Counted from the stretch's first letter, positions 1-64,000 are shown. The stretch is DNA of 64,000 nucleotides from Selenomonadaceae bacterium (GCA_017477125.1 JAFUXN010000014.1:1872-65871); one strand, 5' to 3'. A program made the numbers and translations. The notes: generated by a model from the sequence alone, not told the origin.

Positions 1-894
<894 letters not shown>

Positions 895-948
895 GTGCTA
901 TAAGATTCTCCTATCGTTGAAATTGATCCCACCGCCCACCCATGAAAT

Positions 949-1914
949 TCAAGGCAACGGGCTGTTGAGAAGTTTGATGTAATGTTCGCGCTCGTGTTGA
1001 GGAATGTCCAAGAGATCCATTGCCTCTTCTTTCGACATGTCGAGCTTGGTGATGAGTCGACGCAGGTTTGCAAGCAGAGTTTCGATCTTGCCTTCGATCT
1101 TGCCCTCGGCTCTGCCCTCAGCTCTGCCTGTCACCCTGCCTTCAACGATGCCGACTTTTTTGCCCTCGGCATTGCCTTGCGCCAAACCTTCAGCTCTGCC
1201 TTCGAGCCTGCCTTCGAGCCTGCCTTGCGCCAAGCCTTCAGCCTTGCCATCGGCTCTGCCCTCTTCGTAAATATCGTCAAAAGTAATCACTGCCATATCA
1301 TCCACCACCTTCTCACCGCGAATCTCCGATATCCTGTCGGCAAGCAACTCATTGTTCATCTGTTGAGTGTCTTTGTTGAAGAAGTCTTGCAAGAGCAGGT
1401 CGAGAGGCGTCGAGCCTTCGCGTTTCTCCCCATTGACATAGATGATGTGAGAGCCGTCCCCAAATGCTTTGCCGGTCTCTCGAATCGTCCAATCGATGTG
1501 ATAAATCTGTTTGCCGCCCTTGAGAACGTCATGCTCGGTGATGAAAATGACGTAGCTTTCCGGCAGAACTTTGAAATCTGTGTTCTTCGCAAAGATATGA
1601 GCATCGATCAGACTGCTGTAGAAGCGCGCACGACGTGGCGACGCTCCCGAATTTCTGCGCTGAACCTCAATGTCATAGAATTTCTCATCATCGTTGGCGA
1701 AAGCATCAAGCCGAATGCTGCGTCTGTTCTCATTCGACAGGACAACCTGTGTCGAGACAGAATTGACGACGAGTTTGGGGTTATCAAGAATTGTGCGGAG
1801 GACGAGCTGAGTGCACTCGATATTTTTATTGAAACAAAGTGCGAACAAGACGTCGTCCATCAAGCAGAATTCACTGAGGTCGAGCTTCTTTAAATATTTT
1901 CTTTCGTTGTCCAT
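949..1914 (-). CDS. Rpn/YhgA-type PD-(D/E)XK recombination-promoting nuclease / putative transposase
   Basis: 321-aa ORF. The N-terminal region (FYDIEVQRRN, VIFITEHDV) and the C-terminal degenerate EG(R/K) repeat tract (AEGLAQGRLEGRLEGRAEGLAQGNAEGKKVGIVEGRVTGRAEGRAEGKIEGKIE) fit that family. The call is from memory. Confidence 0.7.
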   Translation of the reverse strand: MDNERKYLKKLDLSEFCLMDDVLFALCFNKNIECTQLVLRTILDNPKLVVNSVSTQVVLSNENRRSIRLDAFANDDEKFYDIEVQRRNSGASPRRARFYSSLIDAHIFAKNTDFKVLPESYVIFITEHDVLKGGKQIYHIDWTIRETGKAFGDGSHIIYVNGEKREGSTPLDLLLQDFFNKDTQQMNNELLADRISEIRGEKVVDDMAVITFDDIYEEGRADGKAEGLAQGRLEGRLEGRAEGLAQGNAEGKKVGIVEGRVTGRAEGRAEGKIEGKIETLLANLRRLITKLDMSKEEAMDLLDIPQHEREHYIKLLNSPLP

Positions 1915-1931
1915 TATGAGAGTTCATCTGA

Positions 1932-3245
1932 TCATTCGGCGTGATGATTGACCGCCATCGCCGCCGCGATCGCTGCGCCCAATCCCGAGCCTCCGTTGTC
2001 GAGTATGGTATCGATCTTCGCCGCCTCTTCTCCAAGCAGCTCGCTCAACGCACGATTGATGTTCTCCTTGACCAGCGGCATCTTCTCATACACCGAGCCG
2101 TCGACCGCAATGTGCTGACGATTGATCTTGCCCGCGCCCGTCCGATGCCAGATGATCCCGACGAACGCCGCCGTCACCAACCGCGCGGAGCGAACCACCA
2201 TCGCCGCCGCCAACTGCTTGATCTTGGCGCACTCCTCGCTGTCAACGTCCTTGCCGGTCTTGTCCTTGATGATCGCCGCTATCCGATCGCCGTCAATCGT
2301 GTCGTCCATCAAGATGCTCGACAGATCGATCGACGTGAATTTGTAATCCTTGCCCTTCTCGTCGAACAGCTCCGACAGCGCCATCCCGAACAGCTCACCC
2401 ATGTACCTGCCGCTCACCATCTTCTCAAGCCGCTGCTCGCCGGGCTTCTCCGATTGCTCGTCGAACTCGAGGTCGAGACGATTCGGCGTCAACTTCATGA
2501 AGTTGCCCGACTCGAGGTTGAGGATCATGCCGCCCACGCCCGCGTTCTCAGGATCATTGATCGTCGATTCAACGTAGCAGTTGTTTTGCCCCGTCGCATA
2601 GATCGATCCGATGTACGTGTCGGGCTGCTGATACGCCGCCGACAACAGCACCGCCACCGTGTCATTGATCACCGCGATCGGCTCAACATTCGTCAGCCCC
2701 ACGCGCTCAAGCGCCTCCTTGAGCAGATCGTTGACGACCTTGCCCTCAACACCCGGCGTCTTGAACTCCTTCGTCCAGATGATGAGCTTGGCGTTGTAGA
2801 GATTGGTCTGATCCGACGGGAAGCTGAAAGTGTGCCCGAGATAGAATTTCGTCTCGTGATCCCTGTCGACCGCCTCATCGATCAGTCCCGCAAGGAAGTC
2901 GAACATCTGCTCCGCCGTCGAGTTCGCGCCGATGTAATCATACTCGCCGGGCACGACCAACGGCTTGCCGACTTTCTTCATGACTTCGAAACGACCCGCG
3001 CCCTCGAGCTTGATGCGCTGAACTCTGACGTTGGTGCCGCCGAAGTCGAGCGCAAGGAATTCGCCGGTCTCCTTGCCGGTGGGCAGTCCGACGTAGGATT
3101 TGAGCATGCGCAGCGACGAATCGGCGGGATCGTTGAGCCCGAGCTTGAGGTCCTGACGGAAGTTCGCGGCGACTTCGCGCAGTTGCTCGCCGCCGACGGT
3201 GAACTCATCGAGGAGCGTCTGAAGAAGCTGTCTGTCCAATGCCAT
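1932..3245 (-). CDS. Hexokinase-family sugar kinase
   Basis: ORF 1932..3440 trimmed to the ATG at 3243-3245 (MALDRQLL), which has a GGGAG RBS 8 nt upstream. The discarded 65 codons lie in the palindromic repeat block. Hexokinase signatures are LALDFGGTNVRV, GHTFSFP and INDTVAVL. Confidence 0.85.
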   Translation of the reverse strand: MALDRQLLQTLLDEFTVGGEQLREVAANFRQDLKLGLNDPADSSLRMLKSYVGLPTGKETGEFLALDFGGTNVRVQRIKLEGAGRFEVMKKVGKPLVVPGEYDYIGANSTAEQMFDFLAGLIDEAVDRDHETKFYLGHTFSFPSDQTNLYNAKLIIWTKEFKTPGVEGKVVNDLLKEALERVGLTNVEPIAVINDTVAVLLSAAYQQPDTYIGSIYATGQNNCYVESTINDPENAGVGGMILNLESGNFMKLTPNRLDLEFDEQSEKPGEQRLEKMVSGRYMGELFGMALSELFDEKGKDYKFTSIDLSSILMDDTIDGDRIAAIIKDKTGKDVDSEECAKIKQLAAAMVVRSARLVTAAFVGIIWHRTGAGKINRQHIAVDGSVYEKMPLVKENINRALSELLGEEAAKIDTILDNGGSGLGAAIAAAMAVNHHAE

Positions 3246-3322
3246 TGTTACATCTCCCTTTCCAATGTCGAATGAATTAATCCTGCCGTTGATTATAACA
3301 ATTTCCGTCGACGATTGCACCC

Positions 3323-3738
3323 AAAAATTTTTATCCGCTTGCAATCGATTTGAAATTGGGATCGATAGGGCGACGGTCGAAGGGACGGGCGCCCGCCTCG
3401 ACGCGTGGCGGCTCGCCCTTTTCTTTTGATCGATGCCCAACCATGGACGGAAGGGGCGACGGTGAAAGAACGGGCGCCCTAACTCCTTTGATCAATGCGC
3501 AACCATGGACGGAAGGGGCGACGGAGAAAGAAGGGGCGCCCGCCTCGACGCGGGGCGGCTCGCCCTTATCATCAGCGCCATGGTCGAAGGGCGACGCCCT
3601 TAAAAGCCCCGCAGGGTCGGATCGAAGGGCAGCGCCCTTCACAGCCCCGCAGGGTTGGGTCGAAGGGTAGCGCCCCTTCACAGCCCCGCAGGGTCATGGG
3701 TCGAAGAGCAGCGCCCTTTAAAAATTTTTATCCGCTTG
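3323..3738. repeat. Block of GC-rich palindromic (REP/BIME-like) repeats bracketed by a perfect 19-bp direct repeat
   Basis: AAAAATTTTTATCCGCTTG occurs at 3323-3341 and again at 3720-3738. Between the two copies are two copies of the hairpin GGGCGCCCGCC-N-GGCGGCTCGCCC (about 3387-3420 and 3533-3568). There are also four short hairpins of the type TCGAAGGGC-N-GCCCTTC (3583-3715), three of them followed by ACAGCCCCGCAGGGT. Confidence 0.8.
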
Positions 3739-3764
3739 TATTTAAAATGAAATACGTTTATAAT
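3736..3764 (+). promoter_or_regulatory. Sigma-A/sigma-70-type promoter for the solute-binding protein / rimO unit
   Basis: TTGTAT (3736-3741), 17-nt spacer, TATAAT (3759-3764), about 25 nt upstream of the ATG at 3790. Confidence 0.5.
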
Positions 3765-3789
3765 CGTCAAAAACAATGGAGTGAATGCG

Positions 3790-4857
3790 ATGAGGCGGTA
3801 CACAATTTTGCTGTTGACCTCGTTCATGCTGATCCTCTCGTGCGCGGCGGGCATGACGCTCCCCGTCGGCGCCGACCAAAACAATCGCAGCGTTCCTCTC
3901 AAGGAGCTCACCGCTTACACCACCTTGCCCCCCGAACACGCCGCTCTTCTGTCGGAAGCCTACGAGCACGAGCATCACGTTCGAGTAAATTTCGTGCCGC
4001 TCTCGCCGACGGAGCTCCTTCAGCATTTGAGAGATGATGCCGTCAGCGATCCGACCGTCGTCACCACGTCCGATCTGGTGCTCGCCGACAGCAATGTTCT
4101 CGAGCGCGCTGCCGATCTCAACTTACTGAAACTCTACGTTTCGGAGACCAATGACGCGGTCAAGTCTGCGTTCAAGGACGACGACGGCGCTTGGACGGGC
4201 GTTTGGTACGATCCCGTTGTCTTCTGCGTCAATCGCGATTACCTCAAAACGATCGCCGACATCCCCGACAGTTGGACGGCGCTCGCCGATTATCGCAACG
4301 TTCGAGTCGGCATCACTGATTTTCTTGCCGCCGACGCCAGCGCCAACCTCATGTATCAGATGATCGGGCAGTTCGGCGACGCCGCCGCTTATGACATTCT
4401 CGACAAACTTCACCCCAAGGTCATTCAGTACGCCAAATATCTGTCGAATCCCGTGCGTCAAGCGGGCATGGGCGAGGTCGACATCTCGATTGCGGTCGAG
4501 AGTGAGACCCTCCGCTACATGCAGAACGGTTACCCGTTGAAGGTGATCTATCCCGCCGACGGCACGGCTTTTATGTTGACGGGCGTGGCGCTGTCCTCGG
4601 TCGACGACGGACGTTTGGGCGCTGCCGCCGAGTTCTCCGATTGGCTGTTGAGCGACGAAGCGCAACTGGTTCTTCAACGCAACGATTTCTACTTCGTCCC
4701 GACCAATCCGCAGACGCTTGCTTACAAAAAATTTGCCGGCAAGAATCTGCGGCTGTTCGACGTCAAGCGCTCGTTCAATGATCAACAGCGATATCAATTT
4801 TTGGATCAATGGGTCAAGCAGGTCAGATTGAAAACCCCCATGGAGGTAATGCGATGA
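3790..4857 (+). CDS. Extracellular solute-binding protein (ABC-type, iron/polyamine-like family), signal peptide
   Basis: N-terminus MRRYTILLLTSFMLILSCAAG is signal/lipobox-like. Length and overall pattern fit a family-1 SBP. GGAG RBS lies 8 nt before the ATG at 3790. The stop overlaps the rimO start (ATGA at 4854-4857). Confidence 0.65.
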   Translation: MRRYTILLLTSFMLILSCAAGMTLPVGADQNNRSVPLKELTAYTTLPPEHAALLSEAYEHEHHVRVNFVPLSPTELLQHLRDDAVSDPTVVTTSDLVLADSNVLERAADLNLLKLYVSETNDAVKSAFKDDDGAWTGVWYDPVVFCVNRDYLKTIADIPDSWTALADYRNVRVGITDFLAADASANLMYQMIGQFGDAAAYDILDKLHPKVIQYAKYLSNPVRQAGMGEVDISIAVESETLRYMQNGYPLKVIYPADGTAFMLTGVALSSVDDGRLGAAAEFSDWLLSDEAQLVLQRNDFYFVPTNPQTLAYKKFAGKNLRLFDVKRSFNDQQRYQFLDQWVKQVRLKTPMEVMR

Positions 4858-6179
4858 AGGTCGGCTTTGTAAGTTTGGGTTGCGCGAAGAATTTGGTCGA
4901 TACCGAAGTGATGCTCGGCATCATGCAAAGTCATGGGCTCGAGCTCACGCCCAATCCTTCCGACGCCGATATTTTGATCGTCAATACGTGTGCGTTCATC
5001 GCGTCGGCGAAGGAGGAGTCCATCACCACGATCCTCAACCTTGCCGATTATAAGGTCAACGGTCAATGCCGTTCGCTGATCATCGCGGGCTGTTTGGGTC
5101 AACGGTACCGTCAAGAGTTGCTCAACGAGTTGCCCGAGGCTGATGCGATCATCGGCACCAACGCTTGGCATCGGATCATGGAGGCGATCGAGGAGACGCT
5201 CAAAGGTCGGCGCGTGATCTTGATCGGCGAGCGCGAAACGATCTACGACGCCAGTACGCCGCGCCTTCGAACGACGCCTGATTATACTGCGTATGTCAAG
5301 ATCGCCGAGGGTTGCGATCACCATTGCGCGTTCTGTGCGATCCCGTTGATCCGCGGCAAGCAGATCAGCCGTCCGATTGAAGATATCCGCGCGGAGGTTG
5401 AGCAGTTGGTTGCCGACGGCGTCAAGGAGATCAATTTGATCGCTCAAGACTCGACAAATTACGGTCGCGATCTGTATAATGAGCCGTCGCTGGCTCGACT
5501 GTTGAGGGAGCTGGTCAAGGTCGACGGCGTTCAATGGTTGAGAGTGCTGTATTCGTATCCGAAGCACTTCACTGACGAACTGATCGAGCTGTTTGCGACG
5601 GAGCCGAAAATTTGTAAGTATGTCGACCTGCCGTTGCAGCACGCGGCGGATTCGGTGTTGAGGCGCATGCATCGTCCCGACCGTCGAGAGGAGATCGAAA
5701 GTCTGCTGGCGAAATTGCGCGAGCGTATTCCCGACGTGGCGATCCGTTCGACGTTCATAGTGGGGTACCCGGGCGAGACCGACGAGGAATTTCAACAGCT
5801 CAAGGAATTTTTGATCGCTCAACGATTGGATCACGTTGGGGTGTTTGCGTATTCGCCCGAGGAGGGAACGCCGGCTTATAATCTGACGGATCAGATCGAT
5901 GAGGGCACGACGCAGGAGCGCTACCACGAGTTGATGAGCGTGCAGAGCATGATTTCGCAGGAGATCAATGAGGCGCTTGAGGATCGGGAGCTCGATGTGT
6001 TGATCGAGGGGCGCGACGAGGAGGAATCTGACATCGCGGCGGGTCGTTCGTATCGAGAGGCGCCGGAGGTCGACGGACAGATTTATGTTGAAGGCGATCG
6101 ACGGAGCCGCCCCGGTGATATCGTTCGTGTTCGAGTGCTGGCGGGATTTGTGTATGATCTTGCGGCGGAGAGGATTTAG
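4854..6179 (+). CDS. rimO: Ribosomal protein S12 methylthiotransferase RimO (radical SAM, MiaB family)
   Basis: MKVGFVSLGCAKNLVDTE..., radical-SAM CDHHCAFCAIP motif and a C-terminal TRAM-like end (GDIVRVRVL). GGAGG RBS at 4842-4846. Confidence 0.9.
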   Translation: MKVGFVSLGCAKNLVDTEVMLGIMQSHGLELTPNPSDADILIVNTCAFIASAKEESITTILNLADYKVNGQCRSLIIAGCLGQRYRQELLNELPEADAIIGTNAWHRIMEAIEETLKGRRVILIGERETIYDASTPRLRTTPDYTAYVKIAEGCDHHCAFCAIPLIRGKQISRPIEDIRAEVEQLVADGVKEINLIAQDSTNYGRDLYNEPSLARLLRELVKVDGVQWLRVLYSYPKHFTDELIELFATEPKICKYVDLPLQHAADSVLRRMHRPDRREEIESLLAKLRERIPDVAIRSTFIVGYPGETDEEFQQLKEFLIAQRLDHVGVFAYSPEEGTPAYNLTDQIDEGTTQERYHELMSVQSMISQEINEALEDRELDVLIEGRDEEESDIAAGRSYREAPEVDGQIYVEGDRRSRPGDIVRVRVLAGFVYDLAAERI

Positions 6180-6646
6180 TGATGGACGCGGCGATTGAAT
6201 TGGGTCGATTGTTGAGCGAACGCGGTTGGACGATCGGTTGCGCCGAATCATGTACGGGCGGGCTGTTGACGAGCCGATTGACGGACGTCGCGGGCAGTTC
6301 GGATTACGTCAAGGGCGGAGTGATCTCGTACGCGACGGCGGTCAAGCTCGATCTCCTGAAGGTCAAGCCGTCGACGGTCGAGCAATTCACCGTGGTGAGC
6401 GAGCAAGTTGCGCTTGAAATGGCGGACGGCGTTCGAAGATTGCTCGGCACCGACGTCGGGCTGAGCACCACTGGCTATGCGGGACCGTCGGGAGATGAAA
6501 TCGGGCTGGTATGTGTCGGGTTTTCGACAGAAGATCGGCGCGTCGCTCAACGGTTTCGTTTCAACGGTTCCAGGATTGAAATCAAATCATCGGCGGCGAA
6601 TGCGGCGCTCGAGTTCGCAATCGACCTGCTGAAGCAAAACTCATAG
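6179..6646 (+). CDS. CinA C-terminal domain / nicotinamide-nucleotide amidohydrolase PncC family
   Basis: 155 aa with TIGCAESCTGGLL and GLSTTGYAGP motifs. The GTG start overlaps the rimO stop. Confidence 0.85.
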   Translation: MMDAAIELGRLLSERGWTIGCAESCTGGLLTSRLTDVAGSSDYVKGGVISYATAVKLDLLKVKPSTVEQFTVVSEQVALEMADGVRRLLGTDVGLSTTGYAGPSGDEIGLVCVGFSTEDRRVAQRFRFNGSRIEIKSSAANAALEFAIDLLKQNS

Positions 6647-6660
6647 AGGAGGCATTTTTT

Positions 6661-7740
6661 TTGGAGTATCTCATGAACGTGGATTGGTTCCGACTGTCGG
6701 AACTGTTGTTTTTGCCGGCGTGCATACTCGTCGCGTCTCTCACCCTCGGCATCACCATCAATCGATTCCTCAATCAACGGATCGATCGCATTTTGAAAAC
6801 CGACGAGGGTTCCGTCAAATCGATCTTCCTGCACGCGCTCCGCGGCATCCCCATCAACTTCTGCCTGATGAGCGGACTGTATTGGATCGTCAACACGAGT
6901 GCACTGCCCGAAGGTCTGGCGCGCATCTTCTCATACATTCTGTTCACGGTCATCGTCTTCACGTTGACGCGCGTCACCGAACGGACGATCTCGGGCGTCA
7001 TCAACGTCAAGCTCTCGGGCACCGGCGACGCCTCTCAATCGACGTTGCTCAATACGATCCTCAAGACAGCCGTCTATGCGTCGGGCGCGCTGATCATTCT
7101 GCAGTACTACGGCATTTCGATCGCGCCGATCTTGACGGCGATGGGCGTCGGCGGTATGGCGGTGGCGCTCGGCTTGCAAGAGACGCTCGCCAACATCTTC
7201 TCGGGACTGCAACTGATCCTGTCGAAGCAGTTGAGGATCAACGATTACATCAAACTGGCGAGCGGTGAGGAAGGTCGAGTGACCGACATCACCTGGCGCT
7301 TGACGACGATCATGCCGCCGTCGGAAGGCAGCGTTGTGGTGATCCCGAATAAAAATATAGCGGGAGCGATCACGACAAACTATTCGCGTCCGCGCGACGA
7401 CATCATCATCACGGTGCCGATCGGCGTCGACTACAGCAGCGATCTTGATCAGGTCGAGCGTGTGACGATGGAAGTTGCGCTCGATGTTCAGAAGCGCACC
7501 GACGGATATGAAGAGTTGCTCGACAGCAAGGGCATTGATCGGAATCCGTTGAGACCGGCGGTCAGGTTCTACAACTTCGGCGACTCGTCGATCGACTTCA
7601 ACGTGTTTCTGCACGCGCACCAATTCGACGTTCAATATTTGATGAAGCACGAGTTCATCAAAGGGATCACGAAACGATATCGGGAGGAGGGCATCAACAT
7701 TCCGTTCCCGATCCGAACGTTGGTGACCGCCGACGAGTGA
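6661..7740 (+). CDS. MscS-family mechanosensitive ion channel
   Basis: Multiple N-terminal TM segments, then LGLQETLANIFSGLQLILSKQLRINDYIKL...GRVTDITWRLTTI, which is typical of the MscS beta domain. Start is either TTG 6661 or ATG 6673. Confidence 0.85.
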   Translation: MEYLMNVDWFRLSELLFLPACILVASLTLGITINRFLNQRIDRILKTDEGSVKSIFLHALRGIPINFCLMSGLYWIVNTSALPEGLARIFSYILFTVIVFTLTRVTERTISGVINVKLSGTGDASQSTLLNTILKTAVYASGALIILQYYGISIAPILTAMGVGGMAVALGLQETLANIFSGLQLILSKQLRINDYIKLASGEEGRVTDITWRLTTIMPPSEGSVVVIPNKNIAGAITTNYSRPRDDIIITVPIGVDYSSDLDQVERVTMEVALDVQKRTDGYEELLDSKGIDRNPLRPAVRFYNFGDSSIDFNVFLHAHQFDVQYLMKHEFIKGITKRYREEGINIPFPIRTLVTADE

Positions 7741-7870
7741 GCGGCTGCGAAGAACGTTGTGTGGGGCGACGTTTAAATATGGGCGCGCGCCTTCGACGCC
7801 CGGCTGCGCGCCCTGCTCAGCCCCAACGTTTTGATCAACCCCCTAAGATATTTGGACTATAAAAGAAAAA

Positions 7871-8294
7871 AGGGCGAGCCGCCACGCGAACAGGCGGGCG
7901 CCCGTTTTTTCTATCGTTACCCAAAAATATTTTCGGCTTTAATGATTTTGTGCAACCCCTAAAGTATTTGGAAGGTGAAGGCGAAAAGGGCGCTCCGCCA
8001 CGTGACACGGCGGGCGCCCTATTTTTTTCCTCCGCTCCCATCGCCAACAATTTATTCCGTTGCCGACGACGGGTAAGGGCGAGCCGCCCCATTAGGGAGG
8101 CGGGCGCCCTATTTTTTTCCGCCGCCCCACCGCCCACAATTTACTACGTTGCCGACGACGGGCAAGGGCGCGCCGCCCCGTGAGGAAGCGGGCGCCCGAT
8201 TTTTTCCGCCGCCCCCACCGCCCACAATTTATTCAATTGCTGACGACGGGCAAGGGCGCGCCGCCCCGTGAGCAGGCGGGCGCCCTATTTTTTC
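7871..8294 (+). repeat. Five tandem GC-rich hairpin + T-run units (terminator-like) with C-rich spacers
   Basis: Units of the form AAGGGCG(A/C)GCCGCC-N9/10-GGCGGGCGCCC-TATTTTTT lie at about 7871-7910, 7986-8028, 8075-8118, 8163-8205 and 8251-8294. The last three are spaced exactly 88 bp apart. Their spacers are near-identical: CCGCCGCCCCACCGCCCACAATTTA..GTTGC.GACGACGGG. Confidence 0.85.
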
Positions 8295-8453
8295 TCCTCC
8301 GCGCCCCACGCGCCCGTCGCCGCCAAATATTTTTCCGCCCGTCGACATGAGAAGGCGCGTTCAAAAAGTGTTTGCATTTGAGCGGCTTTCGTTATATCAT
8401 ATTGCCGTCGAAATTACGATCCTGTTTGTCAATCCAAAAGATGAGGTGAGGAA

Positions 8454-9422
8454 ATGGCTATCAAAAATGCGATTGCGGTTATGACCTCCGGCGGCGACAG
8501 CCCCGGCATGAACGCAGCAGCTCGTGCGGTCGTTCGCACCGCGCTCTTCGAAGGCGTCAAGGTTTTCGGTATTCACAACGGTTATAAGGGCATGCTCAAC
8601 GACGAGATCGAGGAGCTCACCGCCCGCAGCGTCTCCGATCTGATCCAACGCGGCGGCACTTTTCTCGGTACCGCTCGTTGCATGGAGTTCAAAACCGTTG
8701 AGGGACGCCGTAAAGGTCTGGACAATCTCGCCAAGCACGGCATTGAAGGTCTCGTGATCATCGGCGGCGACGGCTCTTTGACCGGCGGCTCGATGTTGTC
8801 TCGCGAAGGCGGCATTCCCATCGTCGGATTGCCCGGCACGATCGATAACGACGTCTGGGGCACCGATTACACCATCGGTTGCGACACGGCTGCCAACACC
8901 GCCGTCGACGCGATCAATAAGTTGCGCGACACCGCGTCGGCTCATCGCCGCATCATGGTCGTCGAGGTCATGGGTCACACGTCGGGCTGGCTGGCGCTGG
9001 TTTCGGGCATCGCCTCCGGCGCGGAGTTTGTCATCGTCCCCGAGGTCAAATACGATCTCGATGACATCTGCCGTCAGATCACCGAGTCTTATAAGGGCGG
9101 TCGCCGTTACAGCATCGTGGTCGTGGCAGAGGGCGCTTGCTCGGGCGTCGGTCTCAAGAACGTCATTCAGGAGAAGACCGGCATCGACACCCGCGTTTCG
9201 ATCCTCGGACATATTCAGCGCGGCGGCTCTCCGTCGGTCGAAGACAGAATGAAAGCATCGATGCTCGGTGAGCGCGCGGCGCTTGCGATCATCTCCGGTG
9301 CGTCCGACGTGGTGTTCGGCTTCGACGAGGGCAAGGTCGTCAGCATCAACCTGTTCGATTCCGTCTACAACAAGAAGACTCTCGACCCCGAGCTCGTTCG
9401 TCTTTCGAGCGTCCTCGTGTGA
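8454..9422 (+). CDS. pfkA: ATP-dependent 6-phosphofructokinase
   Basis: MAIKNAIAVMTSGGDSPGMNAA, IIGGDGS, LPGTIDND, MGHTSGW and GHIQRGG motifs. Confidence 0.95.
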   Translation: MAIKNAIAVMTSGGDSPGMNAAARAVVRTALFEGVKVFGIHNGYKGMLNDEIEELTARSVSDLIQRGGTFLGTARCMEFKTVEGRRKGLDNLAKHGIEGLVIIGGDGSLTGGSMLSREGGIPIVGLPGTIDNDVWGTDYTIGCDTAANTAVDAINKLRDTASAHRRIMVVEVMGHTSGWLALVSGIASGAEFVIVPEVKYDLDDICRQITESYKGGRRYSIVVVAEGACSGVGLKNVIQEKTGIDTRVSILGHIQRGGSPSVEDRMKASMLGERAALAIISGASDVVFGFDEGKVVSINLFDSVYNKKTLDPELVRLSSVLV

Positions 9423-9449
9423 TCGACCAATCGTTGAAGATATTTTTGA

Positions 9450-9490
9450 AGCCCCGTCGGACGTCGTGTCGGCGGGGCTGCTTTGATTTC
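9450..9490 (+). terminator. Rho-independent terminator after pfkA
   Basis: AGCCCCG (9450-9456) pairs with CGGGGCT (9473-9479), with further inner pairing, followed by a T-rich GCTTTGATTT. Confidence 0.5.
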
Positions 9491-9507
9491 GACGGGGCTC
9501 TAAACTA

Positions 9508-9536
9508 TTGACACTGCCAATAAAGTTTGTTAAACT
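9508..9536 (+). promoter_or_regulatory. Sigma-A-type promoter
   Basis: TTGACA (9508-9513), 17-nt spacer, TAAACT (9531-9536), upstream of the 9604 ORF. Confidence 0.45.
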
Positions 9537-9603
9537 GCCTTCGAAAGCGGTTTAAGTTCGATCGACCGAACGTCGATAAGCTGTTTGATGGGAGGTGCCG
9601 ACG

Positions 9604-10026
9604 ATGAAAATTTGGGAGATCGGATCGCAATTGCCGCTGACAACATCGAAGGGCTCGTCGGACAGCTCGACGCCCTCAGAGTACGCAAAAATTCTCGCGG
9701 AAAAAATTGCCGATGCGAGAACTGAAATGGAACAGATGGACGAGATTCAGGCGCGGCTCGATGAAATTGCAGAACTCCATGAAGAACTCACGGGTCGAGC
9801 GTTGGACTCGTCGCAATCAGGAGAGAAGTCGACCATTCGCAAGTTCAAACCCGACGGGTCGATTCTCTTTTTGACCGTTCAAGACGGCAAGACGGTGTCG
9901 GTGATCAAGAAGAAGCCGCGCCTCGTTGCCGTTTCCGATCCAATGGCGCCGCTTACCCCGTCGGGGAAGATCGCGGTCAAGCTCGAAGCTCGACCCGAGA
10001 TCGATTTTGCGGCGTTCATGATGTGA
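9604..10026 (+). CDS. Hypothetical protein
   Basis: 140-aa ORF with a GGGAGG RBS before the ATG at 9604. Charged helical N-half. I recognise no family. Confidence 0.5.
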   Translation: MKIWEIGSQLPLTTSKGSSDSSTPSEYAKILAEKIADARTEMEQMDEIQARLDEIAELHEELTGRALDSSQSGEKSTIRKFKPDGSILFLTVQDGKTVSVIKKKPRLVAVSDPMAPLTPSGKIAVKLEARPEIDFAAFMM

Positions 10027-10222
10027 TCGTTCGGTGAGCGGTTCCTTTCAGAGGTAATTTTTCCGGGATTGACGATAGAGGCTTCGAACCACCGCCGTGC
10101 ACCACACAGACGGCGTTAAGATCGTCGGCAGTGGCGGGATCGGAGTTACGGTTCTCTTCTCAAGCAAGGATGGCGAACGCCCCTTGTTTGTCGGTACAAT
10201 CCTTAAGAAGGGGAGTGTGTAC

Positions 10223-10924
10223 ATGGACGTAGGAAACACCACCAAAATGTCGCAGATCGGTCTCAACGTTTACGCTAAGATGAACGGCGTCAACGGCACC
10301 AAGACATCTTCGACGACAACGACTCCTCAAAGCGCGACGTCTGACTTTGGCGCGGCATATTCGGTCGACATCTCGAAGACCGGACAGCAGGCCGCTCAAG
10401 AGGCAGCAGACGCCGAGCAAGATCAGCAGACGCAGGGAACCACAAAGGGGTTGACGAGTGAGCAGGTTGATGCGCTCAAAGCCGACATCGATTATAACCA
10501 GCAGGTGATGCTCAATCTGATGATCCAAGCCCTGCAGGACACCAATGACAGACTTCAAGGTTGGCTCGACGAGGGTACAGGCGTGCTGAACTTTGGAGGC
10601 GTGCAAGTCGATGCGTCGATGTTTGGCATGCCCGAGGTTGCCACCAATCCCGAGGACGCTGCCAAGGCCGTTGCTGACGGCGGCGATTGGTCTGTCGATG
10701 CGGTCGCGACCAGGATTTTCGATCTCGCTTCGACGATCGCAGGTAACGATCCCACCAGACTTGAAGAAATGCGCGCGGCGGTTGAGGAAGGCTTCAGACA
10801 AGCCGGAGTCACCTGGAGCGACGCAACCGGTCAGAAAGACATGCCCGAAATCACGAGCAAGACTTATGACGAGATCATGAGCCGATTCGACGCTCGAGCG
10901 AAAGAGTTGAGCGGCGGTGTCTGA
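10223..10924 (+). CDS. Hypothetical protein, possibly DUF5610-like
   Basis: ORF trimmed to the ATG at 10223 (AAGGGGAG RBS). The C-terminal WSVDAVATRIFDLASTIAGNDPTRLEEMRAAVEEGFRQA resembles DUF5610-type proteins from memory. The family call is weak. Confidence 0.5.
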   Translation: MDVGNTTKMSQIGLNVYAKMNGVNGTKTSSTTTTPQSATSDFGAAYSVDISKTGQQAAQEAADAEQDQQTQGTTKGLTSEQVDALKADIDYNQQVMLNLMIQALQDTNDRLQGWLDEGTGVLNFGGVQVDASMFGMPEVATNPEDAAKAVADGGDWSVDAVATRIFDLASTIAGNDPTRLEEMRAAVEEGFRQAGVTWSDATGQKDMPEITSKTYDEIMSRFDARAKELSGGV

Positions 10925-11050
10925 TGACCTAACGGAGCGCGAGGAATTTGCACTGTGACCACCATCGCAGTCGGCGTGCACACCAACGCTGCGAACTCCG
11001 GCGCTCCCAACTCGACTTTTTAGGCTGATATCAATGGAGATAATGGCGAT

Positions 11051-11093
11051 AAAAAAAGCACCGCTTGATCACACCGAGGCGAGTGCTTTTTTT
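11051..11093. terminator. Bidirectional terminator between convergent genes
   Basis: An A7 run, then hairpin GCACCGC...GCGAGTGC (11058-11086), then a T7 run. Confidence 0.6.
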
Positions 11094-11098
11094 GTTGG

Positions 11099-11794
11099 CT
11101 AGCAGAAGAGGAACAGGATCGCGCCGAAGAACACGGCGATGCTGAAACCTTTGAGCGCGTTCTGCACTGTCTGATTGTGCTTGCCGAAGAGTGCTCCGAC
11201 GGTCGGGCGGATCAGATAAGTGAGCAGCGACAGCGACAGGAAGAACGACGCTTTATCGGCAGTATAGAGGCTGTAGACGAGGGCGACGGCGGAGATTGCG
11301 ATGCCGTAACTCTCGACGCGGCGATGATAAGGTTTGGGCTCGTCGTCGATCGGATCGGCATTGGGATCGATGCCGCCGATGGGGCGATCCTTCACCTCTC
11401 GACGCACGTTGACTTTGATCGGCTCCCGAAGGTGGAGCTTTTTATTTTGCTTCTCGCCCTTCCGCTTCTTCGATTTCGGCGGCTCAACTTTTGGCTCGAT
11501 CTTCGGCTCAACCTTCGGCCCGATCTTCGGCTCAACGATCGGTTCAACCTTCAGCTCGATCTTCGGTTCAACCTTCGGTTCGACGGGAGAGGGCGGCGTT
11601 GGCGGCGTTGGCGGTGGCGGCGGTGATGGTGGTGGCGGCGACAGTGGTTTGGGTTCTTCCTCCTTTATGAAATCGTCGAGCCCTACCTCCTTGGCTTCGC
11701 CGTTGCCGTATGGATCGGTGTATTTCGCTTTGTAATTTTTGAGGTCGAGCGACGCGATTATACTCTTCTTCTTTTTCTTTGAGTCGTCAGCCAT
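11099..11794 (-). CDS. Proline-rich membrane protein with (V/I)EPK repeats
   Basis: MADDSKKKKK..., then PPPPSPPPPPTPPTPPSP followed by VEPKVEPKIELKVEPIVEPKIGPKVEPKIEPKVEPP. Two C-terminal TM helices. I recognise no family. Confidence 0.55.
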   Translation of the reverse strand: MADDSKKKKKSIIASLDLKNYKAKYTDPYGNGEAKEVGLDDFIKEEEPKPLSPPPPSPPPPPTPPTPPSPVEPKVEPKIELKVEPIVEPKIGPKVEPKIEPKVEPPKSKKRKGEKQNKKLHLREPIKVNVRREVKDRPIGGIDPNADPIDDEPKPYHRRVESYGIAISAVALVYSLYTADKASFFLSLSLLTYLIRPTVGALFGKHNQTVQNALKGFSIAVFFGAILFLFC

Positions 11795-11815
11795 TACTGC
11801 GTTCACTCCTCGAAC

Positions 11816-12442
11816 TCAAATCGCATTTCGAATAATGTCGGGCAACCATTTGTAGAGATAAATGCCGGGGCAGGTCGTCTTGCAAAAATCTTTGTGCCCG
11901 AACACCGTCGAGGCGCCGGGCGTGATATCGTAGTGCTTGCAGATCGCGCCGACCAACTTCTCCGCCGCGCGGAACTGCTCGCTCGTCGGACGCGACAGCT
12001 CAAAATTGCCGACCACGCAGATGCCGACGGTATTATCATTGTGATCGTAGGTGTGGGCGCCGACGGTATCAAGAGGACGTCCGCGCTCGATCGAACCGTC
12101 CTTGCGAATGACGTAATGATATCCGATGCCCGCCCAACCGTTCTTTCGATGCCAGCGATGGATCGCGGCGGCGTTGATGTTTTTGTCGGTGTTGCCGACG
12201 TGGTGAATGACGACCGCATCTGTCCGACTTCGACGCCGGAGACGCTTCGCCCAATCGAAATTGATCTCGCGCAAGATGATGCTATCGAAGTCAAGCGTTT
12301 CCTCACCGATGATCTGTTCGTCGTCGGGCTCGACGGAGTAGGGATCATCGACGGGGACGACCGCCGCGACGGAAAATTTCAGAGCGCGCGCCAAAAACTC
12401 CCGACGGCTCATGGACGCTGATAAGATGTCTTGAATGTTCAT
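11816..12442 (-). CDS. N-acetylmuramoyl-L-alanine amidase (Amidase_2/PGRP fold) with Tat-like signal
   Basis: Trimmed to the ATG at 12440-12442 (MNIQDILSASMSRREFLARALKFSVAAV). AVVIHHVGN, GIGYHYVI and the C-terminal GHKDF..TTCPG are typical of type-2 amidases. Confidence 0.8.
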   Translation of the reverse strand: MNIQDILSASMSRREFLARALKFSVAAVVPVDDPYSVEPDDEQIIGEETLDFDSIILREINFDWAKRLRRRSRTDAVVIHHVGNTDKNINAAAIHRWHRKNGWAGIGYHYVIRKDGSIERGRPLDTVGAHTYDHNDNTVGICVVGNFELSRPTSEQFRAAEKLVGAICKHYDITPGASTVFGHKDFCKTTCPGIYLYKWLPDIIRNAI

Positions 12443-12554
12443 GGCAAAAGCCTTCGACGTTAAATGAAAAAATCCTGCCGTCGCCGTCGAGCTCAAAAAA
12501 AACTTGTCGGCTCAAAAAAATTTTTATATCATAATCTCGAGAGGAGGCGAGACA

Positions 12555-13196
12555 ATGTTCGAAACGATTTTGTTGACGGCGGCGCTCGTCTCGATCGTCG
12601 TGCTCTATAAATTTCTGCCCAATCGGAAGGTGTTCGCCTACTTCTGTGCGTCGATGGTGCTGATGTTTTTGGCGGGCGCGTTCTTCGGACTGCAGGCTAA
12701 ATCCGACAGCTCGATCGACGATGAGCAACGCAACGTCCGCTTGAATCAGGAAAAATTTTTTATCGACTGGTACACGCAATATCAGAAGGACATTGAACAG
12801 CTCGACCGCAATTGGCAGCTTTATCATTCGATCGTCGACAGCTATAAGACTTACAAAGCGGATCTGTCGAGCACGTACGAGCGATTGCAGGAACTTGAGC
12901 GCGAGGAACTGCTCGAGCAGATACACATTCACACCTTGCAGCCGCCACCCGAGCTCGATGCGGAGTGCAGTGAGCTGGTGGGGCAGGTGATCAAGAAAAC
13001 GCAACTCTACGTCGACGCGCAAACGCAAACGATCTCGCTGACGAAGAACGCGGCAAATCCCGAGTTCATTGCGGTCGAAGATCACAACGAATTGAGCCGT
13101 CGGTTCCAAGACATAATGATCAGGGAGTCGCCGGTCGGGCTGTTCACGGCGTCGGAGATATCGGCGTTGCGAGAATACTTTGCGGTGACGAATTGA
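12555..13196 (+). CDS. Hypothetical membrane protein
   Basis: GAGGAGG RBS, two N-terminal TM helices, then a coiled-coil-like region. Confidence 0.5.
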   Translation: MFETILLTAALVSIVVLYKFLPNRKVFAYFCASMVLMFLAGAFFGLQAKSDSSIDDEQRNVRLNQEKFFIDWYTQYQKDIEQLDRNWQLYHSIVDSYKTYKADLSSTYERLQELEREELLEQIHIHTLQPPPELDAECSELVGQVIKKTQLYVDAQTQTISLTKNAANPEFIAVEDHNELSRRFQDIMIRESPVGLFTASEISALREYFAVTN

Positions 13197-13207
13197 GGTG
13201 ACGGTCG

Positions 13208-13846
13208 TTGAAGAAGTACAGGACGGTTAGCGCCGGCGGGATTTACGAGGCGAGTTATGAGATCAATCGGTCGAAGTTCATTGCGCACGTCAAGCGGGCG
13301 GAGGACGAGGAGCAGGCGCGGGAGTTTCTGCAGTCGATGAAAAAGAAGTACTTTGATGCGACGCATAATTGTTCGGCGTGGGTGATCGGCGTCGACGTGG
13401 AGAAGCACAAGTCGAACGATGACGGGGAGCCGGGCGGGACGGCGGGCAATCCGATCCTTGAGGTGATCAAGAAGAACGCGTTGACCGATACGATCATCGT
13501 GGTGACGAGATATTTCGGCGGGATCAAATTGGGAGCGGGCGGGCTGATACGAGCGTACTCGCATGCGGCGTCGATGGGATTGGCGGCGGCGGAGCTCGTG
13601 ACGATGACGCCGATGACGCAATTGGCGGTAACGCTCGAGTACGGAATGTTGGCGAGCGTGGAGAATTGGTTGAGGCAAAAAAAAATAACCGTCGTCGGGA
13701 CGGAGTATGCGGCAGACGTGACGCTCAACCTGATGATCGAGCCGTCGAACATCGATTGGATCATATCGGAGCTGACGGAATTGACGGCGGCTAATTTTCT
13801 CCACGAGCTCGGCGAAGAAACCTTGGTGCCGATCAAAATCATCTGA
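13208..13846 (+). CDS. YigZ / IMPACT-family protein
   Basis: INRSKFIAHV, ATHNCSAWV, DDGEPGGTAG and VVVTRYFGGIKLGAGGL are characteristic of the family. Confidence 0.85.
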   Translation: MKKYRTVSAGGIYEASYEINRSKFIAHVKRAEDEEQAREFLQSMKKKYFDATHNCSAWVIGVDVEKHKSNDDGEPGGTAGNPILEVIKKNALTDTIIVVTRYFGGIKLGAGGLIRAYSHAASMGLAAAELVTMTPMTQLAVTLEYGMLASVENWLRQKKITVVGTEYAADVTLNLMIEPSNIDWIISELTELTAANFLHELGEETLVPIKII

Positions 13847-14126
13847 GGTTGCGCCCCTTGGACTTATCCATCTTGTAGACGTAAGCCATGACTTCGGCGA
13901 TCGCCTTGTAGAGTTCGGGCGGTATCTCCCGATCGATCTCGAGCGCCATCAGCATGTTTATTAAAGTTTTGTTTTTGTAGACGGGGATCGCATTTTTCTG
14001 CGCCGTCGCCAATATATGTTCCGCCACGTGCCCGCGTCCTTTTGCGATCACGCGCGGAGCCCGATCTCTTTCGGCGTCGTACTTGAGTGCGGCGGCTTTT
14101 TTTTCTTCTTCCGGTATCATTTCCAT
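13839..14126 (-). CDS. FlhB C-terminal-like protein (YlqH type; EscU/YscU/HrcU family fragment)
   Basis: 95 aa: AAALKYDAERDRAPRVIAKGRGHVAEHILATAQKNAIPVYKNKTLINMLMALEIDREIPPELYKAIAEV. It occupies the position of B. subtilis ylqH. Confidence 0.8.
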   Translation of the reverse strand: MEMIPEEEKKAAALKYDAERDRAPRVIAKGRGHVAEHILATAQKNAIPVYKNKTLINMLMALEIDREIPPELYKAIAEVMAYVYKMDKSKGRNLR

Positions 14127-14145
14127 CGTTCAAAATCCTCGTCGA

Positions 14146-17100
14146 TTAAGTCATTTTCTCGCCGACGCTTCCGATGCGCACTTCGCCGAGGTTGAGCGTC
14201 GACTCTTTGAGAGCATCGCGCAGGTCGGGCAGGTATGAGCGGAACTCTCGAGCAGTTTCCTTTTGCGAGAAGTAAAATCTCATGTCGAGCTGATTGCCCT
14301 CGTACACTCTGAACGTGAGTTCGACCGCGCCAATGTTGTCGGTCAACACGCAGATGCGCACCCAAGTTTCTTTGCGTTGTTCGCCGGTCTCCTTGTCGCG
14401 CGCGTTCTCGTCGTAAACGTGCAGGTATGTCGGATAGGAATTTTCGTTGTCGCCCATGTAGAGAGGCATCATCATTTGGAACGAGCGATTGCCCTGCACC
14501 GACGACGAATTGTCGCCGCCCATCGCGTGGCGCATGGCGTTGGCGAACTCGGTGACGTCTCTGCCGGCGCGCTTGAATGCTTTCGCTGACAGTTTGGACG
14601 TGAGAGATGCCATGTCGCACAACTGCATGAACGCCCACAGTCTCGGCAGGTCGGGGAGATTTTGTTGAACGGCTGCCTGCTGAACGGTAACGGGGACATT
14701 CTGCTGACAGAGGCGGAGGAGGTTTTGAAGGTGGCGCGCCTCGCCTTCGGACATCATGGGCTGATTGTTGTTGACGAAGTTCTGAAGCAGAGCGGATTCT
14801 CGTTCGGTGAGGTTGGCTTGCCCGCCGCGCATGAGGAATTGCGCGAGGCTCTTCAAGGCGTCCATGGTTTGGGGCGTGTTCTGCAGGGGCTGTTTGAGCA
14901 TGAATGATTTGGCGTCCTGCATGTCGTTACGCAATTGCAATTGACGCGAGAAGAAATCGTTGGGCTGGGTCGGGCGATCGAATTGGGCTCCGGGCTGATA
15001 CTCTTGGAAGGGCGTCCATTGAGATTGCTGTTGCGGTTGGGCGGATTGTTGATTGGGTTGGGGCTGATTGGCGGGCTGTTGGAAATTTTGTTGTGTGGGT
15101 TGCTGTTGATTGACGGGCGGTTGATTGGGTTGCGGTTGGTTGAATGATTGCGGTTGGGGGTTGTTGATCGGCGGTTGGTTCTGCGGTTGATAACTCTGTT
15201 GTGGTTGCCCTTGATTGGGTTGGGGCTGTTGATAGTTTTGTTGCGGCTGACCTTGATTGGGTTGGGGCTGGTAGTTTTGTTGTGTCAACTGTTGAATGTT
15301 TTGAGGTTGGAAGTTAGGTTGCGGCTGACCCTGATTGGTCGGCGGTTGCTGATAGTTTTGAGGTTGAGAGGATTGCTGATTGGGCTGATTGAATGAAGGC
15401 TGAGAGTTGGGCGGCGCGCCCTGCGGTTGATAATTTTGTTGCGGCTGACCTTGACTGGTCGGCGGTTGATAATTTTGAGGTTGAGTTGATTGTTGATTGG
15501 GCTGATTGAATGAAGGCTGAGAGTTGGGAGGAGCGCCCTGCTGTTGATAATTTTGTTGTGGCTGACCCTGCTTCGTCGGCTGTTGATAGTTTTGAGGTTG
15601 AGCCTGATTGGGCTGATTGAATGAAGGCTGAGAGTTGGGAGGCGGATTCTGCGGCTGATAATTTTGTTGGGGTTGACCTTGATTGGTCGGTTGTTGTTGA
15701 TAGTTTTGAGGTTGAGCAGATTGTTGATTGGGCTGGTTGAATGAAGGCTGAGAGTTTGGAGGAGGATTCTGCGGCTGATAATTTTGTTGGGGCTGACCTT
15801 GATTGGTCGGCTGTTGATAGTTTTGAGGCTGAGCCGATTGTTGATTGGGCTGACTGAATGAAGGCTGAGAGTTTGGAGGCGCGCCTTGCGGTTGATAATT
15901 TTGTTGGGGCTGACCTTGATTCATCGGCTGTTGATAGTTTTGAGGTTGAGAGGATTGTTGATTGGTTTGGTTGAATGAAGGCTGAGAGTTGGGAGGAGCG
16001 CCCTGCGGTTGATAATTTTGTTGCGGTTGACCTTGATTGGTCGGCGGTTGATAATTTTGAGGTTGAGTCGATTGTTGATTGGGCTGATTGAGTGAAGGCT
16101 GAGAGTTTGGAGGCGCGCCCTGCTGTTGATAATTTTGTTGTGGTTGACCCTGATTCTGCGTCGGCTGTTGTTGATAATTCTGTTGTGGTTGACCCTGATT
16201 CTGCGTCGGCTGTTGTTGATAATTTTGTTGTGGCTGACCTTGACTCGTCGGCTGTTGTTGATAATTTTGCTGAGGCTGACCCTGATGGGGTTGAGGCTGA
16301 TAGTTCTGTTGTGGTTGACCCTGATTCGTCGGCGGTTGATAATTTTGCTGTGGTTGAGCCGATTGTTGTTGAGCTTGCGGCTGCTGATTGTTCACCATCG
16401 ATTGGAGGAACTGCCTCGTCCGAGTCATCTGAGGCTGCTGACTTTGCTGACCGCGCGCCGATCGCTGCTCCTGCCCCTGAGCCTGCTCACCTTGCGGCGC
16501 CTCTCCGTCAGCCTTCGATCCATTCGGAGCTTCGGACGTCGGCGTCGGACGCGGCATGAAAAATTTGATCAGCTGATTCAAAAATTGCATGCCTTCCGAT
16601 TGTTGAGCTTGAGGCATCGGTAATGCCGTCGGCGTCCCCTGCGCCAGTTGAGCCAGCACCTCATATAATTTCTCCGGCAGGTCGACCGCGTTCTTCGAGT
16701 CGATCAGTTCGAATGCCGCCTTCGACATCAACACCGGCTCTAACGACTCGCCGCCCTGCTCGCTCACGATCAAATTCTTGAACGCTTTGAAGATAACTTC
16801 CGTCTCGTTGCTCAGCTCCATCGAGAAGCCCTTCTCCGCCAACGCTCCTATCTGCGCCAACATCCTCGCGAACACCGATAACTGCTCCATCGAAAACCGT
16901 TGGCTCTCGAGCGTGCTGCCCACGCCCTGTTTCAACGTCGCGTCCATCGAAAACGCTTGCTGCAGGACGTTCTTGACGATCTGCCCGACCTCGTCCGGCA
17001 ACTTCTCTATTCCAAATCGCTCGCTCGTCGAGATTCGAGACAACAGCCCCGCCATGTCCTCGACTGCCGTCTTCAACAGGACGTTCGTCTGCGGTCGAAA

Positions 17101-17208
17101 GCCGCCGCCCGCGCCTCCATCTTCTCGCCTTTGGACACCATCAGTGCCTCCCGTCCGCTGCGGCTGATTTAACGGTCTTATTCCTATGGCACCTGCGTCC
17201 AATGGCAT
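14146..17208 (-). CDS. FliK-like (YlqG-type) protein with a giant Q/N/P-rich repeat region
   Basis: 1020 aa. The C-terminal roughly 120 aa (ETWVRICVLTDNIGAVELTFRVYEGNQLDMRFYFSQKETAREFRSYLPDLRDALKESTLNLGEVRIG) resemble the hook-length-control (Flg_hook) domain. The gene sits between rnhB and the flhB-like gene, as ylqG does in B. subtilis. Confidence 0.65.
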   Translation of the reverse strand: MPLDAGAIGIRPLNQPQRTGGTDGVQRREDGGAGGGFRPQTNVLLKTAVEDMAGLLSRISTSERFGIEKLPDEVGQIVKNVLQQAFSMDATLKQGVGSTLESQRFSMEQLSVFARMLAQIGALAEKGFSMELSNETEVIFKAFKNLIVSEQGGESLEPVLMSKAAFELIDSKNAVDLPEKLYEVLAQLAQGTPTALPMPQAQQSEGMQFLNQLIKFFMPRPTPTSEAPNGSKADGEAPQGEQAQGQEQRSARGQQSQQPQMTRTRQFLQSMVNNQQPQAQQQSAQPQQNYQPPTNQGQPQQNYQPQPHQGQPQQNYQQQPTSQGQPQQNYQQQPTQNQGQPQQNYQQQPTQNQGQPQQNYQQQGAPPNSQPSLNQPNQQSTQPQNYQPPTNQGQPQQNYQPQGAPPNSQPSFNQTNQQSSQPQNYQQPMNQGQPQQNYQPQGAPPNSQPSFSQPNQQSAQPQNYQQPTNQGQPQQNYQPQNPPPNSQPSFNQPNQQSAQPQNYQQQPTNQGQPQQNYQPQNPPPNSQPSFNQPNQAQPQNYQQPTKQGQPQQNYQQQGAPPNSQPSFNQPNQQSTQPQNYQPPTSQGQPQQNYQPQGAPPNSQPSFNQPNQQSSQPQNYQQPPTNQGQPQPNFQPQNIQQLTQQNYQPQPNQGQPQQNYQQPQPNQGQPQQSYQPQNQPPINNPQPQSFNQPQPNQPPVNQQQPTQQNFQQPANQPQPNQQSAQPQQQSQWTPFQEYQPGAQFDRPTQPNDFFSRQLQLRNDMQDAKSFMLKQPLQNTPQTMDALKSLAQFLMRGGQANLTERESALLQNFVNNNQPMMSEGEARHLQNLLRLCQQNVPVTVQQAAVQQNLPDLPRLWAFMQLCDMASLTSKLSAKAFKRAGRDVTEFANAMRHAMGGDNSSSVQGNRSFQMMMPLYMGDNENSYPTYLHVYDENARDKETGEQRKETWVRICVLTDNIGAVELTFRVYEGNQLDMRFYFSQKETAREFRSYLPDLRDALKESTLNLGEVRIGSVGEKMT
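15391..16207 (-). repeat. In-frame tandem repeats, seven copies with a 111-120 bp period, inside the FliK-like gene
   Basis: The marker GA(A/G)TGAAGGCTGAGAGTT recurs at 15391, 15508, 15619, 15739, 15856, 15973 and 16090. Each unit encodes about 39 aa, e.g. GAPPNSQPSFNQPNQQS.QPQNYQQPTNQGQPQQNYQPQ. Shorter QGQPQQNYQ repeats flank it, spanning about 15048-16443 in total. Confidence 0.9.
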
Positions 17209-17231
17209 TGATATCGCTCCCTTCCCTTGGT

Positions 17232-17912
17232 TTAAAATTTTATCTCGAGTTGCGTCGAGTACAGCGACTTGACCGGCTCATAGCTCCGTCGATGAAGCGG
17301 CGTCGCTCCAAAATTTCTGATCGCCTCGAGATGTTTACGCGTCCCGTATCCGCGATTGTGCGCAAAATCGTATTGAGGATAAAGCTCGTCCCACTCGTCG
17401 GTCATTCGATCGCGCGTCACCTTCGCGATGATTGATGCCGCCGCTATCGTCGCCGACTTCGCATCTCCTCTGATGATCGACAGCGTGCCGATGTCGTCCC
17501 CAAAATAAATTTTCATCGCATCGGTCAAGACGAAGTTCGGTTTAATCGGCAACGCATGCACCGCGCGGATCATCGCTCGCAACGTCGCTTGATAGACGTT
17601 CAATCGATCGATCTCCTCAATCGATGAACAGACGGTTGAGACCGCCAACGCCTTGTCGATGATCTCATAGTATAAAATTTCGCGCCGTCGAGCGGTGAGC
17701 TTCTTGGAATCGTTGAGGTGATCGATGAAGACATCGGGCGGAAGGATCACCGCCGACACCACCAGCGGACCCGCCAACGAGCCGCGTCCAACTTCATCAA
17801 CGCCGGCGATCAGTTCATAGCCCTCGGCTCGATAGTGATCTTCGTACTCGTAGAGGCGGCGCACACGCTCTTCCTCGCGCTCGCGCTTTTTATTCAAATC
17901 TGTTATCGTCAT
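17232..17912 (-). CDS. rnhB: Ribonuclease HII
   Basis: IAGVDEVGRGSLAGPLV, LNDSKKL and DAKSATIAAASIIAKV motifs. Confidence 0.9.
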   Translation of the reverse strand: MTITDLNKKREREEERVRRLYEYEDHYRAEGYELIAGVDEVGRGSLAGPLVVSAVILPPDVFIDHLNDSKKLTARRREILYYEIIDKALAVSTVCSSIEEIDRLNVYQATLRAMIRAVHALPIKPNFVLTDAMKIYFGDDIGTLSIIRGDAKSATIAAASIIAKVTRDRMTDEWDELYPQYDFAHNRGYGTRKHLEAIRNFGATPLHRRSYEPVKSLYSTQLEIKF

Positions 17913-18790
17913 TTCGGATCATTTTCTTCAATCAGATCGAGAGTGATGCGCCCGAGCTTGCCGCTTCGAAATTCGGTCATCACGATGTGTTGAGCCTTAT
18001 CGAGATCGAGCGCACCGCCCTTCCGAAGGCAACCGCGCTTGCGTCCGATCGATTCGAGCAGTTGAGCTCCGTCGGCAGGCAACGGTTCGTCGAGCTTGAA
18101 CCGATCGATCAGTCCCGACGGATATCGAGCGGCAAGAGTTTCGAGCAGCAGACAAACCGTCCGCTCGAGATCGTAAATCTCATCTTTGAGCGCGAACGTC
18201 CACGCGAGTTTGAGAGCGGCGATCGGATCGTCGAACTTCGACCAGAGGATGCCGGGCGTGTCAAGCAATTCGAGATCGCCTTCGAGCTTGATCCATTGCT
18301 TGGCGCGAGTGACGCCGGGGCGATTTTCGATCTTGGTGTGGGCGCCGCCGCTCAACCGATTGATCAGAGACGACTTGCCGACGTTCGGAATGCCGATGAT
18401 CATCACGCGCGCCGCTCGGGGCTTGCCGCCATGCTTGACCATCTTATGAGTGAAGGGCTCGGCGAGTTTCTTGGCGGCGGCGATCAAATTCTTGATGCCC
18501 GTGCCCTTGACCGCGTCGACCGCAACGGCAGTGAGCTGCTCCGCGCGGAAGTGATCGATCCAAGCGGTGGTGAGTTTGGGATCGGCGAGATCGGATTTGC
18601 ACAGCGCGATCAGTCGGGGCTTGGTGCCGAGAATTTTTTTGAGCAGAGGGTTTTGACTGCTTGACGGGATTCGAGCGTCGAGCACTTCAATGATGATGTC
18701 GACGAGCTTGAGATTGGATTCGATGAGGCGTTGCGCCTTCTTCATATGTCCCGGGAACCATTGCAGGGTTGGGAGATCATTTTCGGTCAT
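17909..18790 (-). CDS. rbgA: Ribosome biogenesis GTPase A (YlqF/RbgA)
   Basis: ORF 17909..19186 trimmed to the ATG at 18788-18790 (MTENDLPTLQWFPGHMKKA). It shows the circularly permuted GTPase order: NKSD-like CKSDL, then GIPNVGKSSLIN, then DTPG. The upstream part of the ORF overlaps the addB 3' end. Confidence 0.9.
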   Translation of the reverse strand: MTENDLPTLQWFPGHMKKAQRLIESNLKLVDIIIEVLDARIPSSSQNPLLKKILGTKPRLIALCKSDLADPKLTTAWIDHFRAEQLTAVAVDAVKGTGIKNLIAAAKKLAEPFTHKMVKHGGKPRAARVMIIGIPNVGKSSLINRLSGGAHTKIENRPGVTRAKQWIKLEGDLELLDTPGILWSKFDDPIAALKLAWTFALKDEIYDLERTVCLLLETLAARYPSGLIDRFKLDEPLPADGAQLLESIGRKRGCLRKGGALDLDKAQHIVMTEFRSGKLGRITLDLIEENDPK

Positions 18791-21700
18791 TGTTGATTGC
18801 CTCCTCGATTGAACCGATGATGTCGTCGGTGCCCTTGGTGAGGCGGGCGGCGCGTTGAAGATCGGCGAGCTTCTCTGCGCCCGATTGACGGTTGGGGTTG
18901 GGTGCCAAAAATTTTTCATCGTCAGCGTCGACGGGAGCGGGCTCAATAATTTTTTCTTCGGCGGCGGGAGCGGGCGGCGCAATTTTATTTTCGATCCGTT
19001 GAAGGGCGTCGGCGTCGTCCCAATTCGGCACGAACAGCCAATTTTTGGAGTTGGGCTCGAAACCGCACATCGCTTTGAACTCGCAGAACATGCAACCGTT
19101 ACTCTTATCGTCCTTCTTGAACGGTCGAGCGCTGATCTCTCCGCCGAGCATCTTCTCGCCGATATGCCCGAAGATCGATCGAACATAGCTCATCAAATGC
19201 TCAAGCTCGTCCGCCGTCTTGACGTTGGTCGTCCGACTGAATGAGCCGTCCTTATTGATCCCCGCGCGAATGAATTGCATGGTGCTGTCGATCTTGTTGA
19301 CCACCGACGCATCGCGCAACATCATCCCGATCATTCGAAGGTCTTTATCGATCGCCGCGCGCCCTTCCTCCTCCGTCGTGCCGCCCTCGACCGCCTTCAT
19401 CGGGTTGCGCAACAGAAAGTAAAACATGCCCGCCGGTTGCTTGTCGCTCAACAGTTCGTCAGACACCAACAGATATGTCAGCAGCTGAAGGTTGAGCCCG
19501 AAGTAGAAATCGACGGCGTTGAGCGCCACGCTCGAGCTCGTCTTGTAATCCATGATCAGGAAATAATTCTGCGCCTCGTCGACGTCGATCCGATCGATCC
19601 GTCCGTTGAGCTCCAGCGTCGCACCGTTGAGCTTATGCCTCAATTGCAATTCGCTGTCTCGACCGAATGACGTTTCGAGTTTCAGCGGGTGGAATTTGCT
19701 CACGCGATCGAGCTCGATCAATCGATGCAAACTCTCCGACGCCAGCCGACGTATCCGCTCAAGTTGATACTCGTAAGCCTGCGTGCTCTTCATCAGCCGA
19801 TTGTGCAGACGCGGCGCCACCTCGTCGATCAGCTCGTCGACGATCGATTGCAATTCGAAATCGGCGACGTCGCCCCAATGCCGATTCTCGCTTTGCATGC
19901 GCTCGCCGAACTTTTTAAGGATCGCGTGGAGAATGTTGCCGACGTCGGGCGGACGAAATTTCCATTCGCGCCGCTCCTCCAATCGAAGTCCGTACCGCGC
20001 AAAGTGTTTGAACGGGCATGACATGAAATTTTCAAAGCGGCTCACGCTCCCGCTCAACTTCGACCGTCGAGCGAACAACCGTCTTGCCGTCGACGGAGCC
20101 AATTTCATTTCGCCGACCGTCGGCTCGCGTTGCTCCTCGGGACTGAGCACGTCGATCGGCACAAATTTTTTCTCGACCGTCGGCAACAATTTTAGCAAGC
20201 GATCGAGCAACGACGACGCTTTCATCGCCTTGCCCTCGGCGTCCGCCAACGGATATGATACGTACAGATATTCGCTCGCCTCCGTCAGCCCGCGGTACAG
20301 CAAAAATTTTTCCGCCAAGCTGCTTTCGAGCCCGCCCAACGATATTTCCAAGCCCAAATCTCTCAAGTGCAATCGATCGGCGTCGGTGAATAAGCCCTTC
20401 TCCGTCGAGCGACGCGGCATCAATCCGTCGCTGAATCCCAAAATGTAGATCGCCCGCGCATTCTGCAACGAGTTCTGATCGAATTGAGCAAGCGTCACCT
20501 CGTCGAGACCGGGCGGGATCAGCGACACCTTCAACGAATCGAGCCCCTCATTGATCAGTGCCTCGAAATCCTTCAGCGTGATCGGCTCGTCGCCCAACGC
20601 CTCCGCAAACTGCTCGAGCATCGTCGTCACGTCGTCCCAAATCTTGAGATGTTCCCTCGACAACGCAAGGTCGCCCGCCTCCTGCGCCGCCTTCGACCAA
20701 CCGCTCAACGTCTCATACACGTTCAGGCTTTCGAGCAGCTCATATAAAACTTCCGCGCGGAGTTTGATCGTCTTGGCGTCGCGCAACCGATCGTAGAGCG
20801 TCGACAGCGGTTCGATAATCTGCCGACGAATTTGATCAGTCGTCTCCGAGCGTTTGAGCTGCCACGCCGATTGCTCGTCGAGATCATCATCGACCTCACG
20901 ACGGTGCCACGTCCAAGGCTCCTCCTGCGTCCACTTCTTCTTGCCCCGAACTCCAAACTCGATCGCGTAGTTCTCAAGGTAGTCAACATCATCGCGCTTG
21001 ACATTAAAAAATCCCGTTCGAAGGCAACGGAAGATCGCCTCCGACTTCCAACTCTGCATTTCGAGCGCGGATCGTATGAGCTCCGCCAACGGGTGGTGCG
21101 CGCCGGCGCGTTTGGCGTCATTGAAATAATTGATGCGGTACTTCTCGAATACCGGCTTGATCAGATCGGCGTAAGTGTCATCGCGCAACAGCACTCCGAT
21201 CTCCCGAGGTCGATAGTGCTCCCGATCGATCAGCCGTCTGATCTCGCGCGCAAGCATCTCAACCTCAACCCGACGGCTCGCCGCCTCGATCACCTTCACG
21301 CCCTTGAGCTCCCGATCCAATTTCGCATTCGACGGCGGGAATTTTAATAAGTCTCGTTCAAGCAATCGAAGGGCATCGGATTTAAATCGCAACGGCTCGG
21401 CGAGGCGGGTCACCTTCACATCGAGCGACAGCTCCGCCGCCAATTTTTTGAGCATCGAAAATGTTTGGTACGCTCGATGAAACATGCCAAGCTCCCGACG
21501 ATTTTCGTTGGCGTCGAGCGTCGTCTCCATGGTCAACGTGATGTGCACGTTCCGCGCCGACGACATCAACGCTCGGATCAGATTGCGCTGTTGAGGGTCG
21601 AAGAAGATGAACCCGTCGATGAACACGTCGGCATCTCTGATCTCAACCGATTGCTTAATCATCTCGGCGGCGAGCTCGAGCACGTCTTCATCATCGGTCT

Positions 21701-22211
21701 TCTTGCCCTCGATCAATTGTTTGAAGTCGTCGGCAAGCGTCGCCAGATCGGTCACCTTGTCGGCAAGCTCGTCATCGGTCTCGAATGTCAACTCCCTCAA
21801 CGCGTCGGGATCAATCGAATATGATCGCAACTCCTTCAACTGTTCGGCGAGCGTCTCACTGAAGCCGCGTTGTTTTGCCGCCTTCGCAAAGTATTTCAGT
21901 TGCTCGCGCTTGTTGCGTTCGATCAGAATTTTTTTGAGCAGGAGCCGACGCCCGATATCGGTCAAGCGCGGAATGATCGAGCCGCCGACCTCCGACAAAA
22001 TTTGTTGAGCAAACCGTTGAAAGCTGAGCACGTAAGTGTTGAGCGAGCCGCCCGTTTGCATCGCCAGCTCCCGCTCGAGCTTATAAGTCATGTACGCCGG
22101 CACGAGAAGGTATTGCCGTTCGAGCGGCGTGCCTTTGATCAACGCCGACAGTTGCGCGAGACAATTGAACGTCTTGCCGACGCCCGCCCTCCCGATTATC
22201 AATTCAAGCAT
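18777..22211 (-). CDS. addB: Helicase-nuclease AddAB, subunit B
   Basis: 1144 aa. N-terminal IIGRAGVGKT, and a C-terminal PD-(D/E)XK nuclease with cysteine cluster (CPFKHF ... CMFCEFKAMCGF). Confidence 0.85.
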   Translation of the reverse strand: MLELIIGRAGVGKTFNCLAQLSALIKGTPLERQYLLVPAYMTYKLERELAMQTGGSLNTYVLSFQRFAQQILSEVGGSIIPRLTDIGRRLLLKKILIERNKREQLKYFAKAAKQRGFSETLAEQLKELRSYSIDPDALRELTFETDDELADKVTDLATLADDFKQLIEGKKTDDEDVLELAAEMIKQSVEIRDADVFIDGFIFFDPQQRNLIRALMSSARNVHITLTMETTLDANENRRELGMFHRAYQTFSMLKKLAAELSLDVKVTRLAEPLRFKSDALRLLERDLLKFPPSNAKLDRELKGVKVIEAASRRVEVEMLAREIRRLIDREHYRPREIGVLLRDDTYADLIKPVFEKYRINYFNDAKRAGAHHPLAELIRSALEMQSWKSEAIFRCLRTGFFNVKRDDVDYLENYAIEFGVRGKKKWTQEEPWTWHRREVDDDLDEQSAWQLKRSETTDQIRRQIIEPLSTLYDRLRDAKTIKLRAEVLYELLESLNVYETLSGWSKAAQEAGDLALSREHLKIWDDVTTMLEQFAEALGDEPITLKDFEALINEGLDSLKVSLIPPGLDEVTLAQFDQNSLQNARAIYILGFSDGLMPRRSTEKGLFTDADRLHLRDLGLEISLGGLESSLAEKFLLYRGLTEASEYLYVSYPLADAEGKAMKASSLLDRLLKLLPTVEKKFVPIDVLSPEEQREPTVGEMKLAPSTARRLFARRSKLSGSVSRFENFMSCPFKHFARYGLRLEERREWKFRPPDVGNILHAILKKFGERMQSENRHWGDVADFELQSIVDELIDEVAPRLHNRLMKSTQAYEYQLERIRRLASESLHRLIELDRVSKFHPLKLETSFGRDSELQLRHKLNGATLELNGRIDRIDVDEAQNYFLIMDYKTSSSVALNAVDFYFGLNLQLLTYLLVSDELLSDKQPAGMFYFLLRNPMKAVEGGTTEEEGRAAIDKDLRMIGMMLRDASVVNKIDSTMQFIRAGINKDGSFSRTTNVKTADELEHLMSYVRSIFGHIGEKMLGGEISARPFKKDDKSNGCMFCEFKAMCGFEPNSKNWLFVPNWDDADALQRIENKIAPPAPAAEEKIIEPAPVDADDEKFLAPNPNRQSGAEKLADLQRAARLTKGTDDIIGSIEEAINNDRK

Positions 22212-22220
22212 CGTCTCACC

Positions 22221-23051
22221 TCAATCGAGTGTCGTCAGAAACTCTTCGAACGGCAACCCATGATTCCACGGCAATTCGAGCGCCTCCGCATACTCGATGC
22301 ATCTTGACACGAACCGCGCGGATTTTCGAACGGCGTCGACGAGATCGATCCCGTTGAGGAGATTGCCGGCGAGCACCGCAAAGAACGCATCGCCCGTTCC
22401 CGATCGATCCGAGCCGATCCGATCGACCATCACCAGATTGATCTTGCCCTTGTCGTAAACAAAGTTGGCGAGCGACGAACCGTCGTCGAAGTCGAGATTG
22501 ACGCCGGTGATCACCACACGACGCCCGCGAGTTTGCGCCGCAATGTTGCCCGCCAGCGTCGCCAGCTTTGAATCGGAGATCACACCGTCGGCGGGATAAT
22601 GAATGCCGAGCAGTTCGCACGCTTCGGTGAGGTTGGGCGTGACGAGATCGGCGGTCGAAAGCAGGCTCCTCATCTCGACGCACATTTGACGAGTGTATGA
22701 CGCATAAATTTTTCCGTCGTCGCCCATCACGGGATCGATCATGATCTGACTGTCGTTCGAACGCTCGATGAACCGCTTGACGATCTCAATCTGATCGACC
22801 GAGCCGAGAAATCCCGTCGCAACCGCGTCGAACATCAACCGATTGCGCTCCCAACTGTCGATGTAAGCGGGCATGCGATCGGTGAAGTCGTCGAGGAAAT
22901 AATTTTCGAAGCCGGTGTGCACGGAGAGGATCGCGGTCGGCAGCGGACAGACTTGAATCTTGAGCGCCGACAGGATCGGCAATTCGATCGTGACCGAGCA
23001 TCGTCCGAAGCCCGTGAAGTCGTTTATGAGTGCGATGCGTTTTTGTCTCAA
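22221..23051 (-). CDS. Pyridoxal/pyridoxamine kinase (ribokinase-like fold)
   Basis: IALINDFTGFGRCS, DPVMGDDGKIY, LVTPNLTEA and SGTGDAF fit the PdxK/PdxY family. Confidence 0.8.
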   Translation of the reverse strand: MRQKRIALINDFTGFGRCSVTIELPILSALKIQVCPLPTAILSVHTGFENYFLDDFTDRMPAYIDSWERNRLMFDAVATGFLGSVDQIEIVKRFIERSNDSQIMIDPVMGDDGKIYASYTRQMCVEMRSLLSTADLVTPNLTEACELLGIHYPADGVISDSKLATLAGNIAAQTRGRRVVITGVNLDFDDGSSLANFVYDKGKINLVMVDRIGSDRSGTGDAFFAVLAGNLLNGIDLVDAVRKSARFVSRCIEYAEALELPWNHGLPFEEFLTTLD

Positions 23052-23055
23052 CGTG

Positions 23056-23496
23056 TCAATCCCTGCCCTCCAAACGTTTTTGCGCCATCGCTTTGAACTC
23101 GTCGTTGGCGTAATTTACGAACGGCTCAATGGCGATCCCTCCGCGGACGGCGAAATGCCCGACGATCTCCAAATATCTCGGCGCGAGCAGTTTGATCAGA
23201 TCGTCGGCGATGATGTTGATGACGTCCTCGTGGAAAGTGCCGCAGTTACGAAAGCTCGTGAGGTAGAGCTTGAGCGATTTACTCTCGACGAGTTTTTGAT
23301 CGGGAATGTAATTGATCTCGAGCCGCGCGTAATCGGGCTGATGAGTGATCGGACACACGCACGTGAACTCTTCGCAATTGAGCTTGATGAAATAATTCCG
23401 CGCGGAGTTTTTATTGTCGATCGCCTCGAGCACGGCGGGATTATAATCGAAAGCATAATCCGTTTGACGTCCGAGGCTCTTAAAATTGTTTTGCAT
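23056..23496 (-). CDS. queF: NADPH-dependent 7-cyano-7-deazaguanine reductase
   Basis: Trimmed to the ATG at 23494-23496 (AGGAGG RBS). EFTCVCPITHQPDYA, ESKSLKLYL and FHED motifs. The discarded N-terminal 66 codons lie in repeats. Confidence 0.9.
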   Translation of the reverse strand: MQNNFKSLGRQTDYAFDYNPAVLEAIDNKNSARNYFIKLNCEEFTCVCPITHQPDYARLEINYIPDQKLVESKSLKLYLTSFRNCGTFHEDVINIIADDLIKLLAPRYLEIVGHFAVRGGIAIEPFVNYANDEFKAMAQKRLEGRD

Positions 23497-23536
23497 TGCT
23501 CCTCCTAAAAAATTTTTATCCCGCCCACCCGCCCAT

Positions 23537-23759
23537 GAAGGCTGACGCCTTCGACCGTTGGGGGCATTGAAGGCTGACGCCTTCGACCGTTGGGGGCATT
23601 GAAGGCTGACACCTTCGACCAATCCTATACAAGGTTCTGAAGGGACTACGCCCTTCGACCCAAACAGTTTTAAAGGCTCATGCCTTTCGACCACAATAGT
23701 TTTGATCGTTGACAGAGGGAAGGGCGATTCGCCACGTGAGCAGGCGGGCGCCCGTTTTT
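23537..23759. repeat. Palindromic repeat cluster of the same family as at 3.3-3.7 kb and 7.9-8.3 kb
   Basis: GAAGGCTGACGCCTTCGACC occurs at 23537, 23569 and 23601 (32-bp period). Diverged copies lie at 23639-23660 and 23672-23692. The large hairpin AAGGGCGATTCGCCACGTGAGCAGGCGGGCGCCCGTTTTT follows at 23720-23759. The whole cluster is preceded by AAAAAATTTTTATCCCGCCCACCCGCCC (23508-23534). Confidence 0.8.
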
Positions 23760-23885
23760 CCCCGTCGCCCCTATTGGGGCTTAACCCATCGTCTTACCGG
23801 TGGCAGTCGACGACTCGCTTAAGCGGTATATCGTAGACGGGCGCCCGTTCTTTCATCGTCCCCCGCGACCGCTCCCGAGTGGGGA

Positions 23886-26729
23886 TCAATTATCGAAGCC
23901 GTTGAGCTTGAGCAGCAGAAATTCCTCCTCATCTTTGCTCAGCACTTGCCCTTGGATCAGTTTCTTCACGACCGATTGCATCTTGAACAGTCGGCGCTTT
24001 TCGTCCGAACTGAAGTACACATTCATCTCCTCGAGCGTGCGCAACGCCTCGTCGATCGAGTCGTCTTTGATGTCGTTATCCGTCCGTCGATCGCATATCC
24101 AACCCAACGCCAGCACACAACAGATCAGTTCGTCGACCGACAGGCGCAGGTTGAGGATCGCATCGCACAACTCGCTCACCACGACATTCTTATCGACTCG
24201 CGTTTTCGTCTGACGCCCGTCGAGATAAAACGCCAGCCCGATCGAGTACGAACTGAATTGGATATTGCTCTTCATGCCGCGCTTGAGGATCACCACGTCG
24301 CGCTTGAAACAATCGTAAATCCAATCGATCTGCGTCTTGGTCTTGGCGTGAGTGTAGAGACAAGCGTTGAGATATCGATCGTCCGAATGCAACCGCTCCA
24401 ATTGATTTAACTGCTCCGTCGACGCGCACATGCTCATCGCGAAGATCGCTTGCATTTTTGTATTGGTGCTCGCCGACGAACTCCAATAATCCCTGAGATT
24501 GATCCCTTGAAGATCGCTGTCGAGCTGCAACATGCATTCGGTTGCCAGCCGACGCTTCTGATCTTCCGTCCAAGCGCTGCCGATCTTGCGCGCGATGATG
24601 AAACATCTCTGCTTGAACTCGTTGCTCCTCGTGCCGGAGATCATTCGAAGGATCGGAGCGGCGAAGTCGGCGACATTGCCCGCGGTGCACACGCTGTTGA
24701 CCAACGTTCTGATCTCCTTGGCGATGGCTGATTTCTTTGCGACAAACGATTTGCCGTAGAGATTTTCGTAGTTTCGACAGAGCTGTTCGATGTTGTTGAG
24801 CACCGCCTCGGGCTTGAGGTTGGTGCCGACGCGCGGAATGATCTTATTCTTCTTGTCGGTGCTGAAGTCGTTATGAATCGAAATGTCAACGCGCCCCTGC
24901 TCGAGCACTTGAGTGCCGTCGACATCGTTGCACGTCCACGCCTCCATCGTGATCACTTTCGAGCTCGCCATGTACACTCGAAACGCAACGTAAGCGCCAT
25001 CGGGATATTTGCGCGTGAAGACGATATTGCCGCGCGCGATCACCCGATAGGTGCTGTCGATGTTGCGGCTCAAGATCGGGATCGTGATCTGCTTGTAATT
25101 GGGCATCAGCTTAAAGCCCTTCATCATCTCCGACGTGTAAGGCAGTTCGGCGCCCGACGGAATGATCTTGACCTGCGTATCGTTCTTGGTCGCGAGGTAG
25201 AGGCTATCGTTGAGAATGTTCCTGCCCCATTCGATCGACAGCGGCGCCTTGAGCAGAGTAGCTCCGTCGTCGGACTCGAATTTTTTGTCGGCGGCGCTCT
25301 TTGCGGAATCGGTATCGCCGACCATGCGCATGTCGTCCTTGATCTCTTCGAAGCGGTGAAGGTAGTAGTGATAGACGGCGGCGCCTCTGGCGACTGCTTG
25401 ATCGGGATCGAGCGCGACGATCGGATCGAACCCGAAGAATTGTTTGAGGCGATCGGTGATCATATAGAACTTCGACATGCCGCCGTTCATGATCACCGCG
25501 TCGATCACAATTTTATCGGTCTTGAGCTTGTCCGCCGCCTTGTTGAGCACGTCCAGGATCGGATAGATGATGTTGCGCGTATTGTTGTCGCCGGTCAGCT
25601 CGTCGAGTTTTTTGTAGTCGTCGAAGGTCAAATGCGTGCCCATGAACGGGCTCAAAATCTCCTCGATCTCCTCAACCGTGAAGGTATCGTCGTAAGCGTA
25701 GCCGGTCGAACTGATGTTGCCGCCGATGGGGAAATCGTTATCCTCCTCGTCCTCGTCCCAGCCCGACGAAACGATGTCCTCATTCTTGCGATCGCTGAGC
25801 TCGAGCTTAAGTTCCTCGGCGTAGACGAGCAGTTGAGGCATGATCGTCTTCTTCTCCCGACGGAGCTTATTGACGATCTCGGTGTGGCGCTCGTGCTGCT
25901 TGACGTACCGACGAAACATCGCTTCGGCGATCGCTTGATCAAAGTCGTCGCCGCCGAGCAGAGTATAACGGTTGGTGGCGATCTCCTCGACCTTAAGAAT
26001 TTCTTTTGAGCGATCGCGCCGCTCGATCGAATGAAGAGTGATATCGAGCGTGCCGCCGCCGAGATCGAACACCATCACGTGCCGCTTCTTGCTGAGGTCG
26101 AGCACGTTGGCGGGAATTTCTCCGTTGTGAGCCTGATTGATGAAATCGTAGATGACGGCGTTGGGCTCGCTCAACAGCACGGGACGTTCAGACTCGTCGG
26201 CGTTTTTGATCTTGATGCCTGCGATCTCCGCCGCGTCTCTTGTCGCTCGACACATGCTTGAATCGAAATTTGCCGGCACGGTTATGACCGCATCATCGAT
26301 TTTGGTTCTGAAGATGCGTTCGGCGTGACGGAGCATGTGTTCGAGGATCCGCGCGGAGATTTGAGCGGGAGTTTTATCGGGGACTTCGGGGGCGAGTCCG
26401 GTTGCAAACTCTCGCCCCATCTGGCTCTTGATCGATTTGGCGACCAAGTGCGGTCTGACCGAGTAACGTTTCTTGGCAAAATCGCCGACCACCGTTTTAT
26501 AATGATGCTCGTCGTCGTAGTAGACGCACGAGGGCAGAGTGGGTTTTCGTTGAGTATTAAACTTCGCGCCTTCGACGACGGTATAAGTGTCGACCGCGCG
26601 AGGAATTTCCACCACCTTGCTTATGATATCTCCATTGAGCTTGACATTTATGATCGACAGCACGGAATTTGTCGTGCCCAGGTCGATCCCGACGCACAGG
26701 TCGTTGTGTTCTTCTCCTTTAATATTCAT
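23886..26729 (-). CDS. Hsp70-family ATPase with substrate-binding-like beta domain and a long helical C-terminal extension
   Basis: 947 aa. The actin-like NBD motifs are intact: VGIDLGTTNS, AVITVPANFD, EPNAVIYDF, VFDLGGGTLDI, LGGDDFD and MNGGMSKF...DPDQAVARGAA. About 130 aa of beta-rich sequence follow, then about 300 aa that look like helical repeats and have no DnaK counterpart. Confidence 0.8.
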   Translation of the reverse strand: MNIKGEEHNDLCVGIDLGTTNSVLSIINVKLNGDIISKVVEIPRAVDTYTVVEGAKFNTQRKPTLPSCVYYDDEHHYKTVVGDFAKKRYSVRPHLVAKSIKSQMGREFATGLAPEVPDKTPAQISARILEHMLRHAERIFRTKIDDAVITVPANFDSSMCRATRDAAEIAGIKIKNADESERPVLLSEPNAVIYDFINQAHNGEIPANVLDLSKKRHVMVFDLGGGTLDITLHSIERRDRSKEILKVEEIATNRYTLLGGDDFDQAIAEAMFRRYVKQHERHTEIVNKLRREKKTIMPQLLVYAEELKLELSDRKNEDIVSSGWDEDEEDNDFPIGGNISSTGYAYDDTFTVEEIEEILSPFMGTHLTFDDYKKLDELTGDNNTRNIIYPILDVLNKAADKLKTDKIVIDAVIMNGGMSKFYMITDRLKQFFGFDPIVALDPDQAVARGAAVYHYYLHRFEEIKDDMRMVGDTDSAKSAADKKFESDDGATLLKAPLSIEWGRNILNDSLYLATKNDTQVKIIPSGAELPYTSEMMKGFKLMPNYKQITIPILSRNIDSTYRVIARGNIVFTRKYPDGAYVAFRVYMASSKVITMEAWTCNDVDGTQVLEQGRVDISIHNDFSTDKKNKIIPRVGTNLKPEAVLNNIEQLCRNYENLYGKSFVAKKSAIAKEIRTLVNSVCTAGNVADFAAPILRMISGTRSNEFKQRCFIIARKIGSAWTEDQKRRLATECMLQLDSDLQGINLRDYWSSSASTNTKMQAIFAMSMCASTEQLNQLERLHSDDRYLNACLYTHAKTKTQIDWIYDCFKRDVVILKRGMKSNIQFSSYSIGLAFYLDGRQTKTRVDKNVVVSELCDAILNLRLSVDELICCVLALGWICDRRTDNDIKDDSIDEALRTLEEMNVYFSSDEKRRLFKMQSVVKKLIQGQVLSKDEEEFLLLKLNGFDN

Positions 26730-26750
26730 GGGCTGCCTCCAAATTTTAAT

Positions 26751-27839
26751 TTAATCATCGTCTCCGAGCTCCTTGATCTTTGGTCGAGCAATTTGAATAT
26801 CCTTGTCGGTATAAATCCAACCGGGGGAGATGACGCGAACGATCTTCTCATCGTCCTTGTCGGCGAAGGGCGTGCCCTCGTAGTCGCAGAACTCTATATC
26901 GGATGCCTTGACGATCTTCTCATCGTCGAGCTTCATGATCGGATTGATGTGACTGTCCTTGACGAACTGGATCAATTTCTGCGTGATGATGAACAGCCCG
27001 CTGAGTTCGGGCGGCAATTCGTAGTGATTTTTTTTGAGAGTGTTGACCCCCTTCCTGACGCTCAACAGCCCGTCGAGAATGCAACCGTACTTCTCCGAGT
27101 TGAGGCGCGAGAAAAATTCGGTGAGCTCCTTGGTTTTGCTCTCGAGCAGAGACTCTTCGAACTCGTCTTGGAGTGCTTGAGTGAGCCGCTCGTTGCGCTC
27201 GAGCAGAGTTTTCAACCGTTCGATCTCGTAGCTTGCATCTTCGACGGCGGATTTGGATTTCGTTCCTCTCGACGGACGTTTGAGCGCACCGCAATATCGG
27301 GCAAGCGCGTCGGTGAGATCGTCGAGGAAATCATTGGCGTACGCGTTTTTGAAGTGCTCGAGCAGTTTGAGATCGTCATAGATGTCGAGCTCGGGATGCT
27401 TGCAATAGATCATCAACACGCCGATCCGTTCCTGCAGTTTATAACGCGATCCCTCCTGAGTGAGCACGTCGGTCTTGCGATGATTTTTAAAGCGCATGAA
27501 GTCGTCGGGGTCGGCGCTGTTGAGCGCTTGGAGCAAGAGCTTGGCAAGTTCGTCCGCCCAATCGAGCAGTTCGCGACGTTTCTGTCGATGCGAGATGTGG
27601 AACTTCCTGAACTGGCGAATGATGTCATAGCCGCGCAAATCGGTGCCGACGGCTTCATTGAGTTTCTCTGCGTACTCGCGCGGTTCACCGTCGGCGTTGA
27701 GGCAGATGATCCCGAACAATTGATTTTCGCGAATGACGTCCTCATCAACGTAATCGCTCGCCTTCTGATATTTTTGTTTGACGCAACCATGCACGTCGGA
27801 CAAAAATCTTCGCACCTTGTCGCTTTTAAAATCTATCAA
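26751..27839 (-). CDS. Hypothetical protein, GrpE-like C-terminus (tentative)
   Basis: 362 aa with a long coiled-coil middle. The C-terminal EGTPFADKDDEKIVRVISPGWIYTDKDIQIARPKIKE resembles the GrpE beta-domain pattern (FDP..H....V..v..GY......R.A.V.V). The call is by eye only. Confidence 0.4.
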   Translation of the reverse strand: MIDFKSDKVRRFLSDVHGCVKQKYQKASDYVDEDVIRENQLFGIICLNADGEPREYAEKLNEAVGTDLRGYDIIRQFRKFHISHRQKRRELLDWADELAKLLLQALNSADPDDFMRFKNHRKTDVLTQEGSRYKLQERIGVLMIYCKHPELDIYDDLKLLEHFKNAYANDFLDDLTDALARYCGALKRPSRGTKSKSAVEDASYEIERLKTLLERNERLTQALQDEFEESLLESKTKELTEFFSRLNSEKYGCILDGLLSVRKGVNTLKKNHYELPPELSGLFIITQKLIQFVKDSHINPIMKLDDEKIVKASDIEFCDYEGTPFADKDDEKIVRVISPGWIYTDKDIQIARPKIKELGDDD

Positions 27840-27859
27840 TGCATTACACTCCTTTGTGA

Positions 27860-28957
27860 TCAGAAAACATAAGTCTCGAAGTCATTGGCGAATACGAATT
27901 GGGTACGGCAATCGGCATCGTTCATCAGCACCTGCTCGACCGTCGCATCGAAGGGATCGAGCGAGGGAGGGCTGTGCACCAGCACCGCCGTCTTCGGATT
28001 GATCCGCTTTATAAATTCGACGGTGTCATTGAAATCGTCGTGGAGCGCAAAATCTTCGTCGAGCCGCTCATACCTCGGATCGAACGGAAAGCGCGGGTCC
28101 TTACTCAACACCACGTTGGGATATTTTTTCGGCGCGGCGCCCAACGGATAATTATTTTCTCGTCGAATCCGAATGAATTGATCTTCCAACCGCTCGCTCA
28201 AACGCAACACAAAATCATCGAGGTAGATCGGAACGTTGAGGGCGGAGTTGAGCAAAGCCAACAGTTCAATCCCCTTGCTCAACTGTCGGACGCGGTAGAA
28301 GACCGAACGCCCTTCCTTCAGCAGTCGTTTGATCTTCTGAACGATGAAGGGCAACTTGCCGTGCAATCGACGATAGCTTGAATGCCTGGCGTGGAGCCCG
28401 CACATTATCAACAGATCGATATCGACGTCGGGGAAGTAGCAGCCGCTCGTGAAAGGCGTGTCGGCGATCGAATAGTCGCCGGTGTAGAGAATGCGGCGGT
28501 TGCGAAATTCGAGCAAGGTCATCATCGCGCCGGGGATATGTCCCGCTTGAGCGAAGGTCGCGCGCCATTTGCCGAACGGAATTTGTTGAGCGTAGCTGAC
28601 ACGGGTGACGACGGAGTTGAGCAGCTCGCGCTTGATCGAGTAATCGCCCTGTTGGAAGTTGCTCAACTGATGGTCGATCAGATTGAAAGTCATGTCGGTC
28701 ATGCAGACGGCGGGCGATTGCGATTGCATGAGGAAGTCGGGCAACCAACCCGCGTGATCGAGATGAGCATGCGAGATGAATATCTGAGAGATTTGCGCGA
28801 GGCTCTGAAGGTAAGGCGTCGAGAGGAGCGCGTGGAAGTTTGGCGCGAACGGCACGCCATGTTTGAAACCGATGCCGCAATCGAGCAGAATGTTTGAGTT
28901 GCCGAGCTTGAGGAAGTAGCACGAGGCGCCGATCGATTGTCCTCCGCCGAGCGGCAT
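27860..28957 (-). CDS. MBL-fold metallo-hydrolase, beta-CASP-like nuclease
   Basis: GASCYFL, ISHAHLDHAGWLP, GHIPGAMM, TGDYS, and the C-terminal FALHDDFNDTVEFIKRINPKTAVLVHSPP (beta-CASP motif-C-like). The start is uncertain: ATG 28955-28957 is chosen, a GGAGG lies about 30 nt upstream, and the long ORF to 29131 overlaps the MATE start. Confidence 0.7.
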   Translation of the reverse strand: MPLGGGQSIGASCYFLKLGNSNILLDCGIGFKHGVPFAPNFHALLSTPYLQSLAQISQIFISHAHLDHAGWLPDFLMQSQSPAVCMTDMTFNLIDHQLSNFQQGDYSIKRELLNSVVTRVSYAQQIPFGKWRATFAQAGHIPGAMMTLLEFRNRRILYTGDYSIADTPFTSGCYFPDVDIDLLIMCGLHARHSSYRRLHGKLPFIVQKIKRLLKEGRSVFYRVRQLSKGIELLALLNSALNVPIYLDDFVLRLSERLEDQFIRIRRENNYPLGAAPKKYPNVVLSKDPRFPFDPRYERLDEDFALHDDFNDTVEFIKRINPKTAVLVHSPPSLDPFDATVEQVLMNDADCRTQFVFANDFETYVF

Positions 28958-29098
28958 GAAAATGATTTGATTTGATCTCGTCGCCGGCTCACCTCCTTCT
29001 TGGCAAATGATCTTATAGTTTAATGGCGACGGCGTCAATAATATTTTGGTGTGAAATTTTTTCGATCGGAGTATAATCGCTTTCAGAGGTGAACGACC

Positions 29099-30436
29099 AT
29101 GTTTCGCAGCAGGGAAATTGACATGCTTCACGGCTCGATTTGGGACAAGATCATTTGGTTTGCGATCCCGCTGGCGTTGACGGGCGTGATGAATCAGCTG
29201 TTCAACACCGCCGACGTCGCGGTGCTGGGCAAATTCGTCGGCAAAGAGGCGATGGCGGCAGTCGGCAACAACATCTCATTGATCGGGTTGCTGGTCAATC
29301 TGTTCATGGGATTGTCGCTCGGCGCCAACGTCGTGATCGCTCAACACATCGGCGCTCAACGATCCGCTCAAGCGCACGCCGCCGTTCAAACCGCATTCGT
29401 GCTGGCGCTCGTGACGGGCGTCGGGATTGTGATCGTCGGGGAGGCGGCGACGTCGACGGTGCTCGCTTGGCTCGAGGTTCCGCATGAGGTTGAGAGCATG
29501 GCGGAGACTTATCTGCGAATGTATCTGTTGAGCATGCCGGCGATGAGCGTCTACAACTTCGAAGCGGCGATGTTCAGGAGCAAGGGCGATACCAACACGC
29601 CGTTGATCGCACTCGCGATCGCCAGCGGACTCAACCTCGTGCTCAATCTGATCTTCGTATCGACGTTCGAGGACGGAGTGTTCGGCGTGGGGCTCGCGAC
29701 GGTGATCGCCGACTCGGTCAGCGCGCTGATCCTCATGGTCGAACTGATCCGCGCGGAGGGCGTCGTTCATCTCGACATTCATTCGTTGATGATCGATCGG
29801 GCGGAGCTCAAGGAGATCGTTCGCATCGGCATGCCCGCCGGCATTCAAGGCATGGTCTTCTCGATCTCCAACCTGCTGATCCAAGCGGCGATCAATTCTT
29901 TGGGAGCAGATGCGATGGCGGCGTCGGCAGCGGCGTTCACGATCGAAATCAACGTGTTCTGCATCATCAGCGCCTTCGCTCAAGCGACGACCACCTTCGT
30001 CAGTCAAAACTTCGGCGCGCGAAACTTTGCGCGGTGCCGACGAGTGACTTGGATATCGATCGGGCTCGACGGGATTTTCATGGGCGCGCTGTCGATCTTC
30101 ATCTTGGTGTTCGCCGAAGAGTTGTTGAGGTTCTTCAACGCCGACCCGAATGTCGTGGCGCTCGGCAAGCTCAGATTGTGGTACATCGTCGCGCCCGAGT
30201 CGATCAACATCGTGCTCGAGGGACTGTCGGGAGCGTTGAGAGGCTACGGCATTTCCCTGGCGCCGGCGATCCTCGTCTTGATCGGAGTGTGCGGCGTGCG
30301 GATCACATGGCTGTTTACGATCTTCATGAGCGCGCCGACCTATGAGACGTTGATGACCGCCTACCCCGTCAGCTGGTTCGTGACGACCGCGCTCGTCGCA
30401 TGCGCCTATCGTTTTTACATCGCCCACATCAATTAA
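29099..30436 (+). CDS. MATE-family efflux transporter
   Basis: 445 aa, about 12 TM segments. The N-terminal WDKIIWFAIPLALTGVMNQLFNTADVAVLG is typical of MATE. GAGGTG RBS. Confidence 0.85.
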   Translation: MFRSREIDMLHGSIWDKIIWFAIPLALTGVMNQLFNTADVAVLGKFVGKEAMAAVGNNISLIGLLVNLFMGLSLGANVVIAQHIGAQRSAQAHAAVQTAFVLALVTGVGIVIVGEAATSTVLAWLEVPHEVESMAETYLRMYLLSMPAMSVYNFEAAMFRSKGDTNTPLIALAIASGLNLVLNLIFVSTFEDGVFGVGLATVIADSVSALILMVELIRAEGVVHLDIHSLMIDRAELKEIVRIGMPAGIQGMVFSISNLLIQAAINSLGADAMAASAAAFTIEINVFCIISAFAQATTTFVSQNFGARNFARCRRVTWISIGLDGIFMGALSIFILVFAEELLRFFNADPNVVALGKLRLWYIVAPESINIVLEGLSGALRGYGISLAPAILVLIGVCGVRITWLFTIFMSAPTYETLMTAYPVSWFVTTALVACAYRFYIAHIN

Positions 30437-30440
30437 AAAC

Positions 30441-30469
30441 TTGACAGTGATCGGCGGCGATAATAAAAT
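30441..30469 (+). promoter_or_regulatory. Sigma-A-type promoter for ilvE
   Basis: TTGACA (30441-30446), 17-nt spacer, TAAAAT (30464-30469). Confidence 0.5.
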
Positions 30470-30512
30470 GAAGTTCATGTGATTATAAATTGAACGAACG
30501 GAGATGTTATCG

Positions 30513-31574
30513 ATGGAGATCAGAGTTGAGAAGGCGACGACGTTGAAGGCGAAGCCCGACGTGTCGAAGATCGGATTCGGAACGCATTTCACCGATCACA
30601 TGTTTGTGATGGATTACGAGGAGGGCAAGGGCTGGCATGACCCGCGCATTGTCCCGTACCAAGACATCATGGTGAGCCCGGCGAACACGACGTTGCATTA
30701 CGGTCAAGCGATCTTCGACGGGCTGAAGGCGTATCGTCGAGGCGATTGGGTGTCGATCTTCCGCGCGAAGGATCATCTCAATCGGATCAACGTGTCGGCA
30801 AAAATTCTCGACATCCCCGAAGTCCCGTTCGACGTGATGCTTACCGGTCTCAAGCAATTGATCTCGCTCGAAAAGGATTGGATCCCGCAGGGCGAGGGGC
30901 AGAGCCTTTACATTCGTCCGTTCATCTTCGCCGACGATCCTTATCTCGGCGTGCGGGTAAGCAAGACTTACAAATTCATGATCATCTTATCGCCGGTGGC
31001 GGCGTACTACGCGCATGGCTTCGCGCCCGTCAAGATCATGGTCGAAGACAAATACGTGCGCGCAGTGCGCGGCGGGCTCGGGGCGGCGAAGACTCCCGCG
31101 AACTATGCGGCATCGTTGCACGCGGGCTTGATCGCTCACGATAAGGGATATGATCAAGTGCTCTGGCTCGACGGCGTTGAGCGCAAGTACATTGAAGAAG
31201 TCGGATCGATGAACATCTTGTTCAAGATCAACGGCGAGGTCGTGACGCCGAAACCCGACGGCTCGATCCTCGACGGGATCACTCATCGAACGGTCATGAC
31301 GATCGCAAAGGATTGGGGCATTCCCGCGGTCGAGCGCAAGATTTCGATCGACGAAGTGATCGCCGCTCACGAGAACGGGACGTTGGAAGAAGTGTTCGGC
31401 TCGGGGACGGCAGCGGTGATCTCGCCCGTGGGCGTGCTCGAGTACAAGGGCAAGGAGTATGTGATCAACAACGGCGGCATCGGCGAGTTCTCTCAAAAGA
31501 TGTTCGATTACATTGATCAACTGCACATCGGAGCGATCGAAGATAAGTTCGGCTTCAACGAGATCGTGGAATAA
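30513..31574 (+). CDS. ilvE: Branched-chain amino acid aminotransferase
   Basis: GFGTHFTDHM, LHYGQAIFDGLKAY, YIRPF, AKTPANYAAS and GSGTAAV motifs. Confidence 0.9.
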   Translation: MEIRVEKATTLKAKPDVSKIGFGTHFTDHMFVMDYEEGKGWHDPRIVPYQDIMVSPANTTLHYGQAIFDGLKAYRRGDWVSIFRAKDHLNRINVSAKILDIPEVPFDVMLTGLKQLISLEKDWIPQGEGQSLYIRPFIFADDPYLGVRVSKTYKFMIILSPVAAYYAHGFAPVKIMVEDKYVRAVRGGLGAAKTPANYAASLHAGLIAHDKGYDQVLWLDGVERKYIEEVGSMNILFKINGEVVTPKPDGSILDGITHRTVMTIAKDWGIPAVERKISIDEVIAAHENGTLEEVFGSGTAAVISPVGVLEYKGKEYVINNGGIGEFSQKMFDYIDQLHIGAIEDKFGFNEIVE

Positions 31575-31631
31575 AATTTCTCCGTCCGATAAAATTTTTT
31601 TAGAGCGCATTGAACTTAAGGTGGGTTGTGA

Positions 31632-32477
31632 ATGCCGTTTGACATAGCCTTTCCAATGCAGTTGCATGGAATCCTATCTACAATCGGACCGTTGGACGTT
31701 GTAGACATACTGATCGTCGCGGCAATCCTCTATAAGATTTACAAAATGCTGCAGGACACTCGCGCCATCACTCTGGTCAAAGGATTGATCGTGCTGTTCA
31801 CCGTGACGGTCATCTGCAGTTGGTTGAATCTCCACGTCATATCATGGCTCCTGCAGAAGTCGGCGGGAGTGCTGGTGGTGGCGTTGCCGATCGTCTTCCA
31901 ACCCGAATTGCGTCGAGCGCTCGAACATTTGGGTCAAGGGAGATTTTTCGGCAAGAACTCATCGCTCGACGAGGCGGAAGCCAAGACCGTGGTCGACGAG
32001 CTGGTCAAGGCGGCGAAGAATTTATCGGCGACCAAGACGGGCGCGTTGCTGGTGATCGAGCGCGAGATGAAATTGAACGACGTGAGTGCGACGGGCATTC
32101 ACATCGACGGACTCATAACGGCGGATTTCCTTATGAACGTTTTCATTCCGAACACGCCGCTGCACGATGGAGCCGCTGTCATTCGTGGCAAGCGGCTCAT
32201 TGCTGCGGGCTGCCTTCTGCCGCTGACGGAGAACCGCGGGCTCTCGACGGAGCTGGGCACGAGGCATCGGGCGGCGATCGGATTATCGGAGCAGTGCGAT
32301 GCATTGATCGTGGTGGTGAGCGAGGAGACAGGGACGATCTCCGTCGCCGAGAACGGTCACATCATGCGACATCTGGACAGCGACACGTTGAGGGCGGTGC
32401 TCAAGCCGGCGTTCTCCAATCAGCAACCGACCATGAGCGAGTTTCTGCTCAAGTGGCGCGCCAAGGACGACGATTGA
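31632..32477 (+). CDS. cdaA: Diadenylate cyclase CdaA (DisA_N domain, 3 TM)
   Basis: TGALLVIER, PLHDGAAVI, LGTRHRAAIG and VVVSEETGTISV motifs after three N-terminal TM helices. Confidence 0.9.
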   Translation: MPFDIAFPMQLHGILSTIGPLDVVDILIVAAILYKIYKMLQDTRAITLVKGLIVLFTVTVICSWLNLHVISWLLQKSAGVLVVALPIVFQPELRRALEHLGQGRFFGKNSSLDEAEAKTVVDELVKAAKNLSATKTGALLVIEREMKLNDVSATGIHIDGLITADFLMNVFIPNTPLHDGAAVIRGKRLIAAGCLLPLTENRGLSTELGTRHRAAIGLSEQCDALIVVVSEETGTISVAENGHIMRHLDSDTLRAVLKPAFSNQQPTMSEFLLKWRAKDDD

Positions 32478-32492
32478 GGAGGAGTGTGATCG

Positions 32493-33488
32493 ATGGCTGA
32501 TAAATTTGCGGTGACGGTGATCGTGCCGATGTACAACGTTGAGAAGTACATCGAGCCGTGTTTGCGGAGCCTGCTCGAGCAGACGGTTCGGGATTTTGAA
32601 GTGATCGTCGTCGATGATTGCTCGACCGATCGATCGCCCTCGATTGTCAATGGATTGAGCGCGGAGTTCAACGGTCGATTGACTTTGCTCAAGATGAAGA
32701 AGAATAACGGAGCGCCGGGGTTGCCGCGCAATCTTGCGTTGAAATCCGCGCGGGGCAAGTACGTTTCATTTCTCGACAGCGACGATCTGTTGATGCCGAC
32801 GGCATTGGAGGAATTGATTTCGATCGCAGAGTCGACCGCTGCCGACGTCCTTCACTCCGAACAATTTTATGCGTTCGACGAGGAGTCTGACGAGTTGCGT
32901 CTCAACAGTTGGGAGGTCGGCAATCATGTCAAGCGCCCGACGCTCGAGACGAATGATATCGGTCGGCGCATCGACGGATTTTGCAATCGGCAGTTCAATT
33001 GGTCGTCGTGCTTGAAATTTTTCCGTCGAGAGTTCCTGATCAAAAATCGGATCGAGTTCCCGAGCCTGCCCTACTCCGAGGACATGCCGTTCAGCTTCAA
33101 ATGTTTGTGTTCGGCGAAGACGTATGTGCGCATCCCGAACATTTTTTATAAGTGCCGCTATCGACAAGGCTCACTTCAACATCGATCGGTGACGCCCGAG
33201 CAGTTGATCAAAACTTATTTGCGAGTGATCGTTGAGGGCGTGCAGGTGCTCGACAAATTCATGGAGGCGCATCCTTTCTTCGCCGACGTCGAAAATCATG
33301 GGTATCGATATCAAGCGATCGGCTACTTCATTCGGGAGCACTGCAGTTATTTCGACGAGGTCTATCAAAAATATCCCGCGCCGTTGATCGACATCTTGAA
33401 TCGGGAGGCGCTTGAACCGATGTTGGGCAAGCAAGCGGCGCTGGTGTCGTACCTGTTCAATGCGGTGAACGTTGGAGGAAAATCATGA
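32493..33488 (+). CDS. Family-2 glycosyltransferase
   Basis: VTVIVPMYNVEKYIEPCLRSLLEQT, VIVVDDCSTD and FLDSDD motifs. Confidence 0.8.
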   Translation: MADKFAVTVIVPMYNVEKYIEPCLRSLLEQTVRDFEVIVVDDCSTDRSPSIVNGLSAEFNGRLTLLKMKKNNGAPGLPRNLALKSARGKYVSFLDSDDLLMPTALEELISIAESTAADVLHSEQFYAFDEESDELRLNSWEVGNHVKRPTLETNDIGRRIDGFCNRQFNWSSCLKFFRREFLIKNRIEFPSLPYSEDMPFSFKCLCSAKTYVRIPNIFYKCRYRQGSLQHRSVTPEQLIKTYLRVIVEGVQVLDKFMEAHPFFADVENHGYRYQAIGYFIREHCSYFDEVYQKYPAPLIDILNREALEPMLGKQAALVSYLFNAVNVGGKS

Positions 33489-34414
33489 TCGCGCGCATCA
33501 ACAATGTCATCAGGCACAACATTCTCGAGAAGATCATCGCCATCATCGCGGCGACGGCGCTGTGGGTGGTGGTGATGGAGGATCAAAATCCCGTCATCGA
33601 AGGCTCCTACTCGGTGCCGCTGTCGTTCGTCAACGTGCCCGAGGGATTTAAAGTTCTGCACGCCAGTCAACCGATCAAAATTCAATTGAGAGGACCGCGG
33701 TCGTACTTCGTCAATTACGAGGACAAAGATTGTCGGGCGTATTCGAATTTGGCGGGGCTCGAGGAGGGCGACCACGAGGTGAAGATCGAAGCGTCGTTCC
33801 CGCCGGGCTTTGAACTGATCGCGGTGACGCCGGATCAAACGCAGATCAAACTTGACGCGTACATCGAGAAGCAGATGCCGGCAGATTTGATCGTGACGGG
33901 CGCGGCGGGCGCGAACGCGACGGTGACGAAGGTATCTCAATCGGCGGACACGGTGACGCTGATCGGGTCGCGAACGGCGGTCGAGTCGGTGACGCGCGTG
34001 ATCGGATATGTGGGGCTGTCGGGCAACAAGGCGGACTTCTCTTTGCAGGTGCCGATGACGCCGGTCAACGACGACGGGCGAGCGGTGCCCGATGTTCGAA
34101 GCGTGCCTTCGCTGATGAATGTGGACGTGTCGATCGAATTGGATTTGATCCGAAAGACGGTGCCGATTGAGGCGGACATCATAGCGGCGGAGGGCTTTGA
34201 GATCGAGCAGGTGACGATCGATCCCGCGCAAGTCGAAGTGGCGGGCAAAGACACGGTGCTCAATCCCGTCGACAACATACAAACGGAATCGATCACGGTG
34301 CCGCTGGGCGACAAGTCGGTGAAGCAGACGGTTGGGCTGCTCGTGCCCGAGGGCGTGACGGCGAACATCAAAGAGGTGACGGTCGAGGTCAAGATGAAGG
34401 AAAAGAAGCAATGA
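33485..34414 (+). CDS. cdaR: YbbR-domain protein CdaR (c-di-AMP cyclase regulator)
   Basis: An N-terminal TM helix, then repeated YbbR-like beta modules (VPLSFVNVPEGF..., VTPDQTQIKLD...). The start overlaps the GT2 stop (ATGA). Confidence 0.75.
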   Translation: MIARINNVIRHNILEKIIAIIAATALWVVVMEDQNPVIEGSYSVPLSFVNVPEGFKVLHASQPIKIQLRGPRSYFVNYEDKDCRAYSNLAGLEEGDHEVKIEASFPPGFELIAVTPDQTQIKLDAYIEKQMPADLIVTGAAGANATVTKVSQSADTVTLIGSRTAVESVTRVIGYVGLSGNKADFSLQVPMTPVNDDGRAVPDVRSVPSLMNVDVSIELDLIRKTVPIEADIIAAEGFEIEQVTIDPAQVEVAGKDTVLNPVDNIQTESITVPLGDKSVKQTVGLLVPEGVTANIKEVTVEVKMKEKKQ

Positions 34415-35988
34415 GGATTAGGATAAACAATTTGGCGGCGGCGCTCGATGACGACTCGACGCTTGAGGAGTTGGCGGCTCGTCAATTAAAAATTCCGCGC
34501 GGAGCGATCCGATCGGTTGAGCTGATCCGAAAGGCGATCGATGCGCGACGTCGTAACGGTTCGCCGATACTGTTCAATTACATTGTCGAGGTCGAGCTTG
34601 CGGACGGCGTTCGATATAACAAGAAGGAGACGGTACCCGTGAAGAAGGGATCGGCTCCGAATTTTATTGCCGCCCGAAAAATTGATCGGCGCCCGCTCGT
34701 GATCGGGTTCGGACCTGCGGGCATGTTCGCGGCGTTGACGTTGGCGCGGGCGGGATTGGATCCGATCATTTTCGAGCGCGGAGCGGACGTTGACACTCGA
34801 GCGCGAGACGTTGAGAAGTTTTTCGGCGGCGGCGAGCTCAACGGTGAATCGAATGTGCAATTCGGCGAGGGCGGAGCAGGGACGTTCAGCGACGGCAAGC
34901 TCACCACTCGCATCGACGATCCGTTGACGCGCGAAGTGATTGCGACATTCATCGAGGCGGGCGCGCCGTCGGAGATTGCATATCTGCAGAAGCCGCACAT
35001 CGGGACGGATCGATTGCGCGGTGTGGTGAAGAATATCAGAAAGAAAATCCTCGCACTCGGCGGCGAGATTTTTTTTAATGCTCGATTGACGGATGTTGAG
35101 ATTGCCGACGGACGATTGAAGGCGGCGATCATCAACGGCGAGCGGCGCGTAGAGGCTGATCGGCTCTTCTTGGCGATCGGTCATTCGGCGCGCGACACTT
35201 ATGAGATGCTCAACGCTCGCGGTGTGATGATGGAGCCGAAAGCGTTTGCGATCGGATTTCGAATCGAGCACCCGCAGGAGTTCATTGATCGAGCGCAATT
35301 CGGTTCGGACTTTGACAATCCCAAGTTGCCGCGCGCGGATTACTTCCTGACGTACAAGGGCGCGGGTCGAGGGGCGTACACGTTTTGCATGTGCCCGGGC
35401 GGGACGGTGATCGCGGCGGCGACGGAACGGGGCGTGGTGACCAACGGGATGAGCGAGTTTGATCGGGCGTCGGGGATCGCAAACAGCGCGGTGCTGGCGA
35501 CGGTGGGGCTCGAGGATTTCAACGGTCGGGACGCATTGAGCGGCATGAGATTTCAACGCGAGTGGGAGGCTCGAGCGTTTGAGTTGGGCGGGAGAAATTA
35601 TCGGGCGCCGGTTCAGACGGTGGGCGATTTCCTCAACGGACGGCGCGGCTCGAAAGAATTTCTGGTTGAGCCGACATATCCGCGCGGATTTTCAACGGTT
35701 GATCTGCATGAGTGCCTGCCGTCGACGGTGAGCCGAACGTTGGAGGAGGCGTTGATGTCGTTCGACGTGAGGATCAAAGGATTTGCGTCGGCGTCGATCC
35801 CGTTGACGGGCGTCGAGACGAGAACATCAGCGCCGTTGAGGATCGTCCGCGATCGATTGAGCTTTGAATCGGTGAACGTGGCGGGCTTATGTCCGATCGG
35901 CGAGGGCGCGGGATATGCCGGCGGGATCATGTCGAGCGCGGTCGACGGCATGCGCGCCGCCCTCTCACTCATCAACGATCACAATTAA
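34411..35988 (+). CDS. FAD-dependent protein (COG2509-type uncharacterised dehydrogenase)
   Basis: VIGFGPAGMFAAL dinucleotide-binding motif, FGEGGAGTFSDGKL and FCMCPGG. The start overlaps the cdaR stop. Confidence 0.75.
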   Translation: MRIRINNLAAALDDDSTLEELAARQLKIPRGAIRSVELIRKAIDARRRNGSPILFNYIVEVELADGVRYNKKETVPVKKGSAPNFIAARKIDRRPLVIGFGPAGMFAALTLARAGLDPIIFERGADVDTRARDVEKFFGGGELNGESNVQFGEGGAGTFSDGKLTTRIDDPLTREVIATFIEAGAPSEIAYLQKPHIGTDRLRGVVKNIRKKILALGGEIFFNARLTDVEIADGRLKAAIINGERRVEADRLFLAIGHSARDTYEMLNARGVMMEPKAFAIGFRIEHPQEFIDRAQFGSDFDNPKLPRADYFLTYKGAGRGAYTFCMCPGGTVIAAATERGVVTNGMSEFDRASGIANSAVLATVGLEDFNGRDALSGMRFQREWEARAFELGGRNYRAPVQTVGDFLNGRRGSKEFLVEPTYPRGFSTVDLHECLPSTVSRTLEEALMSFDVRIKGFASASIPLTGVETRTSAPLRIVRDRLSFESVNVAGLCPIGEGAGYAGGIMSSAVDGMRAALSLINDHN

Positions 35989-36018
35989 AATTTTTATAGA
36001 TCGAAGGGAGACAATTTA

Positions 36019-37362
36019 ATGTCGAGATTGTTTGGAACGGACGGCGTGCGCGGGAAGGCGAACGTCGAGCTGACGCCGGAGCTGGCATATCGATTGGGGC
36101 GTGCGGCGGCGCTCTACTTCAGCCACGACGACAAATCGGCGCCGACGATACTGATCGGGCGCGACACTCGCATCTCGGGCGTGATGTTCGAGGCGGCGCT
36201 GACGTCGGGCATCACTTCAGCCGGCGGTCACGTGGTGTTGACGGGCGTCATTCCCACGCCGGGCGTCGCGTACCTCACTCGTCAAATGCAGGCGCAGGCG
36301 GGCATCGTGATAAGCGCGTCGCACAATCCGTATTACGACAACGGTATAAAATTTTTCGGAGGCGACGGCTACAAGTTGCCCGACGCGGTTGAGGACGAGA
36401 TTGAATCGATAGTGCGCAAGCTCGAAACCGATCCGAACTTTGAACGCGCGACCGACGATCGGATCGGCACGCTCAAATATCGGCATGAACTTCTCTACAA
36501 TTATATCGGTTACGTGATGAGCACGACGGATATTCGGCTCGACGGCATGAAGATCGTGCTCGACTGCGCCAACGGCGCGGCGTACGAGGCGATGCCGACG
36601 ATCCTTGAGCGTCTCGGTGCGGAGCTGATCTTGATCGGTGTTGCGCCCGACGGCGTGAACATCAACGATCATTGCGGCTCGACGCATATTGAGCAACTGC
36701 AAAAGATTGTGGTCGAGGAGGGCGCGGCGATCGGGATTGCTCACGACGGCGATGCGGATCGTTGTCTGTGCGTTGATGCCAACGGCAATATCATCGACGG
36801 CGATCATATTTTGATCATGTGCGCGCTCGAGATGTTGAGGGAGAATCGGTTGCCGAACGCGACGGTGGTGACGACGGTGATGGCTAACATCGGCTTCCGT
36901 CAAGCGATTGAACGATTGGGCGGGCGTTATGAGATCACGAAGGTTGGCGACCGATACGTGCTCGAGAACATGAAGAAGAACGGTTACAAATTGGGCGGCG
37001 AGCAATCGGGGCACATCATCTTCGCGGACTACTCGACGACGGGCGACGGGTTGATCACGGCGCTGCAAGTCCTCTCGACGATGGTACGGAGCGGCAAGAG
37101 CTCGACGGAGCTCAACGCGCTTATGACGACTTACCCGCAGGTGCTGTTGAACGTCAGAGTGAGGAATAAGGACGTGTGCGGCAATGAGCATGTGGTTGAG
37201 GCGATCCGCGCGGGCGAGGAGGAGCTTGGAGTGAACGGGCGGATATTGGTACGGGCGTCGGGGACGGAGCCGCTGATCCGAGTGATGGCGGAAGGTCCCG
37301 AGCGCGAGCAGTTGGAAACGATCTGCCGACGGATCGTCTCTGTGGTTGAGGCGGTGCAGTGA
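36019..37362 (+). CDS. glmM: Phosphoglucosamine mutase
   Basis: MSRLFGTDGVRG, active-site SASHNP, DGDADR and GGEQSGH motifs. Confidence 0.95.
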   Translation: MSRLFGTDGVRGKANVELTPELAYRLGRAAALYFSHDDKSAPTILIGRDTRISGVMFEAALTSGITSAGGHVVLTGVIPTPGVAYLTRQMQAQAGIVISASHNPYYDNGIKFFGGDGYKLPDAVEDEIESIVRKLETDPNFERATDDRIGTLKYRHELLYNYIGYVMSTTDIRLDGMKIVLDCANGAAYEAMPTILERLGAELILIGVAPDGVNINDHCGSTHIEQLQKIVVEEGAAIGIAHDGDADRCLCVDANGNIIDGDHILIMCALEMLRENRLPNATVVTTVMANIGFRQAIERLGGRYEITKVGDRYVLENMKKNGYKLGGEQSGHIIFADYSTTGDGLITALQVLSTMVRSGKSSTELNALMTTYPQVLLNVRVRNKDVCGNEHVVEAIRAGEEELGVNGRILVRASGTEPLIRVMAEGPEREQLETICRRIVSVVEAVQ

Positions 37363-37384
37363 TCGACTCGTCTAACATAAAAAA

Positions 37385-37417
37385 GCCCCCGATCGTGTGT
37401 CGGGGGCAATAATATTT
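37385..37417. terminator. Bidirectional terminator between glmM and the convergent flavin reductase gene
   Basis: GCCCCCGA (37385-37392) pairs with TCGGGGGC (37400-37407). The hairpin is flanked by an A-run upstream and AATAATATTT downstream. Confidence 0.65.
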
Positions 37418-37425
37418 GTTCGCGA

Positions 37426-37896
37426 TCACCTTACGATATGCTTTTCAATCTCGCCGATGAGTGCGTAATGCGACTCGCCGAAAATTATATCCTTCGGGTC
37501 ATTGTATTTCGCCACCACATCAGCGGGCTCAAACTCTTTATCCATCTGCTTGAAATAAATCTTCTTGCAGATATAAATCTCGTTGGCTTCTTGGAACGTG
37601 ATGCCGTTGTCGATGAACTCGGGAGTGATCCCGGTCGCGCCGATCTTATCCATGTCTCTGCCCGACTTAAATCCGAACACCTTATGAATCTTGTTGAACT
37701 CCTTCGGGAAGTACGATACCGTGAAGTATTCGTTCGACTGTATGAAGTCAAAGGTGTAGCGTTCGGGCTTTATGAACGCGAAGTAAGCATTCTTGCTCCA
37801 AATCATGCCGATCGCGCCGAACATGATCGTCATCGAATTAAATTTTTCTTGAGTGCCGGCGCTGATGAGCGCCAACTCTTTACCGACGTTTGCCAC
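37426..37896 (-). CDS. Flavin reductase-like domain protein
   Basis: 156 aa. The NSMTIMFGAIGMIW...YTFDFI pattern is like split-barrel FMN-binding flavin reductases. The call is moderate. Confidence 0.65.
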   Translation of the reverse strand: MANVGKELALISAGTQEKFNSMTIMFGAIGMIWSKNAYFAFIKPERYTFDFIQSNEYFTVSYFPKEFNKIHKVFGFKSGRDMDKIGATGITPEFIDNGITFQEANEIYICKKIYFKQMDKEFEPADVVAKYNDPKDIIFGESHYALIGEIEKHIVR

Positions 37897-37902
37897 TTCA
37901 AA

Positions 37903-38232
37903 TCAACCTTTCCGTTTGTCGCGGAGAAAACTCTTGCCGAACTCTGACATGGCGGCGATGACGGGGTAGAGCGTCCTTCCGAATTCGGTGAGCGAGTACT
38001 CCGTCTTGGGCGGCACGACGGGATAAACTTCGCGATGAACAATGCCGTCATGCTCCAATTCTCTGAGCTGTTGGGTCAAAACTTTTTGGGTCGCCTTTCG
38101 GATCAGTTTGTGCAACTGATTAAACCTCAACGTATTTTGGAAGAGGTGATACAATATGATCGGTTTGTACTTGCCGCCGATCAACTTCAAAGTCACGTCG
38201 ACGGGGCAAACAAAATCCTCTTCGACGGACAT
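37903..38232 (-). CDS. HxlR-family transcriptional regulator
   Basis: Trimmed to the ATG at 38230-38232. CPVDVTLKLIGGKYKPIILYHL...RFNQL...ATQKVLTQQLRELEHDGIVHR...PPKTEYSLTEFG is the HxlR signature. Confidence 0.8.
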   Translation of the reverse strand: MSVEEDFVCPVDVTLKLIGGKYKPIILYHLFQNTLRFNQLHKLIRKATQKVLTQQLRELEHDGIVHREVYPVVPPKTEYSLTEFGRTLYPVIAAMSEFGKSFLRDKRKG

Positions 38233-38747
38233 TATTTTTTTGAGGCGAGGACGGTACGCGCGAGCCCTTTGATCCAATCTTGATGTCCTTGATTCATGAC
38301 GTCGGGCTCGGTGTTGAACAAGTCTTTGGCGGGCTTGCCCTTCTGAGACTCTTGAGTCAAAATCCTGACGCGCTCGAAAGGCAAATCCTCAATCAGCCAC
38401 GCGTGAATGACGTCGAGGCGATGGTCGACATCACCTTCCGCCCAACCGTGCCACGCCAAACGCCCGGGCTTGTCATCAACGGGCGGCTCAAACTCGACGA
38501 CCTGCGCTTCGATCGGGAACCCGAAGGTCGAGAACTTAAAACGCGTGTCGGCTCTGAGGACGGGCGCGCCTTCGGTATAGAAACTGATATCGCCGACGTT
38601 ATTGTAGTACGTCTGCCAAACGGAAGTATCGATCAGATTGTCGAAGACCTCTTTGGCGGTGATGCCCTTGACGATGATCTCATTCGACGCAAAGTTGTCG
38701 GTCGTGCCCGGCAGGTACCCCTCGGGCCAATTGACTTCGTTGAGCAT
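38232..38747 (-). CDS. SRPBCC (polyketide cyclase/START-like) domain protein
   Basis: ORF 38232..38834. Start tentatively placed at the ATG at 38745-38747 (AGGTG RBS). The size and beta-rich pattern suggest SRPBCC. Its TAA overlaps the hxlR ATG by 1 nt. Confidence 0.5.
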   Translation of the reverse strand: MLNEVNWPEGYLPGTTDNFASNEIIVKGITAKEVFDNLIDTSVWQTYYNNVGDISFYTEGAPVLRADTRFKFSTFGFPIEAQVVEFEPPVDDKPGRLAWHGWAEGDVDHRLDVIHAWLIEDLPFERVRILTQESQKGKPAKDLFNTEPDVMNQGHQDWIKGLARTVLASKK

Positions 38748-38871
38748 GCGATCACACCTATCAAAAAATCTTGATGTCATTCTATCGAAGGAAATTCCAA
38801 ATGGCAAGTACGCACTTTCAAGATACTTACACATCTAAAAGATACTATGAGCTATCAACTGCAAAGGATTG

Positions 38872-39627
38872 ATGATATTGAAACGAGCAATAATCGTGGC
38901 GAGCTTCGGGACGCTCGATGACGATGAACGGGCGCGGACGATTGATCTGATCGTGAGCGAGCTGATTGAGGCGTTGCCCGACGTAAAAATATTATCGGCG
39001 TTGACGTCGAACTTCATTCGTCGCAAACTGATCGGTCGGGGGCTTGTCGTTCGCTCGATCGATGAATGCTTGATCAAACTCCGCGCGGAATCGATCGACG
39101 AGATCACGATCCTGCCAACGCACCTGACGCCGGGCGAAGAGTTTGAGCAGAAGATCATGCCGTTCGCGACGGAGGGCGTGAAGGTGTTGACGCCGCTGTT
39201 CACGACGGATTGTTCGACGGCATTTGATCGACGCGCGCTTGACGTGGTGCTTGAATGTTATCGACCGTCGGCTGATGAAACGTTGGTGCTGATAGGGCAT
39301 GGCTCGCCGCACCGTCATAATCCCGTGTACGAAAATCTTCAACGGTTGGAGGAGCAGATTCACATCGGCGTAATCGAGCCGACGGATCGACCGAACTTCG
39401 ATGATGTGCTGCGACGGTTGAGAGAGGTCGGCGCAAAAAAATTACTCCTCGCGCCGCTGCTGCTGACGGGAGGAGCGCATGTTGTAAACGATATCTTTGG
39501 AGCCGACGAGGGCTCATGGTTGAGCCGATTGAAGGCGGCAGGCTTCGACGTCCGCGCTTGCGTTGACGGGCTGGGATCATTCGCTGCCTTCCGTCGCCTC
39601 TACCTCGAAAAATATTTATCGGTCTGA
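38872..39627 (+). CDS. cbiK: Sirohydrochlorin cobaltochelatase CbiK-like
   Basis: AIIVASFGT, ILPTHLTPGEEF, VLIGHGSPH and LAPLLLTGGAH fit the anaerobic chelatase pattern. Confidence 0.7.
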   Translation: MILKRAIIVASFGTLDDDERARTIDLIVSELIEALPDVKILSALTSNFIRRKLIGRGLVVRSIDECLIKLRAESIDEITILPTHLTPGEEFEQKIMPFATEGVKVLTPLFTTDCSTAFDRRALDVVLECYRPSADETLVLIGHGSPHRHNPVYENLQRLEEQIHIGVIEPTDRPNFDDVLRRLREVGAKKLLLAPLLLTGGAHVVNDIFGADEGSWLSRLKAAGFDVRACVDGLGSFAAFRRLYLEKYLSV

Positions 39628-39634
39628 AATAAAG

Positions 39635-39680
39635 AAGGCGGGCGCCCTTACTTCGGGAGGGCGTCACGCCTTTATTTTTT
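39635..39680. terminator. Bidirectional terminator between cbiK and fliT
   Basis: AAGGCG/CGCCTT and CGCCCT/AGGGCG arms (39635-39672), followed by TATTTTTT and preceded by AAATAAAG. Confidence 0.65.
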
Positions 39681-39683
39681 AGC

Positions 39684-40037
39684 TCAATATTTTTGATTGA
39701 AGATGCGCCCGCGGTTGCCGAACGCCGACGTCAGATCGTACGAGCGCACCGTCGACGTCTGCCGCCGCGATTTATTCAGCCACGCCCGCGCCTTGTATGC
39801 GATCTGCATGTCCATCGGCTTGATCTGTTCGATCATCGCCTTGCACTCATCGGTCTCGCGGAAATTGTTTTGCGGAAGAGCTTTCATCAGCTCGATCAAT
39901 TGACTGCGTTGAGGCACCAGCGTCAGGAATGTGTCAACGTCCCTCTTGTCGATGAACTTGAGCATTTCCCTCGTGATCACCACGTACTTGCGCCAGAGCC
40001 CTCGCGCTTGCGCTATGACTTCTTCGTCATCATGCAT
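39684..40037 (-). CDS. fliT: Flagellar protein FliT (Firmicutes type)
   Basis: 117-aa helical protein immediately downstream of and overlapping fliS, as in B. subtilis fliD-fliS-fliT. The call rests mainly on position. Confidence 0.55.
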   Translation of the reverse strand: MHDDEEVIAQARGLWRKYVVITREMLKFIDKRDVDTFLTLVPQRSQLIELMKALPQNNFRETDECKAMIEQIKPMDMQIAYKARAWLNKSRRQTSTVRSYDLTSAFGNRGRIFNQKY

Positions 40038-40434
40038 AACCTTGTCCGCCTTTCCCCTGCCCTTTCTCTGCCCGCGCCTTCTTCATCGCTCCGACCCACG
40101 CGTCTCGCAACTCCGTCATGATGTCCTTTGCCTCCTCGAGCTTCGACACATCGCTTCGAATGTTGCCTTCGACCAGCCGATCGTACACGTAATTGTAGAG
40201 CGGGAACAATTGATGCGATATCTCATAATCCATGTTGAGAGTCAACCGAAACTCCGAGATGATCCGCTGCGCCTTCTGCAGTGACGTATTGGCTGCCTCA
40301 TACTTTTTTGCCGACACCGCGTCTATGCCCTCGCCGATGAACTTCAGGCACCCGTTGTAGAGCATGAGAGTGAGCTGTTCGGGCGTAGCGGTCAAAACTT
40401 GCTGTCGCCTGTAAGCCTCTGCCGCATTTACCAT
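40030..40434 (-). CDS. fliS: Flagellar export chaperone FliS
   Basis: AYRRQQVLTATPEQLTLMLYNGCLKF...IISEFRLTLNMD...LFPLYNYVYDRLVEGN is the FliS signature. Confidence 0.9.
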   Translation of the reverse strand: MVNAAEAYRRQQVLTATPEQLTLMLYNGCLKFIGEGIDAVSAKKYEAANTSLQKAQRIISEFRLTLNMDYEISHQLFPLYNYVYDRLVEGNIRSDVSKLEEAKDIMTELRDAWVGAMKKARAEKGQGKGGQGYA

Positions 40435-40456
40435 GTTTTATAATCCTTTCTGCCGA

Positions 40457-42631
40457 TTACTCGCCGCCGGTGATGTAACTCAACTGCATGCCCAGCGTCG
40501 AGAGCGCGACTTCCATTGCATCATACTTCTTATAGAGACGCGTTTCAAACGCGTCGAGCTGCTTCTTGAAATCGCTCATCTTATTTTGGAGCTCGCGCAT
40601 CAACGTGCCGAGGTCGGAATCGTCGTTGGTGCTGTCGTCGGTGCCGGCACGATCCTTGATCAACTTCGTCGCGTCGACCATCACATCGCTCAACCGTTGC
40701 GCCAGACCGTTCTTATCAAAGTCATCGTCCTTCGACAGCGTACTGAAAACATTGTACGCCGCCTCGGAATCGTCGGTGAGCGCCGCGCGGAGTTTATCCT
40801 CGTCGAGAGTGAGCTGACCGTAAATGCCAGTGGTCGAAATGCCGAGAGAATACGCCGACGTATACTTGCCCGACAACCCCTCGATCGGATTGGAGATCGC
40901 CTCGCGCATTTTGGTCGTGATCTTGCTGAGCGTCTTGTCGTGGTAGAGCAAACCGGATTTCGCCTTCTCCTCCCACTTCTCGATCTGCTCGTCCTTCATC
41001 GTATCCTTCTGCGACGACGTCAACGGAGCATAATCGCTGTACTGCTTCTCATTGTATTTTTCATAGAGCCCGCTGAGCAGCTTATTATAATCCTCGACGA
41101 ACGACTTGACCTTGTCGATGATGCCGTCGACGTCTTGCTCGATATTGACATTGACCGTATCGGTTGAGACATTATGTAAGCTGTAAGTGACGCCGAACGC
41201 GGTGACATTGTTGCTCTTAAGATTCTCGTAGCGAACGCCGTCGATGACAGCAGAACCATTTTCGCCGCTGACGCCGAACGTCAAATCAGTGACCTTACCA
41301 GAAGCGCTGACGGTCAACGCATCTTCATCGGAAATGTCGGCGTCCTCGTCGAGGAGGTTAAACGTACTCAAAAATTCTTTTGCTTCGTCGCTCGAGGCGG
41401 TGATCTCAATTTTGCTGGCGGTGCCCTTACGAACGTCGGTGAGAGTGAAGATGCCCTCGTCGCTGAAACTCGCTTTCACGTTGGTGGTATCGGATTGAGC
41501 ATTGATGGTGCTGATCATTTCGCTGATGGTCGTCTTGTCGTTTCCGAGGTTGATCGTGGTTCCGTTGAGCGATATCTCGAGCGTATCAAACGACGTGCCG
41601 ACGGCATCACCCAATGTGGTATCGCTCGTTGCGATTTCCGTACGATTCATCACTGCGTCGGACGAAGAGATTGACGCCGACGTGCCGCCGTTGCCGATAT
41701 ATATCTGATCGCTCGACAATCCTTCGGCATTATCGTAGAAGTCGACCTTCTCGCCGCTCGAATTGCGACCGAGCAGTTCGCCGTCAAGCGATTGAGCGAG
41801 TTTCATGCCTTGGAAGAACGCGGCGGTGGTATTGCTGACGGTCTCATCGCTCGAGAGCGTGAAGTTGATCTTATTGTCCTCGCCGCCCTCCTTGTTATAG
41901 AAACTGAATTTGCCGCTGACGGCGTCGTAATTGGCTCTGATACCGGTGCCGAGCGCATTGAAATCCGACACGAAATCGTTGAAGGTTTTCTCCGTGCCCT
42001 CATTACGCACAAGCGAACCGTTTGTGTTTTTCGTGAGACCCAGCAGTTCTCCGTAAGTATATTTGAACGTGGCGGTATTGGTGCCGTCGCTGACGGTGAA
42101 CTCAAACGCGGTATCGTCTGCATCGACCGTATTGCCGTCGCTCGAATTACTGATGGTCGAGCCGTCGGCGCCTGTGATTGACAGAGTGCTGTCGGTCAAG
42201 CGGTAGGTTGAGCTCTGGAAGATGTAATCCTGCAATTGAACGCTGTTATCCGCGTCCGACGGATCTTTATTGATGACGCTGAGCGATTCGGTTGCGACCA
42301 GGTACGCGCTCGAGCTGAGCTTATCGACGGTGACCTTATGGTTCATCGTGACGGCATTGGCATTGGCAGTCGCAGTGACGGCGTTCGAGTTGGAGCTGGT
42401 GGCTGACTTTGCGCTCATGGTCGACGACATTTTGTACGGCGAGAGCGTCGACGTGCTGTAAGTCGTGAGCTTATTGTAGACTTCGTTGTAAGCCTGCTTG
42501 GTCCACTCGTTTTTGGTGTAAGACTGCTGCATTTTGTCGTACTGCTTCTGTTTGGTAAGCATTCCGACCTTGACCATCGATTCGACATCGATGCCGGAGC
42601 CCGACAGCCCGTAAATTCCATTGACTCCCAT
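40457..42631 (-). CDS. fliD: Flagellar filament capping protein FliD
   Basis: N-terminal GLSGSGIDVESMV and a C-terminal coiled coil ending KYDAMEVALSTLGMQLSYI. 724 aa with a long variable middle. Confidence 0.85.
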   Translation of the reverse strand: MGVNGIYGLSGSGIDVESMVKVGMLTKQKQYDKMQQSYTKNEWTKQAYNEVYNKLTTYSTSTLSPYKMSSTMSAKSATSSNSNAVTATANANAVTMNHKVTVDKLSSSAYLVATESLSVINKDPSDADNSVQLQDYIFQSSTYRLTDSTLSITGADGSTISNSSDGNTVDADDTAFEFTVSDGTNTATFKYTYGELLGLTKNTNGSLVRNEGTEKTFNDFVSDFNALGTGIRANYDAVSGKFSFYNKEGGEDNKINFTLSSDETVSNTTAAFFQGMKLAQSLDGELLGRNSSGEKVDFYDNAEGLSSDQIYIGNGGTSASISSSDAVMNRTEIATSDTTLGDAVGTSFDTLEISLNGTTINLGNDKTTISEMISTINAQSDTTNVKASFSDEGIFTLTDVRKGTASKIEITASSDEAKEFLSTFNLLDEDADISDEDALTVSASGKVTDLTFGVSGENGSAVIDGVRYENLKSNNVTAFGVTYSLHNVSTDTVNVNIEQDVDGIIDKVKSFVEDYNKLLSGLYEKYNEKQYSDYAPLTSSQKDTMKDEQIEKWEEKAKSGLLYHDKTLSKITTKMREAISNPIEGLSGKYTSAYSLGISTTGIYGQLTLDEDKLRAALTDDSEAAYNVFSTLSKDDDFDKNGLAQRLSDVMVDATKLIKDRAGTDDSTNDDSDLGTLMRELQNKMSDFKKQLDAFETRLYKKYDAMEVALSTLGMQLSYITGGE

Positions 42632-42676
42632 AATTTTCCCCTCCCTTGGAAAAACAACGCATAAACATATGGCATT

Positions 42677-43132
42677 CTACATGTTTTTATCGATGAAGGC
42701 GCCGAGCCAATCTTTAGCCCGAACCATGTTCTCTATCATCTCTTCGGGCGGAACTTCTTTGATCACTTCGTTCGTCCGCTTATCGACCATCTTGATCGAC
42801 ATGAGATTAACCTCTTTGTGATATTGAAACTCCAAATTGCAATTGATCCTGCTCATCAATTCATTGAACGCCTCGGTCATGAGCGCGACCGTCTTCTCGT
42901 CCAACGTGCCCGGGTCGAGCCTGTCTTCGTCCTGTGCGTAAATATCGTCGCGCTCAAACATTTCGTCGAGCTCTTCAGCCGGTTTGTTCACCTTCGGCGT
43001 ACCGTTGATGATCACTTGATTCTGAACGCCGATTGCCGAATCTCTGCTTGGAACTTTGCTGCCACTTTTGACGTGATCTGCCGAGCCTATTACGACCGCG
43101 GCGGTCAAGACATCCTGTAATTTTCCCACCAT
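42677..43132 (-). CDS. flaG: FlaG family protein
   Basis: The C-terminal LEFQYHKEVNLMSIKMVDKRTNEVIKEVPPEEMI is the FlaG motif. It lies upstream of fliD. Confidence 0.75.
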   Translation of the reverse strand: MVGKLQDVLTAAVVIGSADHVKSGSKVPSRDSAIGVQNQVIINGTPKVNKPAEELDEMFERDDIYAQDEDRLDPGTLDEKTVALMTEAFNELMSRINCNLEFQYHKEVNLMSIKMVDKRTNEVIKEVPPEEMIENMVRAKDWLGAFIDKNM

Positions 43133-43203
43133 CTTGAATCACTCCTCCTTGAAGTACTGCCATCCGTTAGCGGCGGTAGAGGACGCCCCGATGTCATGAC
43201 AGT

Positions 43204-43431
43204 TCAATTGTTCAACGGCAGAGCATTGCTCAAGTCGAGCTTACCGAGCTGTTGAGCGGCTCTGCGATTTTCCTCTTGGATCGCGCGGTAAATCTCTCCG
43301 CGATAGATTTTGATCTCCCTCGGCGCCTCGATCGCTATACGAACGTTTTCACCCTGCACCTCAACCACGTTGATTACAATGTCGTCGCCGATCATGATCT
43401 GTTGTCTGGGTTTGCGCGTCAGTACCAGCAT
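43204..43431 (-). CDS. csrA: Carbon storage regulator CsrA
   Basis: MLVLTRKPRQQIMIGDDIVINVVEVQGENVRIAIEAPREIKIYRGEIY. Confidence 0.95.
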   Translation of the reverse strand: MLVLTRKPRQQIMIGDDIVINVVEVQGENVRIAIEAPREIKIYRGEIYRAIQEENRRAAQQLGKLDLSNALPLNN

Positions 43432-43875
43432 TTATTCAACCCCCCTGTCGGGAAACAGACGATGTTTGGTGTTGTATCGGGTCTTCTCCATCACGAGCTG
43501 TTTCGCCTGCATGTTTTCGGTGTTGACAATGAGCGGGGCAAGCAAATTTGCCGTCATGTAACGAATGCTGCCGTTGGGGATGGTGATGATCGAGTAGAGC
43601 AATACGTCCTCGGAGTTTTGAATGTTGAGCTCGTTCATCGTCTCGTCGTCGACCTCGATAGAGTAGTCGGGGAAGAAGACGAAAGGCGTGGTGATCAGAA
43701 AAGCCAGCTCCGGCGATTTGAGCGATTGCATGAAGTAGTAGGGACTTTCCTCATCGTAGGGGATGATGACAAACTCGTGCTCATCCTCGAACGCGGGAAT
43801 GCCGCGGCTGAAGTGCACAATTTTATCCTCACTGATTTCGATCTCGCCAAACCTCATGGTGTTGATTTTTCTCAT
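43432..43875 (-). CDS. fliW: Flagellar assembly factor FliW
   Basis: FGEIEISEDKIVHFSRGIPAFE, PYYFMQS and ANLLAPLIVN. It abuts the csrA start. Confidence 0.9.
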   Translation of the reverse strand: MRKINTMRFGEIEISEDKIVHFSRGIPAFEDEHEFVIIPYDEESPYYFMQSLKSPELAFLITTPFVFFPDYSIEVDDETMNELNIQNSEDVLLYSIITIPNGSIRYMTANLLAPLIVNTENMQAKQLVMEKTRYNTKHRLFPDRGVE

Positions 43876-43902
43876 AAAACCCTGCCTCCAATTCGTTTTG
43901 AA

Positions 43903-44484
43903 CTAAGCGTAGATGTCGAACCGATCTTGCGTGGTCCATTGACGGAGAAAGCCGCGATCTCTGATATAAGTTTCGACGCTGCCGGTTGTGATTTGGATAG
44001 TCGGCCACGAGGCGAGGTCGAAACTGATGTCGGTGTCGCCGGTATCGATGTCGCCGACGTAGCGAGACGGTTCTTCGACGGTGGTGATGGGATCGGGTAT
44101 GGCACCGGCGACGAGGTAGCGCTGCTCCATGATATCCGCCTGACGAATTTGCTCGGCTCGTTCGCGAATGTAATTGCCGGATTTGGCGGCGTTCTCGATC
44201 ATCGACCACGATTCTCGAGCGTGAGCGGCGACAGCGGACTGAACGTCGCCGATTCCGCGCTGACCGTTTTCTCGAGTGAAGTCGGTCATATTTGTATTGC
44301 CGTAGGAATGTCGGCTGCGATAGCTGTCGGCGCCGAGCTCGGCTTGAGTTGAGCCTTTGTTCGAGCGCGCCTGACGTCGGTTGGTGTGCATGACCGGTTG
44401 CTCGTCGTGAGCCTGTTCGACGCGACTGTGCTGAATACGCAAACCAATTTGCGGCAACGAATGACGGATATTCAATTTTAACAC
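43903..44484 (-). CDS. YviE-like protein (conserved slot between flgL and fliW)
   Basis: 193 aa, GTG start with an AAAGGGGGA RBS. Same position as B. subtilis yviE. The family call is from synteny. Confidence 0.55.
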   Translation of the reverse strand: MLKLNIRHSLPQIGLRIQHSRVEQAHDEQPVMHTNRRQARSNKGSTQAELGADSYRSRHSYGNTNMTDFTRENGQRGIGDVQSAVAAHARESWSMIENAAKSGNYIRERAEQIRQADIMEQRYLVAGAIPDPITTVEEPSRYVGDIDTGDTDISFDLASWPTIQITTGSVETYIRDRGFLRQWTTQDRFDIYA

Positions 44485-44522
44485 TGGTAATTCCCCCTTT
44501 CGCGTTGAAATTCCTGCCGTTC

Positions 44523-44569
44523 AAATAAAAATTCCCACCCGCCCTTTGAAACTTGGTTGGGCGGGCGGG
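44523..44569 (-). terminator. Hairpin terminator after flgL
   Basis: CCCACCCGCCC (44534-44544) pairs with GGGCGGGCGGG (44559-44569). A T-rich run follows on the minus strand (AATTTTTATTT). Confidence 0.55.
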
Positions 44570-44595
44570 CTGTTTTTATGGTCGACTGAAATCGA

Positions 44596-46065
44596 TCAGA
44601 GGTAATCGGCTAAGGTTTGAGGCAAGATGCGTCCGCCCATTGAGAGCGACAAATTATAGAGCATCTGCTGAGTCATCAAATCCGTTGCGAGTTTCGCCAC
44701 GTCGGTTGCGCTCACGTTGGTGATGTCTTCGAGAATGTTATCGCCCTGACGCTCGAGCATGGTTTTGAAACTCTCGTAGAGTTGAGCGCGAGTGCCGACC
44801 TTTGTTTCCGCATAAGTGATCGTGCTGCTCGTAACCCTTGCGACGGTGATGCCGTCCGATGATGCCCATTCCATGTCGGCGTTCGCAACTTGCTGCTGCA
44901 CGGTCAACATCTGATTGAGCATGGCGCAACCCGAACGCTCATTGCCGGAAGCCGCATCGTCAAAGATATCCGTCCCGAACATGTCATAGCCGGTGACGTT
45001 GACGATATCGGAGACCTGATCTGCCGCGCCGTTGAGCTTGACCATTGAGATGTAACGCTCGTCGCCGGCGTAATCGACAATCTTCTGCTTGATCGTGGTA
45101 AAGTGCAGATTAATACTGTCCTTGACGACCTCTTCTTCCATGATCGGATTGTCGTCATCGTCGAGCTCGCCGGTATCGACCATTCGGGTGATCGGGTGCT
45201 GCATCGTCATGGTAATATCGTTATCGATGCCGTCAAGGAGCACCCCGCGACTGTCGAAGAAATTGCTGACGCGGAATCCGTCGGTATTGCCCTCGACGCC
45301 CATCGCCTCCTCGGCGTAGATGCCGAGCTTAAGGTAACCAACGCGGAAATTTGCTTTATTGCTGACGGTATTTGCGGCGTAATTGGTATCGAGCAGTTTG
45401 GGCGTGCCGAGTGCGATGGCATCTTTATATCCGTTGTCGACAAACTCTTTGGTGTAGATGTTGCCGTCGGACGTGTCGAGGTAATAAGTATTGCCGTCGT
45501 CGTCCTCAAGCGTGAGCATTTGAGTAAGCGAAGTCTGCTCGTCGACGTTATTGCCTTTGAAGAACGATATCTGATTGTTGTCGAGCGTCTTGGCGAGTCC
45601 GCGATCAACTTCGCTCGTCGACAGAGTGAACGGTCTGGTCAGATCGCGTTGACCCGAGAACAGATAGCGGTCGCCCTCTTGAACGTTGGCGGTCGCCACG
45701 ACCTCTTCAATCTGCACCATCATCTCTTTGGAGATCGCCACCATATCGCTCTCATTGTTGGAATCATTGCCGGCGTCGACGACCTTGCCGGTGAATGTCT
45801 GCATGATTTGCGAGATATGATCGAGCGACGCTTGAGAATGCGTCATCCACGACAGCGCGTTATTGACATTACGCGTATACTGGTCGTTCTCGCTTTGCGC
45901 ATTTTGATATCTCAACAGTTGAGAATATGCAACCGAGTCGTCCGACGGGCGATGAATGCTCGAGCCGTCGGCGTCCTCGAATAACTTGGTCTGCTTCTGA
46001 TATGCGAGGTTCAACGAGTGCTGATAATTGTACATGAATTGATTGCTGCTCATACGAACCGGCAT
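44596..46065 (-). CDS. flgL: Flagellar hook-associated protein 3 FlgL
   Basis: The N-terminal RPSDDSVAYSQLL motif and a flagellin-like C-terminal helix (LSLSMGGRILPQTLADYL). Confidence 0.8.
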   Translation of the reverse strand: MPVRMSSNQFMYNYQHSLNLAYQKQTKLFEDADGSSIHRPSDDSVAYSQLLRYQNAQSENDQYTRNVNNALSWMTHSQASLDHISQIMQTFTGKVVDAGNDSNNESDMVAISKEMMVQIEEVVATANVQEGDRYLFSGQRDLTRPFTLSTSEVDRGLAKTLDNNQISFFKGNNVDEQTSLTQMLTLEDDDGNTYYLDTSDGNIYTKEFVDNGYKDAIALGTPKLLDTNYAANTVSNKANFRVGYLKLGIYAEEAMGVEGNTDGFRVSNFFDSRGVLLDGIDNDITMTMQHPITRMVDTGELDDDDNPIMEEEVVKDSINLHFTTIKQKIVDYAGDERYISMVKLNGAADQVSDIVNVTGYDMFGTDIFDDAASGNERSGCAMLNQMLTVQQQVANADMEWASSDGITVARVTSSTITYAETKVGTRAQLYESFKTMLERQGDNILEDITNVSATDVAKLATDLMTQQMLYNLSLSMGGRILPQTLADYL

Positions 46066-46085
46066 TTTATGTCACTTCCTTTCGA

Positions 46086-47858
46086 TTATCTGCCGACGAC
46101 GCCGGTCCCGTTGACCAACCGATCAAGCATCTCGTCCATCGTCGACAACATTCTCGAGCAGGCACTGAAGCCCTTTTGGAAGCGGATCATATTGGTCAAT
46201 TCCTCATTCCAATCGACGCCCTGTTCGGAGTCGCGCCAGTTATTGATCTGGGTCAGGACGGTGTCCTGCGTTTCGAGCCGAACATCAATTGTTTCCGATT
46301 CGACGCCCAGCCGAGACATCGACGAGTTATAAAAATTATTGAGGGAGTAATCGCGAATGGCGCGGGTGCGTTGCTTGGTACCGTCGAGATTTTTTTGAGT
46401 ATAGAGATCGCTGATGCGGAGCCCGACTTCGGAGTTCACGGTGATCCCTAACAGCGAGACATATTTATCTATGTCCTCTGTCTTGACCATGCCGGTATGC
46501 TCTGAGCCCGAGGTGTTAAACAGATCGCTGATCAAAACGGCGTTGCGACCGTCGGCAGTATCGTCGTCGGAGGTCTGTTTGGTGGCGACCAATCTTGCGC
46601 CGTCCGCCTCATAAAATCTTGCATTGACCTGCATCGCCTCAATGATCTCGCAACCCGACAGCCTGTTGCCCACGCCGTCCTCGATCGGATATCCCGCTTT
46701 GGTCGAAAACTCGCCATCGGAATTGCAAGCGCGATATTTGCCGGAGCCGTCGGGATATTCTCTGTACATCAGAACGTATTCGTGTTCGAACTCGTCTCGA
46801 TAGAAGGCGTACATCGTGCCGTCGGTGCCGTAGAAATTTATTCCGGTGTAATCCTCGGCGCCCGATTCCGCATTGCTCTTAATCAAACCGTAGCCGGCTT
46901 TGTGCTGTTCGTTGAAGGTTGTGAGCATGAACGCCGACATGCTGACAATGTCGTCGATATAAGATTTATTGATCTTAATCGCCTCCAAATCACCGCCGAG
47001 GCTGCCGGTTTTGGGGGCGTAAACAATATCGCTCTGGTCAACGTGAATCGTGTAATCGGTGACGCCGTAATCGACGCCGTACTCCTTGCTCGCCACACCG
47101 TTTGACAGCGATAACGTCAACTTCGCCACGCCATTGACGAGCGTGATGCCTTCGCTGTTGATGGTGAACTTGCCGTCGGGCTGTTCGGTTATGACGACCT
47201 CCATGTATTTCGACAGCTCATCAACGAGAACATCACGCTGATCTCGAAGGTCATTGGCATTTGAGCCGACCACTTCTCGAGCGGCAATCTGCCTGTTGAC
47301 GTTGATGATCTTATCGGTGAGCTCATTGACCTGTCCAAGACGAATGTCCAGCTGATCGTAAGTGGCATCGATCTGATTTTGAAGTTGTGCGGTTGCGTAT
47401 TTGAACACGTCGGTCAAAACTTTGCCCTGCTCGACGACCGCAACTCGATTGGCGGTGGTACTGGCGTTCGCCGACAAGTCGACCCACGACTGATAGAATT
47501 GCATCATCGCGTTCTGAATGCCGGTGCCTCCGCTGTCATCGAAGACCGCCTCGATCTTGTCATAATTGAGCTGAATCGCCTCGAGATATCCTTCGGAGGC
47601 GGTTTCTTGACGGAATTGCTTATCGGCGTAAATATTGCGGGCGCGCGTGATGGACATCGCATCGACACCGGTACCTACCTCGACAAAGCCGAGCGCCGAA
47701 GTCTGTTGAATACTCATCGTCGGCGCCAATTGCACTCTCTGACGCGAATAGCCTTCCGTGCCTGCGTTTACGATGTTGTGACCGGTCGTATCCTGCATCA
47801 ACTGATGCGCGAAGATGCCGCGCACCATCGTGTTGAGACCGGCGAATGTTGATCTCAT
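46086..47858 (-). CDS. flgK: Flagellar hook-associated protein 1 FlgK
   Basis: MRSTFAGLNTMVRGIFAHQLMQDTTGHNIVNAGTEGYSRQRV and the C-terminal MIRFQKGFSACSRMLSTMDEMLD. Confidence 0.85.
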   Translation of the reverse strand: MRSTFAGLNTMVRGIFAHQLMQDTTGHNIVNAGTEGYSRQRVQLAPTMSIQQTSALGFVEVGTGVDAMSITRARNIYADKQFRQETASEGYLEAIQLNYDKIEAVFDDSGGTGIQNAMMQFYQSWVDLSANASTTANRVAVVEQGKVLTDVFKYATAQLQNQIDATYDQLDIRLGQVNELTDKIINVNRQIAAREVVGSNANDLRDQRDVLVDELSKYMEVVITEQPDGKFTINSEGITLVNGVAKLTLSLSNGVASKEYGVDYGVTDYTIHVDQSDIVYAPKTGSLGGDLEAIKINKSYIDDIVSMSAFMLTTFNEQHKAGYGLIKSNAESGAEDYTGINFYGTDGTMYAFYRDEFEHEYVLMYREYPDGSGKYRACNSDGEFSTKAGYPIEDGVGNRLSGCEIIEAMQVNARFYEADGARLVATKQTSDDDTADGRNAVLISDLFNTSGSEHTGMVKTEDIDKYVSLLGITVNSEVGLRISDLYTQKNLDGTKQRTRAIRDYSLNNFYNSSMSRLGVESETIDVRLETQDTVLTQINNWRDSEQGVDWNEELTNMIRFQKGFSACSRMLSTMDEMLDRLVNGTGVVGR

Positions 47859-47876
47859 CTTGTGATCACTTCCCTA

Positions 47877-48344
47877 TCAAATGTTCGCGTCGAAGATTCT
47901 GCGCTCGGAGCGAGCAACGGGAGCGGCTCCGCCTCGACCGTACGTCGGACCGACGGCTGCCGCGGACATCACATTTATGTTGAAGTCGATAAACTTCTTG
48001 GAATTGACAAGGAGAGTGCTGACCTTGACGAGCTGCTTTTGAACATTCATCTGCAGATTGCCGACCTGCTTGATCAAGCCGACGGCAACGTTGCGCTCGA
48101 TCGAGGCGGGTTGCAGCTCGAGAAATGCATTGATACTTTCGAGCGACTCCGCGCGGAGGAACTCATTGAGTTTGGCGTCGGTCTTGGCGAGTTCGGGCAT
48201 GACGGCTTCAATGGACTGAACGGTATCGGTGACGCCGGAGCCGGAACTTGATTCTTTGAGATCGGACGCAAGCCCGTCGAGCAGTTCACTCAATCGACGT
48301 AAGAGGATCAACTGCTCGCGCAAATTCTTTATAACTCTATCCAT
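47877..48344 (-). CDS. flgN: FlgN-like flagellar chaperone (copy 2)
   Basis: 155-aa helical protein directly upstream of flgK with an FlgN-like C-terminus (...VGPTYGRGG). The call is from position plus pattern. Confidence 0.55.
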   Translation of the reverse strand: MDRVIKNLREQLILLRRLSELLDGLASDLKESSSGSGVTDTVQSIEAVMPELAKTDAKLNEFLRAESLESINAFLELQPASIERNVAVGLIKQVGNLQMNVQKQLVKVSTLLVNSKKFIDFNINVMSAAAVGPTYGRGGAAPVARSERRIFDANI

Positions 48345-48347
48345 ATA

Positions 48348-48845
48348 TTATGCCTTGTAATCAAAGTTCTTCCTGTGGGTGACAACATTGCCGCCCTTCT
48401 TCGAATATGATTGCTCAACCGTCGCGCCGCCCAATCGGTTCAGTTGAAAGTTCACCGCATCGAGCGCGCCCTGCGCCAGTATCTGATTGTTGTCCCTCAA
48501 TCGCACCGTCTCATCAACCTTATCCGACAGCTCCTTGTGCAGTGCTCTCAATTGATCTTCAATCTGTCGACTCGGTGCCAGCGTGATGAACTCCTCCATC
48601 TTGGTTTCCGCCGTGATCATCGGATTCTGTTTCGCCATCTCCGCCAAGATCGCCCCGCGCGATTTCTCAAGCCGCTCGATCTTCGCGATGATCAATTGCT
48701 CCTCATCGAGGATTTTCTCAAGGCTCTTCATGTCGACGGTGACCAACGCCGCATGCTTCCTCTCGCCGATCGACACCGCCGCGCCGTACGCCGTCGTGAG
48801 CTTTCGGAACACTTCCGTCAGTTCATTCCACATCGCTTCGTCCAT
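48348..48845 (-). CDS. FlgN-like flagellar chaperone (copy 1)
   Basis: 165-aa helical protein directly downstream of flgM. LEKILDEEQLIIAKIERLEKSR and ...EQSYSKKGG are FlgN-like. Confidence 0.5.
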   Translation of the reverse strand: MDEAMWNELTEVFRKLTTAYGAAVSIGERKHAALVTVDMKSLEKILDEEQLIIAKIERLEKSRGAILAEMAKQNPMITAETKMEEFITLAPSRQIEDQLRALHKELSDKVDETVRLRDNNQILAQGALDAVNFQLNRLGGATVEQSYSKKGGNVVTHRKNFDYKA

Positions 48846-48848
48846 CGC

Positions 48849-49124
48849 TCACCTCAACGCGTACAAGATGCTGTCCGCTATATCGTCCGACGACGCATAA
48901 TAGCTGCCGTTCGCGAGCATCGCGCTGTACTCGTCGACCTTGTCTTGACGCACTTCGCTCATCTGACGCATCTTCTTGAGCGCATCGCTGAACGTCAACG
49001 CCTCCGCCGACAGCGCCATCTCATCTTTGAAACTGCGCACCGCCGACGCTCGAGACGTTCTCGGTTTGGTCGTACTCGTCTGATAGAGACTCGACATCGA
49101 GCCAACGTTGCTGTTTATAAGCAT
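48849..49124 (-). CDS. flgM: Anti-sigma-28 factor FlgM
   Basis: 91 aa. The C-terminal VRQDKVDEYSAMLANGSYYASSDDIADSIL matches the FlgM sigma-28-binding helices. Confidence 0.75.
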   Translation of the reverse strand: MLINSNVGSMSSLYQTSTTKPRTSRASAVRSFKDEMALSAEALTFSDALKKMRQMSEVRQDKVDEYSAMLANGSYYASSDDIADSILYALR

Positions 49125-49192
49125 CGCTAATCACCACCTGAAATTCTTTCTGCATTCCCTGCATCGTTTGACATCCTTGCCGGTCTAACTTG

Positions 49193-49219
49193 TTATCGTA
49201 ATATGCCGCGGCTTTCTTA
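49193..49219 (-). promoter_or_regulatory. Sigma-28 (SigD/FliA)-type promoter upstream of flgM
   Basis: The minus strand reads TAAG, 15-nt spacer, TACGATAA. The consensus is TAAA-N15-GCCGATAA. It lies about 70 nt upstream of the flgM ATG. Confidence 0.55.
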
Positions 49220-49236
49220 ACCCGGCGGTCGAAGGC

Positions 49237-49263
49237 AAAAAAAAATACCTCCGACGCGGGAGG
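49237..49263 (-). terminator. Terminator downstream of tRNA-Pro
   Basis: The minus strand reads CCTCCCGCGTCGGAGG followed by TA and a T9 run. Confidence 0.5.
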
Positions 49264-49339
49264 CTCGAGTCATTTCGTTATATATTAGCACCATTGATTG
49301 TTGGCACGTCCGGGATCGACGCGCCTAATGTTCTTATGA

Positions 49340-49416
<77 letters not shown>

Positions 49417-49441
49417 ATCGCGACCCACATCTCGATCGCGA

Positions 49442-51538
49442 TTAAAGTCTAGCACATTCCTTTTCGGATTGCAACACTTTTTTTGCGCCGATGATCCGCG
49501 GGGCAAATCCCATGACTTTCGACTTGTCTGCGCGGTACATCTCGCTAGTGTTCACATCAAAATCCTCAACCTTCAGCTCGAGCAACTGCTCCCGAGTGAG
49601 ATCGCCGCCCTGCTTGAACAGACGCTGATCCTGTTTCATCATCGCCTGCTCCAGCAAGTTGCGCACAAATCTCCCGTTCCCGAAATTCTTATGCTTGCTC
49701 GCCTGAACAAATATCTTCCTGCACTCGTCAAACACCTCATCGCTCGCGGTGTACTTCTTGTTCTTGATCATCAGCTTGAGAATGTCAACGAGCTCGTCGG
49801 CGCCGTAGTCGGGGAAGTTCAGGTGAAACGCGATGCGGCTCCTCAAACCCTCGTTGCGATCGAGAAATTCCTTCATGCGATCGGTGTAACCCGCAAAGAT
49901 TACGATCACTTGATTGCGTTTGTTCTCCATCTCCTGCACGATTGTATTGATCGCCTCGTCGCCGTACAACCCATGCTCATCATCAACCAACGAATACGCC
50001 TCATCAATAAACAACACTCCGCCGCGCGCCTGACGGAATTTCTTCTGCACGATCTTCGCCGTCCAGCCGACATACTCACCAACCAGATCGCCGCGCCCGC
50101 ACTCGACAAATCGTCCCGTCCGAAGCACGCCCTCTTTGTTGAGTATATCCGTCAACAGCCGCGCGACCGTCGTCTTGGCGCTGCCGGGATTCCCCATGAA
50201 ACACATGTGCCGCGTCATCGTCTGACGCTTGAGCCCCATGTCCAACCGCAATTTCATCATCTTATGCGACGCCAGTATCTGCTCAATCAGTTCCTTCTGC
50301 TCCTTGAGCCCGACCATCTCTTGCAGTGTCCTGTAAGCCGACGGCTTTTGAGCATCACTGCTCTCGACCGCCGAGATCGCCTCGATATCCTTGTACGCCA
50401 GATAAATCTTGTTTTTGAGACTGCCGCTGTAAAGTTTATCGTGAACCTTGTAGATGTCCGAGGCGCGGAAACTTTCTTTGTCGCCGAGCGCCTGCTCCAA
50501 TTCCTCATCACTGTAGAAATTCATGTCCGATTTCTGCTCGAGCTCTTTGAGGTATTTGAAGGCTTGGGCGCGATCGCCGGCTCCCTCTTGCAACTCAATG
50601 ATCGTCATGTCGTCCTGCAACGTGCTGATCAATTTCGGTGCAAAGCCGGGATTTTCCGCCGACTCAATGAAAATGCATTGGGTATTGCGTTGATACTTGC
50701 GAACCATATCGGCAATGAACTCTACCACCGCCTCATATGAGCTCGCATAATTGGTACTCTCGCCGTTGGCTCCCTGCAACTCAATCAACACCGTACTGCC
50801 CTCGGCTTGGCGCATCAGATTTTCAAAATCCTCCTCGCCGTAGCAGTTGGGCGTGATGTCGTAAGCGCGAACTATCCGACTGCCGACCAGCCTCTTGTTG
50901 ACATACAGCGCATTGACCAACAGCTTCGCCATCTCCATCGCGGAGCTGTGCGAACCCGCCATGATCTTGTAATGCACCGGCATGCCGTAGAACTTTTTGC
51001 GGTCGTTCCGATCGGAATAAATTCTTTTGAGTTCGTCTAACAAAGTCTGATCCGGCATGAGCTTCTGCGCATGCTGAACCGCTTGATTGAAGGTCATTCG
51101 CGTGGTCTTTCCAATCGTCTCCGAGACGCTGAAGGAATTATTCCCGTCATAATCAAGATTCAGTTCGTTGATCACCCGATACGTGTTCACCAGGTCGGAG
51201 TTTTCTCCTCTCGAGAGCAACTGCCGAAAGTTATCGACGGTGATCTCGCGAAGATCGCTCACTTTGATGCCGCGGATCGAGTACAGATCTTCGAGGACTT
51301 CTTTCAAGATTTTTTCGAGCTTGGCGGTGGAGGGTTTTTGCAGCTCGCTGACGGCGCAGACCATCCCGAACGTGCCGGGCGCTGCCTGGTAAATGAAGAA
51401 TTTCAACGGCTCACCGAGTCGATTCATGCCGAGTATGTTGTTGAACATCTCGACGTTCTCCATGAATTGCTTCTTGGTCTTGCGAATTTCCGGTGCCTGT
51501 TTGTCATCGTAAGTCATCTTGAGATCGTAAAGCAGCAT
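49442..51538 (-). CDS. AAA+ ATPase, SpoVK/CbbX-type, with an N-terminal extension of about 400 aa
   Basis: C-terminal module with Walker A GNPGSAKTT, Walker B VLFIDEAY and RIAFHLNFPDY. The N-terminal 400 aa match no family I recognise. Confidence 0.8.
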   Translation of the reverse strand: MLLYDLKMTYDDKQAPEIRKTKKQFMENVEMFNNILGMNRLGEPLKFFIYQAAPGTFGMVCAVSELQKPSTAKLEKILKEVLEDLYSIRGIKVSDLREITVDNFRQLLSRGENSDLVNTYRVINELNLDYDGNNSFSVSETIGKTTRMTFNQAVQHAQKLMPDQTLLDELKRIYSDRNDRKKFYGMPVHYKIMAGSHSSAMEMAKLLVNALYVNKRLVGSRIVRAYDITPNCYGEEDFENLMRQAEGSTVLIELQGANGESTNYASSYEAVVEFIADMVRKYQRNTQCIFIESAENPGFAPKLISTLQDDMTIIELQEGAGDRAQAFKYLKELEQKSDMNFYSDEELEQALGDKESFRASDIYKVHDKLYSGSLKNKIYLAYKDIEAISAVESSDAQKPSAYRTLQEMVGLKEQKELIEQILASHKMMKLRLDMGLKRQTMTRHMCFMGNPGSAKTTVARLLTDILNKEGVLRTGRFVECGRGDLVGEYVGWTAKIVQKKFRQARGGVLFIDEAYSLVDDEHGLYGDEAINTIVQEMENKRNQVIVIFAGYTDRMKEFLDRNEGLRSRIAFHLNFPDYGADELVDILKLMIKNKKYTASDEVFDECRKIFVQASKHKNFGNGRFVRNLLEQAMMKQDQRLFKQGGDLTREQLLELKVEDFDVNTSEMYRADKSKVMGFAPRIIGAKKVLQSEKECARL

Positions 51539-51749
51539 GAAACTGTTCCCTCCAATTTCTCAATTCAAAAATACTGACGAACGACGCCCGCCGCTCCCGC
51601 CGATCGACACATCTTCATGCCATCGAATGCTCGCGGTCGAGCCGACAACCATTAAATTTGTCAAAGAGCACGGCGGTCGCCGCCGCATGCCTGTAATGTT
51701 TTATCGACAGATCGCGGTGAAAACTTTAGCGCGGCAGGCAAAATATTTC

Positions 51750-51778
51750 TTGATACCGCCGTCGACCGATCATATAAT
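51750..51778 (+). promoter_or_regulatory. Sigma-A-type promoter
   Basis: TTGATA (51750-51755), 17-nt spacer, TATAAT (51773-51778), upstream of the ATG at 51811. Confidence 0.5.
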
Positions 51779-51810
51779 CTTGAACATCAAATCGATTGGA
51801 GGAGACATTT

Positions 51811-52677
51811 ATGTTGAAAGCCGAAATGTTTGGGGCGGACGCCGACGGTCGATGCCCGATGGAAAATGTTTTGAAGGTGCTCGAGAAGGCGATTGCCTCC
51901 GACGAGCCGACAATGATCAGTCTCGACGACATCAAAGATATATTTGAGGGCGAGAGTGAGGCTTACATATTGAGCGGCGAGGCTGAAGGTGAGAAGGCGA
52001 TTGCCGATGCGATTGATGCGGCGATCGTTTCGCCGTCGGCAACCAAAATTTTGTCGAAGGCGCGGAGCATTTTGTTGAACATCGACGCGGGAGGAGACAT
52101 CTTGTCGATGATGGCGGTGAGCGATGCGGCGACGACGATCGCCGAGTCGTCTCATCCCGATGCGGAGATTTTGTGGAACGTGACGGTCGATGAGGAGCTT
52201 GGCGATCGAGTGAAGGCATTGCTGATCGTCTCGCGATTTGGTGAGCCGACGCCGAACGTTGAGGAGCCGATTGAAGAATTTGTTGCCGACGGAGAGGAAT
52301 CGGCGTTGAAAGTGATCCACACCGATCGAGCGCCGGCGGCTGTCGGTCCCTACAGTCAAGCGATCGAGGTCAACGGTTTGGTATTTTGCTCGGGGCAGAT
52401 TGCCATCGATCCGACGGTCGGAAAGATCGTCGTGACGGATATCGCGGGGCAAGCGGAGCAGTGCTGTCGGAATGTGGAGGCGGTGCTTGCGGAGGCGGGC
52501 GTTGAGATCAAGAACGTGGTGAAGACGACGTGCTTCCTGGCGGAGATCGCCGACTTCAAAGCGTTCAATGAGGTTTATGCGAGACACTTTGTCGGCAAAC
52601 CCGCGCGGAGTTGCGTGGCGGTGAAGGACTTGCCTGCGGGAGCGCTCTGCGAAATCGAAGTTATTGCCGTCAAGTGA
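51811..52677 (+). CDS. ridA: Fusion protein: FtsZ C-terminal-domain-like module + RidA (YjgF/L-PSP) deaminase
   Basis: The C-terminal 125 aa (TDRAPAAVGPYSQAIEVNGLVFCSGQIAIDP...ARSCVAVKDLPAGALCEIEVIA) are canonical RidA. The N-terminal roughly 150 aa align by eye with the FtsZ C-terminal domain (see findings). GGAGGAG RBS. Confidence 0.8.
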   Translation: MLKAEMFGADADGRCPMENVLKVLEKAIASDEPTMISLDDIKDIFEGESEAYILSGEAEGEKAIADAIDAAIVSPSATKILSKARSILLNIDAGGDILSMMAVSDAATTIAESSHPDAEILWNVTVDEELGDRVKALLIVSRFGEPTPNVEEPIEEFVADGEESALKVIHTDRAPAAVGPYSQAIEVNGLVFCSGQIAIDPTVGKIVVTDIAGQAEQCCRNVEAVLAEAGVEIKNVVKTTCFLAEIADFKAFNEVYARHFVGKPARSCVAVKDLPAGALCEIEVIAVK

Positions 52678-52720
52678 CAGATGAGAGAGGCGCGGAACAT
52701 CGATAAAGGAGGCGATTAAA

Positions 52721-53335
52721 ATGATTTTGAGCGTCTTGTTGTCGGCGGTGCTGGCGATGGTCGGCTCGTGGTGGATCGATCGGCTCTACTCCGTCAAGGA
52801 CGCGCCGTTGAGTTTCCCCAATCGTATCGTCGAGCGGAGCCGATTTCGAGTGCCGCTGTTGGCATTCGGCTTGGCGGCGTGCATGACATTCATCGTCGAG
52901 CGCCCGACCGTCGAGGCGATCTACTTGACGGCGGCATCGTTCTTCCTGCTGTCGATCACCGCCACCGATTTCGAGCAGTACGTCATATTCGATCGAATGA
53001 CGTTGCCGTTCGCGGTCGTGGGGCTCGTCTCAACGATCCATCTGCACCTGCCCATTATAGATCACCTGATCGCGGCGGCGGCAGGGGGCGCAGTATTTTT
53101 GTTGCTCGCCCTCTTGACCAAGGGCGCGCTCGGCGGAGGCGACATCAAATTGATCGCGGCGTTGGGGCTGTGGGTCGGCACCGATCGCTTGATTGATATC
53201 GTCGTCTACGGATCGATCTTCGGGGGAATCGCCGCGCTCATCATGTTGGCGACAAAAAAAATGAACCGCAAGAGCGTTTTCGCCTACGGTCCATATTTTA
53301 CACTCGCCGCGTTGTTCTTCATGCTCAAAGGCTGA
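52721..53335 (+). CDS. Prepilin peptidase (A24 family), no methyltransferase domain
   Basis: Polytopic membrane protein with ITATDFEQYVIFD and GGGDIKLIAALGLW, which contain the two catalytic Asp motifs. Confidence 0.75.
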   Translation: MILSVLLSAVLAMVGSWWIDRLYSVKDAPLSFPNRIVERSRFRVPLLAFGLAACMTFIVERPTVEAIYLTAASFFLLSITATDFEQYVIFDRMTLPFAVVGLVSTIHLHLPIIDHLIAAAAGGAVFLLLALLTKGALGGGDIKLIAALGLWVGTDRLIDIVVYGSIFGGIAALIMLATKKMNRKSVFAYGPYFTLAALFFMLKG

Positions 53336-53350
53336 GTGTCGAATGTCGGC

Positions 53351-54143
53351 TCAACCCCAATAGCCGAGGTTGATGTCGGGAGCCGCAGCTTTGTTGGGCT
53401 GATCGATCGCAGTCGGGAAAAATCTCCGCGACTTGACGAATTTATAATCTGCTCGACGCAGATAGGTGCCCTCGATTAAGGAAGGAAGAATCGCTCCGCC
53501 TCGCACGATGTAAGAACCGTAATTGTTGGCATGCACGTGCACGAGCTGATGCGTGGCGTTGAGCTTGTCGGTCATGAAAGCGACGTTGTTTTCGGTTGCC
53601 GGATTCGTCAAGTCGTGGAACTCGAGCACGATCTGCTTGAACCGATTGAGAGTGTCGTCATCGATCGTCTGAAAAACGCTGTACTCGGCGCCCTCTATGT
53701 CCATCTTGAGGATCATATTCCGATCGTCGGCGTGACCGTTCTTTTGGATCAAACGCGGCAGAGTCTCGAGCTCCGGATGATTGGGATCGTAGAAACCGGT
53801 CAGCCCCGTCTTTGACCAATGGAACTTCTCATGCTGAACGGGTATTCCATCGATCGTGTGATCGTACATGAAGATATCCACCCCCCCCCCTCATGTGATT
53901 GAACAACGAGACGTCCCACGAGACATCGTTGCTGATGCCGGCGCTGTACGCGTTCTTCACTCCGCTGAAGTCGTCGAGCATGACGTAGCCGCCATCATGA
54001 GCCCTCCCCAATCGAATGTACCTCGGATTGGGTACGTCGAGATCGCGAACGACGAAGTGCGAACGGATTCGTTTCGTGTACTCAATCTCCAAATGATTTC
54101 TCAGCATGTCCTCAGTGTTTTTGTCCATGTTAATCCTCCTCAC
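53351..54143 (-). pseudogene. FkbM-type methyltransferase interrupted by a frameshift at a C10/G10 homopolymer
   Basis: ORFs 53829..54143 and 53351..53881 are two halves of one protein (...ISNDVSWDVSLFNHMRGGGG / DIFMYDHTIDGIP...ILKMDIEGAEYSVF...). They join at the run of 10 C at 53881-53890. A 9-nt or 12-nt run would restore one frame. Confidence 0.65.
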
Positions 54144-56233
54144 ACATTTTGCACCGATACAAACTTCTCGCCGTACGCAATCGACAACTTCTTGATCAAG
54201 TCCGCGTGCTCGGCGAGATTTTTTTCGTCTCGCATGAATTTCTCCGCCGCCTCTCGCGCCTCGTACAGCAATCCCAAATCTCGAAACACGTCCGCGATCT
54301 TTAAGTCCGGCAATCCGTGTTGAGCCTCGCCGAAGAATTGTCCCGGTCCTCTCAACTTCAAATCTTCCTCCGCCAGCTTGAAACCGTCCGACGTCGTCTC
54401 CATGATCTCAAGCCGCTCCTTGCCCGCATCGCTCTTCGTGTCCGACAACAGTATGCAATACGATTCCGTTCCGCCGCGCCCCACTCGTCCCCGCAATTGG
54501 TGCAACGTCGCCAGCCCGAACCGATCCGCATGCTCGATCACCATCACAGACGCGTTCGGAACATCAACGCCGACTTCGATCACCGTCGTCGCCACCAGCA
54601 ATCGATACTCACCCGCGCGGAACCGCTCCATCACATCATCTTTTTCTTTCGAGCTCATCTTGCCATGCAACAGCGCACAATCCACCGTCGAAAACATGCC
54701 GTTGCTCAGCTCGTCGAAGACTTCTTCCGCCGACAACACTCCCTCAAGACGCTCGCTCTCGCTGTGCTCGACCAACGGACATACCACATACGCTTGTCGC
54801 CCACGATCAAGCTCGTCCATGACAAATTCGTACACGCGTCGACGGCTCGCCTTTCGCTTCACCATCGTCTTGATCGGCTTTCGACCCGGCGGCAGCTCCT
54901 TGATCTGCGACACGTCAAGATCACCGTACACCGTCAGCGTCATCGTCCGAGGGATCGGCGTCGCCGTCATTACCAGCATGTCAGGGCAACGCTCCGATTT
55001 TTTTTCGAGCGCCGCCCGTTGCGTCACTCCAAATCGGTGCTGCTCGTCCGTCACCACCAAACCCAACTGCTTGAACTCTACAACGTCCTCGATCAACGCA
55101 TGCGTCCCGATCACAATGTCGAACTTGCCGTTGGCGATCGCCTCATACGCCGCTTCTCGATTCTTCTTCGTCCGCGTCACCTTGCCCGTCAACAATCCGA
55201 TCCTTATGTTCAACGGCTCGAGCAAGGCTTTGAATTTTTCGTAGTGCTGTACCGCCAAAATTTCCGTCGGCGCCATGAACACTCCTTGGTTGCCGTTCTC
55301 GACCGTCTTCACCAGCGCCAGCATCGCCACCGCCGTCTTGCCCGAGCCCACATCGCCTTGGATCAGTCGGCGCATCGGGCGTTCACTCTCCATGTCGAGC
55401 GTCACCGCCTCCAACGTCGAGCGCTGATCATTCGTCAGCTTGAACGGTAATGCGTCGAGCACCGCCGCCATCAACTCACCGTTCGGCTCGTGCTTGATCC
55501 CGAGCTGATCATCTTGCATCTGCTTCTTGATCATCAACAGCCCGCATTGGATCAAAAATAATTCCTCGAACGCCAGCCGATGCCGCGCCTCATCGATCTC
55601 ATATTGACTGAACGGGAAGTGGATCGAGCGCAGCGCCTGATCATACGGCATCAGATCATGCCGCTTGACGATCTCACGCGGCAGTTCATCTTCGAGCTCC
55701 GGCATTCTGTCGAGAAGGTTATGCATCGCCGTTCGAAAAAATTTCTGCTTGAGATTCCCCGTCGACGCATAGATCGGAAACATTCCTTCCTCGGGGTCCT
55801 CGCCCTCGTCGAGCACCTCATACGTCTGCACTTGGATCGAATACATTTCGCCCGCGCCGTATGTCTCCGTCACCTTGCCCTTCACCACCAGCCGTTGACC
55901 GGGGTGCAGCGTCTTCGCCAGATATTCTTGATTGAACCACACCAGTTGCACATAATCAAAATCGTCGCCGAGCAGCGCGTTGATCACCGTCAGCTTGTGG
56001 CGGACGTGGCGGACGCGTATGTTCGACAGATGCCCCTCAACCATCGCCACCTCACCGAGGACCAGCTCATCGATCGGTGTGATACTGCATTGATCTTCGT
56101 ACGCGCGCGGGTAATGCGTCAGAAAATCGTAGAACGTCTTGATGCCCAGCTTGTTGAGCGCCTTCGCTCGAACGGGACCGACGCCCTTCAAATACATGAT
56201 ATCACTGTTGAGGTCGAAGCCTCCAAAGCTCAT
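54140..56233 (-). CDS. recG: ATP-dependent DNA helicase RecG
   Basis: 697 aa. An N-terminal wedge domain, then DVGSGKT, DEQHRFG, and the TATPIPRT and QLRGRVGRG motifs. Confidence 0.95.
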   Translation of the reverse strand: MSFGGFDLNSDIMYLKGVGPVRAKALNKLGIKTFYDFLTHYPRAYEDQCSITPIDELVLGEVAMVEGHLSNIRVRHVRHKLTVINALLGDDFDYVQLVWFNQEYLAKTLHPGQRLVVKGKVTETYGAGEMYSIQVQTYEVLDEGEDPEEGMFPIYASTGNLKQKFFRTAMHNLLDRMPELEDELPREIVKRHDLMPYDQALRSIHFPFSQYEIDEARHRLAFEELFLIQCGLLMIKKQMQDDQLGIKHEPNGELMAAVLDALPFKLTNDQRSTLEAVTLDMESERPMRRLIQGDVGSGKTAVAMLALVKTVENGNQGVFMAPTEILAVQHYEKFKALLEPLNIRIGLLTGKVTRTKKNREAAYEAIANGKFDIVIGTHALIEDVVEFKQLGLVVTDEQHRFGVTQRAALEKKSERCPDMLVMTATPIPRTMTLTVYGDLDVSQIKELPPGRKPIKTMVKRKASRRRVYEFVMDELDRGRQAYVVCPLVEHSESERLEGVLSAEEVFDELSNGMFSTVDCALLHGKMSSKEKDDVMERFRAGEYRLLVATTVIEVGVDVPNASVMVIEHADRFGLATLHQLRGRVGRGGTESYCILLSDTKSDAGKERLEIMETTSDGFKLAEEDLKLRGPGQFFGEAQHGLPDLKIADVFRDLGLLYEAREAAEKFMRDEKNLAEHADLIKKLSIAYGEKFVSVQNV

Positions 56234-57021
56234 TGCCGATCGCTCCTTCGAATTTTATATCCCAAAATCTTGTCGCCGACCGCATTGCTGAAAATCTCCG
56301 CGTCGACATTGAACACGTCCCTGATCAGTTGAGGGCTCAACACGTCGGACGGCGAGCCGCGCTTGTAAATCGTCCCGCCGTCGATCACAATCACTTCGTC
56401 GGAGAACTCGATCGCATGATTGATGTCGTGGAGCACCATGATGATCGTCATGTCGTGGCGCCGATTGACCGTCTCAATGATAGTCATCACTTCCAATTGA
56501 TGAGCGATGTCAAGGTAAGTCGTCGGCTCGTCGAGCAGTAAAATCTTGGGGCGTTGAGCCAGAGCCATCGCCAGCCATGCGCGTTGACGTTCGCCGCCCG
56601 ACAGAGTTGAGACTTGACGTTGAGCGAGGTGCTCGACGTTGGTGACGTGCATCGCCCACTCGATCGCCTCTCGATCCTCCGTCGGGTTGCCGCTCGAAAA
56701 TAATTTTTGATGCGGAAAACGACCGTAGCTTGTCAACTGCCGAACGGTGGTATCAACGGGCGCTTCTCGTTCTTGAGGGAGGATCGCGATCGATTGAGCG
56801 ATCGACCGTCGACCGAGCGATCTGATGTCGCGTCCGTCGAGCGTGATCGAGCCGCTGAACCGTTCGTTGATCAGACACAGCGCCTTGAGGAGCGTCGACT
56901 TGCCCGCGCCGTTTGCTCCGATGATCGATGTGCGACGTCCCTCGGCAAATTCATGCGTGACGCCGCTCAAAATTTTCTTCCCGTCGATCTCGATTGTGAT
57001 GTTCTCAATGGTTAGTTTCAT
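56230..57021 (-). CDS. ABC transporter ATP-binding protein (FecE/FepC iron-siderophore/cobalamin type)
   Basis: GANGAGKST, LSGGERQR, LLLDEPT and VLHDIN motifs. There is a 4-bp overlap with the recG start. No permease or SBP is adjacent. Confidence 0.85.
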   Translation of the reverse strand: MKLTIENITIEIDGKKILSGVTHEFAEGRRTSIIGANGAGKSTLLKALCLINERFSGSITLDGRDIRSLGRRSIAQSIAILPQEREAPVDTTVRQLTSYGRFPHQKLFSSGNPTEDREAIEWAMHVTNVEHLAQRQVSTLSGGERQRAWLAMALAQRPKILLLDEPTTYLDIAHQLEVMTIIETVNRRHDMTIIMVLHDINHAIEFSDEVIVIDGGTIYKRGSPSDVLSPQLIRDVFNVDAEIFSNAVGDKILGYKIRRSDRQ

Positions 57022-57054
57022 ATCGCGAGCGATCGATCCCTCCTTCGGCTGATC

Positions 57055-58125
57055 ATCTTGACATACTCCCCGTAGCTAAAGCCGGGGGATTCCGGTATCA
57101 ACGACATTTGCCTCGACAACGAGGTCTTACTATGTCTACTCCACGGGTTGATGCCCCAACCCCTCATTCAATATGTTTATTGCGGCATTGCGGTCTCTGT
57201 CGTGATATGCTCCACATTTCGGGCAGCTCCACTCTCTGACTCTTAAATCCCTTACCTCCGGATTTTTCTCTCCGCAGCAATTGCAAATCAGATTGTGTCA
57301 TACTCAAGGCTGATTCTTCTTGCCAGTTTAAAGTGGAAGTCGTGCCTCTGATTGGCTGACTTCTTATACAACTTCGCCAACGTGTGCCTTACTCGTTGTC
57401 GATTGTTTGAACCTGTCTCTTTGTGGGACAGATTCTTTGCAGCTTTAGCAATCAAGGCAGCATTTTGAGCGAAGAACAGTGGACTTATTACATCTGCTCC
57501 GTCTGACGCCGTAAGAAATTTCTTGAGTCCAAAGTCATAGCCGACGTTTTTACCTGTTCGTTCTACTACTTTAAAATCTTTGGCGTCCGTGACAAAGTAA
57601 ATGTAAATATCACCCAAACTGTCGCGCTTGATTGTCAAAGTGTAGGTTGTTTCGTCCAGCTTCCAGCCGGCTTGTTTCAATGTAAAAGACTTGTACTTTA
57701 TAACTTTTTTGAAGCCGGGCGGTGAGCTCCTGATTTTTCGAGCGATGTTTCGGAAGAACAGTTTGTAAGCTCTGCCGATTCTTTCAGCTACATCTTGTAC
57801 AGCCTGTGAGCCGATTTCTAACAGATAGTGGAACTTTGATATTTTCTTGAGCTTGGTCAGATGCACTTTCAATCTGTTCGGATTAAGCGATGTGTGAAAG
57901 ATTTTGTAGTATCGCTTGCAAAGGGCAATGCAATGGTTATATGTCAAACCGGCAGCATTAATCTGCTTATGAAGTTTGGCATTTCGCTCTGACTTGTAGA
58001 GTTTAAAACAGAAGGTCTTCATTGCACTCACCTCGCAAAACTATTGTAGCACATTGCAAAAGGTAGTGCACGAAAAAAAGGCGTCTTACATCCCCGGGTC
58101 TAAAGGGCGGGGGCTTACGGTGCAA
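57055..58125 (-). mobile_element. Decayed IS200/IS605-family (IS1341-type, TnpB-only) element
   Basis: Matching subterminal hairpins CCCCG-N10/11(CTTTAG)-CGGGG lie near both ends (57067-57089 and 58091-58113). They enclose a broken tnpB. The region is visibly more AT-rich than its flanks. Confidence 0.7.
57136..58031 (-). pseudogene. tnpB: RNA-guided nuclease TnpB, internally deleted
   Basis: The 247-aa N-terminal ORF ends at ...RISLEYDTI*, exactly where the RuvC-I motif (IEDL) should follow. In another frame the zinc ribbon and RuvC-III survive ([42 protein letters not shown], stop at 57136-57138). The RuvC-I and RuvC-II segments are missing. Confidence 0.8.
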
Positions 58126-58201
58126 ATGATAAAGGAAAATTCCCTTGCGCGCCGTAATCGATCCGATTAGAATATCATAGACATTTGTTGAAGGTGATGC
58201 C

Positions 58202-59368
58202 ATGAAATTTTTATTAGTGATAGCGTTCGTGCTCAATCTGCTCTGCTCGACGGGCGAGTGCCGCGAGATCGTCTTCGTGCTCAACGAGGGGCAATCGATG
58301 AGCCGATCCGATCCGTCGAAAATTGCTCCCGAGAGTGTGCTCTGGGGCATGGAAAGTTTATCCGACAAAGACGAGGCGAAGCTCATCACATTTGCCGACG
58401 ATACGGGCGCGGCATTGAATCGAGTGCTCGACAATTTTTCGTCGAAGTCGAACGTCGAGCGGCATATCATTTTGATCACCGACGGAGATCATCTTGTCGA
58501 TGCGCTCTCGACCAATCGGGCGAACTCGATGAACGTCCCGATCCACGTCCTCAACGTCAGCGCCGACCCCGACGTGATGACCGCCATGCGCACTCTGATC
58601 CATAAAAACATTCGCGGCTCGAGCGTCGAGTTCCTCACCAATGCGATCAGCAGCGGCAAGCTCCCGATCGAACTGCCCGAGCTCGATGCCGAACGCTTGA
58701 GAGTGTTGCTGATCTCGTCGAGCGTCGGCGATGCAAAACTTCTCAACGCCGAACATCAAACGCTCGTCGATGGCAGATTCGTCAAGGCTTACGAGCTCGA
58801 GCGTCCCGACATTAGAAATTTTGTTCTCGACGTCGATTATCCGCCGGGCACGGGCTTGACCGTTGATATCGTCGCCGAACGCAACGGGCTCGTCGTCTTT
58901 CCGATCGATGATCTGCCGTGGTTGCTCGGCGGAGGAGCGATCGCCTCGATCGTTCTGCTGTCGATCCCGTTGATCAAGAGGCATCGAGCGGTAAACGGCA
59001 CTCCCTATCGCGGCAAGCTGCTGATCCAATTGACCAAAACCGACGGCGAAGACGATCCCGAGCCGCGCGAATTTAATTTGTTCCGAAGTCCCGCCGTCGA
59101 GCTCAACCTAAGGGAGATTCTAAACAAGTGCAGTATCTTCGCCAAGTTCGAAGACGCCGAGGCGATCACCATCAGCCCCGACGCTCAAGGCATCACGCTC
59201 AAAAATAATTCGTCGTGCACGGTGACCAAACGCAATGATCTCGTCAAGCGCGGCGGACGCGTCGAACTGTGGTACAACGATACCGTCAACATCTCGACCG
59301 AAGACGACTCCGCCGAACTGATTCTGATCTACAAGACCATGAAACCGAACGGAGAACTGCTTCAATGA
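58202..59368 (+). CDS. Membrane protein: signal peptide, vWA-like ectodomain, one TM helix, FHA-like cytoplasmic domain
   Basis: MKFLLVIAFVLNLLCSTG. vWA-like strands IVFVLNEGQSMS and HIILITDG. TM helix LPWLLGGGAIASIVLLSIPLI. The C-terminal roughly 110 aa are beta-rich (ITISPDAQGITLKNNSSCTVTKRNDLVKRGGRVELWYNDTVNI) and look FHA-like by eye. Confidence 0.5.
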   Translation: MKFLLVIAFVLNLLCSTGECREIVFVLNEGQSMSRSDPSKIAPESVLWGMESLSDKDEAKLITFADDTGAALNRVLDNFSSKSNVERHIILITDGDHLVDALSTNRANSMNVPIHVLNVSADPDVMTAMRTLIHKNIRGSSVEFLTNAISSGKLPIELPELDAERLRVLLISSSVGDAKLLNAEHQTLVDGRFVKAYELERPDIRNFVLDVDYPPGTGLTVDIVAERNGLVVFPIDDLPWLLGGGAIASIVLLSIPLIKRHRAVNGTPYRGKLLIQLTKTDGEDDPEPREFNLFRSPAVELNLREILNKCSIFAKFEDAEAITISPDAQGITLKNNSSCTVTKRNDLVKRGGRVELWYNDTVNISTEDDSAELILIYKTMKPNGELLQ

Positions 59369-59437
59369 GAACCGATCGACAACATTTCTTGGACGAGGAC
59401 GTCCTGAGGATTCAAAACGAAGTGAGGCGATATCAAA

Positions 59438-59779
59438 ATGAGCAAAGAATACATGACCGCGATGTCGATGATCAAATGCAACGGAGCGACGGCGCCGGTG
59501 CCGATTCCGATTCAATGTCCGATCAGCCACGGAGTGATCTCGTGCAAGACGCATCTGCCGTTGCTCAACGCAAATGATTGCGTTCCGTTCCTTAATGTGC
59601 TGACGTTCGGGACGTGCAAGATGATCCCGCCCACGCCCGCAGGTCCCGTGCCGTGCATTCCCGCGCTCATCATGGCGTGGAAGCAGGGCGATCCGCATTA
59701 CATCATCGAAGGCGCGCCCGCCCTCACCAAGGACAGTTTCCTTACCTGCACCTTCGGCGGCACGATCAAATTCCAATGA
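59438..59779 (+). CDS. DUF4280 (PAAR-like) domain protein
   Basis: 113 aa, Cys/Pro-rich. MIKCNGATAPVPI...LNANDCVPFLNVLTFGTCKM...PCIPALIMAWKQGDPHYIIEGAPALTKDSFLTCTFGGTIKF matches my memory of DUF4280. Confidence 0.7.
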   Translation: MSKEYMTAMSMIKCNGATAPVPIPIQCPISHGVISCKTHLPLLNANDCVPFLNVLTFGTCKMIPPTPAGPVPCIPALIMAWKQGDPHYIIEGAPALTKDSFLTCTFGGTIKFQ

Positions 59780-61560
59780 TAAGCTCCGATCTGAAAGTTG
59801 AGGGCGTCAAGTATGATCGGCTCCTCGATCTCGACATCGTTGAGAGAGCCAACACGCATGGCATTTGCAAGCTGGTGGTCGCCGTCTCCGCCGACTTCGA
59901 CACCAAAACCATGCTCGGTTGGAGCAAGACGCCCCTCACCATCAAAGCCGACAAGGATATAATTTTCGGCGGGCTCATCGATCATTGCGCGCTCGATCGC
60001 AACCCCGGCGGAACGTTTTTGACCGTCTTCGCCTCAACCATGTCGATCCAACTCGTTCAATCCGCGCGGAGCTCGATGACGTTTCAATCGGCAAAGAAAA
60101 AACTCTCCGACATGCTCAACGTGATCGTCAAGGCGCATAAGCCGGGCGAGATCGCTTGCGCGAAGGACGACACCGTTAAAGAACCGATCTGCCGCATCAA
60201 TCAAACCGATTGGGAATTTCTCATGGAGCTCGCCGAACGCCGCGGGCAACTGCTGTTCGTCAACGGCAAAACCGATAAGCTCAAGGTCAGCCTCGGCTTC
60301 AAAGCGTTCAACAAATTCAAGCTCAAGGACGAGGAGATCACGATGCTCCGTCGGATCGTGCCGATGGATTTTTATAAGCGGCTCGAGGCGAACACTTATT
60401 CGGGCGCGCGCTCCGCTTACTTCGCCGAGGTCGAGCTGTTCACGCGCGAGCCGAAGATCGGCGTCGGCAGCAGCGTCACCTTCGAGAACGCCGATCAAGC
60501 GGTCATCTACTCTCACATCTACCTTCACGAGAACGTCATCTACAACGACATCACGTTGAGGCATGAGGAAGGCTGTCGAGCGGACGCGTGGGACGTGATG
60601 AAGCACTTCGATCAATTTTATTATCTGACGGGCAAGGTGCTCGAGGCGAAGGACACCAACGTTAAGGTGCAGTTCGACGTCGACGAGAAGCAGAGCAAAG
60701 ATGAGGCGCTCGATATTCCTTACGAATCGCCCGTCAGCAATTACCTCTACACCATGCCCGACGTCAACGATAAGGTTGTCGTGTACCTCGACAGGGTCAT
60801 GCAATCGGCGCAGGGCAGTTTGAGATCGAAAGACGTCAGCGACGATTATAAAAAGCGATCGTTCAAAACCAAAAACTCATCGGTGATCGTCGAGGATAAA
60901 AAAATGTCGTTCGTCGCGGCGGAGAAGACTTCGCTCGAATACGCGGAAGGGATCAAAATGACGGCGCCGAAGAACATCGTCTTCTCGAGCAAGGGCGATA
61001 TCATAATCCAATCGGCGCAGGGGCTGGTGCCCGACGGTCAGTTGACGATGGCGGCAAAACATTTCGCGGGCATGGCGCAATACCTTGCGAAGCTCGGTCA
61101 GCCTGCGACGGTGCAATTCAATGCCGCGGGCTCGACGGTCGGCAAGGTCGATTCGCAGATCAAAAACGCGGGCGCCAAGAAGGAGTCGGTAGAGCTGTCC
61201 GATCTCGCCAAAGAGCTCGACAAGTTGACGGGGCGCAAGAATAAATCGTCGAGCGACAGTTCGTCGGGCGGAGGAGGCGGCGGCACGCTCAAGCTCGAGG
61301 GCAAAGACAGTGCGTTGCTCGCCGTCAAGGACAGTTCGCTGGGCATGAAGGGCAAGAACCTCAACGTCAAGACACAGGCACTGATCCAGGTGGCGATGAT
61401 CCCGATGGCGGGAGGCGGCACCGGCTCGTTGAGCAAATTCGAGGGCGGCAACCCCAACAATCGCTCGGAGAAGGTCACCGTCGAGAAGGGCACCGAGGAT
61501 CGCTCGAGGAGCAAGGAGAAGGTCACGCCCGTCGCCGACGACAAAAATATTTCTCGTTGA
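59776..61560 (+). CDS. VgrG-like spike protein (phage gpD/gp27-like N-domain + gpV/gp5 OB-fold), copy 1
   Basis: ORF 59614..61560 trimmed to the ATG at 59776, which overlaps the DUF4280 stop (ATGA). INQTDWEFLMELAERRGQLLFVNG is gpD-like. LTGKVLEAKDTNVKVQFDVDEKQSKDEALDIPYESP...MPDVNDKVVVYL is OB-fold spike-like. It has a Gly/Ser-rich tail. Confidence 0.65.
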   Translation: MISSDLKVEGVKYDRLLDLDIVERANTHGICKLVVAVSADFDTKTMLGWSKTPLTIKADKDIIFGGLIDHCALDRNPGGTFLTVFASTMSIQLVQSARSSMTFQSAKKKLSDMLNVIVKAHKPGEIACAKDDTVKEPICRINQTDWEFLMELAERRGQLLFVNGKTDKLKVSLGFKAFNKFKLKDEEITMLRRIVPMDFYKRLEANTYSGARSAYFAEVELFTREPKIGVGSSVTFENADQAVIYSHIYLHENVIYNDITLRHEEGCRADAWDVMKHFDQFYYLTGKVLEAKDTNVKVQFDVDEKQSKDEALDIPYESPVSNYLYTMPDVNDKVVVYLDRVMQSAQGSLRSKDVSDDYKKRSFKTKNSSVIVEDKKMSFVAAEKTSLEYAEGIKMTAPKNIVFSSKGDIIIQSAQGLVPDGQLTMAAKHFAGMAQYLAKLGQPATVQFNAAGSTVGKVDSQIKNAGAKKESVELSDLAKELDKLTGRKNKSSSDSSSGGGGGGTLKLEGKDSALLAVKDSSLGMKGKNLNVKTQALIQVAMIPMAGGGTGSLSKFEGGNPNNRSEKVTVEKGTEDRSRSKEKVTPVADDKNISR

Positions 61561-61573
61561 GAAGGAGAAAGTT

Positions 61574-62986
61574 ATGGAGCCGGAATTAAACTTGCCGACG
61601 TTGGCGCGCCACGATTATAACATCGATTACGCGCGCGGCGACTTCACTTTGCACATCATCGACTACGCTCAGCTCAACATTCTCGGGAGTTTCACCGTCG
61701 AACGGACGTATCATTCGAGAACCAACTCCTGGCAATTCAACGTCGCCGACGACATTCGCGAGCTCACTCTCAAGACGCTCAATCGGATCAAATTCGTGCG
61801 CGCGGGCAATCATCTCATCGCGGTCAAGGACGACATCGGGCGCGTCACCCGCTACGAGTACGACGGCGATCACTTGACGCGCGTCATTTACCCCGACGGC
61901 ACCAAGATCAATTACGAATATGATGTGTATGATCAATTGTCGACGTGCTCGATGGGCGGCAATTTGATTTTCGAGAACGAATATGACGAGCTCGGTCGGC
62001 TGACGAAACTCATTGAGGTCGACGGTGTTCGCATTTTTTTTTACGACGATCAAAACCGTCGGACGGTGGAGAACGGGCGCGCGCCGATCGTCTACGATTG
62101 GAACCGTCGCAAGCTGATCGAGAAAATCACCTACGGCGATGGCTCTTACGATCAATTTGCGTTCGACAGCACCGATCGATTGATCTTCGAACGGTATTGG
62201 GACGGCAGCGAACATCGCTATGAGTATGACGGCACTCGATTGATGACGGACACCTTCAACGGCGAGCTCGTGATCAGTTACGAATATGATGCCGTCGGCA
62301 ATCTGATCAAGATGAGCGACAGCATAGGGCGAGAAGAGCATTATGCGTACTCGTCGAAGAACCTGCTGATCGCCAAGCGCACGCGCCTCAACGTCAAGGA
62401 CTGGCGCCGAGAAATTTTCGAGCGCGACATTGCGGGGCGGGTGCTGACGCATGACATAAACGGTCGGGTCACAACATATTCATACGATGAGGAGGCGCCC
62501 GTTCCGTCGATGATGTTGAGCCCGTGCGGCTATCGCTTCGATTATTTTTATGACGGAGTGTATCGACTGCTGACGGTGCGGACGGAGGAAGGCGAATTTT
62601 CGTTTGCGTACACGCCCATGAACAAACTCGTCGCCGATCGGAAAGATATTTTCGATCCGATCGATCGTCCCGAACATGACACACAGCGGATCGGGCTCGA
62701 GATTTATGACGAGGGCGGGCGACGGGTCGAGCGACGGGAGCCCGTGGGCGATCGGTTCAGGCTGACGCGTTGGAAGTATGATATCGATGACAACTGCATT
62801 GAGCGGCGCGATTGGCGCGACCTGCAGGACGAAACGAGCGCCACCGGCAGAGTGAGCGTTATCGAATACGGCTATGATGCGCAGAATCGATTGGTGCGCG
62901 TGTCGGACGGCGAGCTCGTCACGCGTTATCGATATGATTGTTTGGATCGGCGGGTGGCTCAAAGATTTGCAAGGCTGGTGAAGTAG
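61574..62986 (+). CDS. RHS/YD-repeat protein without recognisable C-terminal toxin
   Basis: 470 aa with at least 12 YD-type repeats (RYEYDGDHLTRVIYPDG, NYEYDVYDQL, ENEYDELGRLTKL, SYEYDAVGNLIKM, TYSYDEE, EYGYDAQNRLVRV, RYRYDCLDRRV). It ends right after a repeat. Confidence 0.85.
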   Translation: MEPELNLPTLARHDYNIDYARGDFTLHIIDYAQLNILGSFTVERTYHSRTNSWQFNVADDIRELTLKTLNRIKFVRAGNHLIAVKDDIGRVTRYEYDGDHLTRVIYPDGTKINYEYDVYDQLSTCSMGGNLIFENEYDELGRLTKLIEVDGVRIFFYDDQNRRTVENGRAPIVYDWNRRKLIEKITYGDGSYDQFAFDSTDRLIFERYWDGSEHRYEYDGTRLMTDTFNGELVISYEYDAVGNLIKMSDSIGREEHYAYSSKNLLIAKRTRLNVKDWRREIFERDIAGRVLTHDINGRVTTYSYDEEAPVPSMMLSPCGYRFDYFYDGVYRLLTVRTEEGEFSFAYTPMNKLVADRKDIFDPIDRPEHDTQRIGLEIYDEGGRRVERREPVGDRFRLTRWKYDIDDNCIERRDWRDLQDETSATGRVSVIEYGYDAQNRLVRVSDGELVTRYRYDCLDRRVAQRFARLVK

Positions 62987-64000
62987 ATGGCGGAGAAGAA
63001 GAGCACGAGCGTTCGGCTCAACACGCTCAAGATCACGGGCGTCGAGTTCCTTGAAGTGATTCAGCTCAAGATAACGCACGAGGCGAACGAGTATGCGCGC
63101 GCGCGATTGACGCTGGTGGTCGACGGCGAGAAGGGACAGAAGTTCATCGAGCAGGCGGGCGCCGACAAGATCAAAATCTCGGGCAAGGCAGGCGACAAAG
63201 ACGTCGTGTTGTTCCAAGGGTACATCGTCAATCTGATATTCGAGCCGCGATATCAACGTAATTTGTTGACGATCGAGCTGTGCGACGCCGCCTATCTGCT
63301 CACGCTCAAGCGCGAGACGAGCTCGTTTCAGAAGCTCGATGCGAAGTACGCCGACATTTTGAAGACGGCGCTCAAGTCGACCGACGGCACGAAGGTCACG
63401 TTGAAGGTCACCGACAAGGCGATCGAGAAGATGATCGTGCGGCTCAACGAAACGGGTTGGGATTTCCTTCGGCGCATGGCGTCTCACTTCAGCGCGATGG
63501 TCTTCACCGACATCACCGCCGAGAAGCCGCTCATAACAATCGGGCTGCCCGATCCCAAGCAGACGATCGATTTGGAAGAGGCGCAGGCTACCTATACGCA
63601 TGATCCCGCCGCCTTCGGTTTTCTCGACGCCAACAAAGACGTGTTGCTTGCCAAGGGCGCCAAGATCGTCGCCGAAGATTTTTCGACGGTCGCGATCGGA
63701 GGCTGCCAACAATATCTGAACGTCGGCGACGCGATCAAGCTCAACAAGAAGGAATATCGCGTTAAGGGACTCAACGCCACCTTCCGACACAGCATTCTCG
63801 AGGTGAGTTATACGCTCGTCGGCAAGACGGCGTTCGTCGTGCCGCTCACCATTCAACAAAATCTCCACGGCAGAGTTTTTCGCGCGCAGGTCAAGAAGGT
63901 TGAGAAGGACAAAGTACAGGCGCATTTGATCGACGTCGATGAGAAATTCGACAGCAGCGGCAAGATGATGTTCCCGTTTGCAACCGCCTACTCGTCCGCC
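62987..64000 (+). CDS. VgrG-like spike protein, copy 2 (runs off the window end)
   Basis: Absent from the ORF track (no in-window stop). My translation from the ATG at 62987, 1 nt after the RHS stop, stays open for 338 codons. It gives MAEKKSTSVRLNTLKITGVEF...LNETGWDFLRRMASHFSAMVFTD...LHGRVFRAQVKKVEKDKVQAHLIDVDEKFDSSGKMMFPFATAYSSA, which parallels copy 1. Confidence 0.6.
   Translation, partial: MAEKKSTSVRLNTLKITGVEFLEVIQLKITHEANEYARARLTLVVDGEKGQKFIEQAGADKIKISGKAGDKDVVLFQGYIVNLIFEPRYQRNLLTIELCDAAYLLTLKRETSSFQKLDAKYADILKTALKSTDGTKVTLKVTDKAIEKMIVRLNETGWDFLRRMASHFSAMVFTDITAEKPLITIGLPDPKQTIDLEEAQATYTHDPAAFGFLDANKDVLLAKGAKIVAEDFSTVAIGGCQQYLNVGDAIKLNKKEYRVKGLNATFRHSILEVSYTLVGKTAFVVPLTIQQNLHGRVFRAQVKKVEKDKVQAHLIDVDEKFDSSGKMMFPFATAYSSA

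What the first reader, a model, noticed from the sequence alone, without database searches (positions are those of the whole stretch)
23886..28957. Non-canonical Hsp70 operon: beta-CASP MBL nuclease, GrpE-like protein, and Hsp70-like ATPase with a 300-aa helical tail
Seen in the sequence: three minus-strand genes sit 20-21 nt apart (27860/27839 and 26751/26729). They are bounded on one side by a divergent MATE gene and on the other by a palindromic repeat cluster. The Hsp70-like protein keeps every nucleotide-binding motif and a beta-sandwich-like region. It replaces the DnaK lid and EEVD region with about 300 aa of helical repeats. The middle protein has a long coiled coil and a GrpE-like C-terminal beta domain. 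The first gene has MBL motifs plus a beta-CASP-like motif C (HDDF...VLVHSPP). I found no J-domain (HPD) protein. Established knowledge: housekeeping hrcA-grpE-dnaK-dnaJ operons look different, and beta-CASP enzymes are RNA/DNA nucleases (RNase J, CPSF73 and Artemis types). Inference: a dedicated chaperone-like ATPase and exchange factor coupled to a nuclease resembles NTPase-plus-effector conflict or defence modules. I do not recognise this trio as a named defence system.
Basis: partly seen in the sequence, partly recalled or inferred. Interest (0 to 1): 0.72.

Follow-up and report, generated by a model that had tools for sequence, protein, structure and literature searches.

The report
Hsp70–GrpE-like–RNase three-gene module
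Three tightly packed genes (a CPSF73-type metallo-RNase, a previously unannotated protein with a GrpE-like half, and a catalytically intact Hsp70 with a long helical tail) form an undescribed cassette conserved in over 100 gut, rumen and oral bacterial species, probably a chaperone-gated nuclease system used in conflicts with phages, though its function is untested.

Summary
Three minus-strand genes lie 20 and 21 nt apart. They encode a beta-CASP/MBL enzyme closest to CPSF-73, a 362-aa protein with no family hit, and a 947-aa Hsp70-like protein.

The Hsp70-like protein has every DnaK catalytic residue, an SBD-beta-like sandwich, and a ~300-aa helical solenoid in place of the lid.

The trio keeps the same order in nearly all of about 90 related loci and has no fourth conserved gene. 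The loci are mostly Lachnospiraceae and Selenomonadaceae, plus Treponema and others. The middle-protein family has 350 clusters at 50% identity.

The middle protein's C-terminal half is GrpE-like:
- Distant members hit Pfam GrpE at about 1e-5.
- hhalign gives E 1.3e-5 against controls at about 0.1-0.9.
- The predicted topology matches GrpE.

MBL–middle-protein fusions exist, which suggests the middle protein tethers the nuclease to the Hsp70.

Flanks are variable and mostly housekeeping. Roughly 20% of loci lie within 5 kb of known defence genes (R-M, CRISPR, DarTG, Zorya, DRT).

No paper, PADLOC model or NCBIfam model describes the trio. It is not the housekeeping dnaK operon.

The best reading is a chaperone-cycle-gated RNase conflict or defence module. 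The architecture is shown. The function is inferred.

The parts
27860..28957 (-). Gene 1: compact CPSF73-like beta-CASP metallo-beta-lactamase-fold hydrolase (365 aa from ATG 28957; the ORF stays open to GTG 29131)
   Evidence: Pfam Lactamase_B scores 3e-12 and RMMBL 2e-3. NCBIfam aCPSF1 scores 3e-17 and Cas14 3e-16. The best solved-structure sequence is CPSF-73, at 5e-21. D26, H63, H65, D67, H68, H140, D161, H306 and H328 are invariant.
26751..27839 (-). Gene 2: 362-aa adaptor. It has an N-terminal helical domain (aa 1-182; nt 27294-27839) and a GrpE-like module (aa 197-358; nt 26766-27251) made of a long helix, a helical hairpin and a C-terminal beta domain.
   Evidence: The window protein has no Pfam, NCBIfam or PADLOC hit. 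The AlphaFold model has pLDDT 84.8. Distant family members hit Pfam GrpE at 1.4e-5 and 4.1e-5. hhalign to GrpE gives E 1.3e-5, with controls at 0.1-0.9. A natural fusion to the MBL exists in P0293.
23886..26729 (-). Gene 3: 947-aa Hsp70-like ATPase. Domains: NBD (aa 1-462; nt 25344-26729), a variable disordered linker (aa 465-504), an SBD-beta-like sandwich (aa 505-618; nt 24876-25217) and a 15-helix solenoid tail (aa 640-942; nt 23904-24812).
29010..29038 (-). Promoter-like site (TTGACG, 17 nt spacer, TAAGAT) in the 141-nt divergent intergenic region shared with the MATE gene. It is a consensus match only.
   Evidence: The count of such sites is not above the shuffled expectation.
23536..23703 (.). 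Five tandem ~32-nt hairpin units downstream of the Hsp70-like gene and upstream of queF. Whether they belong to the module is unknown.
   Evidence: There is no Rfam match.

Best explanation
The three genes form one self-contained operon, and their products probably work as a complex.

The Hsp70-like protein is an active ATPase. Its SBD-beta sandwich and variable helical-repeat tail probably recognise a ligand. That ligand is most plausibly a protein, or possibly RNA, that appears during phage or mobile-element attack or a related stress.

The middle protein is an adaptor. Its C-terminal GrpE-like module docks on the Hsp70 nucleotide-binding domain and probably acts as a dedicated nucleotide-exchange factor. 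Its N-terminal helical domain holds the nuclease.

The CPSF73-like beta-CASP enzyme is the effector, most likely an RNase. The Hsp70 ATP/ADP cycle would gate its activity or access to substrate.

Shown here: gene order and conservation, domain identities, intact catalytic sites, GrpE-like homology, and the existence of MBL–adaptor fusions.

Inferred: physical complex formation, nucleotide exchange, RNA as the substrate, and the defence role.
For: Strict co-occurrence.
- The order MBL–MID–Hsp70 appears in essentially every locus with enough flank, across about 90 loci from more than 80 species.
- Only these three gene clusters recur.
- The same trio appears in distant clades at 23-37% identity.

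Fusion. P0293 is an MBL–MID fusion followed by the Hsp70 gene.

GrpE-like homology.

Intact active sites.

The closest relatives of the MBL are RNA-cleaving beta-CASP enzymes.

Conservation pattern. The NBD (0.75) and the GrpE-like half (0.61) are the most conserved parts. The tail (0.48) and the MID N-terminal domain (0.39) are the most variable.

Conflict context.
- Type I R-M, a PIN–Hsp70 fusion and more Hsp70 paralogues are adjacent in L007 and L027.
- Type III R-M is adjacent in L100.
- Cas1-Cas2 is adjacent in L101.
- DarT/DarG and an nSTAND-like gene are adjacent in L102.
- A type III-A CRISPR locus lies 4 kb away in L088.
- PADLOC hits to R-M, OLD, DRT, Zorya and Cas6 occur among 270 neighbours of 53 loci.

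Distribution. Relatives occur in 115 of 185,579 species genomes, with largely unique flanks. The window's Hsp70 is closer to Lachnospiraceae copies (54-57%) than to most Selenomonadaceae copies (48-51%).

Precedent. Hsp70+GrpE appear in predicted GTPase conflict systems (PMC7159879). Hsp70 NBD/SBD plus HEAT-like repeats appear in CoCoNuT CnuD (PMC11090510).
Against: - No experiment exists.
- The window's own flanks are housekeeping: AddB, a kinase, QueF, MATE, IlvE and CdaA.
- About 80% of surveyed loci show no known defence gene within 5 kb, and my background rate is only a rough estimate.
- The cassette is not found in viral contigs, phages or plasmids.
- It is retained at the same site in three close relatives, with no empty site found.
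- One Selenomonadaceae subgroup keeps it next to tatC.
- The trio proteins match no PADLOC model convincingly.
- The window protein itself gives no significant GrpE match by Pfam, Foldseek or a narrow-profile hhalign.
- One distant locus (L096) has MBL+MID without an Hsp70 gene. Two loci (L008, L011) lack an MBL gene upstream.
Confidence: 0.5

Rival explanations
1. A non-defence, accessory RNA-processing or RNA quality-control module. A specialised Hsp70 with its own exchange factor would deliver or remodel ribonucleoprotein substrates for a CPSF73/RNase J-like RNase, for example on stalled ribosomes or damaged RNA under stress.
For: - All the closest MBL relatives are cellular RNA-processing enzymes.
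- Most flanks are housekeeping.
- The cassette is stably inherited with its neighbours in the window's clade and sits in tatC-linked synteny in many Selenomonadaceae.
- It is absent from mobile-element collections.
Against: - The distribution is very patchy: 115 of 185,579 species.
- Flanks in Lachnospiraceae are almost all unique.
- Defence genes are repeatedly adjacent.
- The cassette is linked to a PIN–Hsp70 fusion.
Confidence: 0.22
2. A toxin–antitoxin–chaperone-like addiction module. The MBL nuclease would be a toxin held inactive by the adaptor, whose stability or neutralising conformation depends on the dedicated Hsp70. This would be analogous to SecB-dependent TAC systems. Such modules can also serve in defence, so this reading overlaps with the best explanation.
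For: - The module has three genes, with a nuclease, a small partner and a chaperone.
- MBL–adaptor fusions and MBL+adaptor pairs without Hsp70 exist.
- One locus lies next to the DarTG toxin–antitoxin system.
- TAC systems are reported to mediate antiphage defence (bioRxiv 10.1101/2024.02.24.581848, abstract seen).
Against: - The middle protein is large, well folded and GrpE-like, not a short labile antitoxin.
- The cassette is not found on plasmids or phages.
- There is no evidence that the MBL is toxic.
Confidence: 0.13
3. A client-dedicated chaperone system. The Hsp70 and its exchange factor would exist only to fold, metallate or assemble the MBL enzyme, in the way HscA/HscB serve IscU. The biological role would then be whatever the hydrolase does, which might not be nucleic-acid cleavage. 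Homologues also hit the Apyc1 cyclic-nucleotide phosphodiesterase model.
For: - Specialised Hsp70s with a single client are established knowledge (HscA).
- Pfam Anti-Pycsar_Apyc1 hits are recorded for many MBL homologues.
- The short MBL variants lack the beta-CASP insert.
Against: - A 300-aa variable solenoid tail and an SBD-beta are more than a single-client chaperone would be expected to need.
- The MBL's best and longest matches are beta-CASP RNases, including motifs B and C.
- The Apyc1 hits are probably generic similarity within the MBL fold.
Confidence: 0.1
4. The housekeeping dnaK/grpE heat-shock operon in an unusual form.
For: An Hsp70 NBD and a GrpE-like protein are adjacent.
Against: - The Hsp70 scores 146 bits against the DnaK equivalog cut-off of 648.
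- There is no lid, no conserved interdomain linker, no hrcA or dnaJ, and the gene order is different.
- The cassette occurs in about 0.06% of species genomes, whereas dnaK is near-universal in bacteria (established knowledge).
Confidence: 0.01

Closest known systems
CoCoNuT type III-B/C CnuD (Hsp70-like NBD/SBD plus HEAT-like helical repeats; PMC11090510)
   Same: The single-protein architecture is the same: an Hsp70 NBD, an SBD and a C-terminal helical-repeat region. It is encoded next to nucleases, and the systems are predicted to target RNA in defence.
   Different: CnuD works with a McrB-like NxD GTPase and a McrC homologue with coiled coils and HEPN RNases. None of these is present here. 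CnuD Walker A-like motifs are described as degenerate, whereas here every catalytic residue is invariant. CnuD systems have no GrpE-like partner or beta-CASP enzyme. No direct sequence comparison with a CnuD protein was possible.
GAP1-N2 GTPase-centric conflict systems with Hsp70 and GrpE (Kaur, Burroughs, Iyer & Aravind 2020; PMC7159879)
   Same: These systems encode a dedicated Hsp70 together with its nucleotide-exchange factor GrpE, inside a predicted biological-conflict system and apart from the housekeeping operon.
   Different: Those systems are built around a GTPase, with FNIII/DnaJ or TPR proteins, and occur mainly in actinobacteria and firmicutes. Here there is no GTPase and no J domain. 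The effector is a beta-CASP nuclease, and the GrpE-like module is fused to a novel 180-aa helical domain.
Canonical DnaK–GrpE (hrcA-grpE-dnaK-dnaJ)
   Same: The NBD fold and catalytic residues match, there is an SBD-beta-like sandwich, and the partner has GrpE topology: a long helix, a helical bundle and a beta domain.
   Different: There is no alpha-helical lid, no conserved hydrophobic interdomain linker and no J protein. A ~300-aa solenoid tail is added. The protein scores far below the DnaK and HscA equivalog cut-offs, and the GrpE similarity is detectable only through distant family members.
CPSF-73 / aCPSF1 / IntS11 / TTHA0252 / type VII CRISPR Cas14 (beta-CASP RNases)
   Same: MBL motifs 1-4 and beta-CASP motifs B and C are present. 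These are the best sequence matches (5e-21 to 1e-10).
   Different: The protein is much smaller (365 aa), with a short beta-CASP insert and no KH or C-terminal domains. Motif A is Cys in this clade. Some distant variants lack the insert altogether.
Toxin–antitoxin–chaperone (TAC) systems and DnaJ-dependent bNACHT25 sensing
   Same: The concept is shared: a chaperone, or the chaperone's occupancy by phage proteins, serves as the infection sensor that releases an effector.
   Different: The proteins are unrelated (a SecB-like chaperone; host DnaJ). This is an analogy only.

Membership tests
Hsp70 (PF00012) superfamily | Actin-like NBD with phosphate-1, phosphate-2 and adenosine motifs and the catalytic Lys/Glu/Asp residues | tested here: met
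   Pfam scores 4.4e-43. The alignment to DnaK conserves D8/K70/E171/D194/T199/D201, and these residues are invariant in 32 homologues.
Hsp70 (PF00012) superfamily | SBD-beta sandwich following the NBD | tested here: met
   The AlphaFold model has eight strands at 510-616. Foldseek alignments to lid-less DnaK cover more than 620 columns at E~1e-25.
Canonical DnaK/HscA chaperones | Score above the NCBIfam equivalog cut-off, an alpha-helical lid (SBD-alpha) and a conserved hydrophobic NBD–SBD linker | tested here: not met
   The protein scores 146 bits against 648 for DnaK and 142 against 620 for HscA. Residues 465-504 are variable and low-confidence. The lid is replaced by a 15-helix tail.
Canonical dnaK operon | hrcA-grpE-dnaK-dnaJ gene set with a J-domain partner | tested here: not met
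   No J domain or HrcA appears in the trio or as a recurrent neighbour. A DnaJ gene is adjacent in only one of about 90 loci.
GrpE (PF01025) | Pfam model match at the gathering score (25.8 bits) | tested here: inconclusive
   The window protein gives no hit at E<=0.1. Distant family members score 25.3 and 23.8 bits over model positions 9-161 of 165. A third member has a precomputed weak hit. These members are homologous to the window protein at hhalign probability 99.3%.
GrpE (PF01025) | Profile-level similarity and topology (long helix, helical bundle, C-terminal beta domain) | tested here: met
   hhalign of a 104-sequence profile against GrpE gives probability 80.5% and E 1.3e-5, collinear. 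The reversed control and 20 shuffled controls score 8-16 against 38.6. A full-length Foldseek search was not significant: 1dkg_A ranked 47 with E 3.2.
GrpE (PF01025) | Dimer that binds the Hsp70 NBD and accelerates ADP release | not testable with these tools
   This needs complex prediction or biochemistry.
beta-CASP MBL nucleases | MBL motifs 1-4 (D, HxHxDH, H, D) | tested here: met
   D26, H63-x-H65-x-D67-H68, H140 and D161 are invariant.
beta-CASP MBL nucleases | Motif A (acidic), motif B (His) and motif C (His/Val) around a beta-CASP insert | tested here: inconclusive
   Motifs B (H306) and C (H328) are invariant. The motif A position is an invariant Cys186 in this clade but Glu in distant clades. 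Pfam Beta-Casp is not hit by the window protein, but it is hit by the L095 relative.
CoCoNuT (type III) systems | McrB-like NxD GTPase (CnuB) and a McrC/DUF2357 homologue, with coiled coils and HEPN | tested here: not met
   None of these domains appears in the trio. None appears among recurrent neighbours.
PADLOC PDC-M61 candidate system | Significant match to the PDC-M61B model | tested here: not met
   The window Hsp70 scores only 18.4 bits, E 1.8e-4, over 100 residues. A different neighbouring Hsp70 paralogue in L007 matches better, at 6e-12.

The most novel reading that the evidence does not exclude
This would be a previously unrecognised type of prokaryotic immune system in which the Hsp70 cycle itself is the sensor. 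The SBD and variable solenoid tail of a dedicated Hsp70 would capture a phage-derived protein or ribonucleoprotein. A built-in GrpE-like exchange factor would couple that event to a tethered CPSF73-like RNase, which then destroys viral or host RNA. More broadly, GrpE-like adaptors would be a general way of wiring effectors to Hsp70s. The MBL+adaptor pairs that lack their own Hsp70, and the PIN–Hsp70 fusions next to the trio, fit this idea.
Probability: 0.35. Interest if true: 0.82.

Novelty: new variant of a known kind. Interest (0 to 1): 0.68.

Why it matters
Hsp70 chaperones are among the best-studied proteins. Dedicated Hsp70s inside conflict systems, however, have only been predicted computationally, and always alongside GTPases.

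This cassette is a compact three-gene case that can be tested directly. It has an active-looking Hsp70, its own GrpE-like exchange factor and a CPSF73-type nuclease.

If it is a defence system, it would show how a chaperone cycle can be used as an immune switch. It would also give a function to a family of several hundred protein clusters that currently have no annotation.

It also identifies a divergent GrpE-like domain fused to a new helical domain that standard Pfam and NCBIfam annotation miss.

If it is instead an RNA-processing module, it would be the first bacterial case of a beta-CASP RNase with a private Hsp70 system.

Tried and rejected
- A Foldseek PDB search with the full-length middle-protein model gave nothing significant. 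GrpE ranked 47 with E 3.2.
- An hmmsearch of the narrow profile A1 against PDB sequences gave only chance RRM hits.
- hhalign of the narrow A1 profile against GrpE gave probability 0.5%. It became informative only with the broad profile.
- PADLOC and NCBIfam gave nothing for the middle protein and no convincing defence model for any trio member.
- A J-domain search by tblastn and Pfam found nothing in the trio. The [HFY]-P-E-L-D loop in the middle protein is not a conserved HPD.
- Searches of viral contigs, phage genomes and plasmids for the middle protein found no match.
- HMM searches for distant copies of the middle protein or the Hsp70 tail among all neighbouring ORFs found none.
- The search for an empty site used the neighbouring MATE gene. 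The three close relatives all carry the trio, and the more distant MATE homologues are not syntenic, so the result is uninformative.
- Seven literature searches on Hsp70, beta-CASP, MBL, GrpE and defence terms found no description of the trio.
- The housekeeping-operon reading was considered and rejected.
- Rfam searches of the repeat region found no match and no preQ1 riboswitch.

Full report
**What is in the window**

Three minus-strand ORFs are present as described.
- 27860-28957: 365 aa from the first ATG. The ORF stays open to a GTG at 29131.
- 26751-27839: 362 aa, TTG start. The N-terminus MIDFK matches the homologues.
- 23886-26729: 947 aa.

The gaps between the genes are 20 and 21 nt. 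GGAG/GGAGG sites precede genes 2 and 3.

The start of gene 1 is uncertain. A GGAGG lies about 35 nt upstream of the ATG, with no canonical in-frame start between them.

A sigma-70-like site (29038-29010) sits in the 141-nt region shared with a divergent MatE transporter gene, but such matches are no more frequent than in shuffled sequence.

Downstream of the third gene lie five tandem 32-nt hairpin units (23536-23703) and an 11-nt perfect inverted repeat. After these come queF, a pyridoxal/HMP-type kinase gene and addB. On the other side are MATE, ilvE-like and cdaA genes. The window's own neighbourhood is therefore housekeeping. The organism is a Selenomonadaceae MAG (100% match P0005).

**Gene 3, the Hsp70-like protein**

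Pfam HSP70 scores 4.4e-43, but the protein is far below the DnaK and HscA equivalog cut-offs (146 against 648 bits).

Aligned to E. coli DnaK, every catalytic position is present (D16, K101, E188, D222, T227, D229, and the GG adenosine motif). All are invariant in 32 homologues.

The AlphaFold model (pLDDT 75.6) shows these parts:
- an NBD to about residue 462
- a low-confidence, sequence-variable linker (465-504) in place of DnaK's conserved hydrophobic linker
- an eight-stranded sandwich (505-616)
- fifteen helices (640-942)

The best Foldseek matches are DnaK and BiP NBD+SBD-beta structures, including lid-less DnaK (E~1e-25).

Mean pairwise identity falls from 0.75 in the NBD to 0.67 in the sandwich and 0.48 in the tail.

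**Gene 1, the MBL**

Matches:
- Pfam: Lactamase_B, with a weak RMMBL hit.
- NCBIfam: aCPSF1, Cas14 and RNase J.
- Best solved-structure sequences: CPSF-73 (5e-21), archaeal CPSF, Ysh1, IntS11, TTHA0252 and Cas14.

The motif B/C tail aligns as "FALHDDF…LVHSP" against "FSAHTDY…LVHGE" in CPSF-73.

In 73 homologues, motifs 1-4, B and C are invariant. The motif A position is an invariant Cys. Distant clades carry the canonical Glu there, and some lack the beta-CASP insert.

**Gene 2, the middle protein (MID)**

The window protein has no Pfam, NCBIfam or PADLOC hit.

Family size:
- The word-indexed search found 350 unannotated homologues.
- The exhaustive HMMER search found 350 clusters at 50% identity, 274 of them at E<=1e-10.

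The AlphaFold model (pLDDT 84.8) has a helical N-terminal domain (1-182), a 50-residue helix, two more helices and a small beta domain (298-357). This is the GrpE order of elements.

Direct tests on the window protein were negative:
- Foldseek placed 1dkg_A at rank 47 with E 3.2.
- hmmsearch against PDB sequences found nothing relevant.
- hhalign with the narrow profile gave probability 0.5%.

The link appears through distant relatives:
- P0398 and P0388 hit Pfam GrpE at 1.4e-5 and 4.1e-5, scoring 25.3 and 23.8 bits against a 25.8-bit gathering score. The matches cover nearly the whole model and lie in their C-terminal halves.
- P0344 has a precomputed weak GrpE hit.
- P0398 aligns to the window family at hhalign probability 99.3%.
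- A 104-sequence profile of the C-terminal half aligns collinearly to a three-sequence GrpE alignment (E. coli, Geobacillus and human sequences taken). Probability is 80.5%, E is 1.3e-5 and the score is 38.6. The reversed control and 20 column-shuffled controls score 8-16.

I therefore accept "GrpE-like" as homology of moderate confidence. Exchange activity remains untested.

**Is the trio a unit?**

A scan of one genome per species found relatives of MID in 115 of 185,579 genomes. These are mostly Lachnospiraceae and Selenomonadaceae, with Treponema, Ruminococcaceae, Pectinatus, Eubacteriaceae and others.

In 87 loci, tblastn finds MBL, MID and Hsp70 in that order wherever the contig allows. 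The exceptions are L008 and L011, whose short contigs have other genes upstream of MID.

Clustering all neighbouring ORFs shows that only these three families recur. The next most common neighbours are TatC, TauE and UbiD, and these reflect synteny within one lineage.

Distant clades at 23-37% identity keep the trio. Variations are:
- P0293 (L100) is an MBL–MID fusion followed by the Hsp70 gene.
- L095 has a TPR/Sel1–MBL–Beta-Casp fusion upstream of a MID that hits GrpE.
- L096 has MBL+MID without an Hsp70 gene.

The fusion, and the conservation pattern (GrpE-like half 0.61 against N-terminal domain 0.39), suggest that MID bridges the nuclease and the Hsp70 NBD.

**Context and likely role**

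Flanks are highly variable, and almost unique per species in Lachnospiraceae. They are mostly housekeeping.

Known defence genes nevertheless recur nearby:
- L007 and L027: type I R-M, a PIN–Hsp70 fusion and further Hsp70 paralogues. One of the paralogues matches PADLOC PDC-M61B at 6e-12.
- L100: type III R-M.
- L101: Cas1-Cas2.
- L102: DarT, an IS110 element, a Macro domain (DarG-like) and an nSTAND-like gene.
- L088: a type III-A CRISPR locus 4 kb away.
- L098 and L103: a WCX-domain gene upstream.

I ran PADLOC on 270 non-redundant neighbours within 5 kb in 53 loci. At E<=1e-15 it gave strong hits to type I and II R-M, Cas6_IIIa (twice), OLD, a DRT reverse transcriptase, ZorB plus ZorD, PDC-S02 and PDC-S26. 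It also gave generic hits such as GlgB and helicases.

My reading is that about 10-12 of the 53 loci (around 20%) lie next to a bona fide defence system. I estimate this is several-fold above a random expectation of a few per cent. The tool does not map hits to loci and I had no matched control, so this is an inference.

Evidence against a mobile defence island:
- The cassette has no match in viral contigs, phages or plasmids.
- Three close relatives (neighbouring proteins 81-95% identical) keep the trio at the same site, with similar divergence.

Evidence hinting at horizontal transfer: the window's Hsp70 is closer to Lachnospiraceae copies (54-57%) than to most Selenomonadaceae copies (48-51%).

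**Comparison with what is known**

No searchable paper describes this trio.

The closest published items are:
- CoCoNuT CnuD, which has an Hsp70 NBD/SBD plus HEAT-like repeats. It has degenerate ATP motifs and always comes with a McrB-like GTPase and a McrC homologue (PMC11090510).
- GAP1-N2 GTPase-centric conflict systems that carry Hsp70 and GrpE (PMC7159879).

Neither defining GTPase is present here.

Chaperone-as-sensor precedents (TAC systems, and DnaJ with bNACHT25) are analogies only.

**Verdict**

The architecture is a real, conserved and undescribed three-gene module.

The most likely mechanism is an Hsp70 cycle that gates a CPSF73-like RNase through a GrpE-like adaptor, acting in a conflict or defence setting. 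My confidence in this is about 0.5. An accessory RNA-processing role is the main rival.

Noticed in passing
window 23536-23703 (and 23745-23755 / 23837-23847): Five tandem ~32-nt units, each with the hairpin GAAGGC-TGAC-GCCTTC, lie between queF and the stop of the Hsp70-like gene. There is also an 11-nt perfect inverted repeat. The region has no Rfam family match, and no preQ1 riboswitch was detected upstream of queF.
   Followed up: partly
window 28957-29131: The start of the MBL gene is ambiguous. A strong GGAGG lies about 35 nt upstream of the first ATG, with no canonical in-frame start between them. The ORF stays open to a GTG that would overlap the divergent MATE start. Homologues carry 7-20 extra N-terminal residues.
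   Followed up: partly
L007 5394-21503 and L027 446-11993: Two Lachnospiraceae genomes extend the trio. A PIN–Hsp70 fusion (about 770 aa) lies directly upstream. Downstream are alternating unknown proteins (263, 563 and 473 aa) and short Hsp70 paralogues (about 490-560 aa), one of which matches PADLOC PDC-M61B at 6e-12. In L007 these are followed by an SNF2 helicase and preceded by a type I R-M system. This may be a second, separate Hsp70-based system.
   Followed up: partly
L096 7437-10971: A distant variant has only the short MBL and the GrpE-like adaptor, with no Hsp70 gene within 9 kb. The pair is preceded by a Y_phosphatase3 gene and followed by a radical SAM gene. The adaptor might use the housekeeping DnaK there.
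   Followed up: no
L098 5758-8020 and L103 1374-3636: In the Intestinibacter-type clade, a WCX-domain protein (about 430 aa) and an unknown 326-330-aa protein are conserved immediately upstream of the trio. WCX domains are associated with WYL-type regulators. They may be a regulator and an extra component.
   Followed up: no
L095 163-3153: This is a 996-aa fusion of TPR/Sel1 repeats with an MBL and a Pfam-recognised Beta-Casp domain. It sits upstream of a middle-protein relative that hits Pfam GrpE.
   Followed up: no
L016 315-1310: A DnaJ+DnaJ_C (CbpA-like) gene sits directly upstream of the trio in one Robinsoniella MAG only. It may be a coincidence or an occasional J-protein partner.
   Followed up: no
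window 14146-17208 (-): A 1020-aa ORF with a C-terminal FliK (flagellar hook-length control) domain lies in a stretch with unusually strong strand asymmetry (GC skew +0.30, AT skew -0.31). FliD is at 40457-42631.
   Followed up: no
window 17909-22211 (-): addB (18777-22211) is not followed by an addA gene. The next ORF (17909-19186) is an MMR_HSR1-type GTPase, and its longest reading frame overlaps the 3' end of addB by about 410 nt.
   Followed up: no
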